Assembly (NCBI RefSeq): GCF_018977255.1
Contig: NW_024704749.1
Coordinates: forward strand, 13,888,001-13,952,000
Length of the DNA stretch: 64,000 nucleotides
Direction of reading: 5' to 3'
From: Callorhinchus milii
Taxonomy: Eukaryota
Both the position numbers and the translations under genes were made by a program. The notes beneath the pieces are model-generated. The model was not told the DNA's origin. It did not search any database and saw only the letters and a program-made list of their open reading frames with translations. Positions 1 through 64,000 of the stretch are shown here, in pieces; the first letter of the stretch is position 1, and each line of letters begins with the position of its first letter.

Positions 1-235
1 GGCCTTCAGCCTCCGGAACTCCATCCCAGAGCCTCTCCACCCCGCCCCCTCCCTTGTCTCATTCAAGGCCCTATAACGGGGCCCGAGAAGGACTTTGGTT
101 AATCGGTAGAATATTAAAACAAAGACATACTATTTTATTATCTTTATGCTTGGTTTGATACTCACACAAGTGTTTACTTATGATGTTACTATACATAGGC
201 ATTGCCTGTAATGTGCGGTTTATCTGTAATGACAG

Positions 236-3200
236 GGCAATGCTGGGGCGCAAGGCATCAGAGGAGCAGAAGGATTCCCAGGATTGCTAGTAAGTGCTGA
301 CGGGAAACGTGGAGGCATCACCTCTGGCCGCTGAGAGGAAACCGGTCATAAAAGGGAAATAAACCATATATTAAAATATTGTAAGAAAGTATATCCTTTG
401 GAACGTCCTTCACTTTGTAGTATATTCTGTGAAGAGCTTCAAGACGACTCGAAGACTTGATAATGCCCTAAATCAAATGCAAAGGTTATTATTAAATTCC
501 ATCTGGGTAAAGAATCACTGTACCTATCCAGAATTCAGCAATTTGTTGAATTCAACTTCTCAACTTCGATTTACAGTAAACTTAGACCCAGGTGCAATTT
601 CTGCCGCCCCCACCCAAACAGCTAATAATGCTATTAATTAATCCCAACCTTGCAATAGGGTTTTATGATAATTGCATGAATAGCATGGAACGAAAAGTTC
701 TACTAACCTGAGCATGTCAGATGCTCCCCGTCCACCCCACACATGCGCGAACACATACACACACACACACACACGTGCACACACACACACGCACTCTCCT
801 GTGCTCTCGCGCCATGTGACAATAAACATGCCCTCTTATTTTCTGCTTCTTTGCAGGGTTTAGTTGGACCGAAGGTAAGTACGGTTTTGCTTTTGTTGCA
901 CAAACAGAAGTATCGATCAAAAATCTACGCCACACTTTACTGTTAAGACTGCAAAGCGCTTTGAGAGACACTCAGGAGGTTTCCCGACGTGAAAGGCGCT
1001 GCCTCAAACACCAGGATTAATCATTATAACAATGAGAGCCAACATTCTCTCTTTCCGATGCTCATTGACTCACTGTGAATTAATCTCCGGAGGTTCGGTG
1101 TTTATGCCTGCCTCACTCGCCATAGACCAATAGACAAAAAAGTGAGCAAACAGCACAGATTATATTTTTCAATCTGCAATCCCCACGTTGCCCGGTTTAG
1201 CTTCTTCCCTGCGTTAATTATCGCAACGTCAGGTTTCCTTTTGGTTGCTGGCCGCACGCTTATAAAAAAAAATTTTTTTTTAAGTCACTCAGGTGCGGCC
1301 TTGGCCGGTCGCCAGATCATTTTAAAACAGTAAAATTTTTCAGGGGCTCAAAGGCTTCGAGGGATCTCAAGGGACAAGAGGTGCAAAGGGGCAAGCTGTA
1401 AGTAATGATGCTTAAACACAGTATATTGCAATGTGTGTGTGTGTGTGTACTCCACTTTACAGTATATCCTGTGAAGTGCTTTGTGACGTCCTCTTGACGT
1501 GAAAGGCACTGTATCAAATATAGGGATTATTATTAACATTAGTGTATTATACATATATATGTTTTGGCTTCCATTCTGGTCCCAAACTCCAAAGGACCTT
1601 CTCTTTTCAAGCCTCTCACTGCGTCTGAGACCCATCAAGTTCACTCCAGAAAGTTTAGCATGAGGGGGTGGGGGGGGGGGCGTGTTGGGGAGGAAGAGGA
1701 AGAGCTGGAGTGTTAACAGTTATCAGGATGCATTAAATATTCGTCAAGTAAGAAAACCAATCTGTCCACCTCTCTATTGTGTCTAGGGCTCACGTGGTCC
1801 ACCTGGTCGACCGGGACCTTCAATGCATCTGTCAGAAGAACAATTACAGGTACACCGTATCATGGAGCTCGATAACTTTGCGTATCGAGTCGCACCATCT
1901 AGATTGTCTTGAGAATAGAAATTGAATCCTTGACTGTCCGATGCCTTGGGACATCCTCCCGACACGAAAGGCGCTGAATAAATGTAACTAGTTGTTGTTG
2001 AATGTGTAATTACTGAAGACGTCCTCTTTAAAGTAACCGTCCAGAGTCGCAAGTCCCTGGGGTCAAACTGGAATGTATGTTGCACACCTGTTAAGTGTTC
2101 AGTAATTTATCACTTCTCACTTTGGATGCTGGAGACGTGTCGGTAGTGTCCACACCTTCGGGAGAGAAGAGGTCGAAATTGAAATGGAACCTTTTCTTTT
2201 TCTAGTCGATGCGATCACCGCAGTGGACCTCGCTCTAGCCCGTGTGTGTGTTTTTTTTTGTGTTTTTAAAAAAACAAACAGGTAATTTACAATAAATCAC
2301 GCCACTGGGATTCACAAAGCATATGGAAAGCCCTCGAAGCGCTGAACATGGACATAAGGTACATTGTTGACCCGCCCACGGGAACCAAAGACAACCCGGC
2401 TACAAGCTGCAAGGAACTGCAACTGTGCCACCCGCACCTCAGTGACGGTGAGGAACATTTAATATTGGGGGAAAAAGACAGAAGTCGCTGGGAACAGATC
2501 AGGCAGCAACTAATTCCATATGGATTCCATCTTTTCCCTTCTTGTGTTTGACCATGTGCTCACTAAAACCCGTTTTCACAGCCACGTACACCTCTTTCCT
2601 CAGTAGCCGTCTTAAACTGCGACTAATTCCATATGGATTCCGTCTCCATGGATGCTGCCTGATCTGCTGAGTGTTCCCAGCGACTTGGGTTTTTGTTTTC
2701 AGATTTCCAGCATCTGCAGTATTTGGTGTTTTATTTAATACTGAGGCTCTGACCTACTGTCAAAACCAAGAGATTCTTCCAAGTACCAATAAGAGCAACT
2801 CAACTATGGGTTATTCACTCAACCGCGCCAACACCCCTGAGCACTAACTCTCTCTCTCTCTCACTCTCCAGGTTACTTTTACATCGACCCCAACCAGGGC
2901 TGCCCTTACGACGCTCTCCTGGTCTACTGCAACTTCACAGCTGGCGGATCGACTTGTTTGCTGAACGTGGAAAGTGAGGTAATGGTGACGTAACTCAGAA
3001 GGAGCCCATTCGGCTATTTTATTGAATGGTGGCAGTTCTTATTCCATTGTTCCCACCGTTTCTCCATATCTCCCTTTGTATCCTGACTTCCCAAGTATCT
3101 ATCTGTCAGTCAGCCTGGCTCAGTCGGTAGCACTCTCATCTACGAATCGCGAGGTCGCGGATTGCAGCACAGCCAAGGCTGAAACTATTTTCTATTGCCA

Positions 3201-4408
3201 CACAGGCACCCACAAAAGCCTGGTTCAAAGAGGACAGGAGGGAGAACGCATATCACTGGTTCAGTTCTGTGGCTGGAGGATATTTGGTAAGTCGACACTC
3301 AACGCCTAGGCTTTAAAGGTCACCCCGAAACACATAAGTGAGCAGCCACAACCTAACCCTATCCGTTGTTGCCAACAGTTTAAATATCGTGGAGCAAGCA
3401 CTGTACAGCTACGGTTCTTGAAGCTTCACAGTACGCACGCAACCCAAAAAGTGACCTATAAGTGCAAAGTGGGGTCTGACTGGTTCAAGATGAACGAGAG
3501 TACAGAACAGTCACCGATTCAGTTCATGGGGGACAACAGGAAGGAAATCTATAATGGGCACAAGGACTTCTCCGTGCAGTTTGATGGATGCTCGGTGAGT
3601 TGCTGGTGACTGATAACATACAGAGCTTTATTGATCAGTAAGAGACCTGGGTTCCATTCCAGGCAGAAACCTTGGGCAAGTTTCCTTACTCCACACGCTT
3701 GATAATAATCCCTCAAAAAAAAAAAATTGGTAATTTCAATCCACGACTGTCTGTGGGACACTGCTGTGTGCAATTGGCTGCCGCGTTTCACCCACAGATA
3801 TACAGTCAATTCACTTTACAGTCTATTCTGTGAAGCGCTTTGAGACGTCGAGAAGACGTGAAAAGCGCTATATCAAATGCAAGGATTATTATTATTACCA
3901 CTGAAGAGTGATTGAAAGGCGCGCAGAAACATCAACCAACATACAGAACGGTCTGCGGGAAAAAAATAAATCATATTTGTATGGGTCGTAATGAATTAGA
4001 GCGTTTTCATGGTCTGCCACCAAATCTTTTCGTAACTTATTTATTATAGTGTAGAGAGACTCCGATCTCTGTGGACTTGGCACTGTTTACAGTACAGTGG
4101 GCTGATCTTTTAGCTCGTGCTTCTCCAACGATAAACCATTAAGAGTAACAATGCGCCTTGCAATTGAAATAGCGCCTTATCACGTCTTCGAGACGTCTCA
4201 ATATGTTGATCGGGGGCAAAGATCATCGCAGACTTAATATTTTTTTTCCCCCCCCCCTCCCTCGTTACAGCTGAACGATTCAGGGACCGAATTTGAAGTG
4301 AGCACCAACGAACTTAACCTGTTGCCTCTGAGAGACGTGGCCGTGTTTAACAACGGCAACGACGCTCAGGAGTTCGGATTCTCTGTCGGTCACGTTTGCT
4401 TTTACTGA
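236..4408 (+). CDS. Fibrillar collagen alpha chain, 3' part (end of Gly-X-Y helix plus C-propeptide/COLFI domain); divergent, clade B (type V/XI)-like; 5' end lies outside the window
   Basis: AG/GT-bounded in-frame exons: 236-289 ([18 protein letters not shown], 54 nt), 857-874 (GLVGPK, 18 nt), 1344-1397 (54 nt), 1787-1849 ([21 protein letters not shown]), 2282-2447 (..[24 protein letters not shown]), 2872-2978 ([29 protein letters not shown]), 3206-3286, 3379-3594 ([18 protein letters not shown]), 4271-4408 ([18 protein letters not shown]). All 8 propeptide cysteines are present. Confidence 0.93.
3615..3897 (+). mobile_element. tRNA-derived SINE (degenerate head) with L2-type 3' tail
   Basis: Remnant B box GGTTCCATTCC, body ttgggcaagtttccttactccacac, tail gtgaagcgctttgagacgtc..gtgaaaagcgctatatcaaatgcaagg(att)n; same layout as 28522-28840 and 54743-55115. 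Confidence 0.7.
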
Positions 4409-6044
4409 AAAGCTCAGGACCACTTTCTGGAGGATGAATGGGAACCCACATACACCCTCACACACAAACCCGCACTCACACACAAACCCACACTCACACA
4501 CAAACCCACTCACATACAAACCCGCACACACAGACATACGCACACAAACACGGAGCTTTGCGTCATCCCAAGTTTCGTAAAAACAACGGTCGAAGGCAGG
4601 ACCGAACTCTTCACTTGCAGTTGCACGCAAACTAATGCAAAAGAAAATCTACCTTCAGAAAGCTACAACAACAACAACAACAACTCGCATTTATACAGCG
4701 CCCTTCGCACGGGGTAGCGTCCCGGAGGGCTTGACGGTGGCAGAGTCTGGCAACAGGGCGGGCGGGCGGGTGGGTGGGTGGGTGGGGGCACGATCAAAAA
4801 CGAAGGCCTTTAGGCGGGATTTGAAGGTGGGTGGGAGGGAGGGAGGGGGTCAGGGAGATTCAGGGAGAGAGCCCACAAGCAATGTATTATATTTTTTTGG
4901 GGGGTGGGGGGAGTATATTCCCTTGCAGAGGCCTCTGTCAATCTTTGCAGGACTTGCTGTTGTTTACGCTGACGGTTGCAATGATCGACTTAACCGGTGC
5001 CCAGTTCTGGTGCAGTCGCCATCTCCCCCCACTTTGCTGTCTGTTGGCTGGTGCTGAGTGAATACCGGAGTAACTCCCATCGCCCTGTCAGCACAAGCTA
5101 GAAAGCTGACAAAGTACAGTGACCGTGACCCCCCCCCCCACCTCGGTTTACACACTGGGTAGTGTTCGCGGGGTTGGGTTAGTGCTTCGGGCCACTTATG
5201 TTATCGCAAAGCGCTCGGACATTGCTTTTGCCCACATCAGTCTTTCGAGTCCAGAACGACGAGAACAAATCACATTTGTGTAGCGGCCTTCACCTCGAAA
5301 AGAAGTGAAGCGCAGGATAGCAGTCTGTCTCACAGTACGTGTCAGAAAATTACAGGGGCTGTATTATTATTATTATTATTATTAATATTGACTATCAGGA
5401 GAATCCCAGTCACTTCTTGTCTGAGAATGACTTGAAGCAGTGACGCGGACTGGGAGTTCGGCGATAGCGACACAACGCAACACAACCGTTCCCGAAACAG
5501 AATTACTGTCCCGGTCTCAACTTCGACTGTTACAGCTCCAACCGGTCTTGTGCCGGTGTTCCTTACTCCACTCCACCCGACCTCCACTCTTCCGATTCCC
5601 CTCTCCCACCCCCCCTCCATTTCCCCTCTTCCACAACCCCCTCTCCATTTCCCCTCTCCCCCCATTTTCCTCTCCCCCCCTTTTCCCCTTTCCCCTCTCC
5701 CCCCCCATTTCCCCCCACCATTTAACCGCAAACATCTTTCGTTCGAGAGACAGCAACTCCTTCACTGCCTTCAGCCCCCGAGAGGGTAACCGCACTCCGG
5801 GGGAGGAATTCCCCCTCTCATCGAGATTTACTGATTGATAAATGCCGCATTTTGGAGCGTCGGGAAAGCGGCGAAATGGGGAAAGAACTGAACCGGAGAG
5901 AGAAAGAGAGAGAGAACGGGTTCGGGGTTCAGCCTTTGCTGTCAGAGGTTTTGGACGCTCTTCAAAACGAAATGTCGCCTCTCAATCAGAGAAGATCTGG
6001 AGTCGGGCAACTCCGGTGTGTGTGTCCGTGACCCGCGGGTTACA

Positions 6045-6440
6045 ACAACAACAACAACAAGATTGCACTTACAGAGCGCCTTTCACGTCGGGAGGACGTC
6101 CCAAGGCGCTGGACGGTGGGGTCAGGACCCGAGCAGTGGGGGGGAGATGGTCAGGGTGAGGGGAGGGAGGGGGCGAGGAGGGGGGGAGATGGTCAGGGGG
6201 AGGGGAGGGAGTCGAGAGCGGAGCTGAAGGCTGAAGGTCAAAGAGAAAGGCCTTGAGACCGGCCTTGAAGGAGGAAAGGGAGGAAGCGGCGAAGGCACTG
6301 GGGATGGAGTTCCAGAGCCTCGGGGCTGAGAGGCTGAAGGCCACCGATGGTCGGGCGGTTGGGGCGGGGGATGTGGAGCAGACCGGAGCCGGAGGACGGA
6401 GGGGACGGGGGGGGGGGGGGTAAGTAGTGGGAGAGTAGGT
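6045..6440 (-). mobile_element. LINE (L2 clade) 3' fragment
   Basis: Minus strand reads AFSLSAPRLWNSIPSAFAASSLSSFKAGLKAFLFD (end of an L2/CR1-type ORF2), then stem-loop tail gcgccttgggacgtcctcccgacgtgaaaggcgct and a (TTG)n terminus. Confidence 0.7.
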
Positions 6441-7699
6441 TCGGAGAGGGAGGAGGTAGCGAGGCCGTGAATGGCCTCGTAGGTGAGGATGAGGATCTTG
6501 AATTCGCTTCGTGTTCCCGATGTGGGTGACGGGGCTGTACACGTGTGCGGACTGAAGACCCAAAAAAGATCACCTGTTGGTTATTTGCAAGATTTTCTCT
6601 TCTCTTTTTTTTTTGCGCGTTCACACGTCTTCGCATCTCGCAAAGCGGCTCAGCCCTCCAGCCCCCCGGCCCCTCCCTCCGGCCCCTCCGGCCCCTCCGG
6701 CCCGGGAAATCTCCCCTTCGCTTTCACACCGAAATGATTTAAAAGGGAGCGCAACAGATTGCTGAACAGGATCCCGGTAATGGGTAGAGAAGACTACAGT
6801 GTTTTTTGGGGGTTTTTATGTTAAAAATAAAAGCAAAAAAAGGTTGGGGGAGTGGGGGGAAGGGGTGGGGGGAAGGGGTGGGGGGAAGGGGAGAAGACTT
6901 AAAATATAACCTGAGTGAAGATTTTTTTCAGCTTTCTCATTCTTGCACATTTTTTTTTGCATTAAAACCAAAAGTTTGTATTTTTAGCCTTTTTTTTTTG
7001 GGGTGGGTTCGGGGGTGGGGTGGGTTTGGGAGTGGGGGGGAGAGGGGGCTTTAAGAAATGCGGAATTTTTTTTTTACAACTTTTTAGGACTTGGGGTCAC
7101 ACCGCTCCGCGTTCCTGATGCGCGTCTGGAGTTTAACCGTCACAATATTAAGACGTAGAATGGTTTTGCTGGAGTTGACATCAGGTGGTACAAGCTCAGA
7201 ATATTGTATTTATATATATATTATGTATATGTATACCTTACCTGGCAGTGAGGGCTTTTCTTTGTACTATCCCACTGATTATTTTATCAGAGCCTCTTAT
7301 TTCTATTTCATTTCGTGTCGTTTGCGTCCGTAGGGGATGGCAGTCTCACTCCGAATAAAACTGATATGCTGGTCATTTACTTGTACGTTTTGTTCAATAA
7401 ATAAACGAACCAATAAATAAACAAACACGTGAATGAATAAATAAATGAATGAATGAATGAATGAACGACTGAATGAATAAATAAATAAAGGTATTTTTAA
7501 TTGACGCAGTGTTTGCGTTTCACTGATGCGGCGACGACGCTGATGATGATAATGATAAAACAATGATATTTTATTATGTGTCGTCTTATTATTAATTTTA
7601 TTATTGATGTTCTATTTCGACTGAGAATCTCCCGGTGACCTGTGTGTGCGGATGACTTGTGTATCGTCCTCACTGGGGTCGGGGCAGCATTCTCCTCTC

Positions 7700-8731
7700 A
7701 CCCCACTATCCCACCCCCTGCCCCCCCCCCCACACCATCCCACCCCCTGCCCCCCCACACCACCCCCCCCTACCCCCCCACACCATCCCACCCCTGCCCC
7801 CCCCACCATCCCACCCCTGCCCCCCCCCCACACCATCCCACCCCCTGCCCCCCCCACACCATCCCACCCCCTGCCCCCCCCACACCATCCCACCCCCTGC
7901 CCCCCCCACCATCCCACCCCCTGCCCCCCCCACACCAACCCACCCCCTGCCCCCCCCACACATCCACCCCTGCCCCCCCCCCCACCATCCCACCCCCTGC
8001 CCCCTCCCCACCATCCCACCCCCTGCCCCCCCCACCATCCCACCCCCTACCCTACCACCCACCCCATCCCCCCCCCCCCACACCATCCCACCCCCTGCCC
8101 CCCCCACACCATCCCACCCCTACCCCCCCACACACCATCCCACCCCCTACCCTACCCACCCCACACCATCCCACCCCTGCCCCCCCCACACCATCCCACC
8201 CCCTGCCCCCCCCCACCACCATCCCACCCCCTGCCCCCCACACCCACCATCCCACCCCTGCCCCCCCCACCATCCCACCCCTGCCCCCCACACCATCCCA
8301 CCCCCTGCCCCCCCCCACCATCCCACCCCCTGCCCCCCCCCACACCATCCCACCCTCTGCTCCCCCCCACGATCCCACCCCTGCCCCCCCACCATCCCAC
8401 CCCCTACCCCCTCCCACCATCCCACGCCCTGCCCCCCCACACCATCCCACCCCTACCCCCTGCCCCCCCCCTGCCCCCCACCATCCCACCCCCTGGCCCC
8501 CCCCTGCCCCCCACCATCCCACCCCCTGTGCCCCCTCCCCCGCCCCCCCACACCATCCCACCCCTGTGCCCCCCCCTTCCCTGCCCCCCCACACCATCCC
8601 ACCCTGTGCCCCCCCCCCCCTGCCCCCCACACCATCCCACCCCTGTGCCCCCCCCTCCCCCCTGCCCCCCCACACCATCCCACCCCTGTGCCCCCCCCCC
8701 CCACCCCCTGCCCCCCCACACCATCCCACCC
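7700..8731. repeat. C-rich minisatellite, unit about CCCCCACACCATCCCACCCCCTG (~22-27 nt)
   Basis: Dozens of tandem copies of cacaccatcccaccccctgccccc with variable C-run length. Confidence 0.95.
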
Positions 8732-8975
8732 CGTGTGGGGTGGAGGGAGGGGGTGGGGCAGGGGTGGGGGGGGGGGGGGGCACAGGGGTGGGATGGTGGG
8801 GGGCAGGGGGGGGGCAGGGGGTGGGGGAGGGGGGGGCACAGGGGGTGGATGGTGGGGGGCAGGGGGGGGGGTGGGGGAGGGGTGGTGGGGGGGAGGGGGG
8901 GGGAGGGGTGGGGGGGGGGGAGGGGTGGTGGGGGGGGGTAGATGGGGGGGAGGGGGGAGGGGGTGGAGGGTGTTG
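8732..8975. repeat. Inverted (G-rich) copies of the same minisatellite
   Basis: ggcacaggggtgggatggtggggggcaggggg is the reverse complement of the upstream unit. Confidence 0.8.
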
Positions 8976-9079
8976 GGGGTTATCACGGATGACCCTTCGC
9001 TGGAGACGTTTCGCCCACAAAACGCACAGTCACTACACTGCGCAGCGTGTGTCCCGGGAAGCGCCTTGAGACGCCCTCC

Positions 9080-10270
9080 ACTGTGAGTGACACGTGCGCG
9101 CGCGCGCGCGCGTGCGGGGGGGCGGGGTTACCGGGCGGCGTGGACGCGCGCGCTTGGGGGCGACGGACGTGGCGGGAGGAGGGCGCGGGGGCGCGCACGT
9201 CGACGTGGGGCCGTTGAGAGCCGCAGGTGACGAGGAGACGGGGCGATGGCGGCGCGAGTTTAACCGTCACGGACACAGACCCACAGACAGACACACACAC
9301 AGACCCACAGACACCCGGTGAGAGAGAGAGAGAGACACAGACACACACACAGACAGACACCCCCCCCCCCCCCCTCCGCCTGTCAGTAACTCCAGGCCGC
9401 GGCTCGGGCCTAGGCCCGGGTGAAGCCGGGCGCTGTGTTAGTGTCAGCGGCCTCCGCCCTCCCTCTCCCCCCCCCCCCCCGGGCAGCCACAGGCTCCAGC
9501 CCCCCCCTCCCCCCATCCCCAGGGGGTGTGGGGAGGGGGTGTGGGGGGAGGGGGTGTGTGGGAGGGTGTGGGGGTGTGTGGGAGGGGGGGTGTGGGGTGT
9601 GGGAGGGGTGTGGGGTGTGGGAGGGGTGTGTGGGGGTGTGGGAGGGGGTGTGGGGGAAGTGGGGGAGGGGGTGTGTGGGGGGGGGTGTGGGGAGGGGTGT
9701 GGGAGTGTGTGTGGGGAGGGGGGTGTGGGGGTGTGGGAGGGGTGTGTGGGGAGGGTGTGTGTGTGGGGAGGGGGGTGTGGGGAGGTCCCAGGGTCACTAT
9801 CCTGTTCCCCCCCACAACTCCTCCCTGAAGCCATCCTCTGCCCTGGGGGGGTGTGGGGTTGGGGGGGGACCTCCTCTTCACGGCCTCACTGGGGACCTCC
9901 TCGTATTAATGAAAACGCTCTGGAACATTCTCCCTCTATCCCCTCCCCCCCCCCCCCCCCCCCGGCTCGGCCCGGTCACTGTCGGTCCGCTCCCGGGATG
10001 GCCTTTACCCCCCGGACCAGCGATTCCCCACCGGTCGACCTGACGGCCGGACTCCCGCTCCGCGCCGGTCGAAGGCGGTCGTCAGTCGGGCGGTCGGTCC
10101 CTGAGACCGTTTGGTTTGGTTTGGTTTGGTTTCGCCGCCTCTCTTTGCCGCGGGATTTCGCGCGATGGGAAGCGAAGGCGCGATGGAAACGGTGCTGTTG
10201 TCGGCGTGTGCCGGGCGTCGTTCGTGCGCGAATTGTTCCCCGGACTTCTCGTTGCTGCACTTGAGCGGGC
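9080..10270 (+). promoter_or_regulatory. CpG island, probable MAN1B1 promoter and 5' region
   Basis: Dense CpG ~1-2 kb upstream of the first coding exon; (GC)n run 9095-9115 (NRF1-like), GC boxes, GACGTGG at 9166 and 9202, YY1-like GATGGCGGC at 9245. TSS not determined. Confidence 0.7.
9522..9785. repeat. G-rich tandem repeat (GGGAGGGGTGTGGGGTGT-like)
   Basis: Visible low-complexity tandem array. Confidence 0.85.
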
Positions 10271-10292
10271 AGCTGTCGGTTGGTTTGTTAGC

Positions 10293-10578
10293 CTGTGTGT
10301 GTGTGTGTGTGGCAGTGTGTGTGTGTGGGGCTGTGTATGTATGTGTGTGGCAGTGTGTGTGCGAGGCAGTGTATGTATGTGTGTGGCAGTGTGTGTGTGT
10401 GGGGCAGTGCATGTATGTGTGTGGCTGTGTGTGTGGGGCTGTGCATGTATGTGTGTGGCTGTGTGTGTGTGTTGGGCTGTGTATGTATGTGTGTGGCAGT
10501 GTGTGTGTGTGTGGGGCTGTGTATGTATGTGTGTGGCTGTGTGTGTGTGGCACAGTGTGTGTGTGCGCGCGCATGTGT
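10293..10578. repeat. (GT)n-derived minisatellite (gtgtgtggcagtgt/gtgtatgtat units)
   Basis: Visible tandem units; source of the spurious VC/HT ORFs. Confidence 0.9.
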
Positions 10579-11325
10579 GAAAGAGTGAGAAAAACAACAC
10601 CATCGCTCTTTGCTGTGGATTTTGATCCTGACTCTCTGCGAGTGGACTCTCCTTACAACTCAAGGAACGGGCTTTCGAAGCCGGCGACGCGTTGTAGCCA
10701 CTGTGCCCTACACAGCCGGCAAGCAATGACTTTTATCAACAGTTTTTTCAATTGCAATACCGCTAACCATTGTGTTAAAACACACACGCAATGAACTGCC
10801 GGTGTAATAGATTTTGTGACTTGATAATTTGTCTTCATAACACACAAAGAGGATTTAATGCAGAAGATTCTTTATGGTTCGTCTTGAGACGCTGAACTTG
10901 TGTTTCACGTTCTTGTAACTTGAAAAGCAGGCGTGACAACAAGAAGATGAGAGGTTGTGAGATTTTAACTTATGGGTAACTCAACTCATCAGACCTTGGA
11001 TTTTTTTTTAAAAAAAAGAATTGGCGCTAGTGGGACTTCCATGTAAGAAAGGAAGACATTTGAGAATATTGGAAGCATTTCCATCTGTCACCTTTAACAA
11101 GCCAAAATAGCTTCCCTTAAATATCTTTTGGGGGAAAGAAATAGATATTAAAATTATAATTGACGTCACTCGTCCCTTTCTCCCTCCCCAGGAAAAAAAA
11201 AAGCCTCAAAGAAATTGTGGAGCTCTTACATGTGTCGTGTTAAAACTAAGAAGAGTACGAATGGCTTTCCGTTGAATCGGCGTGTACTGTGCTGGAAAGT
11301 ATCTCTCCTCCCGGGAGACTGAAGC

Positions 11326-14300
11326 ATGTATTCACCACAGCGGAGGGATTTCATATCCGTGACTTTGAGTAATCAGAACGGGAGGAACTATGATAACAGT
11401 AAGACCTGGAGGAGGCAGTCCTGTTGGCGGGTAAGAGAAAATATGCAGACACACTGCTTCATGGGTGTGTAAAGAGCTTGAATTGAAGATGGTAACTGTA
11501 GGTTAATGTTTGTGTCTATCACAAGCTTTTTCTACATAAAATCCTTACGCGTCATCGGAAGTACACACGTTTCGGGGGGTTTTGGAGCCCTTTGTATAGG
11601 AATAGCATCAATATGCGGGGGTGAAGATAAGAGCTTCTTCCATCTGTCCCCTTTCTAACCACAATAATAAAAGGAATGTATAATGGAGCACTCATTACTT
11701 AAGCTAAGTGGAACTCGGGTCATCAATCATAGAATCCTGGAATTATACAGCACAGAAGGAGGCCATTTGGCCCATCGTGTCTGTGCCGGCTCTTTGAAAA
11801 GAGTTTCCCAAATCAATCCCATTCCCCCGCTCTCTCCCCAAAGCCCTGCAAACTTGTCCTCCCCAGATAGTTACCTATTTCTCTTAAAAGTTCACAAGGG
11901 CAATTCTTTTATTTTCAAGTTTCTGATTAAAAAGGTTTTTATAAAAAGCAAAAATGACCTATACTTTTCATCCGTTGTTTCCCAACCTGACCACGCTGCC
12001 GTTGTGAAGCCTGTACTGCGCAAGAAATGGTATGAATGCAAATCAACACTTATTTCTGTTCAGTTGCAATGACACGTATCCTGCTGATGCTGCCCTCCCA
12101 CCAGCAGCTGGCTCAACAAGCCACGAGTGTAAATTGCAGTATGTTCGCCCACAACACATCCGGTCAATTCACTTTACAGTACATGCCGTGAAGCGCTTTG
12201 AGACGTGACGATGGTATGATAAGGGGCTACATTGGATGCAAGGCTCATTATTATTTCTAGATTATTTCAAGCATTTTGTCAAATAAGTATTAGCTCTTCA
12301 AGTAACCCACTCAATTCATTTTATTTTATTTTGGTCTATCTCCACCGAGTTCAAAATGTGTTTTATTTCGAGGAATTTTTGTGCCATTAAACTTTTTCCC
12401 TCTTTTCCTGAAAGCACTTATCTGTGCTGAAGAATGGAGGATGGATCCCTTCTCTTCCCCCCCCCCCCCCACCCCCCCTCTTTTTTCCAAGGGCACTGGA
12501 GACAGTAATAGAACTCTTAGGGTTAAATCTGGAACTTTTGGAGTCTGTACAAACAAAGTCTTCAAGAGAACGCACCCTCCTTTCCAAGCTATGCACAGTA
12601 ATCCCTTCCCAACCCTGTGGTTTAAGAACATAAGAACATAAGAATTAGGAGCAGGAGTCGGCCATTCGGCCCCTCGAGCCTGTGTCCTGCCATTCGATAC
12701 GATCATGGCTGATCTTCAGACCCAACTCTAATTACCCGCCCTATCCCCATATCCCCTATCCCTCTGTTTTTTAAAAATCTCTCAGTCTCAGCCTTGAAGA
12801 TGTTCAAAGGCTGACATCTACAGCCTTCTGGGGTAGTCACTACCCTCTGAGTGAAGAAATACAAACCCTAAACATATGATTATTGTGCAACAGTCAACTT
12901 GTAAGTATCCCTTCAAAAGTAAATTAATTTGGTCACTCAATCCACGGTTGTTTGTGGGGACGCTGCTGTGCGCAATTGGCTGCCGCGTTTCGCTCACAAA
13001 ATATACAGTCAATTCACTTTACAGTATATTCTGTGAAGCGCTTTGAGGCGTCCTGATGATGTGATAAGGTACTATATCAAATGCAAAGATTATTATTCTG
13101 TTAACAGGACAGGATTTTTGGGAGGTGGATGGGTACAAAACCACACTGTCATCCTAAATGTAGTTTGAATGTTTTTTTTCAGAAATGGAAGCAGCTATCA
13201 AGGTTACAGCGCAGCCTAATTGCATTCCTGTTTTTCTTCATGGTGTTTTGTGGCATTGCAGCATATCCTAATCTGTCAGAGCAACGGGAAGGTAGGAGAC
13301 AGCACCAGCTTTCACAACTGGAGTTTAACATTGTGCCGTTGCTAGTCAGTTTGCTCCATATTTCCACACATTTGAGTCTTAATGATTTATTTTTTATCTT
13401 TACAAATTATGACTTGCAGTGAGATGGCAAAGTTACCTATGTACACACTGTGTGAGTGGGTTTAGAGATCATATGCCTTAGTTATACTCAGATGGAAGTT
13501 CTCTTGCTCTAAGTTTGGATAGGTCTCTTAACTAATACCACCACTGGTGGGAATGTAACCTAATCCCTGACTGTTCAGCACCTTGGGATGTCATCCCAAC
13601 ATGAAACCGCCTTGGGACGTCCTCCCGACGTGAAAGGCGCTATACAAATGTAATCTTGTTGTTGAAAGGCGCTTTCCAAATGTAATTTTTTATTGTATTG
13701 TGTTGTATGTGGTCTCTGGATGAAATGGTTTGGTCCTGGATTGCTCTTTGAGAAATCTTCATATTTTATCAACTCAACACCATAGTTATTTGTTCTCCTG
13801 TCTACTGACTATTCCTTTTAATCCTTACGGGTTCATCAAGCCATTTAATTATCCCTTTCTTTGTTCTTTCTGATTCATCCATTTGAAATGGATGCTGTTC
13901 TGGTCAGTTTTTCACTCTCTGTCGATTCTCTTTCATTTCCCTCCACCCTCTTCCTCCTCCTCACTCTCTTTCCCTCTTCTGTTTGTGTCCGGCATATTAT
14001 GGTGATGCAGGGTATCATCCGTGATAGAATCTACTCATTACTTCTCTCGTTTGTGCCATTATTAACTCTTAATTCCCTTTTCTTCCGGGAAACATCTGTG
14101 ACTTTACCCTTCTGTGTTTGTCGCCTTGCCACACGGTGAATCGTAGCCATGTGCAGTTGTCCTGCTTTATGGGCTGTGGGTAAAAGCACCAAAGCATATA
14201 TAGGTCGCATACACCTACACATACCCACAATTCGCCCATATTCTGCCCCTGGTTCTCCCCACTCCCCCACCCCGATCCACTAAAAAAGAACATCTTTCAG

Positions 14301-17300
14301 TGTGGCTAATACCTTCAGGCACAAATCCTTCTTATGTTTTGGTGGCCCTGGGCTGCAGCATGGTATATTAGCGATAGAAAACGTTTATGATCTAGAAATA
14401 TTTGTTCTGTTGGTGGCTCATTTCACAAAAGGGGGCCTGAGTTTTTCTTGTTAGGTAACTGCATGAATTTTGACCTTTCCGTGTGCCAGCAGAACAGTTA
14501 TACAACGAACCACTTGTGATGTACGGCACTGACCTACCTTCCTTTGTACCCTCTTTTTCGTTGAGTCTGGCCTGAATGTGCTCTTAGCTGTGCTCACTTT
14601 GATCCTTCCTGGGTTCAATACAGTTACTATGGTTTTTAAACGTCTGGATGTTTCCTTCACTGAAATGCCAGTTTTGTTTGTAGGAGCTCAGACTGAAGGT
14701 CCAGCCAGGCTCCATTGCTCTTAAACATGTCCTCTTTAACAATCAGCAGAGTCCTGGGAGCATGTCCTCTGCCCCATCTCTCCCAACAAGACGTGAATGT
14801 GTTGTGCAGGTGACTCCTAAAGAGGTGGGGGCACAAATAACCCACAGTGATCCTATTGCACAGACCATTCTCATGTCGACACTACATTTTTGCACAGTTA
14901 ACACTTACAGTGCAAAATGAGTGCAATGTTTACCAAGCACGAGCATGATTTTTTTTCAAAAAAAAAGGTAATTTTATTTTATTTCTTCCCTATTTTCCTC
15001 TTCTGTAGTCTTCTCCCCGCACCATATACCATCCCCGGCTGAGAGGACGGGATGCAGACCTCCAGTGTGTGGTCCCAGGCCTCCGCCAAAAGCACAGTAG
15101 GAACATCTTCTGACCGTATAAACAGGGTACCGTAGCAACTCTTTTTTTTCCAACCACTTTGTGAATGCAGGACTTTGAGGACTGTGAAAGGAGGTCTGAT
15201 GCACCTGTGTCGATCTGCAAGAGAATTGCTGGCACCTAGTGCTGGATCGTGTCTGTGTGACATGGAGTTGAATATTGGCCGTGTGAATTTGGGCTCCAAA
15301 TTAAGATCGAACTGAACCGATCCAACAAGATGACTTCACGTTTCACAGGAAAACGCGTCACTCTTTTGCTATTTTTTATTAATCCGCCAATTTTTCTTCT
15401 CCGAGTTTCTCTCCTCTTCTGACCGACTGCATTTGTCTATTTTTGCTGCTGGGGATATGGTTCTCTCTTCCCTCCCACGCTCCCCCAACATTAAACCTCA
15501 TAGTTACAAAACCAATCGATGGAGGCCTGGTTATGGTGCGCTAATGTGTTGAGCCACCTGGAGAGGGATCGAGGAGGACTGTAGAAAGAGAAGGGTATAA
15601 TTCATACATATATTTGGAAAGAATACGTTTATTTTGAAACCCTTTCCGTCCTGGACTTTTACCTCTTGAGCAAATACGTAAAATGATGGCCTGATCGATG
15701 AGTGACATCTGATGTTTATCTCTGCACTGTATCTGTGATATTGTATATGCGCCACGCGACCTCCCAGTACGTTCAATTCTGCGGGCTTGTGTGGGAAACA
15801 GAAGGCATCCGATTGGCTGTTGACACGGTGCTGATCTTAAATTTGTTTTTCTCCAAAAAATAAATGCGAGGAGATGTGACACAACGTGCATTTTTCCTGG
15901 GCACCGTTCGTTATGCCACTTGCTTCAAAACAAAAGGGTTGCAATTTTAACTTTGCCTCTAAAGCTGGGTCCTTTGTGTTCAGCTGTTGCAGACAGAACA
16001 GAAAATGAAAGATCTATTGATAGTCGCTTGAAGCAAGCTGATCCAGCGGTGGGACCAGCAATAGATGTGCCAATCCCTAAGGAACAGCCAGCTCTGACAC
16101 CTCCACAGGTAACGAGAGAACAAACTGACACTTTCCTATGTAAAAGGCTCTATATGAATGCAAGCTCTTAGTAAATATTCTATTAATGATTTTTCGGCTA
16201 TTCTTGACTGTCAGGTTGTTTGTGTTGAAAACGCGACTGTAATTCATCAAAGACTTAAAGTTACCCGATCTGTTCCAAGAACTTTAGTATCACAAAAGGA
16301 TTCCATGTGCTTTTGTTTTGCAGACAAGTATATTAATAATAATAATCCTTGCGTTTGATATAGTGCCTTATCATGTCTTCAAGACATCTCAAAGCGCTTC
16401 ACATAATATATAGTAAATTGACTATATATTTTGTGGGCGAAAAGGATAGTGTCGTAGCTGAGTGTATTGAGATTTCACCAAGTCCCACCATAATGCAGTA
16501 TTGGTGAAATACTTTATCAGTAATTTTAGTCCACTGTGTAACCAATTCTTGTGTGATTTATTTTCTCCTCCTTTCACCCCCCCACCCCACAGAAACCCAG
16601 AAGACCAAATCCCAACAAACGAGGGCCGCCGTTCTTACAGAACAGATTGCCAAAGAAGGAAAACGTGGTTGATCGCAAGCTCGATAAGGTAGAAACTCAA
16701 GCTGAACAGGCACCCAACGACAAGGATGAGAAGAAAGACAGGTCTGTGATCAGGTACTTGAAGGCTTTCTGTGCAGTAATCTGAATGATGAAGGGGTGGA
16801 GGGTAGGGAGGGTGAGGGTGGGAGAGGAGACCGAATGTTAATTGTGAATAAAACCCTTTTATGTTGGATCGGCAGATGGCACCTTTCTCAAAACAAGTTA
16901 TGATTAAAATCTGTGCACTTTGAAAGATGTAAAGCAGGATCCTCAGCTACAGTTAGAACATTTTGCTTCCATGGGTAGACCACAGCACTTTGAATTTTTG
17001 TTCAAGCAGCGATCTGTAAATTTGAATGCTGTGCTTGCAGTTGGCGTGGAATGGTGATCGAACCTGAACAGGCCACGGAGGCAATAGCCGGCAGAGTAAA
17101 AGAACAGGCAAATGTACTGCCCGATGAGAAAGAAAACCTGAAAGAACCAGGTAGGTTTGATCACTTGAGCTGGGCTAATAATAATAGTGTTATAAATAAT
17201 ACAATATTTTGTAAGGTGCGTGACAATACAAGCAAAAATAAATGATGTACTGTGCTATGGCACAGAGGATAGGGAAGTTAGCCTGAAGATTAAGACTATA

Positions 17301-20300
17301 GATAAGGGTTTTTCAACTAGCCTCGGGTTCTCAGGACAGTACACCCACATTTTACCAATACTAACAGGCTGTGAAGAGCATCATAGCTAAGCCTGATTCT
17401 GATGTCTGTGAACATTGCAGACACAGGACAGTGATCAGAAAGAAAGATACTTAGCCGATTTCCACCACACAACCCAATCGTAATAGAATCAGTGCATTCC
17501 TGACTGAGATCAGCAAATCATTACTGTGTAGGGAACAAACCCATCCATCTTCCCAGTGAACCCATTGGGGGGAAGTTCCCAATTTTCTATTGGAATTCAT
17601 CTTTATGAATTAATGTAGAAATCTAGTAAATCCACTTTACAGTATATTCTGTGAAGCGCTTTGAGATGTCTCAACGACGCGATAAGGCGCTATATCAAAT
17701 ATTTCCAAGTCAGTAACCGATTAATTTGCTTCTGTTCTGTTCATTTCAGGGGCCCTAACTGAGCGACAGAAGGCCGTGATAGAAACATTTCAACATGCTT
17801 GGAAGGGGTACAAAGAATTTGCCTGGGGTCACGATGAACTGAAACCCATTTCTAAGACCTACAGTGAATGGTTTGGTTTAGGACTGACCCTGATCGATGC
17901 CTTGGACACGTTGTGGATTTTGGGACTGAAAGAAGGTGACTTGTCCATATTGCACGACTAAATGGTGCAATTTCCCTGATAGACAAGATATAATTGCTGG
18001 TGCTCATTAGCCCACACACTAGGTTTGCGAAACTTGTATTATTTTCTATTTGTGAAGCACAGGTATTCTGTGCTACATTTGGGATTTATTTTTACTTTTT
18101 ACATTTAAAGATTGCAAATGAAGTGTTACTTGGGAGGCTTCCTAGTAGCATCTGGCGTCTAAATTGATAAATCTATCCCAGTTGGATCAACATTAAAAAA
18201 TAAATGTTTTTTAAATTAATTTGCAGTGTTTAAAGTGCACAAAAGGGCTGCAGTGGGATGTTGTTAATTTTGTGGTTTTAAGGGAATAGTGTAGACTAGT
18301 GTTTTTATGGACAAGCACTGAATTGTAAACTTACCACAAATTACCAGGAGAGACGAAGATAGGTAAAACGTGTTGAGTAAGACCTGTAGTTTTACAAATG
18401 TTGCTCACAATGTTATCTTGCACTTTCAAAGAGATTTCGATGGCTTGTGGTCATCGCTGATTAGCGCACAATTTAAACTGGAATAGCAGAGTAATAGATT
18501 AAAGGAACCCAGTGGACTGTCAAATGTATTACTGGACGGTTTGCAGTTGGGGGCAGATGTCAACGGAGGCAGCCACAAAAATTTAGTGCATTAAACTGTC
18601 TATTCAAACCCAAGCCATTCGGTGTTGCAGATGGGCAGATAGTTGTCTTTGATATCAAATCAAATCATGAAATTGATAACTTGCATATTTCCATTTTTTA
18701 TGCTCCTTTCATAAAGGCAGCTGCACACAAAACGGGTTCACTAATTTTTATTCTTTTTATATCTTTTTTTTTAGAATTTGAGGAAGCTAAGAAATGGGTG
18801 ATCAATGAACTGAACCTCAGTAAAAACGTGGATGTGAATTTGTTTGAGACCACGATTCGTGTTCTTGGTGGATTGCTCAGCACGTACAATCTAACAGGAG
18901 ATCAAGTCTTTCTGGACAAAGCAGTAAGGACTGTGCTTGTATAGCTGTATCTTATTGCTGCGTGTAACGGGTTATAATCAGCTATTAAAGAAACAGATGG
19001 CGCTCAGTCTGTTCATTAACGTTTCAAAGCTGCAGAAGATTTGTTATAATCTTATTTTGCTGCAAAAAATGAACACTTAATTGCAAAGATCACAAGGGCC
19101 AAGTCTTGACATTAAACTGTCCTCGGATTCCGATTGAAACAAATCCACAGTTGAATTTTGTGTTAACCTAGTTACTCACTTAACGTCTGGGATCATTATT
19201 ATTTTCCCAGTATGATTGCCTTAAGTTTGGTTTAAAAGAAAAACAACCTTGAGTAGTTTAATAATCTATCTACAAAATTTAAGTGCAAATGTATGACCCT
19301 GAGAGGATTGGCGTTTTGTGGAGGAGAGATTGATTTGGTGATTTTTTTTACTTTAAGAAGCCCTTGAAGGTCACAGCTCAGAACATATGACTGCAAATAC
19401 TTTTTTGCCGAGCATTTACCATCTGTTACAGCCTTGGATGATGATGATGATTGTGTTTCTCTGCCACAATAGCATGAACTTGGGAATCGGCTGATGCCCG
19501 CCTTCAAAACTCCATCCAAAATTCCCTTCTCGGATGTGAACATTGGCCGCGGCACCGCCCACCCCCCTCGGTGGACATCTGACAGCACCGTGGCAGAAGT
19601 GACGAGCATCCAGCTAGAGTTTCGGGAACTCAGCCGCGTCACTAACGATGATAAATACAAGGTTTGTTGAAACCACCAAGTTGGCAACGCAGGCGTGAAT
19701 TTCAAGGTCCCATCTACAGTGCAGGTGGATGTGAATGGATTTTTCCCGTGTTCTTTCTCTCCCTCCCTTTCGTCTTAATTGTTAAACGGAGGCTCCATCT
19801 TCCATGGTCTCGTGGCGTTATTCAAAAAAGGCCAGGGGGATTCTGCCAGTGTTCTTGTCAGTCCCCCCCGATAAATTGGTCATTCACTGCATGGTACTCT
19901 GTGGGACTTTGCTAGGCATCATATCTGCCAACAAATATAGTTGATGGTGAGTATCTGTGAAACACATTGAGACATTTGGACATTGAAGGTGCTGTTTCAA
20001 ATGCAAGCATTATAATTTCTGCATGTGAGATTGTTGTTGTAGAGCTGAATATGCAAAGAGAATCTAGGATAGAATAAAGAGGATTTATTGTTCCTCTGCC
20101 CATTGGCTTGGGCTACATCCGTTATGTCACAATAATGATGTACCTTTTGCGTCAAGAGAACATCTCAAAGCGCTTCACATAGCTCACTGGAATTCTTTCA
20201 CAAATGAACTTCATCGGTCTTTATTACAGGAAGTCGTCGGTGAAGTAATGAAACTGGTTCATGGACTCGGAGGTAAACAGGATGGATTAGTGCCAATGTT

Positions 20301-22513
20301 CATAAACACTAACTCTGGGCAGTTTAGTCACCTTGGTGTTTATACGCTCGGTGCCAGAGCTGACAGCTACTATGAGTATCTGCTAAAACAGTGGATCCAA
20401 GGAGGAAAGAAAGAAACTGAGTAAGTAATTTTGAAATCTTAAGTTAGTAGTGAAAATTACTTTGTATTGTCAGTTAAGTGGATGATTCTGAGGTGGAAGA
20501 CTTTAACACTATCTCGTGATTTCTAACATAAATGTTCATTATTCTGATTATCTGGCAGATTATTAGAGGACTACCTGCTAGCCGTAGAAGGCATCAAGAA
20601 GAACTTGATACGAAAGTCCGAACCTAACAAACTGGTCTTCGTGGGTGAACTTTCCCATAACCAATTCAGCCCCAAAATGGTAAGTGCTGCTTTTCTGAGT
20701 TGCTAATATGTGGTGGATGAGTAAAATGTTCGATCAGATTGTGTGGGAGGGAGCGTGAGAGGAAGCCACAGTATACTTAATGCCACTTTGCCAGATTAAC
20801 TAATGAGCATGTAATGAATGCAACACACTTGTGCTAACTCACCAAGTCTGTGTTTTAGACCTGAGATCTTCAAGTCTGTGGCCTCGGAGTGCCTTTACCC
20901 ACTAGGTCATTATGATAGCTCTTGAACTTGTTCTAATGGTAAAGTAGCAGCTGAGATGTAATGGTTAACCATGTAATGGGTTGTTTGTAGTGGTAAATGC
21001 AGTTGGGTTTTGGGACAAATCTTGCTACTAACATCGAGATTTGTGAGAAGCAGCCATGTTTTCTTTGTGTTAAAGGATCACTTGGTATGTTTCCTGCCTG
21101 GTGCCCTGGCTTTAGGAGCTCATCATGGGCTTAGTGCTGATCACATGGACCTGGCTAAAGACCTAATGGAAACCTGCTACCAAATGTACGCACAGATAGA
21201 AACTGGACTGAGCCCAGAAATTGTCCACTTCAATCTGAGTCCACACAATGGCAAGGATGTGGAAGTTAAGGTGGGTTTAGGTTCATCAGATCGCTGAATG
21301 GATGGAGAATGATTTTGTACGGTGATGGACAATTAGAAATTATAGCCAATAATTATTGGATTCAGTAACTTTGAAGTTAAGGTGGATGGCAGTATTTACA
21401 AATGCAACTTTCTAATAGATTATTATCACCCCAAACCCTTTTGAACTTGTGTAAATCTGTGCATTTGAACATCGTAGTGTGATTTCAATGGGGAAAATAA
21501 TGAACATGATTCTGCATGGTATTATCCTTATCTTTTGTTGTAGCCTGCTGACAGACACAACCTGTTGAGACCTGAAACGATTGAAAGCCTCTTCTACCTG
21601 TACAGATTTACACAGGATAAAAAGTATCAGGATTGGGGCTGGGAGATCCTCCAAAACTTCAACAAATATACCCGAGTAAGTAATGGGAATTAATGAAAGA
21701 ATACGATGATTTCAGATCACAGCTGCATTATAATGATGCTAATTTGACTATTTCCATTGCATAAGAACATAAGAATTAGGAGCAGGAGTAGGCCGTTCGG
21801 CCCCTCAAGCCTGTGCCGGGCCATTCGTTAAGATCATAGCTGATCTTCTGACCTAATTACCTGCCCTATCCCCTAATCCCTCTGTTTTTTAAAAAATCTA
21901 TCAGTCTCAGCCTTGAAGATGTTCAAGGACTGAGCATATACAGCCTTTTGCGCTCATTTATACAAAATATAGTCAATTCACTTCACAGTGTATTCTGTGA
22001 AGCGCTTTGAGAGGTCACGAAGACCTGATAAGGCGCTATATCAAATGCAAGGATTATTATTATTATACCTAAGTTAAAAATTCCATTGAACGTTACATGT
22101 GCCAAGACCCTTACAGTGGGAAATCCCAATTAGTAGATGACATACCCAAGACAATAATAAGACAATTCTACCCATAACAATAATATGGGATTTTTAATTG
22201 TCTGCATTTGAAAATATTTTGAGCGACAATTTGATGCTTAACCATATAATTAACAATGAGCCCTTTGTACAATTCCCTTCACCTGTATTCCTTATGGTTT
22301 TGTTTTACACAGGTTGCCACTGGAGGCTACACTTCTATTAATAATGTCCGCAATCCTGAAAACCCAGAGCCCAGGGATAAAATGGAGAGCTTCTTTCTTG
22401 GAGAGACACTGAAATACTTTTTCCTTCTGTTTTCGGATGACTTCAATTTTATTAATCTGGACAAATTCATTTTTAATACAGAAGCACATATTATTCCAAT
22501 ATGGACAACCTGA
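11326..22513 (+). CDS. MAN1B1: ER mannosyl-oligosaccharide 1,2-alpha-mannosidase (GH47), ~657 aa
   Basis: Exons 11326-11430 ([29 protein letters not shown]), 13183-13291 ([11 protein letters not shown] + TM helix), 15984-16108, 16593-16753, 17041-17150 ([11 protein letters not shown]), 17750-17935 ([15 protein letters not shown]), 18775-18923 ([16 protein letters not shown]), 19473-19661, 20230-20420 ([13 protein letters not shown]), 20559-20679, 21076-21270 (DHLVCFLPG), 21544-21675 (LLRPETIES), 22313-22513 ([19 protein letters not shown]). All GT-AG with consistent phases. Confidence 0.98.
12625..12860 (-). mobile_element. CR1-like LINE 3' end fragment
   Basis: Terminal 8-nt repeat (aagaacat)n then ttaggagcaggagtcggccattcggcccctcgagcctg; near-identical copy at 21760-21950. 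Confidence 0.65.
21760..21950 (-). mobile_element. CR1-like LINE 3' end fragment
   Basis: Paralogous to 12625-12860 (cataagaacataagaattaggagcaggagtaggcc..ctcagccttgaagatgttcaagg). Confidence 0.65.
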
Positions 22514-24978
22514 CCAGATAGATCTTTGAGTTGACCTCTCAACAGGTCAGTTATGGGATGAACCTGTTGGGTGTTTAACATGGAGTTACCCACTGTGTGG
22601 AGGTATTGCTCTACTTCATCGCCCACTGTGAAAGTTGATTGTTACATGGAGGCGTAGCAATTGGAACGGTAAGAAACTATGAACTAGGGAACAAACTTTT
22701 GGTAAACTGTTGCTGCAAGTGATTTTTTTTCCTTTATTGACAAAACAAGCTTAATTCCATTGTCTTCATCTATTTATTTCTCTTCGCCAACTTCAACCCT
22801 GTAGATGAGTATTGCATAATAAGACTCCTTGTTGGGAACATACAAATGTCAGGGAACAAATTGAATTTCATACCATCCATATAAGATTTGGAGCAACTAA
22901 ATTGCATTGATGTATAGTCTGAGTCTTAGCTGCATTTCTTGGTCAATGGGGTGTTTTATTTTGACTATTTGTTTTCAATTTCATAATAATTTCATAAATT
23001 ATTTAGAGAAATGAAAAGACTGAATCAACAAGGACGGCATTTGGACAACGAGGTCAGTCACCAGGCCACTCTTTCACTGCAGTAGAGACTGTAAATGAAA
23101 ACTTATTGCCATGGAACCGTTAAGAGTCCATAAGACTGATACAAGTTATTGTAATAAGTCGATAAATTGATTGACCATGTTCATGGTCAGGTGTGAATTG
23201 TCTTTTTTATTATTATTATTGAACAAAGCCCCAACTGCCTACTTATACAGGCTGCTGGCTTGCTATGAAGGATCCACTAGTAATCCATTAGGCTAGCTTT
23301 GTTTTATTGCTGTAGCTGCTGCTAAGACTTCAGCGTACCTGGATATTTCACCTTGAAAGCATAGCATGAACTAGTTATGATTCAGTTCCGAGCATAGAAA
23401 CAACCAGAAATAGTGCTGTGGGATTTGCAAGGCCTATATTTCTATCTACTGCTTTCATGCAATTGTTACAGCTGTAATTGAAGATATATACACACTCGTG
23501 ATATGAATCTAGTAATGAAACAGTAATCAAATGTGTTTGCATTGCTAATAACTGTATAGGTTGTCTAAGAAATAATTTGTGTTTAGTAGAAAACATTTCT
23601 TCCACGGTTTGTGTTTTGTCTTACGTAACAAAGGAAATGGTTGGCTATTCAAGCAACTTTATTAGTTGAGTGATAATGTGCATCACCTCTTAATTTAAGC
23701 ACATGTAAAATGCAAGCTGGGACTGTGGTGTGGGAATCATGTGGTGAAATGCAATATGACAACTTTGTAAATATATTCAGGAATATGGTTAGAAAACTTT
23801 CAGGAAATGAGCCATATTGTATAGTATTTACCTATCTCATCAAGACTCTTTACAAGTCATAGAAAATCTAGATTTTTATGGCCTTTGAAACTAATGCCAT
23901 CTTGCAAATTGGGAGTGCACTTGTATTGTTTGAGCCTCTGCATCGGAATTAGTAACATTTGTCACTGGTTATACATAGTCCAAATTGGTAAAAATACATT
24001 GTAATTTTATGGATCTAATTCTCATACCTTTTCTGATATTTTTAATGACTTGCAATATCTAAAGCAGGTTATTAAAGATTCATTGAATTCAGCTCTGCCG
24101 CATTTCTGATTTAATTGTGCGGTCGCCAAAAAAAGCCTTGAACCGGATTGCACAGCAAAGCTAAGTGTGAAATTATCCTTACTTGAGGTATTACTATATT
24201 AGTTGTCATAAATATTATGATCTTCAGTGAGAATTACTATTGCACAAAAGGGAATTGGAGCCTATGAAGAGAACCAGTTTGTCTTTTTTTTCCATATCTG
24301 ATTTTTCAAAATCAGACTAATAGACAAGAATAAAATGGGGGGAAAAAGGTTCGAAAGAGGGGTGAAAAAAGATGGAGGAGCAGTTACTGTGGTCCTAATT
24401 ATTGCTGTTATTGTTTTTGTTAACAGTTTGCCCCCCTTTACAAATGCCACATTAAATCCTAAGATTTTATTTTAAAGTATGTGGTAAATAAGGTTCAAGG
24501 AGATAGATGTGAACATATCTGAAACTCCAGATAGTTTTAAACTATAATTTGTCATTGAAATTTTCTTTTGTAAATAATTACAGGCTATTTTTCAAAATTA
24601 AAATTTGACGCCTCTGATTGGTGTCTGAGAGTGTATTTATATATAAGTTATACTGAAATATTCCAAAAGCAATTGCACATGTGAAGCTTTTTGTGTAAGT
24701 CCTTTGTGTCAGTCAGTGATTTCTGTTTACGTCCATCATAAATTGTCATTCCTGAAAAGATGGCTGAGTATCAATGCAATATTAGTCCTGAGGATGCATT
24801 TCTAAGTAAATACTCATTTTAATTTATGACTGTTAGGTTTAAAACATTTATCCAGTTTCAATGGGTTTGGGAATATTAAACTAGTTCCCATGGCTTTTTG
24901 CTTGCTGGTAACTATTCAGTTGAAAAGTGGATGATGTTGATGTAAATATCTTTTTGGGTTCTAGGAAAAATGATTGTA

Positions 24979-24984
24979 AATAAA
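24979..24984 (+). terminator. Candidate polyadenylation signal of MAN1B1
   Basis: AATAAA about 2.5 kb after the stop codon, immediately before the DPP7 3' end; earlier AATAAA hexamers also exist. Confidence 0.4.
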
Positions 24985-25021
24985 AGTATTATAACAGCCA
25001 TTCTGTCTTCCATCAAACAAT

Positions 25022-25027
25022 TTTATT
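25022..25027 (-). terminator. Candidate polyadenylation signal of DPP7
   Basis: TTTATT on + (AATAAA on -), ~190 nt after the DPP7 stop codon. Confidence 0.55.
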
Positions 25028-25214
25028 TCACATCATACTCCTGAATAGTTTGTCTTAAAATAACATTGCATTAATTTTACCTGGTTTTACCCTGAGATGA
25101 GTACGTTAACAAAAAATAAAACCTCCATCATTACATTCAATTTCAAATCTCAAAAGGCTTTAATTACTCAGAATTAGTTCTAACAGGAACCTATAAATAC
25201 ATTTATAGGTTGGG

Positions 25215-28200
25215 TCAAGTTATCACTCGTTTAGAATAAACGTGAGTGATGTAAAGCTGATGTTTTTTCACCCATGTCTTAATTATCAAAGATTCGACCT
25301 TACGAGCTAACGTAACAGCTGCTGGATCACGAGGATGAGAACCTCTGAAAGAGACAATTGACCAATTGTTTTGATTTAAATAAACCTCTTACTTCAAACA
25401 CATATACACAGTAGCAAGACGCTGGCTATTCTGGGCACTTCACTTTTCAATGACAATGGTTTTATAGAATCTTTACCTTGGAATATGCAGAAACAGGTCA
25501 AACAACTGGTCTATGCCGGTGTTTATGCTCCACATGAGCCTCCTCCCTGCCCTTCTTCAACTAACCCTTCAAGCAGAAACTTCCCTATTTGATCTATTGG
25601 GGACTATTTTATATTGATGGCCTCTGGTTTTGGTCTCTCCCACAAGTGAAACTTCTTCCCTATGTCTATCCTATCAAAACCTTTCATCATTTTAAATGAT
25701 CAGGTCACCCCTTACCCTCTTTTCAAGAGAAGAGCCCAAGTAGATTCAGCCTTTCCTGATTGGTATAACCCCTCAGCTCTGGGATCATCCTTGGGAATCT
25801 CCTTTGCACCCTCTCTAGTGCCTCAACATCCTTTCTGTAATGTGGGGACCAGAATCTTGTGATAATTTGTCCAATGGCATCACAGGTATAAATTGACTTC
25901 CAAGACCTAACTGGTCATTCCATGGGTACAACAAACATGAATTTGAACTTAAATCTCAAAAGCGCTGCATGGGATTTAGGTAAAGTGAAAGTAAAGCTTA
26001 GGGACTGTATTTGTAGGCCAATGAGACAACAATTTGCACGCAGCAACGTCCTACAAGCGGCCAAGAGGTGAATGACCAATTTTATCTTGTGGATTATTGG
26101 CTAAAATATTGGGAGAATCTCCCTTCTCTTTTCAAATAGCGCCATGGGATCTTTAATGCCTAATTGAACAGACAAGAGCTCAGTTTAACGTCTCATCCAA
26201 AGGGACAGCATCTCTAACAATGCAAGTCTCGCAAGACTCGGTTCAGTCAACTCACCTCAGATCCAGATGGTGTGCTGCTCCATCGATGATGAGAGCAATC
26301 ACCGAGGAACTCACGTTTTTGAGTACCTATTTCATACATACAGAAAAAAATTACTTTGTGCACCACATGGTATAAATTTTCATTGTATAAATATTTAATT
26401 GTCCAGTAACTGAAATGTAATCATGTTCCACTGGAATGGGATGTTTTGTCTTCATGCAAAATAATAGACTATGATTGAAACCGATTTTGATTTGTAGGAG
26501 GCCAACTGCCAAGAACCACCACTCTTGAATTTAGTAGCTGTCTCAAAGACTTAACATTTTAAACCTATCACAGTGTAACAGATACTTACACCACCATTTG
26601 CCCATGGATCCAAGATGCCATTGGAAAATATTATATTGCTTGCAGTAGTCAAATCTGCAATAACACATTAGATGGTAGTAACATACTGTATGCAGCACAA
26701 AGAAACAACAAAATGTAATAATTAATGTACAGTAAGTTACCATTTCCCCAGTATTGTAGTTTTAACCAATCTTGGCTTGGTCTCACACCCCATTTTCTGT
26801 GGCAATATTCCTCTCTCATGGTCTCAGTGAAGGGCATGGCAGGGAACATGTCTGTGAGACCATTACTTTCATACAGTAAGTTGATTTCAGTGCAAGCCTG
26901 AAAAAAAATACAAGGAATATTTTACTCATTGAACTAAAATATTTACCTTTCCAAAGTACCCAAGTTTAATTGGTGTGGTTTGTTTTCCAGCATTGCCATT
27001 TGAAACGCCATGTTGTGATTTTGTACCTTGGTTAAAGAGCCGCTTGTGAATAGTGTGCTGTTTGGCATTCCCCCTTTGTGGACATAATTCACAAGATAGC
27101 ACAGGAAATCTTTAGAATGTCATACAACAAGCAAATTCTAATTGTTTTGACTCACTCTACCTCTCTTCATCCCTTCCACTCAGGGAAATTAGTATTTTAT
27201 ATTTTGTATAAAGTGCCATAAATATACGTAGGCTTATTTATTTAATAATTGGTTATAATAAATTAAGATAGTGGCATTTGGTCTGATGTCTAAAAATAAA
27301 TATAATTACTTTTCAACATGTGACTTAAGTGCCTACTTTCCAAACATTAGCAAAAAGTGTACATATTATGCACTGTAAAGTATTTACACAGATAGCATAC
27401 ATTTCCATTAATGTGAAGTCTAATGGAAATCCGTCTAATTTCAATCCCAAATTGTGCACACAGCTCATCTTCACTGACATTAAATTAATCTAAATTGATA
27501 AATATTTTTATGTTTAACAAGCTGTCTGAGTTCCATCAATTGGCACACATTTACACAAACACAGAACATGTCAATCTGGTTTCAAATAATTCATGTGTAA
27601 ATCGTTCTGAAATCAGCATTCCAATTCTGTGAATGCATACATTTTATACATTAGCACAAAATAATCAGTCACATGATAGAAAAAGATGAAAAAAGGAGTT
27701 GTATATATATGTATATATATGTGGAAGAAGTGAGTTTAGGTGGGCATCATTTCTTTGGTTTGTTGCAAAACAATACTTTCGTATGTTTGTCTTGTATTTT
27801 ATGACCTCTTACAAATCATTCTAATCGATGACCAAAATAAAAAGCACAAAAATCATGCTGTATGATAGGGCAATAAGGCAATAACAATACATTAAAGTAA
27901 GCTTACATTAAATTAAAATCTGTTTAAATTCAGAGGTTTTGAATTCTTGAACACAAAGTTACAATAAAGGAGATTTTCACAATTTACAACCTTACTACTA
28001 TAATCACATTAGAGGCATTAACTAATGCACCTTTTCTACAATTTATAATGACGGTAATGTTATGCTGCACTTCTTCCACATGTTATAAATCAATACAGAA
28101 AAGTACAACTACCTGAAAATCCCACGCCTGACCTTCTGAACCCAGGGCACAGCCAGTTGGATCAGCACAGGGCATAAACTGCGTATAGATATCGAAACAC

Positions 28201-31200
28201 CTTAAATCCCCAGAAATATTGTAATAGATTTCTGAAAAAAGAATATTGGGGAAAAATAACAGGAATATCGACTGCCAGTTGCTAATTTTACGTACAAATA
28301 AAATTTGTACATACTCTACATGTAAAATTTTCAGTTAATATTGCAAATTAACACAACCACCTATTCAAGTTTCAGGCACACAATCATAGAATTACATAGA
28401 ATGAAACAGGCCAATCAATTAGTCTGTGTCAGTGTACCAAATGGATAATTTTACTGGAAGCGGAACAATGTAGGAATAAACGATAAGAGTATAATATCAA
28501 TTATAGAGTATAAAGCGTATTTATAATAATAATAATCCTTGCATTTGATATAGCGCTTTTCACGTCGGGAGGACATCCCAAAGCGCTTCACAGAACACAC
28601 TGTAAAGTGAATTGACTGTATATTTGTGGGCGAACGCGGCAGCCAATTGTGCACAGCAATTCCCACAAACAGTTGTAGATTGAAAATGACCAATTTATTA
28701 TTGTTTTGTTTTGGAGGGATTATTATCAGGTGTGTGGAGTAAGAAAACTTGCCCAAGGTTTCGCCCTGACCTGCCTGGAATTGAACTCCGGTCTCTCGCT
28801 TGCAAAGCGAGTGCTCTAACCAGAGCTACAGGACTCCACAGCTTTATACTGAACGAAAGCTATACTTTTCAAAGACAACAATTGCTAACATTACACTCAA
28901 TTGACTTACTGTACAGGTAACATAAAGGAATTTCAAATATATATTCAATTCGTATAATAATCCTTTGATAATCTTTGCAAATGCAAGTTACCCCTTAAAA
29001 AGTTCACTTACCACTTACAGAATATACACAGGCAAAAGGTTAGTTGAAATTCCTATTGGCTGGTGATAGTTTTGCACTAAGAATACAGATAAAACTAAAC
29101 ATAGAATCACCTTTGAAGCTCACAGAACTCTAGTTATATTTTTAGCAGCATTTCAACAAACAGTGCTGGTCAAACAAATGGAAGTTTTTTTTTCTACATG
29201 GTTCAAACTATTTTAAAAAGCCAAACAGGAATGCTGACTGATAGCATGACCTTTGAAATACAGAACGAAAGCTGTGTTGGTCAGCAAGTGACAATACGTA
29301 GCTAAATGCCAACGTCATTTCATTTGTCCAGTAAGTAGTCAGACATGTTCAGGCAAGTACTGCTGACACACACATTACCTGCTCAAGATAAAACACTAAA
29401 GGTGGAACTAAGCAGCAAGGTTGAAAACATCTCACTGTGTCCAAGGCAAGAAAAAAGGGAATGAGCAGCAATATGTTTTGTAGAAGCTGCGACCAATGAA
29501 CATTTTGTGATATAAGACAACGGCTACTAATCGTCAAAGATGAGAGGAGTATTTGTACTTTGGTAGACTTTCATTACCTTAACTGGACAGACTTCTCCAT
29601 AGCTACAGGTAGTGAAACAAACCAAGCACCGAGGCATCTTCAAAGAATTGTGGTGTTGGAAGAAGCAGGACGATCAGAAAGGTATTAACGGCAGTAATGA
29701 TTACTGAGTTCATTCGTCTTGTTCAGATTGTTTAAATATCATATGACATAACTAAAGTACTAAAGCAAACAGAAGAGATTCAAGTATTTATTCTTTTACG
29801 GATTTTAAATATACTGTAGTTTGTCATTTTTTTCTCGGTTGGAGATTGATCAGGTTCTCGGTTAGAGATTGATCGGATTTGAATCAAGTTTCTCACTTTT
29901 ACCTGACTTGAATAAGTGGCTGCCAGCTTTGAACCAAAATGAACAATAATCACTGGAAGAATTAAGGTAACAACCAAATTTACAGATAAATATCGTCAGA
30001 AAAGGATTACAGAACAGCAGTAGAACAAAGGAGTAAGAACAATAAAAATGAAGTTGAAATGAAATAAAGGGAAAGCAGCTTATTTTTAAACTTAAAATTA
30101 TGTTTTTGTAATATTTTAGTGGTTGAATATTAGACTGAGGCCCTCCTACTTGGCTCCTGTCAGTGCTCACACCATTGCTATTCATGGATGCATTCTCCAC
30201 CTCACTGAGCCAGTCCAGCACCAGTCCAGAACCTTGGTGTCTTGTTCGACTCTCAACTCTCTTTCAAACCCCACATCCGTACCATTACCCTTTCTGTTTC
30301 CTTCCATCCCTTGCCTCCTTTAAGGACCATCTCAATAGCTTCCTCTTTGACTGTGCCTTTGACCACCATCCCAACTCCACTTCCCTTGTCCTCTACCCCT
30401 CTTGACTATAACCCCAGCTCGAGGAGTCCCGAAATGAAAGGTGCTATATTATATATATATATTATATATATATATACACACAGTATATATATATATGCTA
30501 TTTGTTGTTGTTCCAGTTTAGGAGCTGAAAAGTGCAGAAGTGATAGGCCTCTAAAGAATGGAGTCTTTGGGACTACCTTAACTAGCATTAAGTTAGTTGT
30601 AACATAGAAGATGAATCTTTTAAGACATTGCTTTATACTTGTCTGACATTTGAAACTCTTACATAGCATTACAGCGTACTGACATTATGTTTTTTGTACC
30701 AAGCTGCAGCTTGTAACAGCAAAAATACTGCCAGATGGTTGAAGAACTACAACTCCTAAAACAGCTTTCTTCCACCCTCAGAAAAATGTCAGACACTTTA
30801 CAGAACTGTTTAGAACATCAACCACTTGTATCAGACGCCTACCCGGATAAATTACTGGAAGGTCTCTTCAACTTGCGTACGAGAAATATCCTGTGTGATA
30901 TTATGCTGGAGGCGGAAGGAATCACCTTTCCAGTACACAAAGTCATCTTGGCATCTGTGAGCAGTTACTGTAAGCTACTGTTTGGTGCCAAAACCGCAGC
31001 TCCAGGGAATCAACAGAATATAGTTATTAAATTGAACAATGTTAGTGCACGAGGACTCAAACACGTGCTGGATTTTGTTTATTCAAACAGACTCAACCTT
31101 ACTTTAGACACGATAGAAGAGATACTCAAAGCAGCAGAGATTTTGCTCGTCAGGGATGCAATCAAACTATGCTTTAAATTCCTTGAAGAATGCCTTAGTC

Positions 31201-34200
31201 AGAGAAACTGCATGGACATTGTTAAAATAACCCAAAAATCTGGGCCACAGGACTTAAAACAAAAGGCAGCTTCGTATGTGGGTCAGTACTACAAACACAT
31301 TTTGGGAAATCATCGCTCTCTGGTAGAACTGGATAAAGTAGCTCTTTGTACAATCCTGGACGATAATGGCATACAAGGCTACAGTGAACTGGAACTGTTT
31401 GACTGCACAATACGGTGGCTATATCATGATGAGAACAGGTTAAAGGATGCAGCGGAAATTCTGAAAAGAATTCGGTTCTGCCTCATCCCAGCAGCCAAAC
31501 TGCAGAAGTGTGTTCAAGAAACATCGCTCATGAAAACTAATCTCCAATGTCACAGATACCTCCAAGAAGCACTAAGTTACCATTCCCACCTGTACGCCCA
31601 GCCGCTCATACAGTCGGCACGATCTCAGATCCGCTCGATCACTGATCATTTGGTGATTCTTGGAGGGCGTACAAAGGATAACAGAATTTGCAGCGATGTT
31701 TGGGTTGCAGATGAAACTGGCAGTTGCTGGAGAAAAATGGGGGAAATGTGCATTCCTTTGTACCATCATAAGGTGGTGGTTGTAAATGACTTTGTGTTTG
31801 TTATTGGTGGGCAACACAGATTCGAAGCCAATGGAAAACAACCGTCAAACGAGGCAAGTGTCTTTATAAATTGGGTGCCAGATTAATGATGGGATTTTGA
31901 ATTAGACCCGTGTCTGTGGGATTAAGTTATGAATTACATAGAATGTTATAGCACAGAAACAGACCATTTGGCCTAAGTAGCCCATGCTGGTGGATATACT
32001 CTCCACGAGCCTCCACCCCTCTTCTATACCGCTCTACCTCCTTCCCTCTTCTAAATGCTATACAGTTTACCCATTTCTATATTCAATATTCAATTTATAA
32101 ATAAATGCCTGTATAAAAAGATCTTAAAAGTCTTTTAAGAAAATAGATTAAAAGTACACAATGTGAAACATATTTAGGCCTAGTGTTGAAGTAGGTTGAC
32201 CCATCTAACTGCTTCGCTTTCCATCAGGTTTTTAGGTTTGATGTCAGGAATAACTCATGGCTGCAGGTTGCTGGAATGCTGGAAAGGCGTACACGTTTTC
32301 ATGCGGACACAGTTTTAGACCACATCATTTCGGTGGCAGGTGGGACAATTCAAGGAAACCTCACCAACACAGTTGAAGAATACAAGCCTGTAGAGAACAA
32401 GTGGCAATTTGCAGCACCATTCCCAGTGGCGGTGGCAGACCATGCAGGGGCTGTGCATAAAGCCATCTTGTACATATCAGGTGAGATTGGAGATGGTGCT
32501 GTCGCTATCCATTACATGTTTTTTTTTAGAAAATGTAAATTAGTGTCAGTAATCCTGACGTCATTAATAATAATCCTTGTATTTGACATGGATTTGACAT
32601 GTAATCACTTTCTTATCACACTAATTAGGTGGATTTTCAGCAGGGGTAACTCTGAAAGATATATATAGCTATCTCCCAAGACTACAAAGGTGGATCGTCA
32701 ACAGAGCCATGACATTTGCCAGGTGTGACCACGGAATGGCTACCATTGGAGACAAAATATTCTGTGTAGGAGGAAGAGCTTTAAACTCAGTAAGTGAAGC
32801 TTTAAATATTTACGTTTTTACTTAAAATTCAAAGTCAGTACTTGTTATTTAATGCATACTAATAGTTTTATAGCATGTTATGACCTCAATGACTGCTCTT
32901 TTGAAGTAAATTCTTCATCTAAGAGCAGTCATCAACAGATCAGGTGGGACATCAACATTAATATCAATAGGATGCTGAAATTATTAGGTAATGAGGACAA
33001 TTCATTATTTTCACAGTAGTTTATACTCATTCAAATGATAACACATTTGGGATAAAAATAGAGGAAACTGAATGGAGACATCACTGCGAGATACAAATGC
33101 CTAAATAAATCTATTGTTTAATTACTTTTAAACCAAATTTGAATAATGCAGAATATAAAAATATTGTCATTTTAAATGAAAACTACTCTGAAGTGTGAAC
33201 TGTTAACAGCATGTGGTGATGTTACTAGGAGACGTTTGTTTACCATACACGTGCCACCTGTTCTTATTACATTATGACATTTGCAGGCAGCAAAAAAATT
33301 TTTTTTAAATGGTCTCACATTGTATTAAAGTGCTTTTTATTTTGAATTATATTAATTTTTTTAACTAAGATCCACTCATTTCTTCTACAGTCAAGCGAAT
33401 GGGTTCACGTAAATGAAACAGAATATTATGTCCCTGGAACGGACCAGTGGACCACACTTAAAGTATCTCCCTTCAACTGCTGTCAATTCAGCACCTCAGT
33501 TCATAATTCTAAACTATACATCACAGGTGGAGGCTCTCTGCATCAAATGATGAAAAAGGATAGTGTCTTTATCTATCACCCTGAGGCCCGCAGGTGGGAA
33601 AGAGTAGGAGCCCTACCTCTCCCACTGATGGATCATGCTGCCTGCACACTTAAACTCTGTGATGAAGTTTTGAACAAGTTGAAGCGAGAGGAGAGAGTAC
33701 ATCCGCTCCTTGGCAGCAAAAAGAGTTCTACCCTCAAACTACTTGTAACCGATTAGTGTGAGATACAATAACAATATATGCACATGTGAATGAATGAAAA
33801 TTAAAAATGGAGCTATGTGCCATAGGAAAGCACAAGACTTGTAGTGAAACCTTTTAACAAAGCCATCAGCCCACTGTTTAATTTTGTAGTCTATTTAGAC
33901 ATTTGCATTTTTCTTATAACCTAAATATACGTACAGCTTTGTTTATGAAACATCGCTTCCTGTGTTATGTTACATTAAGTACTTTTGTTTGCCTTATAAA
34001 TTAAAAGCATTACAATTTTAACAGTACTGCTGAACTTCATATTGGCCATTGACATTAATTTTTCACCAAAAGATGCTGGGAAATCAAAATCACTTAGCTG
34101 CATTACATGCACATAAAATAAGCAATGCCAGGGAATTAACTGCAGTAATTTCATCAACTAGTTATGTCCAAAGCATCATTTATAATCCAGATCGAGTGTA

Positions 34201-37200
34201 TGGCTGATTATCTGCCAACATTTTTTACAGCAATACTATCCCTCAGTGTCCATTATACATTTGAAAATAGCAAGCTTACCTAAACCTGCTCGTAAGGCTT
34301 CGATAGGATCAGGAATTAATTCAATAATACGGCAGACAATCTAAAGAGAATAGCATTATTAATAAATTATACAACAGCAAACATGTATATGATTCCCTAA
34401 ACTTCTTTTCCTGCAATAGGATTTTCAAAATACTAATGTTATCAAGGGCTGGGAATTCAGACTAGTTTTAGCATTCAAACTTTCAAAATCATTTTATCTT
34501 ATAACGTAATAACGCATATGTTAATTGTGGAAATGTCTTAAAATTCTAATCTGGAAGCTGGTTATTTTTTAAGACCAGTGGAAAACTTGCATTAAAATTA
34601 ATATAATAAAATAATAAAGGATTTTAAAAAATTCCACAATTCTGCACAATCATAACAATAACCTTTGCATTTGATAAAGTACCTAATGGAGCTGAAACAT
34701 CAGAAACACACCAGAGGTTTCTGTAAAGTTTAGTGCCTGTATATTTGTGGGCCAACACAGCAACTAAGAGCCCACAAAAAGGCACAACATGAAAAACCAA
34801 ATGCTCTTACAGATTAAGACTATGTGGAATTTCAAAAATATGCAGTGAAAATGTTGTACACTGTAGTGTTTATTTACAGATAAATGATAAATATTGTGAT
34901 TCATTGCAAACGATTATTTTAATAAACAAACAAAAATATCCTCTGATATACATTCTGGAATTTTTAAAACGTTTTTGTGAAAAATAAAATCCAAGACTTG
35001 ATGCTTACATTCACTGGATTTTCAGGTAAACTTCTTGGTGTATTCATCTGGTAAGGATAGTTGTACATCGCTATAACTGTAAATCCATTTCTTGCCCATC
35101 CATAAAGTCGTTCAATATCTTTTAGAGACATTACTGCTTCACACAGATGCATTTTGTTTGTGATCTCATTCCATTCTGTATAACACCAATTTTGAATGAT
35201 GTAGATTAATGAGAGAAATTCAATTTTTGTCTATTCACTCATCCTCTCTCAAACACTTGGTCACAAGTACGGATTTACATATCACAGTTCCTCAGAACCC
35301 TAGAATTCTACATTTCAGAAATGAGTGTTATTCAAGGTATTGCACAAGCAGATTTAAAAACTGCTGCAAAGCAAACATCTTTAAGTGAAAAGTTTTGAAG
35401 GTTGAACCATAGATATTTACACTACAGAAGGCCATTCGGACCTTGTGCCTATGCTGGCTATTTGAAAGATCAATCCATTCAGTCTAAGTTACTTGCTCTT
35501 TTACCATACTCCTGTATGCTATTCATTTTAACATTTTTCTGGCTCTCCCTTGAAAGCTAATTCGGGTCCAACCTCGATCACCACACACAAAATTGTACTA
35601 TGTACAATTATCTAAAGTTCCTGGATATATATTGATTGTGTACTGATAACTTTCACCAAATGAAAGCTGAGTAAATAAACCCTCAGAAATGAAAATAATT
35701 ATTTTGAACCCTGAACTATAGATACCTTCTTGTTGCCCCAAGGCTTCAAGTGCCTGAAAAGCTTCCCGGATTTGCTGAGGACAGTCAGAGTTGCAACGTT
35801 CAAATTCCTGATCAAAGACAAGATTATAATCATATATAATAATGCAGTCCAGACGAAAACGCCACTAGGGACAGGTTATTGTATTTATTGCATAATTGTG
35901 CCAATTATATCCAAATGCTCAAGGAAAGGGTTTTAGTGAAAGGAGTCTTTTACATTGAAGAGGGGTCGATTTTCGCCATGTGTATTATAGGTCATCAATA
36001 AACTATATGCAGATATGTACTGAGAGGAACAATAGGTATCCCTGTTATGTAATTAACCAACTAAAATAATTTAATTATGCAATAAAAAATTTTTTTTCCA
36101 TTAGTTGTTAAATACATCATTAAAGGAACCTGCAATTCCTGCTCTGCACATGGCACATAATATACGTGATCAACATAACAGAAGGAGTACCCAGAGAAGG
36201 AAACTGCTCTGAACCAAAAGACATTTCTGTATTTATTGATTCCAGTTGTTCGTTGTTACGATGTTATGTAATTATATTGTTCGCATTAATCTCCTTCAAT
36301 TGTTGATCCTGCATTTTTTTTAAAAATGAAATGTTTCTTAGTCATTTTCAGATCTTTCTCATAAGATTATTCTATACGTGCATCCTCTTTTGAACACACT
36401 GATTGACTGCCACCAAATATAAGGTTACAGAGAGCAGACAATGGCAGTCCGATAAATGCAGGTACCACAAAAACATAGTCAAACTATTTCGAGCCTGTTC
36501 TGCCATTCTATTATATCATGGCTGATAGAACAGGCTTGAAGGGCTGAATGGCCTATTCTTGTCCCTGTGTTCCTATGAGCAGTAATGCTCAAACCAATAT
36601 GGACGGAAAAGGAATGCAAGAAGTAAAATATCTTTTAAAAAGACATCCACCTTCAGAGATTTGGTCTTCCGATATGTATATTATTTATTTATTATCTTTT
36701 CAGGTCTATCTAACCCTTACCTCATTCTATGCAGCTGTCTCTAAGTTATCAATATTAGGTACATGAAAATAAACGAGTGTAGCTGTTTGATAAAATCACA
36801 AATTTCGCACAAGAGAAACCACAGGTGCAAACACGTTTTCCTCCACTCTACCACACAAAAAATCTGAAGTGGAACAAACAAATCACCCAGCAGAGGGCTC
36901 TGTACGCCGTTATACTTGCACTTGGCATTGCATCAACCTTTCACGTCAGGTTATCTAAATTGCTTCACAGAATTTACTGTAAAATATTGTTCCTGTGTAT
37001 TTTATAGGCAAACGAAGCAGACACAGGAAGGTCCCATAAAATGTATGATCAATTTTATCTATACTTCTCGAGCACTGCCCTGAAGTGGCAGCCTCGACTG
37101 TGTGAGTTCAAAGTACCAAGATGGGGCTTGAACCCACAACCTCTGCCTCAGAGATGAGAGTACTACCAACTAACCAACTGAACGAGGCTTACACCCGTTT

Positions 37201-40200
37201 GTTGACATCTTTCAACTGACTTACATGTATGTAGAAGTGTCACTGGAGTAGTGATAATACACTGCGGTGCATCAAGTATTTTTCACTTCTTGAAAGTTTT
37301 AAAAGTGCTGTACAAATCTAAATGTGGTGCCTTAATTGCACCGAAGGATTTAGATTGCTCGCTTCTTAAATAATCCCCCCAAAAAGATGGCGCGTACTCA
37401 CTTTAGTTACATCACGGAAAAACTGAGCTGAACTGCCAATGCCTGCTGTGGAGAAGATAGGTGCACTTGAAGCTAGGGCTCCCAATACAATATTGGGATA
37501 TTTCATTCTCATATAGGCACTTAACATTCCGCCATAGCTGGAAAAAAATAGTTATAAGCAGAATATTATCAACAGGTTTAATAAAAAGTAAAAGCATGAT
37601 TAGCAATTATGTGAGTGCTTGGGAATAAAAAACGTACAAATCTAATCATAGTCATTCAGCCCAACATGTCTGTACTGGCTCTTTTAAAGGTGAATCCATT
37701 CAGTCTCATTTACCTGCCTTTTCCCCGTAACCCTGCAATTTACCCCTTTATAGATATTTGTTTAGTACCATTATGAACACTAAAAAGAATCCTGCTTCAG
37801 TACAGTACAATGCAACAAACCTTTAAAATCCCTTACAGTAATTACTATATGTACCTGCCACCAAATGCAATCACAGGACTGTCTTCAGCATCAAGTACTG
37901 TTTTTAGCTTTGTAAGAAGAACCACAAAATCTGCTAAGGCTTGCTCCACGGATAGGAACACAATGTTTGACTTCTCGAATGATTTAGTACCGAATGGAAG
38001 GGATTTCCCATAGTATCGCTGAAGATGGAGAAGTATTGAATGAGTTTGTAATTCTTTTATAAAAAACGTAAAAGCAGATCTTATATTGTTCAAGTCAGTT
38101 ACTTAATCTAAAAATAGGAATTTGCCTTTGTTCATACTCCAACATGTTCATCCAGTAAATGCTCATTCTGCCATAGAAATATATCACAAAAGTAACATCT
38201 ACATTTTGAATTAATGATCAAAAGCATTTTTAAAGAATAAGGCTAGAATGAAACTTACATGTTCAGCAAAAACCACCAAAGCATTCTGCTCTGCTGCCTG
38301 TTCAATGATGAACCCGCTGTTGTTGGCAAAGTTCCAGATATCCCCTTCATTTCCAGTATAGAAGAATATTGGTCCATTGCCTGAGTCCCCAAACTGGTCT
38401 GTAATATTAAGAAACTGCTTAACATTTGGCAGTTTTCTATGTCGTAACTTTCTTTAATGGCATGATAATTTCTGTTGACATAGCTCCTATCATGTTGTCA
38501 AGACATCTCAAAGCACTTCAGATTTTTTTTGTGTAATATAAATAATAAAAATGCAAGGATTATTATATTTATAGCATGGACCAGTGTGCAGTCCATTTTA
38601 AAATTATAAATTAATTCAAACTGGTTTAAAATAACTCATCTGAGAGAAAAAGTCAAATACAGTCAAATCAGCAAATTAAGGAATCTAAAAGAGAAAATAG
38701 AAGCATAACTATGGCAACAATGGGTCACTTTTGATCACCAATTACCTCTCACCCGGAAACTCCGAGGTTGGGGAAGGGGGCTATTTCCCTTCCCATACTG
38801 ATGAGGGGGAGGATGGCCAGGTGACCCAGTTTTGTTTCTAAACTATAAAATCACTAAAAACATGCAATCATAAGAACGCTGGACGAAAAAAGACCAAAGT
38901 CCGTCTAGTTCCCCTACCACCTTCCTGGTGGTCGCCTGCAAATATGTCCCAAACTACCTATGTACTATTTTATTTCCCATTATATTTCCTAAAAGAAAAC
39001 TATCTAATCTGTGTTTGAAAGAATCAACACTTCCTGCAAGGGAGCCTGTGACACAGGTTCACTATTCGCTCACTGAAATAGTGTTTGCGTATAAGAATAT
39101 AAGGATGAACATAACGATTTGAAAGAAGAAGGGAGTTTCTCCCAGTGTTTTGGCCAACAATTCCTGCAAAATAAAATTTGTCATTCACTTTGTGGTTGCT
39201 GTTTGTGGGACAGACTGGTTGCTGCATTCACCAACAAAATACACAGTCAGTATATATATGTGAGAAGGGCGAAGGGGAATCCTCACCAGTAAAGAGATAG
39301 CGCTGAAGGAAAGTTCTGTTATTGCTGGTGAAAGTGAAGTGATCCACGGGCTGGAGGAAATACATTTCTCTCAACATGAGGGTCGGACGCTCGATTTCCA
39401 CTTGGCTGACTATCACCTGCGGGGGTGGGGGTGGCCAGGTGACCTCCTGTACCAGTTGGACATTGGTGGGAGGCATGATACTGGTCTTGATCAGCTCAGG
39501 AGGCTTGGGTGTCTCCTGTACGTTGCTAGTTCCGATCATCTTAGGAAACAGGGGCTTGCCACTCACAATGTTAATTAGCTTAGGAGGCTTCTGTACAGGA
39601 GACTGTACGATACTGCTTTCAATCAGCTCAAGAGGTTTGGGTGTCTCCTGTTCGATGCTAGTTCCGATCATCCTAGAAGACATGGGCCTGCCACGCACGA
39701 TATTAATCAGCTCAGAAGGCTTCTGTACAGGAGACTGTACCGTACTGGTTTCGATCAGCTCAGGAGGCTTGGTGCTGGTGTTTATCAGCTCAGGAGGCTT
39801 GGAACTCTTCTGTACGATGCTAGTTTCGATCACCTTAGGAGACATGGGTCTGTCACCCACGATCTTAATCAGCTCAGGAACCTTCTGAACAGGAGGCTGT
39901 ATAATATTGGTTTCAATCAGCTCAGGAGGTTTCTGTACAGGAGACTGTACCGTAGTGGTTTTGATCAGCTCAGGAGGTTTCTGTACAGGAGACTGTAAGA
40001 TACTGGTTTCGATCAACTCAGGAGGTTTGGGTCTGTCAAGCTTGATGCTGGTGTCTATCAGCTCAGGAGGCTTGAATTTCTCCTGTACGATACTAGTTTC
40101 GATCATCTTAGGAGACGTGGTCCTGTCACGCTCGGTGAAGAACTCAGGAGGCTTCTGTTCAGCAGACTGTACGATTTTGGTTTCAATCAGCTCAGGAACC

Positions 40201-41684
40201 TTGGGTTCGTCAAGCTTGATGCTGGTGTCTATCAGCTCAGGAACCTTCTGTACAGGAGACTGCATTGTACTGGTTTCGATCAGCTCAGGAGGCTTCTGTA
40301 CAGTAGACTGTACCGTACTGGTTTCGATCAGCTCAGGAGGCTGTGGGCTATCAAATGTGATGCTGGTGTCTATCAGCTCAGGAACCTTCTGTTCAGGAGG
40401 CTGTACGATACTGGTTTCGATCAGCTCAGGAGGCTTGTGTCTGTTACGCTTGGTGTCTATCAGGTCAGGAGGCTTGTGTCTGTCTCGCACAATGCTGCTT
40501 GTTTTGAAAAACTCAGGAAGCTTATGTCTCAAATTGGTCTCGATCAGCTGAGGAGGCGTAGGTCTCTCTGGCATGATGCTGGTGTCGATCAGCCAAATGT
40601 CAGTGGCGGTCGGGTAGGTTTCCACCATCTCGACCAGGACGGGTGGCGTTTCTTCTTCTTCTCCTCCTCCATTATCATCTTCTTCTTCCTCTATCTCCAC
40701 CACCGTCACGGTGTCGCCCGGCGTTTCTTCTTCTTCTTCTTCTTCTTCATCGCCGTCGCCTTCATCGTCTTCTTCTTTATAATCTTCTTCTCCCTTCCCC
40801 TCCTCCTCCTCCTCCTCCAGCGCCGTCACATCGTTATCGCCGCCGCCGCCGTCCCCTTTCTCTTCCTTCATCTCCACCACCATCACGTCGTCGCCGTCTT
40901 CCCCTTTCTCTTCCTTCATCTCCACCACCATCACGTCGTCGTCGTCGTCCTCCTCCTCGTCCTCCTCCTCCTTCTTCTTCTTCTTCTTCTCCTCCTCCAC
41001 CGTCACGGTGTTGATGCCGCTGCCGGCCAGGGCGGCCAGCAGCTCTTCTTCTTCCTCCTCCTTCCTCTTTTCTTCATCGCCCCGGCCGCCGCCTTCCTCC
41101 TTCTGCTCCACCACCGTCACGGTGTTGATGCCGCTGCCGGCCAGGGCGGACAGCAGCTCCTCTTCTTCTTCCTCCTCCTTCCTCTTCTCTTCATCGCCCC
41201 GGCCGTCGCCTTCCTCCTTCTGCTCCACCACCGTCAGGGTGTCGATGGGCTGCGAGTACCTCCGCAGGGGCCACCGGGCGGCGGTGGCGGCGGCGGGGCT
41301 CCCGGGAGCCGGGCTCATGGTCGGGGAGACCAGCTGCTGCCCGACGGAGGACCACCAGGAGGGCGAGACGGGCCGCGCGGCAGGAGCGGGAACCGGCCGC
41401 CACCGGCCGCTCACGTCCGAAGGCGACGGGGCGACGGGCGGGCTCTCCCCCCGAGGCGAAGCCGCCGCCGCCGCCGCCTCGTAGGCCCCGGCCCCGGCCT
41501 CGGCCCCGGCCGTCGTCGGGGCCGCCCATCCGACCGCCGGCGGCTCCTGCCGGCCCGCGGGAAGAAGCGCGTCGGCCGGGCCGGCCGGGCCGCCCGGGGT
41601 CAGGGGGGAAGCCGAGAGCCTGAGGGGAAGCCAACAGGAGACGGCCAGCGACAGCTGCAGCGCCAGCGTCCAGTCGACGGCCAT
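25215..41684 (-). CDS. DPP7: Dipeptidyl peptidase 2/7 (peptidase S28) with a very large N-terminal insertion, ~1229 aa
   Basis: Exons 41684-39287 (signal peptide..[16 protein letters not shown]), 38398-38259 ([16 protein letters not shown]), 38018-37855 ([14 protein letters not shown]), 37537-37402 ([15 protein letters not shown]), 35807-35726, 35175-35009, 34340-34280, 28231-28113 ([12 protein letters not shown]), 26897-26741 (ACTE), 26654-26590 ([13 protein letters not shown]), 26326-26256 (GAAHHLDLR), 25344-25215. Phases are consistent, the catalytic triad is present, and the gene lies tail-to-tail with MAN1B1 as in human. Confidence 0.96.
28522..28840 (-). mobile_element. Full-length tRNA-derived SINE
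   Basis: Minus-strand head gtggagtcctgtagctctggttagagcactcgctttgcaagcgagagaccggagttcaattcc (A box, TGC anticodon-like loop, B box), then body and L2-type tail ending in (att)n. Confidence 0.8.
30735..33756 (+). CDS. Kelch-like protein (BTB-BACK-kelch; resembles the KLHL9/13/26 group), ~632 aa, nested in DPP7 intron 7
   Basis: Exons 30735-31853 ([29 protein letters not shown]; SELELF..IRF BACK; first kelch repeats; GC donor), 32228-32480, 32629-32789, 33391-33756 (stop). GG..Y..W kelch motifs; no frameshifts. Confidence 0.93.
39470..40600 (-). repeat. Coding tandem repeat in DPP7 exon 1 (~26 units of 10-16 aa, consensus [16 protein letters not shown])
   Basis: Recurring tcgatcagctcaggaggc on the + strand; all units are in frame. 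Confidence 0.9.
40640..41245 (-). repeat. Acidic low-complexity coding region of DPP7 exon 1 with a 117-nt duplication (RGD x2) and a 42-nt-period duplication ([13 protein letters not shown] x2)
   Basis: Translation [25 protein letters not shown]..ALAGSGIN occurs twice; poly-Glu/Asp runs. Confidence 0.9.
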
Positions 41685-41689
41685 GTCGT

Positions 41690-42660
41690 CGCGCCTCTCC
41701 TCACGGGGCACGAGGAGGAGGAGGTGGGGGTTTGGGCGGACGCTCTGCCTCGCGCCTCCTTCGCCGCCTGCCCTGCCCTGCCCTGCGCGCGCGGGGGGCG
41801 AGGGGGTGGGGTTTGTGGTTGGGGGGGGGGGGGGGGGAGAGGAGCGAGCGCGAGAGAGAGAGGGAGAGAGGGCGGGGGCGGCGCCACGCGACCCAACCGT
41901 CAGTCAGTCAGTCGATTGTTCCCGCTTCGTTTTGAACAGGCGAACCTGCGCGCGCAGCCAGACCCCTCCCCCCTCCCCTGATCCCGCCCCCTCACTCGCG
42001 CACGGGCTGTCTCCTCCCCCACGTGATCGGCTGGGGCGGGTTTTCACGCCCGACGGAGGCGGGTTTCACGCCCCAATCGGGCGGGTTTCCCCCACCACCA
42101 ACCCAACACCCAACACCAGGTTCCTCTGCATCTCAGAAGGCTCGCGCTTTGGGGTCCACTCTCCCCCCCCCCACCTCACCCCCCCCCACACACTCCCCAC
42201 CCAGGACAGCAACGACAACTCGCCAGCGCGTCTCGGGGCGCTTAACCCTGAGCCGTGGGGGCGGGGGGTTGGGGGTGACCATAAGCCGAGACCCAAGAGG
42301 AAGGTCTCCGGTGGGGTTTCCAAAGGAGGGGTCAAGGCGGGGAGGTCGCGGGAGAAAGCAACTGCACCTCGTGCTTCTGAAAGGCGCCTCTGGCAACGCG
42401 CCCGCAACCCCCACCCCCACCCCTCCCAGCGCCGACCCCCCCCCACCCACCCCATCCCACGACGCCCCCCAGCGCGGCGTTGGAGGGTCCAGTTTAGACC
42501 TTGTGGATCCACAGCCTTCTGAATCAGGGGCTGGAGGGCAGACACGGCCGCTAATTTGCCCGCAGCGACACCCGTTCCCCGAGCGGCCCGTCTTCCCAAC
42601 GTTACGGACGCGATAAGGCGGTTTTAAGACTGCGATCAAAGCCGTAACATTAAGCCCCGC
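41690..42660 (-). promoter_or_regulatory. CpG island, probable DPP7 promoter; CLEAR-like E-box TCACGTG at 42020-42026
   Basis: CpG-rich region directly upstream of the DPP7 ATG (gacgacATGG, strong Kozak); GC boxes, CCAAT near 42073, TCACGTG on the minus strand. Confidence 0.6.
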
Positions 42661-45185
42661 GTCCTCCACCGTGACAACTTGCGGCAATTTTGGGGAAACA
42701 ATGAGCTCTGTGGGTTTGGACATAGAGAGTGAATGGTAATTATTAATGACATTGCCGTCACTGTCTTTGTCCACTGACCTGCTAAATAATTTGATCGCAA
42801 CAGAAAACAAATCATCGACCCTATAAGAGCTGTTTTGGCATTTCTACACAAAAATAAAGCCACAACAAGCTTAGAGCAAAATGATTACAGGTTTGTCTTA
42901 CTGTAATATAATATGCATTATATTACGAGACAATTTTATTTGATTTTTCACATTTTCCTTTCCTATGGTATCTACCCAAGGTGCCTTTTGTGAGCCTCTC
43001 CAACTCAACAGTTTCCCTTCAGAAAACAATAAGAATTGGGTCACTCAATCCACGACTGTTTGCGGGGACGCTGCTGTGCACAATTGGCTGCCACGTTTTA
43101 AAAGAAGAATAAAAACCTCTATAAATCCTTCCAGTAGCATCCTTCCAAATGCACAAACAAAGCCGCCCGTGTTCCTAAAATGACCTCTTACGACATCTGC
43201 GCACAGTAGAGAGTGTTATTGTTTGATAGAAACTACTGTGTTGATGCAACATTGGAAAAAAAATTCCACTAACCATACGATACGCATTTCTCCCCTTTCT
43301 TTTACGGGAATGTTTTTTGTTATTTACCACCTGCTCTTCATTATTGGGTTTACTGGTATCCGTACATGCTCGTGCATCAAAGCCCGCTAATTTGCTCATT
43401 TATCTGTGCTTAAAAGAATTCTAAGAGACATCAATACAGTGACGCGTTTATATTATGTGGTATTTCAGAGCAGGTTCAAGTAGAACCAGTTTAATTTTGG
43501 TGGGATCCTGCCTCATTTAAGGCAGCAGACAGGTCTATCCTGTCAGCCTTTCTGCCCCCACCCTTTGGAACTCATCCCGCAGTCCCTTTGCCTTGCGCCT
43601 TCCCTTGCACCCTCAAGGCCCATCTCAAGACCCTCCTCTTCGATCGGGCTTCAAGGTCACTCCCTACCCTCTACCTTACCCTCCCTGCCCCTCATCCCTC
43701 CTGTTCTCAAGTACAGCTCGGGTCCAAATCCCTGACTGCTCCGTGCCTTGGGACGTCCTCCCGATGCTAAACGTGCTATACAAATATAATTAGTTGTTGT
43801 TGTTACTGTGTGGGATAGAACCCAAAGCAATAAGAATGACATTGAAACAGCTGTGCGCTTGTCAACTCAAACAGGTTTTTGAATTACAATGTATGATGAA
43901 TTATAAAACACAATGTAAACACACCATTATACTGAATTATCTTGAAGCTCTTCCAAACAATCTTGTTTGTATTACCATGTAATTAGTATACGCAGGTCAG
44001 ACAGCCTCAAGATGTTTTTACAAGTCATCGTGTCGGCCTCCTAAAACAGTAAATAAGGAATAAATATTAAACTATTCTTGAGCGTAGGAGCATAGCTCAA
44101 TCCACGGCTGTTTCTGGGCCCCTGGAGTGCACAATTCGCTGCCGCGTTTCAAAATATATTACAAAATATACAGTCAATTCACTTAACAGTGTATTCTGTG
44201 AAGCGCTTTGAGACGTCTCGACAACACGATAAGGCGCTGTATCAATTGCCAGGATTATTATAACGGCACTCTAACCACAGCAATAGAATGCAGTTATAAT
44301 AGAAAGAGACCTTCCAAGCTTAAAACCTTCAGCATGTTAACTAACGTCTTAAGTATGAGCAAAACCAGTGGGGCTTAGAGGCTATTCATGAACTAGAAAT
44401 TTTTCCATCTGCTCCAATTCACTCCTTATCTGACGTCCACACATGTGGACTTTCCAGCAGAGGTCACTAACTCACCATAGTTGCGAGAATTCTGGTTGAA
44501 ATTTTCTTCCCCCCCACCACCCACCCACCACCCCGTCAAGGAGATAAGTGTAGCATCCCTACTCGCTGTGATCCCCATTCACATGGGTTCAGATTGGGGA
44601 TTCCTTCCTCGGTTCTTTCTGCTGGTTTGTATGGTTCAGTTTCACTCAAAGCTAAGTAATAACCCTTAGATTTGATACAGGGCCTTATCACGTCGTTAAG
44701 ACGTCTCAAAGCGCTTCACAGAATATATTGTAAAGTCAATTAACTGTGTATTTTGTGGGGCAGGATTAGTTCATAATGTTTTAAAAGATTTTGCAATTTA
44801 AGATAGCTGTATTATTTTGTAATATATAATATCATGAAATAATACTGCGTTTCGCCCACAAAATACACAAAGTCAATCCACCTTACAATGTATTCTGCGA
44901 AGCACTTTTGCATATTTTACAATTTAAAGATAGCTGTACTGTTCCATAATATGAAATAGAATATTATATTAAAAAATTATTTTAAAAAAATGAAAGTATC
45001 TTAAATTGCAGTTTCACTTGGGGGGTGTATTGCATTGGATGGTCAGATTAAGGTCTGGGTCTGTATTACACGTGTGACTTCCTACGATTGGAAGAGTGTG
45101 TGTGTGTCTAATTTGGTTTGCATGATTTGTTGTGGAACTGAATCTCCCTGTAAAATGATAGTGGAAGAAGAGAGAACCCTTTGCA

Positions 45186-45220
<35 letters not shown>

Positions 45221-45394
45221 TAATAATAATTATAATAATAATCCTTGCATTTGATATAGCGCTTTTCACGTCTTCTAGACGTCCCAAAGCGCTTCACAGA
45301 ATATATAAATATGTGTGTGTGTGTGTGTGTGTGTGTGACACGGACATGTGCTGAAGCAGCAAGATCCTGTGATCTGACCCTGTTCTTGTGAATG

Positions 45395-45810
45395 GTCACA
45401 GTTTCTAAGACAACCTTCTGGGAGTCACCGGGAAATCAGCAGCAAGTCAGCCAGCCTGAGACCGGGCGAGCTGCTGAACTGACAGAGCCAGAGAGAGAAC
45501 CACATACACGCACACTCACTCACTCACTCACTCACACTCACTCACTCACTCACTCACACGCGCACTTCGATGGGAGCAAAAACCACACACAGCACAATGC
45601 ACCTGTTCAGAAAACACTGGTGCAAAATCGGAAATAACAAACCATAAGGTGTATTCGCAGAGACTGTGCTTTTTTAGAGCTGGGGAGGAAACAAAACCAC
45701 ACAGCGCTTTGTGCAGAGGACTATTAATACATTGGAACCAGCAAAGGAGACACGCAGTTAATCCCAATCAAGCAGGCGAGCAAGACACCAACATCTCTGC
45801 TTGGGTTACA
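45395..45810 (+). other. Putative non-coding first exon of the LIMK/TESK-like kinase gene
   Basis: Ends at a donor-like caa|gtgagt at 45810/45811, follows TA/TG microsatellites and lies upstream on the kinase strand; no transcript evidence. Confidence 0.3.
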
Positions 45811-48229
45811 AGTGAGTATATATATGCACATATATATATAAAAATAAACTTCTTTAAATATTTAATTTTTTGCGACTTTATTTAGTTGCAAAAAGAGTGA
45901 TTGAAGTTTTCACACTTGGTCCCAGTGCTTCATAACTTTCTGTGGGTTCCAGTTTAATTAGCCCTGTTTTTTTTTTAAAAAAATGTATACACACATAAAA
46001 GAAACGTGTTTTATTTAGTCAGACACATTTACCCTTATCACAATATTCGTAATCAACGTTATATTTTAATCCATTGTGCTTTGTGAAGCATTTCGTGAGG
46101 TTTATTTTATGTGACACGTGCAATATAAGTGCAAGTTTCTATACCCTTCACGTTATCGGAATTATATAGATTTATATAAAGCAAATTGTTATTACTCCTA
46201 ATATTGGATCACAAGCTTTTAGTTTTATGTGCATGCCTGTGTTACAAATACATTTCTGTGAGATAACAGTCACAACTTGCATTTATACAGTGCCCTCCAT
46301 GTAGGGGTAACATCTTAGACAGCTTAATGAATTTTCTCGAGTAGTTTATCTGATTGTACGTTGGAGGAATTTTCTGAGTTATGTGGTTAGTGAAAGAAAG
46401 GCAGTGAAGGGAGTGAGCTTCAAATTACAAGATAAAATGCCAACCCAGGGTACGAACAGGCTATTACCAGTGCTGGTTTGGTAAATAATTAACTTGGATA
46501 AACAGGGATATTGGCTTGGATAGTCAACTCTTACAAGAAACACAATTGAAGATGCTTTCGATGCAGATTTGTGCGTAACATTTCACCTCATTTGTGGTTT
46601 ATAACCTGTCTACTTTTCAGGGCAGTGCCCAATAAAATATGGCACACAAAGAAAGGCAATAAGGGAAAAAGCATGATGCCGAGCAGAGTGAAGCTTAGTC
46701 CTGTAAAAGAATAAAGCCATTACTATCATATAATGATAATAATCCTTGCAGTTGATGGATTCAAATGGTCTTCGACCATGCCATTGGCCATCGTGAAAGG
46801 CGCTATACAAATATAATCTTGTTGTTGTTGTAGCGCCTTATCGCGTCTTCGAGACGTCTCAAAAGCGCTTCAATTGCTATGAACACATGGCATTTATTTA
46901 TGTCGCATGCTTTTGTGGCAGTATTGTTTCTAAAGTATTGAATTTAGACACAGCTGGTGTACATTATGTAAATTGGTGTACCTGCACAATTACATTTTGG
47001 ACCTGTACATGCAGCCAGGGAATTCTGGCATTACCTCCAGGTGCTGCCTCTCTTCCAAACTGGCAACGTCCACAAATTTTCAGATCCTAAGCAAGCAGTC
47101 AATAGCCGCCTGCCCTCATACCCTCCCCCTCTCCCACCCACCCCCATAGGTAGTTGGGAGATTAGCGTCCCGGTGAAGATTTGATGGCAAGATGGCATCA
47201 GCCAGTGTGATCCCACTCACTCACCATTACTTCCTGAAAAATCCACTGTGGCTGTTTCCGAATGTCCAACAACAATGTGGAAATAAGTAATAAAATTCAG
47301 TATTTAGAACCGTGAGCAAATTCAACAAAGTGCCAAAGTCCCTCTGCTCGGTAGGCATGGGCTTGCTTCATGTCCCCCACCCTGCACCTCCTACCCTCGG
47401 AGGTTGGCCATTAAGCCTCTCTGCCCCCCCCCATTCTCTGCAACTCCATTCCAGAGTCCCTTTGCCTCTCGCCTTCTGTTTGTCTCAAATGCTACCTCTT
47501 TGACCGTGATTTGGGTCATCTTCTCAACCCCACCCACCCCTCCCAAATCCAACCTCCAGCTAGTGTGTAAACCCTGGAGTATCCAGTGCCTTGGGAAGTC
47601 CTCCCGAAGTGAAAGGCGCTACTGTATATAAATGCAATTTATTGTTGCTGTTGAGTTGAGAGAAGAGACTGTGATGAACATGAGTGTGGAATGTTCAGTG
47701 GAAACGTTGGCCGAAGCAGATGATTAGCTGCGTTACAAAGGCAACATTGTGCTCTGAATAACAGGCTTTGCATTCAGCAAAGACAAACAAAAGGGAAGCA
47801 AAAGGGGGCAAAGGAAACGCAGCACTGAGCACACTGGTGATGTTATTGAATAGCTACAAGTGAGTAGCAAGTAATCCCAATGTCCTTATAAATCCATGGT
47901 GAGACAGAAACATGACGTTATAATGAACGAGGCAGCAGTTACCATGCTGGGATGGGGAGGGAAAGCAAAATACATCAGGAGCACATTACGTTTAGATAAT
48001 AATAACAACAATAATAATTCTTGCACGTGGTTATAGCGCCTTATCACTTCGGAAGGACGTCTCAAAGCGCTTCATGGGAATTACTGTGAAATGGACTGTG
48101 TATTTGTTGGCAAATGTAGCAGCACAATTCCGGACAGCAAAGTCCCTCAAACAGACAGGAAACGAGTGGCCAATTTGGGGGATTGTTGCCTAGGACCCTG
48201 TGTGAGAGAGAGAGAGAGAGAGAGAGACG

Positions 48230-48460
48230 CCATTCTCTTTCCGAATTGTGCCACGGGATCTTTAACGTCCACCCGAACAGTCAGACGGGACATTGGTTTA
48301 ACATCTCATCCAAAGGACAACACCTCCAACAATGCAACACCTCCCCCCAGGACTGTATTGGAGCATCAGCTTAGACTATGTGATTCCAAGTCCCGATGTG
48401 AGGCTTGAACCCACAACACACTCTCTCTCACCTCTGAGTTCTGAATCACTGCACCAGGCT
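48230..48460 (-). mobile_element. Deu-domain SINE remnant (SacSINE1/AmnSINE1-like)
   Basis: gtgccacgggatctttaacgtccacc..gtttaacatctcatccaaaggacaacacctcc..gcttgaacccacaac; similar pieces at about 26030-26230, 37070-37180, 50480-50670 and 61385-61500. Confidence 0.55.
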
Positions 48461-50479
48461 AACACACAATTATATACCTCATTCAAATTAAAGAGGCAGA
48501 ACGAGTAAAAGAACAACAACCCAAGAGAGATAAATCAAAGCAGGAAAAGGAAAGAAAGCAGTGAAACCACAAAAATAAATGTAAAACTGTGCAGGAAAGT
48601 CACAGGACAATTGAAATAAATCAAGTTGTTTCATACAGCACAGATTTCATCCCAGGATTTGAAAATAATAACAATAATAATAATCCTTGCATTTTCACGT
48701 CTTCTCGACGTCTCAAAGCGCTTCACGGAATATGCTGTAAAGTGAATTGACCGTATATTTGTGGGCGATACACTGCAGCATGAGGTTGCAGGCAGTTAGC
48801 CAGTCTGCTAGACTATTTCAGTCTGTAAGCTCTATGCCAGACAACAGGGATTTGCACATCACAGCTACTGGTTTAACACCAACTTACTCAGCGGAAGAAT
48901 CTATTCAAAACCGTTTGGCAGGAATTGGCAATGTCTGAATTCAATCCAGCCTCGGGTCAAATAGTATCAAAACATTAAGAGTGAAATCAGCATCGTCTGA
49001 CTACATCTATCATCGTAGAAGCACGAGTGATAAATCCTTCCACCTCGTTGTTTGGCCGTTAAAAGCTGTTGCGGGCCCTGAATGTGTTGGTGTGAATGTT
49101 TAAAATCCGTTTGAACTGAATTTGTTTTAAGACATTTTCCTCCTCCCACAACGCTCCCAGTGTTCAGGGCATTGTCAGCTGGCAGTCTGGGTGGTTATAT
49201 GATCGTAGGTACAGTAAACTCCTGATAACTTGTTACTCTGGGGGGACAAGGGCTCAGTGACTAGTTATCCCGAGTGGCAAGTTAGACATATGTGTGAATA
49301 CTTAAATAAATGCAGCAGGCTATTGACAGCAATGTTGACCTAAGAAAAGTGTTAGTTAGTGACACGTTAAGCCAGGAGTTTGCTGTTTCTCCGCTTTGCT
49401 CTGTGGTAATCTAATGGTTAGTCGTGACTTGAGGTGCAAACCAGATGATCTTCCCAGTAAAAAACATCAGCCAGGCATTTTAAACACAGGTCTCGCAGTC
49501 AACAGGCAATATTGTGATAGCGCTAGTCACTTTTGTTCTATTTGAGCTGTCTCGTTTGCGGTGGATTCTTGCCTTTAAATCCATGGATGATTTTGTGTGT
49601 GTGTGTGTGTGTGTGTGTGAAATGAAATAAAAAATCACAGAACTACAACATTGAGCACTTTACATTTTGTGGCGGCCTTCATAACACAGGAATGTAACAC
49701 CATGGTCAGGTACATTATAAGGTTTCCCGTTCTCTGCCTCAACGACACGTTTTAGCCCCAACGTCAAAGGTGTTTTACCTTCCCATCTCTCACACCTGCC
49801 TTCCTGGGGGCCACCTTCTGCGGGTAGAAAGTAGGAGAGACTAGTTCCCTTAGACAGGAATTCTAACTTTGAGTAGCCTAGTATAGTATGCATGGTTTCT
49901 GTTCTATTTTTAAACATCAGATATCTATTTCCTAGCTTCTTTCCATTACTACCAAATGACGACTGTCTACAAACAGTATTCCCACCATTTCTAGCTTGGT
50001 ATATTACAATTCCGACTACCAATGGGTAGGGCAAAAATAAGCGGGTGATGAACTTCCTTCAATCTTATAGCATAATTATAACAAGGCCTCACAGGAAATA
50101 TTGGCTTGAAAGCTTACCTCTGTTTGATAATTGCTGAGTGCAGTTTCAGTATTGATTTTTATCTGTTCTATCATTTGTTATGTAGTTACCAGAAAGATAC
50201 AATTTCCTGACCTCAGGCAGCCGTTCTGGGGGGAAGTGAAGGACACTGTAGAAGGCAAAGTGAACCAAGATAATATTCAAGCACTTCCCAGAAGCAGTAC
50301 GGGACCAGGGACAAATCGCCTAAGCACTGTTGATGGCCGGTTGTGGGAGGGGAGAGGAAAGAACCCGAGTTATCCAGAGGACTGAGAGATGGAGAAAATA
50401 ATGATAGTCATAATAATAATCCTTGCATTTGATAGAGTGCCTTTTCCATCATCTAGACATCTAAAAGTGCTTCACATGA

Positions 50480-50670
50480 TATACCTGAACAGGCAGACGT
50501 GACCTCAGTTTAACATCTCATCTGAAGGATGGCATCTCCGACAATGCAACCGCCCCAGCACTGAATTGTAGGGTAGTTTAGACTATGTGAATCCAAGCTC
50601 TGACATGGGGGCTTGAACCCACAACCTTCTGATTCAGAGGCCAGAGCGCTAACACTGGGCCAGTCAGATA
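50480..50670 (-). mobile_element. Deu-domain SINE remnant with tRNA-like head
   Basis: cctcagtttaacatctcatctgaaggatggcatctcc..ggggcttgaacccacaaccttctgattcagagg. Confidence 0.55.
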
Positions 50671-53600
50671 AATCTCTGTAATGCAGCCACAGAAGAGTAT
50701 TGGAAACTCAAATAGGAAAAAGGAGGGAAACGGTAAGACTGCAAAACAAACAGTGAGACTGAACATGAAGTACAGATCTGGTCGAGGACAATTTTTGGTT
50801 GTTTGAAGATGGGATAAAACAGTTTATTCTGTACATTATTGCTACAGCTGAAGAAAAAAGCATTGAAGCAAACAACTCTCCATTGCCCTTCCTACCCAAC
50901 AGCGAGAGTCAAAGGCATCCCTCTAGAGAAGCCGAATTGCTAGATGGGATTGATAGTTAATACATTTTATATATCAGAAACCTCACTTTTCGGGATTTCA
51001 CTTTTGTACGACACAGTGCCTAATTTGGCAACGGACAATATTAAAATATTAAAAATATCTCCCGGTAGAGATTCCGAAGTGGCCCTATGAAAAATACGGC
51101 ACAAAAGTAATCTACGAAGCAGAGTGGGAAAAAATGACAAGAAGTTATTTGAAAACTTTATAAGATTCGAGTCTGTTTGAGAGGTGTAGTAACATTGAAT
51201 CGGTCTGTCCTGACATACTGGAAATGTCCACGCATTGCAGTTTGAAGATTTAATCCTTGGCTTTCAGTGTTATGCCGGTAGGAAGATAGCAGCAAAACCT
51301 GGTAAACACGTTCATGTTTACAGAGTTCAGTACCTGAAAATCAGGTGGCATTGACAATGTTTCTGTCTCTGTCTATCTCTCTCTATCTCGGTCTCTTATC
51401 TCTGTGTGGTTGAGAATTAAATCACGCAATCGGCTGACGTGGCTCGCACACCTAATTTTCACACTTAATTCGATATTTTAGATTCTCACACAAATAAAAT
51501 CCTCTTTTTATCGGGCAACAAAAAATCCCCAATCCTACATACAGTATAATCTTGCAATAATAATAATAATAATTCTAATCCTTATGTTTGATATAGCACC
51601 TTATCATGTCATTGAGACATCTCGAAGCGCTTCGCAGGATACGCTGTAAAGTGGAGTGACTGTGTATTTTTGTGGGCCAAACGCAGTAGCCAATTGCACA
51701 CAGCAATCCGCCTACAAATACACAGTCACTACGCTCTGGTAAATTCTTATAAAGGGCTTTGAGACGTTTCAATGACGTTAGAATGTACTATATCATAATG
51801 CAAGGGTTATTGCTCAACCTGCAACCTAGTTACCAGTGCCTGCGTTCTGTGTGACGTCTCAGTGTTGTTTTATCTCTATCACAAATTTCGAATGATAAGA
51901 GCAGAATAACGTGTGACTTGGCTGTGGGTAAGGCGGGACAGTAGTAACTAAATAAATGTGGGGAAAGAAAAGTTCAGATATTAACTTGAAACGATTTACA
52001 AGTGCTCTTACCCATTGTGCAACTGAATCGGTTGGTACGGAACAGTATATAAACATGAGCGTATTGTTCGTTCTGTTAATTGGAAACTAAAGTGAATTCT
52101 GAGTTCATTTACAGCTTTGCCTTGAAGGCGGTACTACAGTTCTTTAAGAGTTTAATTCTACTAAGTTTGAGCTGCGTTTGAACCAAAATGGAAGCTCATG
52201 CTTTCCTGTGTAAAAATCTGTGCGTTCTTACTTAACCTGTAGACGGTGAGACTTTGCCAGTGTTTGTTGCCCAGCCCCTATTCGCCCTGTGCTGGCCGGG
52301 GGCCTTCTCGTTAAACCACTGCCCTTATTATTAGTGATTTTTGTGTTACTCATTGAAAGATAGACCTCACGCTGTTTGCTTTACGATGACAATTCTGAGT
52401 CATCTTAAAGTTACAGCGTTGGGGACTTGAAACACTGAATGGAGCAGTTGGGCAGTAGCATACTGGTGAACATGTTCATTTGCAGCTTGATGTGGCTCAA
52501 CGCAGGATCCCTTAACAGCTTGGCTTGCCTCTCAGGAAATCTTCTGCCCTGTTCTTAAGCCAGGATGCAGCAGTGTACAAACCCTCTGGATAATCTGTGT
52601 CTAACCTCGCTTGCTCACATACTCTTGGCCCGCATTTGGAGTAATGCCATAAATACAGTACGTCTCAATCCTGGAACCCTAATTCCAAAATTGAATACAT
52701 TGAATAATATATCGATTTACTGTTGGGTCGAGGGGACGGAGGGGAGGGGGTTGGGGAGGGAGGGGTGGTGGGGAGGGGAATAAGAAGCAGTTGTAAACTC
52801 AGGCCAGAAGTTCATTATGAAACTCGCCAGTGTGTGAAGTTTGACAAATACAGAGTTGTCAAGTTCTGAAATCAGTCCAGGACTCGTTCCTTATCTGAAT
52901 GCATTTGCTCGACAACTAAGCCTGCCTTTGTGAGCAGCAGTGGTTACACTTGTAATCTTCCCCTTGTTATAGGGTTCACAATTCCCGCGGAGCAAGTTGC
53001 GGCTTCCTCTCAGTGAACGTTTGGGTTTGCTTGGGCCGGTCTAGTGATTCACCAAACAACAGTCTGAGGTGTCGGAAAGAGCAGCGTTGGAGTGAAACAG
53101 CTTTTCCTCCACCTCCTCTCTCCTGTGGGCTTGACAGTTTCAACCCTCTTCTGCCTGTCAGAAGCGAATTACAGGTCCTACTGAGTGCTACTGAGCGCTC
53201 GAATCAGCGGAGGTGACAAAAGGTGACCGACCGTGTTCAGAGTGCAAATTCCACCTCCTCTCCCTGAGGCCGGAAAGTTAAAGGTGATTGTGTGCCGTTG
53301 TATTTCTTTGCATCGGTTTGAACTCATTTAACCTGGAAAGGGGGCGAGAGTGGGTTGGATCCGGGATGTGATCGGTATCTCTTTGTGTACTACATTTTTT
53401 TTTAACCCCACCATCTCTGCTTTGCCTTGACCGTTGTTTGCGAGCTTAAGGGAATCTCTGAATCAGGACCTTTGCAATGTACCTTTGTGATTGTTTAGAT
53501 CGAGTGGGCCATACCCTGCCTTGTTTTGAGAATCATTGAGGAGAAACTCCGCCTGCGAATAGAGACTCCCTCTGTTCGGGCGGCATTTCGGAGCCTCCAG

Positions 53601-54139
53601 AATCTGGCAAGTTGTTGACTTTGTTCTTAACTTTGCAGCTGGCTTCAAAATGTGTTGAAACATGCACCAAATCCTAAGATGAGATGCTCTAAAATGCTGT
53701 TCGAACAGAGTAAAATCTGGCCACTGGCCAAAACGTTCACAAGAGAGGCTCCGATAATGCAGACTCTTCAGCCCATTTCATCTCATCCTTCCAGAATAGC
53801 CGCCCTGTCACCCTCCCAACACAGCATTGAGCGGCTTCTTAAATGATTCCAGAGCCACTTTCTTGGTAATGCTTTCAAGTCGTCAATTTTCCCTCCGGCT
53901 AAAGAAATGCACCTGAACAGGGTGTCTGTCCTGAAATGGCCCTTTTTACTCTCCCCCACTAACCCTTCGCCGTCTTAACATACCCGAAAGTATTATTTGG
54001 GGGTTTATTTTCTCAATCCCATTGAAAGTCCTACACACTGTATCTCTGTAGGATTCCCCTCGTGGATCCTAACCGTTCTTGTGATCTTTTCCTTGTGTTT
54101 GGTCTGTGGTGCGGTGTTTCTGAATGGCAATGACCACTG

Positions 54140-54390
54140 GCTGGAGCCCACTCTGGAACTCCATCCCACGGTCCCTTCGCCTCGCTTCCTCCCTCGCCTC
54201 GTTCAAGGTCGGTCTCAAGACCTTTCTCTTCGACCGTGCCTTTGGTCTCCCTCCCACCTCTCTGCCTTCCCTCACCCCTACACCACCCCTCCTCGCCCAT
54301 GCTCGGGGCCCGACACCTAACTGTTCAGCGCTTTGGGACGTCCTCCCGACGTGAAAGGCACTCTATAAATGTAATTTTGTTGTTGTTGTT
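54140..54390 (+). mobile_element. LINE (L2 clade) 3' fragment
   Basis: Encodes LWNSIPRSLRLASSLASFKVGLKTFLFDRAFG, then tail gcgctttgggacgtcctcccgacgtgaaaggc..(ttg)n; related pieces at 1-70, 4665-4830, 43545-43800, 47390-47650, 56155-56410 and 59440-59715. Confidence 0.72.
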
Positions 54391-54742
54391 AGTGAGGTGA
54401 GTGGGTAAAAGGCCAGACATTTAAGTCAGAGAGGCTACTGGAGAAAGCAATTCTACTGGGGAATAAGGCGGAACTTGTACATTGTTATTGCAGGTTTTGA
54501 GGTCTTGGGTTGCAGTAAATGTGTGTGGGCAGCTGATTTCCTTTGTGACTACTGTACACGAGCAATTACTAAGGCTCCACATGGCCAGGCGTATGTGATT
54601 GGCTATCTCTTCATTGATCGTTGCAATATTAGGATGTTGGAGAAAGAGAAACGAAAAGATGTGCCGCATTTTATTAGCAGCTGCACCGAAGGGTTTTTTC
54701 CTTGTATTGTATTCCGTGCATTGGATTTATTAGTGGCATTTT

Positions 54743-55115
54743 GTGGAATCCTATAGCTCAGGGGTTATAGCGCTTGCCCTACAAGCGAGAGGTCCCGGGT
54801 TCGATACCTGTCGGGGCAAAGCCACAGGCAAGTTTCCTTTCTCCACCTGCCTCTGTTTACCCAGCAGTAACTAGGAACGCGGTTGATAGTCGATTGGTGG
54901 ATCGCTTTCTGGGGGTAATAATCCCTTCAAAAAAAAATTATAATAACTGAGTCACTGAATCTGCCGTGTGCAATTGGCTGCTGCGTTTCGCCCTAAAAAT
55001 ATGGGGTCAATTCACTTTACAGGTTATTCTGTGAAGCGCTTTGAGGCGTCTCAATGATGTGATAAGGCGCTGTATCAATACAAGCAGTATTATCATTATT
55101 ATTATTATTACTATG
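54743..55115 (+). mobile_element. Full-length tRNA-derived SINE
   Basis: Head tagctcaggggttatagcgcttgccctacaagcgagaggtcccgggttcgatacc (A and B boxes), body, tail gtgaagcgctttgaggcgtc..gataaggcgct..(att)n. Confidence 0.8.
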
Positions 55116-55155
55116 ATTATTATCTTCTGATCTCACCTCTGCAGGTGCTCCCATC

Positions 55156-57475
55156 ATGTCTAAGTCAGGGGTAATAGAAAATGACCCTGGAAGCCCCACA
55201 CAGTATTCTGGTGAATCGTCAGACACATATTTTTATGTGGACCGCTGGCAAAAACTCCGAACTGCTGTCAGGAAGCTAGAATTCTGGGAAAACTTTCATT
55301 CCGAACTGATAGGGAGCGGTTTCTGTTCTAATGTGTACAAGGTAAGAAAAGCGGCGAGCATGATAATAATAATAATAATAATAATAATCCTTGCATTTGA
55401 TATAGCGGCTCATCACGTCGTTAAGACGCCTCAAAGAGCTTCACAGGTTTGTACTGTAAAGTGTAGTGACTGTGTATTTTCTGGGCGAAACGCGGCAGCC
55501 AATCTTCTACCGTTGACCGCTGTGGATTCTGCGCACAGTAACAACAACAACAACAATACTACATTTATAGAGCGCCTTCTACGTCGGGAGGACGTCCCAA
55601 GGCGCTGAACAGGCACTGACAGCACAGGACCACTTTGTTATAAAGTGGAACATTTTATGGCCCCCCCTCCCAAGCCCACTCCACCCCCCGCCATAAAAAC
55701 CACCGCATTGATCCTGCTGACAAAAGTGGAGACGGGCTTTGTTCTCCAGCACTGTGTGGAGTTTAATGAGGATAAAGTGACCACTTACAGTGTTATTGCA
55801 AGCCATCATCGCCAGGTTGGACTTGTCTGGATGAAATGTTCCTCCTTGTGAACGGCAGCTTGATTACAACAGAAACCGTCAAGGCAAAACTATTGACAAC
55901 ATGCAATGTGTTGCAGCAGCCACAGACGTGAATCAGGCTGAAGACAGCTTTAGGAGAGGGATGTTAAATTGGATCCATCGGTTATCTGACCGGCTGGCTG
56001 TGAAGGCATTGAAACAGCATTGATTTTCTTTTAAAGTCGGGCTCCACTGGGGCATCGGACTTGACCGGTGTAAAGTGTGTGGCCGGCAGCTAAGCTAATG
56101 TACACCCCCCCCTCCCCCCACCGACACTCAACACGCTAGGCTCCAACACACGATCAGCAACAACAACAACTTGCGTTTACACAGCGCCCCTCACGCAGGG
56201 TAGCGTCCCTGAGAGCGCTGGAGAGTGATGGAGCACGACCCCGAGCTGGGGGGAGGCGGGGGAAGGTGACCGTAGGCACGGTCGAAGATGAAGGTCTTCA
56301 GGTGCGACCTGAAGCGGACAAGGCAGAGGGATTGAGGGAGAGTGCTCCCAGGGTTTCTGGGCCTAGTGGCTGAAAATGCAGCCAGCGATGGCGGAACAGA
56401 GGGCAGGAGGGACAAGCAGGAGCTCGGAGTCGGCCGGGTGTGAAGCAGCGTTTTCTGCCTGTGAGCTGCCAGCAAACCCGGAGAGCGCATTATTAAAACT
56501 GCGCTGAGTTTCCAGTTCTGGCTAAGAGGTATGAAACACAGTAACCCCACTGAAAGCTCTTCTTTTCATTTCTCTCATCTCTCAGATAACCCACAAAACA
56601 AGCCATAAAGTCATGGTGGTCAAAGTGTACAAGCTTGAAGTTGACCAGCATGTCGTAGTACGAGAGATCAGCCTTCTCCAGAAACTCTCACATCCTAACA
56701 TAGTCAGGTAACCACCGATGAGACTGAATGCTCCCTTCATGAAAATTCCTTCTGTAGGACTCTCAAGAAACGGCAGTTATTGAAACAGTGGGGTCTAATT
56801 TGCGGTACAGTAAAACTCACGGAGTTTCCATGTGTAGGTGGGATGCATGGAATTCTCAGCTGGGTTTGGACACTCTTAAGCACGGTGATGAGTTTCCGGT
56901 GACCAAAACAAACTCTCCGAATCACTTTGAAGAGGCCGCTGTGAAATCGCTGACGGAAAATATTTCACTCGGCGCTAAAGTTGACACCCTTATTTTGAGT
57001 GTAAACTCTGATTAAGGCTAATCCTTCCTGTGAGTAGAGAATAGAGCTGCATTTTCACCGTAGGGAGTGGAAAACAGGACACAAACGGTGCTTAATTACT
57101 TAGTTACAGAGAGCAAAGCAATCAAAAACAAAAGTTGAGCCATTTTACTAATTAATTTAACGGAGGCCGAAATTCAAGAGTTAAGCTGACAGTACTTTTT
57201 CCATTGCATTTTACACCCAAACGCTAACTATAGCCCCAAGTGAAGTGCTGTCACCTTTAGAGTATTCATTTCCAAGAAAAGGTTTTGCAATGGTTAACCT
57301 GGCTGTACCTAGAGAGTAGTCAGTGCTGGAGGGTGGGTTGGCTTGTTGGAGCCGCTGCTATTTTTCTGCCTCAGCCAAAGGAATCTGTTTCCCACAGTTG
57401 TGGTGTGTTCGTTACGGCTTTGCTTGGATAACCAGAGTCCTTGCGAAATGTAGACAGTTACGTGGACTGTGAATC

Positions 57476-57508
<33 letters not shown>

Positions 57509-60500
57509 CCTTCAAGGTCTCAGTATTTTTCAATCAGATCTCAGCAAATTCAAGAGACTTAACAACTAAAACCTTTTCAAGTGGCATCACCACAGCAACT
57601 GGAGAGAGATCGAATCTTTGTTAGGTCGGGTGTGTGTGTGTGTGTGTTGTGTGTGTGTGTTTTTTTTTTGACTTTTCGCATATCCGGCAGCATAGCAACA
57701 GGGCGCAGCCAGAAACAATTGCAACAGGAGCGAACATCTCATAAATTTGACCCTGGCGGTTGCCAGGAGCAAACAGAGATCTGGAGAAACCGTACCAGAT
57801 ACCCAACGAGCGAGAGATAAATTTCTCACAGATGCCCCAGTAACCTTGGATATTGCTCCAGCCAGACTTTCCTAGCCAAGTGCCTGCCTCCACAACTGTG
57901 TCTGTCACTTGCTCACCGTTGTGCTAACCCATTTGCATTATGTCCTCTTTTTAAAATTAAACTACCTGGACGTTTAAGGCAGATGTGTTCATAATTTCCT
58001 AAACTATGTAAGCAAGGGTAGAATAATAGAATCCTATAGCACATTAGGCCCATCATGCCTGTCTTTGAAAGAGGTCTTTCCCCAGAGTCTGGGCCATTTG
58101 TTTTCTTTTCAAGTATATACCCAATTCCCTTTTGAAAGTTGTTATTGAATCTGCTTCCACCCTCCTGTCAGGCAGTGCGTTCCAGACCGTAACAACTCTC
58201 TGGATAAAAGAATTTCTCCTCGTTTCCCCTTTGCTTCTTTTATCTATTATATGTGTCCTCTGGTTGCTGACCCACTCGCCATTGGAAACAGTTTCTCCTT
58301 ACACAATGCAGTGCTTTTCCACCGCTCCGAGACTCTACCCCGCGTGAAGGGCGCTGTATAAATGCAAGTTGTCATTGTTGTCAAACTGCAGTAAGAACTT
58401 AAGTCACCATTGATTTCTGCTGACCCAGAAGTAAGAGTGCTACGAACTGAGCCAGGCTAAAATACCTTGACCAAAAATGCCTTGTTTCCTACGAATTAAG
58501 ATATAATGAAACAAGCGATTGTGAGAGATGGCGTTGTTTTAAAATTGTTGGACTGTCGCCTAGCAAAATTAAACTTCATACAGGGTGTGCAGCTAAGGGC
58601 ACTGGCCAGAGTCTGCGATTGCAAAAGTAATCTTAAGTGCCTGGTATCTTAAGTCTTGTGCTTTATAGCACAGAGTGCAGGAAATGACAACAGCGGCAAC
58701 TTGAAGACCTGGAAGTGTTGACCATGTTTTAGGGCGCTCTGTTATAACATGGAGTTATGGACCCAAACAACTGCAGAATTTGCAATTGTAATATAATTAA
58801 TTCTGAGCGTATTACAATATAATGGGTTTGGCCTGAAATACAACTGACGGAAAACTATCGAGCAGCAGATAGCTGTTTTGTGTACCAACACATGGGGTGG
58901 TTCAATGTATAAAGCATAACCTCTTTGTATAAATACCAAATTCAACACCAGGCAAATGTGCTGACAGCACAAACACCCGCGCAAGTTGTGACCTTCTGTC
59001 CACACTGCATTGTTGTCGATTATTTTTTCAGATATCTGGGAGTGTGCGTGAAAGAAGATAAACTGTACCCATTCCTCGAGGCAAGTATCACAGTAATTGT
59101 CTAAACGTTGCAGTTTTTCTGATCATTGAGAAACGCTATACTAAACAATGATGAATGAACGTCCCGCCCCCAGTGTGTTTGACAACCATGTTGTGCTCTC
59201 TCTCTCTCGCTCTCTGTTACAGTACATTAATGGTGGGAACCTGGAGGAGCTGTTGGCCAATAAGGAGATTAGCTTATCTTGGAAAGAGAAACTGGTTTTG
59301 GCATCAGACATTGTCCGAGGCATGGTCTATCTACACTCAAAGAATATCTATCACAGAGACCTCAACTCCAAGGTGAGACATTTCACAGCCTCTTTTCTCT
59401 TTTCTCCTCCCCCCACCCCATCCCCAACAGACTGGCTCTGACCTCCGGTTTGGCCCTCTTGCCCTCTATTGCCGCACTTTTATCCGCTATGCCCCGAAAC
59501 TCTGGAACACTCTTCTTCTATCCCTCCGCCTTGCCCCTTCCTTCCCCATCTTCAGGTCTTGCCTGAAAACCTTCCCCTTCGATTGTGCCTACAGTCATCT
59601 CCCCCCCTCCCGCCTCCCCCCACACCGGCTTGGCGCTGTGCTCTGCCACTGTCAAGCGCTCCGGGGCGCTATCCTGGGTGCAGGGCACTGTGTAAATACA
59701 AGTCGTTGCTGTTGTCTTCAAATAAATGATTCCATGACAGCAGTTGTTTCCCAATTACAGGGAATTATAGGGAGTTTATAGCAATTAGGTAAAAACAAAT
59801 TGAGATTGAATGAAATATTTATAAGGTTGCTGTTTAATTTACAATGGGCGCTAATGAATAATCTTCCCTATAATGATCAGAGCATTTCCGTTTTGTGAAG
59901 TGGTAGAAAGCACGACATGTAGGAGCAAAGGATAATGGAGATGTGCTTCCTTTACTGCAACCATCCAGTTGTCGTTGTTCGTCCTCTTCTGCAATTATAC
60001 GGTGTATTTTTGAAACCCATTATTTGATTGGACCTGAGCTGATACCATGTAAACTCCGGATATCACTCAAGACACCCACGGCTCTTCAAAAAGACGCATA
60101 GAAAATATCTGAGCCCGGTCGTTGAGGAGAGATTAATGCGAAAGCTATTCAGGACACTTCAGAACCCAGGCGCACACTCTCTCAGATGTGAAACGTTCAT
60201 AGATTATTGATGCAGAAATGACTGGATCTGCAGATTGTGTGGAGACAACAGCTGCCTCAGCCTTTCACTCCATGGCTGTTTGTGGTACATTGCTTTGTGC
60301 TAATTGGCTGTCGCATTTGCTCGCAAATACAGTGACTTCACACATTACCGAAGTGTCTTGAGATGTGATAAGGCGCAAAGGTGTATGAAACTGCAACCAA
60401 CTGCTATCCAATGTATAGAAGGTGGGGTGGTGTGGGGGGAGGTGTTACTTTGTTATGCAATGCCTACATTTATTCCTTTTTCAAAAAGTGTTGAAATGAA

Positions 60501-63500
60501 ATAGTTGCGTTCAATTCCAACCACAATAAACATCACTACCGAGACTCGAACTGAACAATGCTCTCGTTTGAGTTTCTAGCATTTAGCACAAAACATGACC
60601 TTTGGAGCTTCCTCTTTGGAAACTACAACAGTTATAACCACTTGATAACGTAGCACAAACAGCCATCCATCAAGGAGCTGGAAGGCTGAGGAGACAGAAG
60701 GCAATTAGTTGGCCTAGAAATTTGTTCTAAAAGCCGGCCAGTGGTTGCTCAGCTCCACCTCGATCTGATACCAAACCTGATGAGCCAGCCAAGTTTCCAC
60801 ACTTTGGCTTTCAGCCACAAGATCCATTTAGTCGACCAAAGGAATGGATTACTTTGCTCCCAGGCAACCTTAAATTGTAGGTGGTGCTTGTGATAACGGG
60901 GTGCAAAGCCCAGCATTTCTAACGGGATTCCTTCATTTAGGCGCACAAGTTGCGTTATTCCTCTAGCTGTTGCTTGTGTTGTGGAGTTGCTTCCAGGAAG
61001 TTCAGACACCAATTTGGTGCTGATGCAGGTTACTCTAACCCAGGCCTTTGCTCAAGAAATTTTGCATTGCTTGTTTATTCCCCAGCATTGCACCTGAACA
61101 CTTGGGTTGCTATAGATACATTCTGTTGGGACCCAATGCATAATCATGAATTGCTTTACAGGGTGATTTACAGCGAGGTTTAATGGAAATCTCGGGTTCT
61201 TACTCTTTTCCTTTTGAAACACAGTTAGAGCGAGATATATAAAAAAAAGGGTGTGAATTTCAGATACGCAGAATATCTGGCTTTTTTTGGGGGGGCAAAT
61301 ATATGCAATAAAATGTTTTACCCGGAAAAGAAAATTGAGGCATTTCAACAGTATGATCCTATTGATTTTCTGCTGTGAACACACTGTCCTATCCTTCGGA
61401 TGAGACATTAGATTAATTAAAAGATGTCCCATCTACCTGTTCGGGTGGATTTTACACAGGTTCCAAGGTACTATTCAAAAAGAGAAGGGAGTTTCTCTGC
61501 TCAGGAGCTAAATCAAATGCAAGGATTATTATTATCAGTTGAGGAATTTTTGTATTTGTTAATTCCGAATTTCATTGATTTCTCCATGCGATTCTCCCCC
61601 CCTCCTCTAACCTGACCAGAATTGCCTGATCAGGATAACGCAGCGTGGGAGGGAGGCATTGGTTGCGGACTTTGGTCTGGCAAGAGAAGTGGTGGAGCTG
61701 CCCGTGAAGGACCCCGAACGTAAGCTGTCCTTGGTGGGTTCAGCCTTCTGGATGGCACCTGAGATGTTGCGTGGGGAACCTTACGACAGAAAGGTAATGC
61801 GCTACACATCTCGCACACAAAATGCAGTCAATTCTTTTTAAAGTATATCCTGTGAAGCGCTTTAAGATGTCTCGAAGACGTGATAAGGCGCTGTATCAAA
61901 TAATAATAAAGGATTATTATTATTGTGTTACACCAGTCTCACCTTGTGGCACATCGCCAAAATGCCAATTCTTCATTGACCGTGTGTTTAATTGGATGAC
62001 CTGCCAAATAAGAGGCTTAATGGCCAGACAGCAGCTAGGACAGTAATTTGGTCTCAAATAGTGCCGTTCACGTAGGATGAACATAGGTAGCTTCAGACAG
62101 ACACAGAGACCCCTTTCAGCCTGTCAAGGTGCTCTGCAAATTACTCATATCATAAGCAGACTTGTAACTCAATACCACTTGTCTGCCTTCTCTCTATACC
62201 CTCAAAACCCTAACTGGCCAAGTATTTAACTGCTTCCTTCTTAAACAGTCCCACTGACTCTGCATTACGAGTCTGCCTTTGAGAATGAGAAGCTCTTCAA
62301 ATGCACTAACTTGTTGTTGCCCAAATCATAGGCAGCAGAGTGAGTAAACAACAACAATAAATTATAGCTGTATAAACGCCTTTCACATCAGGGGAACATC
62401 CCAAGGCACTGGGTCAGGAATTTGGACCGTAGCATAGACAACAATGTACAACAGTGTTAAATGTTCCTGAGTACAATGTGGTGCATTATGTGCTTTTGTA
62501 CACTGTGTGAATGCTATCACTGCTCTGACTAGTTATATATGTATTTTTTCAGGTTGATGTGTTTTCCGCTGGTATAGTATTGTGTGAAATACTTGGCAGA
62601 ATTTCTGCGGACCCTGAAATTCTACCGAGAACACAGGTAAACAAAGCTCGACATACGTCAACGGGAGTGAAGGGGGTTTTCTTTTCGCTTTATTTTGCCT
62701 ACAGTTTTTTGCCCACAAAACACACCCATCAATTCACGTTACAGTATATTCTGTGAAGCACTTTGAGGCTTCTTGAAGATGTGATGAGGCGCGATATCAA
62801 ATACAAGGATTATTATTTTGACTGATAGTTCAAGACTTGCTTTTAAATTCCACAATATGATGAGTAATACGATCTTGACACATTTACCCCCCAAGGAGCC
62901 AAAGAACAACTTTTCTTCAAACGCAATCATTAATGTGATAGACCTGATAATACTTCTGTTGCGCAAAATTTTTTTTTATCAGCGCAGTCCAGGGACTGAT
63001 TTACTGAAGTTAATTCAATATTCTGTAAAAATAGGTAAAGGCAGGTACATTGTCCGAGTCATCATTAACCTGTCAGAAAGCTGATTCACGGTCAATTATA
63101 CAATTCAAGTTATTGTCCATGAAAGCAAAAGCAAGGGAGCCAATGTTATATATGGTTTACAGCCTGGCACCATGCTGTTTCTTATGGTCTTTTCAAATTG
63201 TAATTAATTAATTCACTCTCGTCTAGGATTATGGACTGGATGCTGAGGCGTTCAAGGAAATGGTGGTTGGTTGTCCTAACCGTGTCCTAGAATTAGCAGT
63301 TAAATGCTGCCGGGTAGGAAATATCATTTTGTTCCCCTCTTTAGACTTCAAATAAACTCCGTGGCTGTTTGTGGGACATTGCTGTGTGCAAATTGGCTGC
63401 CGTGTTTATCCACATAATATGCACAGCCACATCGCTTTACAGTCTATTCAGCGAGATGTGAAAAAGGCACTAAATCAACTGCAAAGATTGTTGTTATTCT

Positions 63501-63675
63501 TATTATTATTATATCAAATGCAAGGATTGTTATAAGACTGGACTTAATAGTTCCTTTGCCATTTCCACAGATTGACGCCTTCAAGAGGCCATCTTTTGCT
63601 GAGCTACTGGAGGAACTTGAAGAGATAGCTGAAAGCCTGGAGCCAAATAAAGGCAACCAGATCCCTGTGGCATGA
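55156..63675 (+). CDS. LIMK/TESK-family (LISK) protein kinase, kinase domain only, ~318 aa
   Basis: Exons 55156-55341 ([11 protein letters not shown]), 56586-56707 ([21 protein letters not shown]), 59032-59080 (GC donor), 59223-59372 ([18 protein letters not shown]), 61620-61793 ([26 protein letters not shown]), 62553-62636 ([26 protein letters not shown]), 63227-63313, 63571-63675 (RPSF..*). Phases are consistent. Confidence 0.94.
55362..55510 (-). mobile_element. SINE 3' part, inverted relative to the SINE at 54743-55115
   Basis: (taa)n tccttgcatttgatatagcggctcatcacgtcgttaagacgcctcaaagagcttcacag..cgcggcagccaat. Confidence 0.7.
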
Positions 63676-64000
63676 ATCTCCCGGTGCTGTCTGTACACTG
63701 CTATCAGATTGGATATCAACAATAACAATTCTGCATAAGAGAGGCAATCTGGATACTGTGTGGAACTAGGGAAGAGTAACACCTCTTAGAAAAAGTTGAT
63801 TTGGTCCCGACAAAGAAAGCAACTCAAAATGATCTCATCAAGTGGTGATCAAATAGACCACTTCTGAAGTGTCCATCGCTGACGGATTGATTGACTGAAT
63901 CCCAAGTAAAAATGACATCGGTCACTGACAGGTTGACATTCTGGTTTGCCAAGCAGATACAGTGCATGTTTTCAGCCAAGATAACAACAACAAATTACAT

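What the first reader, a model, noticed from the sequence alone, without database searches (positions are those of the whole stretch)
39287..41684. DPP7 carrying ~745 extra residues between signal peptide and peptidase domain in one 2.4-kb exon
Seen: an ATG in strong Kozak context (41684), a signal-peptide-like [25 protein letters not shown], then an uninterrupted frame of Pro/Ala linker, acidic block and ~26 Pro/Ser/Thr repeats. It runs straight into [19 protein letters not shown] and a good donor at 39287. All downstream exons and the GGSYGG / DPW / AHHLDLR triad are intact, giving ~1229 aa. Known: vertebrate DPP7 is a ~490-aa lysosomal X-Pro dipeptidase with an intron at about this position and almost no propeptide. 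Inference: exonisation or expansion at ancestral intron 1 produced a chimeric protease with a long disordered acidic/mucin-like arm. That arm could act as a propeptide, an extracellular tether or a matrix-targeting module. This is the best candidate for an undescribed system in the window.
Basis: partly seen in the sequence, partly recalled or inferred. Interest (0 to 1): 0.88.

Follow-up and report, generated by a model that had tools for sequence, protein, structure and literature searches.

The report
Long-armed DPP7 protease in elephant shark
The elephant-shark gene for the protease DPP7 really does encode about 745 extra floppy, acidic, repetitive residues in front of the enzyme, and sharks and rays carry an arm of the same kind, but what the arm does is unknown.

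Summary
Observation confirmed. The window is Callorhinchus milii dpp7 (LOC103180401). One 2,397-nt first coding exon (41684-39288, minus strand) is a single open frame. It encodes a signal-like peptide, a Pro/Ala segment, an acidic block, about 24 PELIET-type repeats and the first 29 residues of the S28 peptidase.

A spliced RNA contig joins 39769..39287 to exons 2-4. Further RNA contigs tile the exon up to 40716, and the introns are empty. The 5' 970 nt, including the signal peptide, were not shown to be transcribed.

The arm is not a private novelty. All 12 elasmobranch DPP7 models that reach the domain start carry a 250-1037 aa acidic arm at the same place. 101 other vertebrate DPP7s have a median of 41 residues there.

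Public annotation already holds 5'-truncated versions (978 and 1108 aa). My paper searches found no description.

No arm has a Pfam domain. The two arms modelled (C. milii, Hypanus) have pLDDT mostly under 50. The elasmobranch arm profile does not match the chimaera arm.

Most likely it is a disordered, fast-evolving luminal or secreted extension. "Exonised intron 1" is not supported. The scan's other notes (s1-905064, s1-905137) describe this same stretch.

The parts
41610..41684 (-). Start codon and signal-peptide-like segment (aa 1-25, [25 protein letters not shown])
   Evidence: Sequence read. It is the first ATG after the in-frame TGA at 41906-41904, with no other ATG between. Residues 7-21 form the most hydrophobic 15-aa window of the whole arm. 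No signal-peptide predictor was available. Not shown to be transcribed.
41229..41609 (-). Pro/Ala/Ser/Gly-rich segment (aa 26-152), GC 0.82
   Evidence: Composition. GC at codon positions 1/2/3 is 0.74/0.73/0.91 (aa 1-152). DNA run X5 carries an in-frame +GCCGCC at 41460. The Ensembl model A0A4W3IGN2 starts inside it, at M123. No RNA contig of run X1 was laid here.
40650..41228 (-). Acidic block (aa 153-345; E 35%, D 12%). It holds a 117-nt cassette in 2.3 copies, each full copy with an RGD (aa 162 and 201), and a 48-nt cassette in 2.2 copies
   Evidence: Tandem repeats, composition, RGD positions. AF2 single-sequence pLDDT is 55-75 with a strand-helix-strand-helix-strand pattern at aa 149-234. 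X1 RNA contig record 5 reaches 40716. Read laying skipped 40717-41195 as a repeat.
39375..40649 (-). Array of about 24 units of 10-16 aa ([16 protein letters not shown] and variants), aa 346-770
   Evidence: There are 0 stops in the coding frame against 33 and 45 in the other sense frames. X1 RNA contigs lie at 39287-39769, 39740-39945, 39968-40064, 40035-40238 and 40313-40716. pLDDT is about 30 with no secondary structure.
39288..39374 (-). First 29 residues of the S28 peptidase domain ([15 protein letters not shown]...QRYLFT). The exon's last base is 39287 and the donor GT is at 39286-39285
   Evidence: Sequence. The stretch aligns from residue 5 of the solved DPP2 chain 4ebb_A. The joint 39287|38398 is seen in RNA contigs of X1 (depth 180) and X4.
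38259..38398 (-). dpp7 coding exon 2
   Evidence: RNA joints in X1. Exact match to P0002.
37855..38018 (-). dpp7 coding exon 3 (start of GGSYGG, the catalytic Ser motif)
   Evidence: RNA joints in X1..
37401..37537 (-). dpp7 coding exon 4
   Evidence: RNA joint 37537|37855 in X1..
25215..35807 (-). dpp7 coding exons 5-12: 35807-35727, 35176-35009, 34340-34281, 28232-28113, 26897-26742, 26655-26587, 26323-26255, 25343-25218. These bounds are whole codons; split codons add 1-2 nt. They include DPW (26610-26602), AHHLDL (26275-26258) and the stop TGA at 25217-25215
   Evidence: Exact mapping of P0002. Splice flanks and motifs.
40500..42700 (.). CpG-island-like region over the 5' part of exon 1 and the presumed promoter
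   Evidence: GC is 0.50-0.81 and CpG observed/expected 0.63-1.99 in 250-nt windows. The transcription start site was not determined.

Best explanation
This is the Callorhinchus milii orthologue of DPP7 (DPP2/QPP, peptidase family S28).

Its first coding exon has grown to 2.4 kb. The predicted product is 1229 aa: a cleavable signal peptide, a 745-aa arm, then an ordinary and catalytically intact S28 domain. The arm has three parts: Pro/Ala-rich, strongly acidic, then about 24 PELIET-type repeats.

The arm is the chimaera version of a long, acidic, Cys- and aromatic-poor, probably disordered N-terminal extension. Every shark and ray DPP7 model that reaches the domain start has one in the same place.

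**Shown:** the frame, the splice joints, inclusion of the repeat part in mature mRNA, and the presence of arms across cartilaginous fishes.

**Inferred:**
- Translation starts at 41684, so the arm enters the ER lumen with the enzyme.
- The arm works through bulk properties (length, negative charge, possible O-glycosylation) and not through a fold. It would act as a spacer or pro-region that accompanies the enzyme through the secretory or vesicular pathway. It is probably trimmed in acidic compartments.
- The arm evolves by repeat gain and loss under weak sequence constraint.
For: **Identity of the gene**
- Exon 1 is 100% identical to XP_007894423 "dipeptidyl peptidase 2 [Callorhinchus milii]".
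- Peptidase_S28 scores E = 1.7e-82 on P0002.
- The best solved relatives are DPP2 chains 4ebb and 3jyh (E about 1e-164), ahead of PRCP 3n2z (6e-109).
- The triad motifs are intact.

**Expression**
- Run X1 has a 1969-nt contig at depth 180 that reads 39769..39287 | 38398..38259 | 38018..37855 | 37537..37401. The skipped parts end CT..AC, which is GT..AG on the minus strand.
- Four more X1 contigs tile the exon up to 40716. The last has depth 151.
- X1 depth is 0 in the intron bins 37648-37821 and 38692-38865.
- Run X4, from a second study, also shows the 39287|38398 joint.
- No joint inside exon 1 is listed.

**Coding signs**
- 0 of 1000 shuffles reach 799 open codons.
- GC3 is 0.91 against GC1/GC2 of 0.74/0.73 in the 5' part.
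- Differences among individuals or assemblies keep the frame: +GCCGCC at 41460, a synonymous CAG>CAA at 39417, E245D, and a one-codon Gly indel.

**Same trait in relatives**
- 12 of 12 elasmobranch models that contain the domain start have arms of 250-1037 aa. Most begin with a signal peptide.
- All 13 chondrichthyan arms are acidic (net charge -7 to -102, pI 4.2-5.5) with 27-36% Pro+Thr+Ser.
- 101 other vertebrate DPP7s have a median of 41 aa before the motif, maximum 76.
- Hagfish proteins are 483 and 487 aa long.

**Disorder**
- No Pfam family in the arm.
- In the AF2 model, 656 of 799 residues have pLDDT under 50.
- The Hypanus arm, modelled with an alignment, is under 50 over residues 1-334, while its catalytic domain is mostly 80-97.
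Against: - **5' part not shown transcribed.** No X1 RNA contig was laid on 40717-41684. Part of that stretch was skipped as a repeat and the rest is 58-82% GC. The signal peptide, the Pro/Ala part and most of the acidic part are therefore not shown to be in the mRNA.
- **Public models start later.** NCBI's model starts at M252 and Ensembl's at M123.
- **Atypical signal peptide.** The n-region carries Asp and no basic residue. It was judged by hydropathy alone.
- **No protein-level data.**
- **Weak constraint in the repeats.** Among nine 16-aa units, pN/pS is 0.81 in frame against 0.71 and 1.05 in the shifted frames. Pairwise differences fall evenly on codon positions (91/80/83). There is no sign of amino-acid constraint.
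- **No detectable homology to elasmobranch arms.** An HMM of the conserved elasmobranch blocks does not match the chimaera arm (score -49.9). A common origin is therefore not shown.
- **Disorder evidence is weak.** Low pLDDT from a single-sequence model is weak evidence of disorder.
- **Function is inference only.**
Confidence: 0.6

Rival explanations
1. **Secreted, tethered enzyme.** The arm is kept on the mature protein and works outside the cell as a mucin-like or matrix-binding stalk. It would hold DPP7 in mucus, extracellular matrix or on cell surfaces, for example through the RGD pair and the acidic block. This would turn a vesicular peptidase into a tethered one.
For: - The arm has tandem repeats rich in Pro, Thr and Ser (34% in the repeat part).
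- NCBI names the Rhincodon orthologue "mucin-5AC-like".
- Two RGD motifs lie in a predicted loop between a strand and a helix.
- No furin-type site would release the arm: 0 in the C. milii arm and 0 in 11 of 12 elasmobranch arms.
- Conserved sequence blocks in elasmobranch arms suggest a specific partner.
Against: - The Pro+Thr+Ser share is below that of typical mucin domains (a threshold I recall, not tested).
- RGD is found in 1 of 12 elasmobranch arms. In C. milii both copies come from one 117-nt duplication.
- The repeat units show no amino-acid constraint.
- There are no data on localisation or glycosylation.
Confidence: 0.17
2. **Shorter product.** The mRNA starts inside exon 1, as in NCBI's model, or translation starts at an internal ATG. 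Part of the open frame would then be 5' UTR or promoter CpG island that is open by composition. The 1229-aa protein would not be made.
For: - No X1 RNA contig lies on 40717-41684.
- NCBI starts at M252 and Ensembl at M123.
- GC-rich sequence has few stops. An antisense ORF of 514 aa overlaps the same region.
Against: - A start at M252 or later gives no signal peptide, while S28 peptidases are secretory-pathway proteins (family knowledge, recalled).
- 10 of the 12 elasmobranch models show a signal-peptide-like start at the head of the arm, after I trimmed extra N-terminal residues from some models. The Amblyraja model is N-terminally truncated.
- ATG 41684 is the first ATG for more than 440 nt.
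- The GC3 excess fits coding.
- The repeat part, which is in the mRNA at depth close to that of exons 2-4, would hold many in-frame ATGs as a UTR.
Confidence: 0.13
3. **Tolerated passenger.** The arm is translated but has no function of its own. The linker between signal peptide and mature enzyme tolerates insertions and repeat slippage, because whatever lies there is degraded once the enzyme reaches acidic compartments. Arms would have grown independently in chimaeras, in elasmobranchs and in some amphibians and fishes.
For: - pN/pS is about 0.8 and differences are even across codon positions.
- The elasmobranch arm profile does not match the chimaera arm.
- Arms of very different length and sequence occur in scattered lineages: 89-346 aa in Albula, Arapaima, Paramormyrops, Geotrypetes, Protopterus, Lissotriton and Ascaphus.
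- Arms diverge several times faster than the catalytic domain. For example, arm identity is 0.48 against 0.93 for Chiloscyllium versus Carcharodon.
Against: - Elasmobranch arms keep alignable blocks between sharks and rays, such as PQV.L.IKEVD, E.PVAIQI and GEPEKPKP. This argues for constraint there.
- Every chondrichthyan model has a long acidic arm. None has lost it.
- The frame is kept over 770 codons.
Confidence: 0.1

Closest known systems
Mammalian DPP7 / DPP2 / quiescent cell proline dipeptidase (solved structures 4ebb, 3jyh, 3n0t)
   Same: - The S28 catalytic domain is the same. phmmer gives E about 1e-164 over P0002 residues 520-963.
- The GGSYGG, DPW and AHHLDL motifs are shared.
- A review describes DPP-7 as residing in intracellular vesicles (PMC4129137, passage seen).
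   Different: - The solved chain begins 4-8 residues before the point that matches L771 of the chimaera protein, so it has no arm.
- Total length is about 490 aa against 1229 aa.
Elasmobranch DPP7 gene models (Mustelus 1487 aa, Stegostoma 1261, Chiloscyllium 1148 and 1066, Cetorhinus 926, Rhincodon 921, Carcharodon 901, Pristiophorus 857, Hypanus 789, Narcine 733, Mobula 731, Amblyraja 700)
   Same: - Same architecture: signal peptide, long acidic low-complexity arm with species-specific tandem repeats, then the S28 domain.
- The catalytic domain is 61-67% identical.
- The Mustelus repeats share a P-[DE]-hydrophobic-I-x-T core with the chimaera repeats (BLASTP E = 7e-8; 37 and 15 motif copies).
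   Different: - The conserved elasmobranch blocks are not detectable in the chimaera arm.
- BLASTP against Chiloscyllium and Pristiophorus arms finds nothing below E = 0.1.
- The long poly-Glu block and the Pro/Ala segment are peculiar to C. milii.
- The motif was defined after seeing the data. It is absent from 7 of the 12 elasmobranch arms.
Lysosomal Pro-X carboxypeptidase PRCP (S28; 3n2z)
   Same: Same Pfam family and fold (E = 6.1e-109).
   Different: It is a clearly weaker match than DPP2, so the window gene is the DPP7 orthologue and not PRCP. No arm.
Disordered repeat spacers and acidic sorting proteins: mucin PTS domains, titin PEVK, granins (recalled, not tested)
   Same: Resemblance in composition only: short Pro-rich tandem repeats with Glu, Val/Ile and Lys, and a long poly-acidic stretch in a secretory-pathway protein.
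   Different: - No sequence relation was found. There is no Pfam hit, and only 3 chance-level repeat proteins turned up among 1.84 billion representatives.
- These are analogies for how such an arm could behave. They are not family assignments.

Membership tests
Peptidase family S28, DPP7 orthologue | Peptidase_S28 domain over its full length | tested here: met
   PF05577 scores E = 1.7e-82 on P0002 residues 527-951, covering profile positions 1-432 of 434. P0002 maps exactly to the window exons.
Peptidase family S28, DPP7 orthologue | Catalytic Ser (GxSxG), Asp and His motifs intact | tested here: met
   GGSYGG, DPW and AHHLDL were located in the window exons. They align to the solved DPP2 chain.
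Peptidase family S28, DPP7 orthologue | Closer to DPP7 than to PRCP or other S28 members | tested here: met
   DPP2 chains score 553 bits and PRCP 369 bits. The best database relatives are named dipeptidyl peptidase 2. No tree was built.
Peptidase family S28, DPP7 orthologue | N-terminal signal peptide for entry into the secretory pathway | tested here: inconclusive
   The hydrophobic core at aa 7-21 is the most hydrophobic window of the arm, and a small residue (Ala25) lies before Ser-Pro. The n-region is acidic. No predictor was available, and transcription of this part is not shown.
Peptidase family S28, DPP7 orthologue | X-Pro dipeptidyl-peptidase activity at acidic pH | not testable with these tools
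   Needs an enzyme assay.
Chondrichthyan long-arm DPP7 | An arm of 250 aa or more between signal peptide and S28 domain, acidic, poor in Cys and aromatic residues | tested here: met
   The C. milii arm is 770 aa before the motif, with net charge -75, pI 4.4, 1 Cys and 2.6% W+F+Y. The 12 elasmobranch arms are 250-1037 aa with pI 4.2-5.5.
Chondrichthyan long-arm DPP7 | Sequence blocks conserved among elasmobranch arms (for example PQV.L.IKEVD, E.PVAIQI, GEPEKPKP, WHPYLIKISSG) | tested here: not met
   hmmsearch of the elasmobranch arm profile against the C. milii arm gives score -49.9, bias 79.5. Arms diverge several times faster than the domain, so lost signal is expected even under common descent.
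Mucin-like PTS domain | Tandem repeats dominated by Pro/Thr/Ser and O-glycosylated | tested here: inconclusive
   Tandem repeats are present. Pro+Thr+Ser is 0.34 in the repeat part and 0.27 over the whole arm, lower than I recall for mucins. Glycosylation is not testable here.
RGD plus poly-acidic matrix proteins (bone-sialoprotein-like; idea of scan note s1-905064) | A conserved RGD next to poly-Glu, and relation to SIBLING/SCPP genes | tested here: not met
   RGD occurs at aa 162 and 201 within one duplicated cassette. RGD is found in 1 of 12 elasmobranch arms. There is no Pfam or sequence relation.

The most novel reading that the evidence does not exclude
The arm is an ancient innovation of cartilaginous fishes, present before chimaeras and elasmobranchs split. 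It re-purposes DPP7 by using a long acidic, glycosylated, repeat-bearing N-terminal module to sort, store or anchor the enzyme. Possible destinations are regulated secretory granules, mucus or matrix. The conserved blocks in shark and ray arms would be the docking sites for a partner. On this reading the class has a secreted or tethered post-proline dipeptidase that bony vertebrates lack.
Probability: 0.2. Interest if true: 0.65.

Novelty: new variant of a known kind. Interest (0 to 1): 0.45.

Why it matters
DPP7 is treated as a compact enzyme of about 490 aa. That every cartilaginous-fish model found carries a 250-1040 aa disordered arm in front of it has, as far as my searches reach, not been pointed out.

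If the arm is kept on the enzyme, it would change where a post-proline dipeptidase acts in a whole vertebrate class.

If it is only tolerated, it is a clean natural example of how the stretch between signal peptide and mature enzyme can absorb hundreds of residues of repeat expansion over hundreds of millions of years.

Practically, the public C. milii models (978 and 1108 aa) appear to be truncated at the 5' end and to lack the signal peptide. Related genes are misnamed "uncharacterized protein" or "mucin-5AC-like".

Tried and rejected
- **Pfam on exon 1.** Only a chance-level DHquinase_I hit (E = 0.34).
- **HMMER of the repeat part (425 aa) against 1.84 billion representatives.** Three hits at E = 2e-6 to 5e-4, all unrelated repeat proteins. 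The chimaera's own protein was not listed, so arm-bearing DPP7s are probably represented by proteins without an arm. This blank says little.
- **ESM Atlas, with the chimaera arm and with the Carcharodon arm.** No usable hit.
- **Profile of elasmobranch arms against arms of chimaera, amphibians, lungfish and teleosts.** Nothing beyond signal-peptide-level matches.
- **BLASTP of the chimaera arm against Chiloscyllium and Pristiophorus.** Nothing below E = 0.1.
- **Selection test on the repeat units.** No coding-type constraint. I therefore dropped the idea that the PELIET core is kept by selection on the protein within this array. Its near-identity, including at silent sites, fits recent duplication.
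- **Calcineurin-type PxIxIT resemblance of PDVIVT/PELIET.** Considered and rejected, because the arm lies behind a signal peptide (recalled motif, not tested).
- **Gene fusion or read-through of two genes.** Rejected. There is one exon and one frame, with no stop and no internal joint, and RNA contigs are continuous into exon 2.
- **Assembly artefact.** Rejected. DNA run X5 covers 39264-40716 and 41207-41758 in pieces, with only in-frame or silent differences.
- **Loose ends of run X2 at 40284 and 40670.** They lie at repeat or GAA-rich positions, and I take them for assembly chimeras. Not followed up.
- **Tissue of run X1.** Coded and unknown.
- **Papers.**
  - "dipeptidyl peptidase 2" + Callorhinchus: 0 papers.
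  - DPP7 + shark: 1 paper. It mentions dpp7 once, as a neighbour of a kelch-like gene in bichir (PMC11401434, one passage seen).
  - Accession numbers: 0 papers.
  - Two broader searches were unspecific. None of the 15 papers listed in either holds DPP7.
  - Supplements were closed. The synteny tables of PMC11401434 were not seen.

Full report
**What is there**

The minus strand carries an 827-aa ORF at 39228..41711, the longest in the window.
- The first ATG is at 41684, in the context gacgacATGg.
- It follows an in-frame TGA at 41906-41904, with no other ATG in between.
- From that ATG the frame runs 799 whole codons to a donor, G|GTGAGG, with the last exon base at 39287.

The product of this exon falls into five parts:

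| Residues | Content |
|---|---|
| 1-25 | hydrophobic, signal-like |
| 26-152 | Pro/Ala/Ser/Gly-rich, 82% GC |
| 153-345 | acidic, 47% Glu+Asp, with a 117-nt cassette in 2.3 copies and a 48-nt cassette in 2.2 copies |
| 346-770 | about 24 units of 10-16 aa built on P-P-E-L-I-E-T-S |
| 771-799 | [15 protein letters not shown]...QRYLFT |

All tandem periods in the repeat part are multiples of three. No block shuffle of the exon (0 of 1000) kept any frame open for 799 codons; the maximum was 452. In the repeat array two antisense frames are also nearly open, so the open frame alone would not prove coding.

**Which gene**

A search with exon 1 alone returned one protein, XP_007894423.1, "dipeptidyl peptidase 2 [Callorhinchus milii]". 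It is 979 aa and 100% identical from residue 252 of my reading onward.

Its cluster holds three more models:
- the current RefSeq version, 978 aa, "uncharacterized protein LOC103180401";
- an Ensembl-derived 1108-aa model starting at my M123;
- a truncated 479-aa model.

The 978-aa protein maps letter for letter onto 12 exons between 40931 and 25218, with canonical splice flanks.
- It has a full Peptidase_S28 domain (E = 1.7e-82).
- Its best solved relatives are DPP2 structures (4ebb, 3jyh; E about 1e-164), ahead of PRCP (6e-109).
- GGSYGG, DPW and AHHLDL are present.

The solved DPP2 chain starts only 4-8 residues before the position matching L771, so everything upstream of L771 is extra. With the start at 41684 the protein would be 799 + 430 = 1229 aa.

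Exon 1 was searched by itself, and the rest was checked through stored database proteins.

**Is the insert in the mRNA?**

One call of read laying on 37300-42500 gave contigs of four runs.

*Run X1 (2013, 60 million letters)* behaves as RNA.
- A 1969-nt contig at depth 180 reads 39769..39287, then 38398..38259, 38018..37855 and 37537..37401.
- Each skipped part ends CT..AC, which is GT..AG on the coding strand.
- Depth is 0 in intron bins.
- Four further X1 contigs cover 39740-39945, 39968-40064, 40035-40238 and 40313-40716. The last has depth 151.
- The tool warns that contig depth is a poor measure, so I use it only to say that the repeat part is not a rare by-product.

*Run X4*, from another study, also shows the 39287|38398 joint. 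No joint inside exon 1 is listed.

*Run X5* behaves as DNA, because its contigs run through introns. It differs from the window by an in-frame +GCCGCC in the Ala run at 41460 and by a silent CAG>CAA at 39417.

The older-assembly models differ from the window by E245D and a one-codon Gly indel.

What is missing: no X1 RNA contig lies on 40717-41684. The tool skipped 40717-41195 as a repeat, and the rest is very GC-rich. For the 5' 970 nt, transcription is unproven.

Arguments for the start at 41684 are indirect:
- It provides the only hydrophobic, signal-like segment of the arm.
- GC3 exceeds GC1 and GC2 there (0.91 against 0.74 and 0.73).
- The orthologues put a signal peptide at the head of their arms.

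**Relatives**

I searched the S28 part of the stored chimaera protein among proteins of 538-1713 aa and the 479-aa model among proteins of 263-838 aa.
- *Elasmobranchs.* Every shark and ray model that includes the start of the domain has a long arm. There are 12 models from 12 species, with 250-1037 aa before the F.E.YF.Q..DHF motif.
  - A 13th model (Mobula birostris, 424 aa) lacks the first exon and is uninformative.
  - A Hypanus isoform differs only inside the catalytic part.
- *Other vertebrates.* I tested the 113 proteins that appeared only. Of these, 101 matched the motif, all of them non-chondrichthyan. They have a median of 41 residues before it (5th-95th percentile 25-63, maximum 76).
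- *Hagfish.* The proteins are 483 and 487 aa long.
- *Intermediate arms.* They occur in Ascaphus (346 aa), Lissotriton (178), Protopterus (171), Geotrypetes (140), Paramormyrops (103), Arapaima (97) and Albula (89).

Properties of the arms:
- All 13 chondrichthyan arms are acidic (net charge -7 to -102), 27-36% Pro+Thr+Ser, and nearly free of Cys and aromatic residues.
- Elasmobranch arms share alignable blocks around species-specific tandem repeats.
- They diverge several times faster than the enzyme. Arm versus domain identity is 0.85 versus 0.97 for Cetorhinus/Carcharodon and 0.48 versus 0.93 for Chiloscyllium/Carcharodon.

**Is the chimaera arm the same arm?**

- A profile of the elasmobranch arms does not match it.
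- BLASTP against two shark arms finds nothing.
- Against Mustelus the repeat arrays align (E = 7e-8, 29% identity).
- A core P-[DE]-hydrophobic-I-x-T occurs 15 times in C. milii and 37 times in Mustelus. It occurs 1-2 times in four other shark models and not at all in the other seven elasmobranch arms. I wrote that pattern after seeing the data, and repeats inflate such scores.
- Given how fast arms diverge, loss of signal over the chimaera-elasmobranch split is expected under common descent.

Position and character agree, while homology of the sequence is open. I put common origin at about even odds against independent growth at a permissive site.

**What the arm is like**

- No Pfam family matches it.
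- There are no relatives among 1.84 billion representatives beyond three chance repeat proteins. The chimaera's own protein was not listed, so this library hides arm-bearing DPP7s.
- The ESM Atlas gave nothing.
- AlphaFold2 on exon 1 alone gives mean pLDDT 38.4, with 656 of 799 residues under 50. The one stretch at 55-75 is aa 145-235, the duplicated acidic cassette, drawn as strand-helix-strand-helix-strand.
- For Hypanus, modelled with a 32-sequence alignment, the arm (residues 1-334) stays under 50 while the enzyme is mostly 80-97.
- Among nine 16-aa repeat units, pN/pS is 0.81 and differences fall evenly on the three codon positions (91/80/83). The array keeps its frame but shows no amino-acid constraint.
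- No R-x-[KR]-R site lies in the C. milii arm or in 11 of the 12 elasmobranch arms. The one hit, in Stegostoma, lies in probable model artefact upstream of its signal peptide.
- The two RGDs sit in one duplicated cassette. RGD occurs in 1 of the 12 elasmobranch arms.

**How it most likely works**

*Shown:* an intact DPP7 gene whose first coding exon carries the arm, and an mRNA that contains at least the repeat part joined to the enzyme.

*Inferred:*
- Translation starts at 41684.
- The arm enters the ER.
- The arm is disordered, strongly negative and possibly O-glycosylated.
- It acts through bulk properties as a spacer or pro-region during transit of a vesicular enzyme. A review passage calls DPP-7 a protein of intracellular vesicles (PMC4129137).
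- It is trimmed in acidic compartments.

I give this about 0.6. The rivals are a retained extracellular tether (0.17), a shorter product because the 5' part is not translated (0.13) and a functionless tolerated expansion (0.1).

The architecture and its expression hold. The proposed origin does not follow from the data. Arms at this place are general in cartilaginous fishes and recur elsewhere, and nothing shows that an intron ever lay between signal peptide and domain. That human DPP7 has about 13 exons, with the signal peptide and domain start in exon 1, is my recollection and was not checked.

The gene is also not unannotated. It is in RefSeq and UniProt, though apparently cut short at the 5' end.

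**Novelty and score**

I found no paper on it. The searches were made, plus two unspecific ones. Only open-access full text and bioRxiv were searched, and supplements were closed.

I rate it a new variant of a known kind, with interest 0.45. It is a clear and class-wide oddity of a well-known enzyme with no known role. It does not bear on a long-standing question.

The scan's notes s1-905064 and s1-905137 describe parts of this same stretch, not other DNA.

Noticed in passing
window 30735-31886 (+), within 28232-34281: An ORF of 383 aa with BTB (E = 3.7e-22), BACK (2.2e-14) and the start of Kelch repeats lies on the opposite strand inside dpp7 intron 7. A paper passage notes a kelch-like 9 gene next to dpp7 in bichir (PMC11401434), so the pairing may be old synteny.
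   Followed up: partly
window 38491-39250 (dpp7 intron 1): A highly repeated element. In read laying the depth reaches about 15,900 in DNA run X5 and 250-2,400 in the RNA runs at 38866-39039, with many loose ends and false joints. It is probably a SINE-like interspersed repeat.
   Followed up: no
window 7600-10800: A very GC-rich block (0.74 in 8001-10000) with several overlapping ORFs of 189-475 aa on both strands. The three I tested have no Pfam family. They are probably open by composition, as in a CpG island or GC-rich repeat.
   Followed up: partly
window 40437-41981 (+): An antisense ORF of 514 aa overlaps the 5' part of dpp7 exon 1. It is low-complexity (poly-Phe/Leu/His/Arg) and is best read as a by-product of the GC-rich, GAA-rich sense sequence.
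   Followed up: no
window 41460, 39417, and aa 245 and 295 of exon 1: Differences among individuals or assemblies all keep the frame. They are +GCCGCC (two Ala) and a silent CAG>CAA in run X5, and E245D and a one-codon Gly indel against the older-assembly models.
   Followed up: yes
database proteins P0040, P0043, P0039, P0032 (not in the window): Arms of 140-346 aa also precede the DPP7 domain in Ascaphus (Pro-rich tandem repeats), Lissotriton (poly-Glu/Asp run), Protopterus and Geotrypetes. The Geotrypetes model further holds a long insert within the catalytic domain that is absent from the other DPP7s read here and is probably a gene-model error.
   Followed up: partly
database proteins P0002 and P0004 versus window 40932-41684: The RefSeq (978 aa) and Ensembl (1108 aa) models of this gene start at internal Met codons (M252, M123) and lack any signal peptide. 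The open frame and the first ATG lie further upstream.
   Followed up: yes
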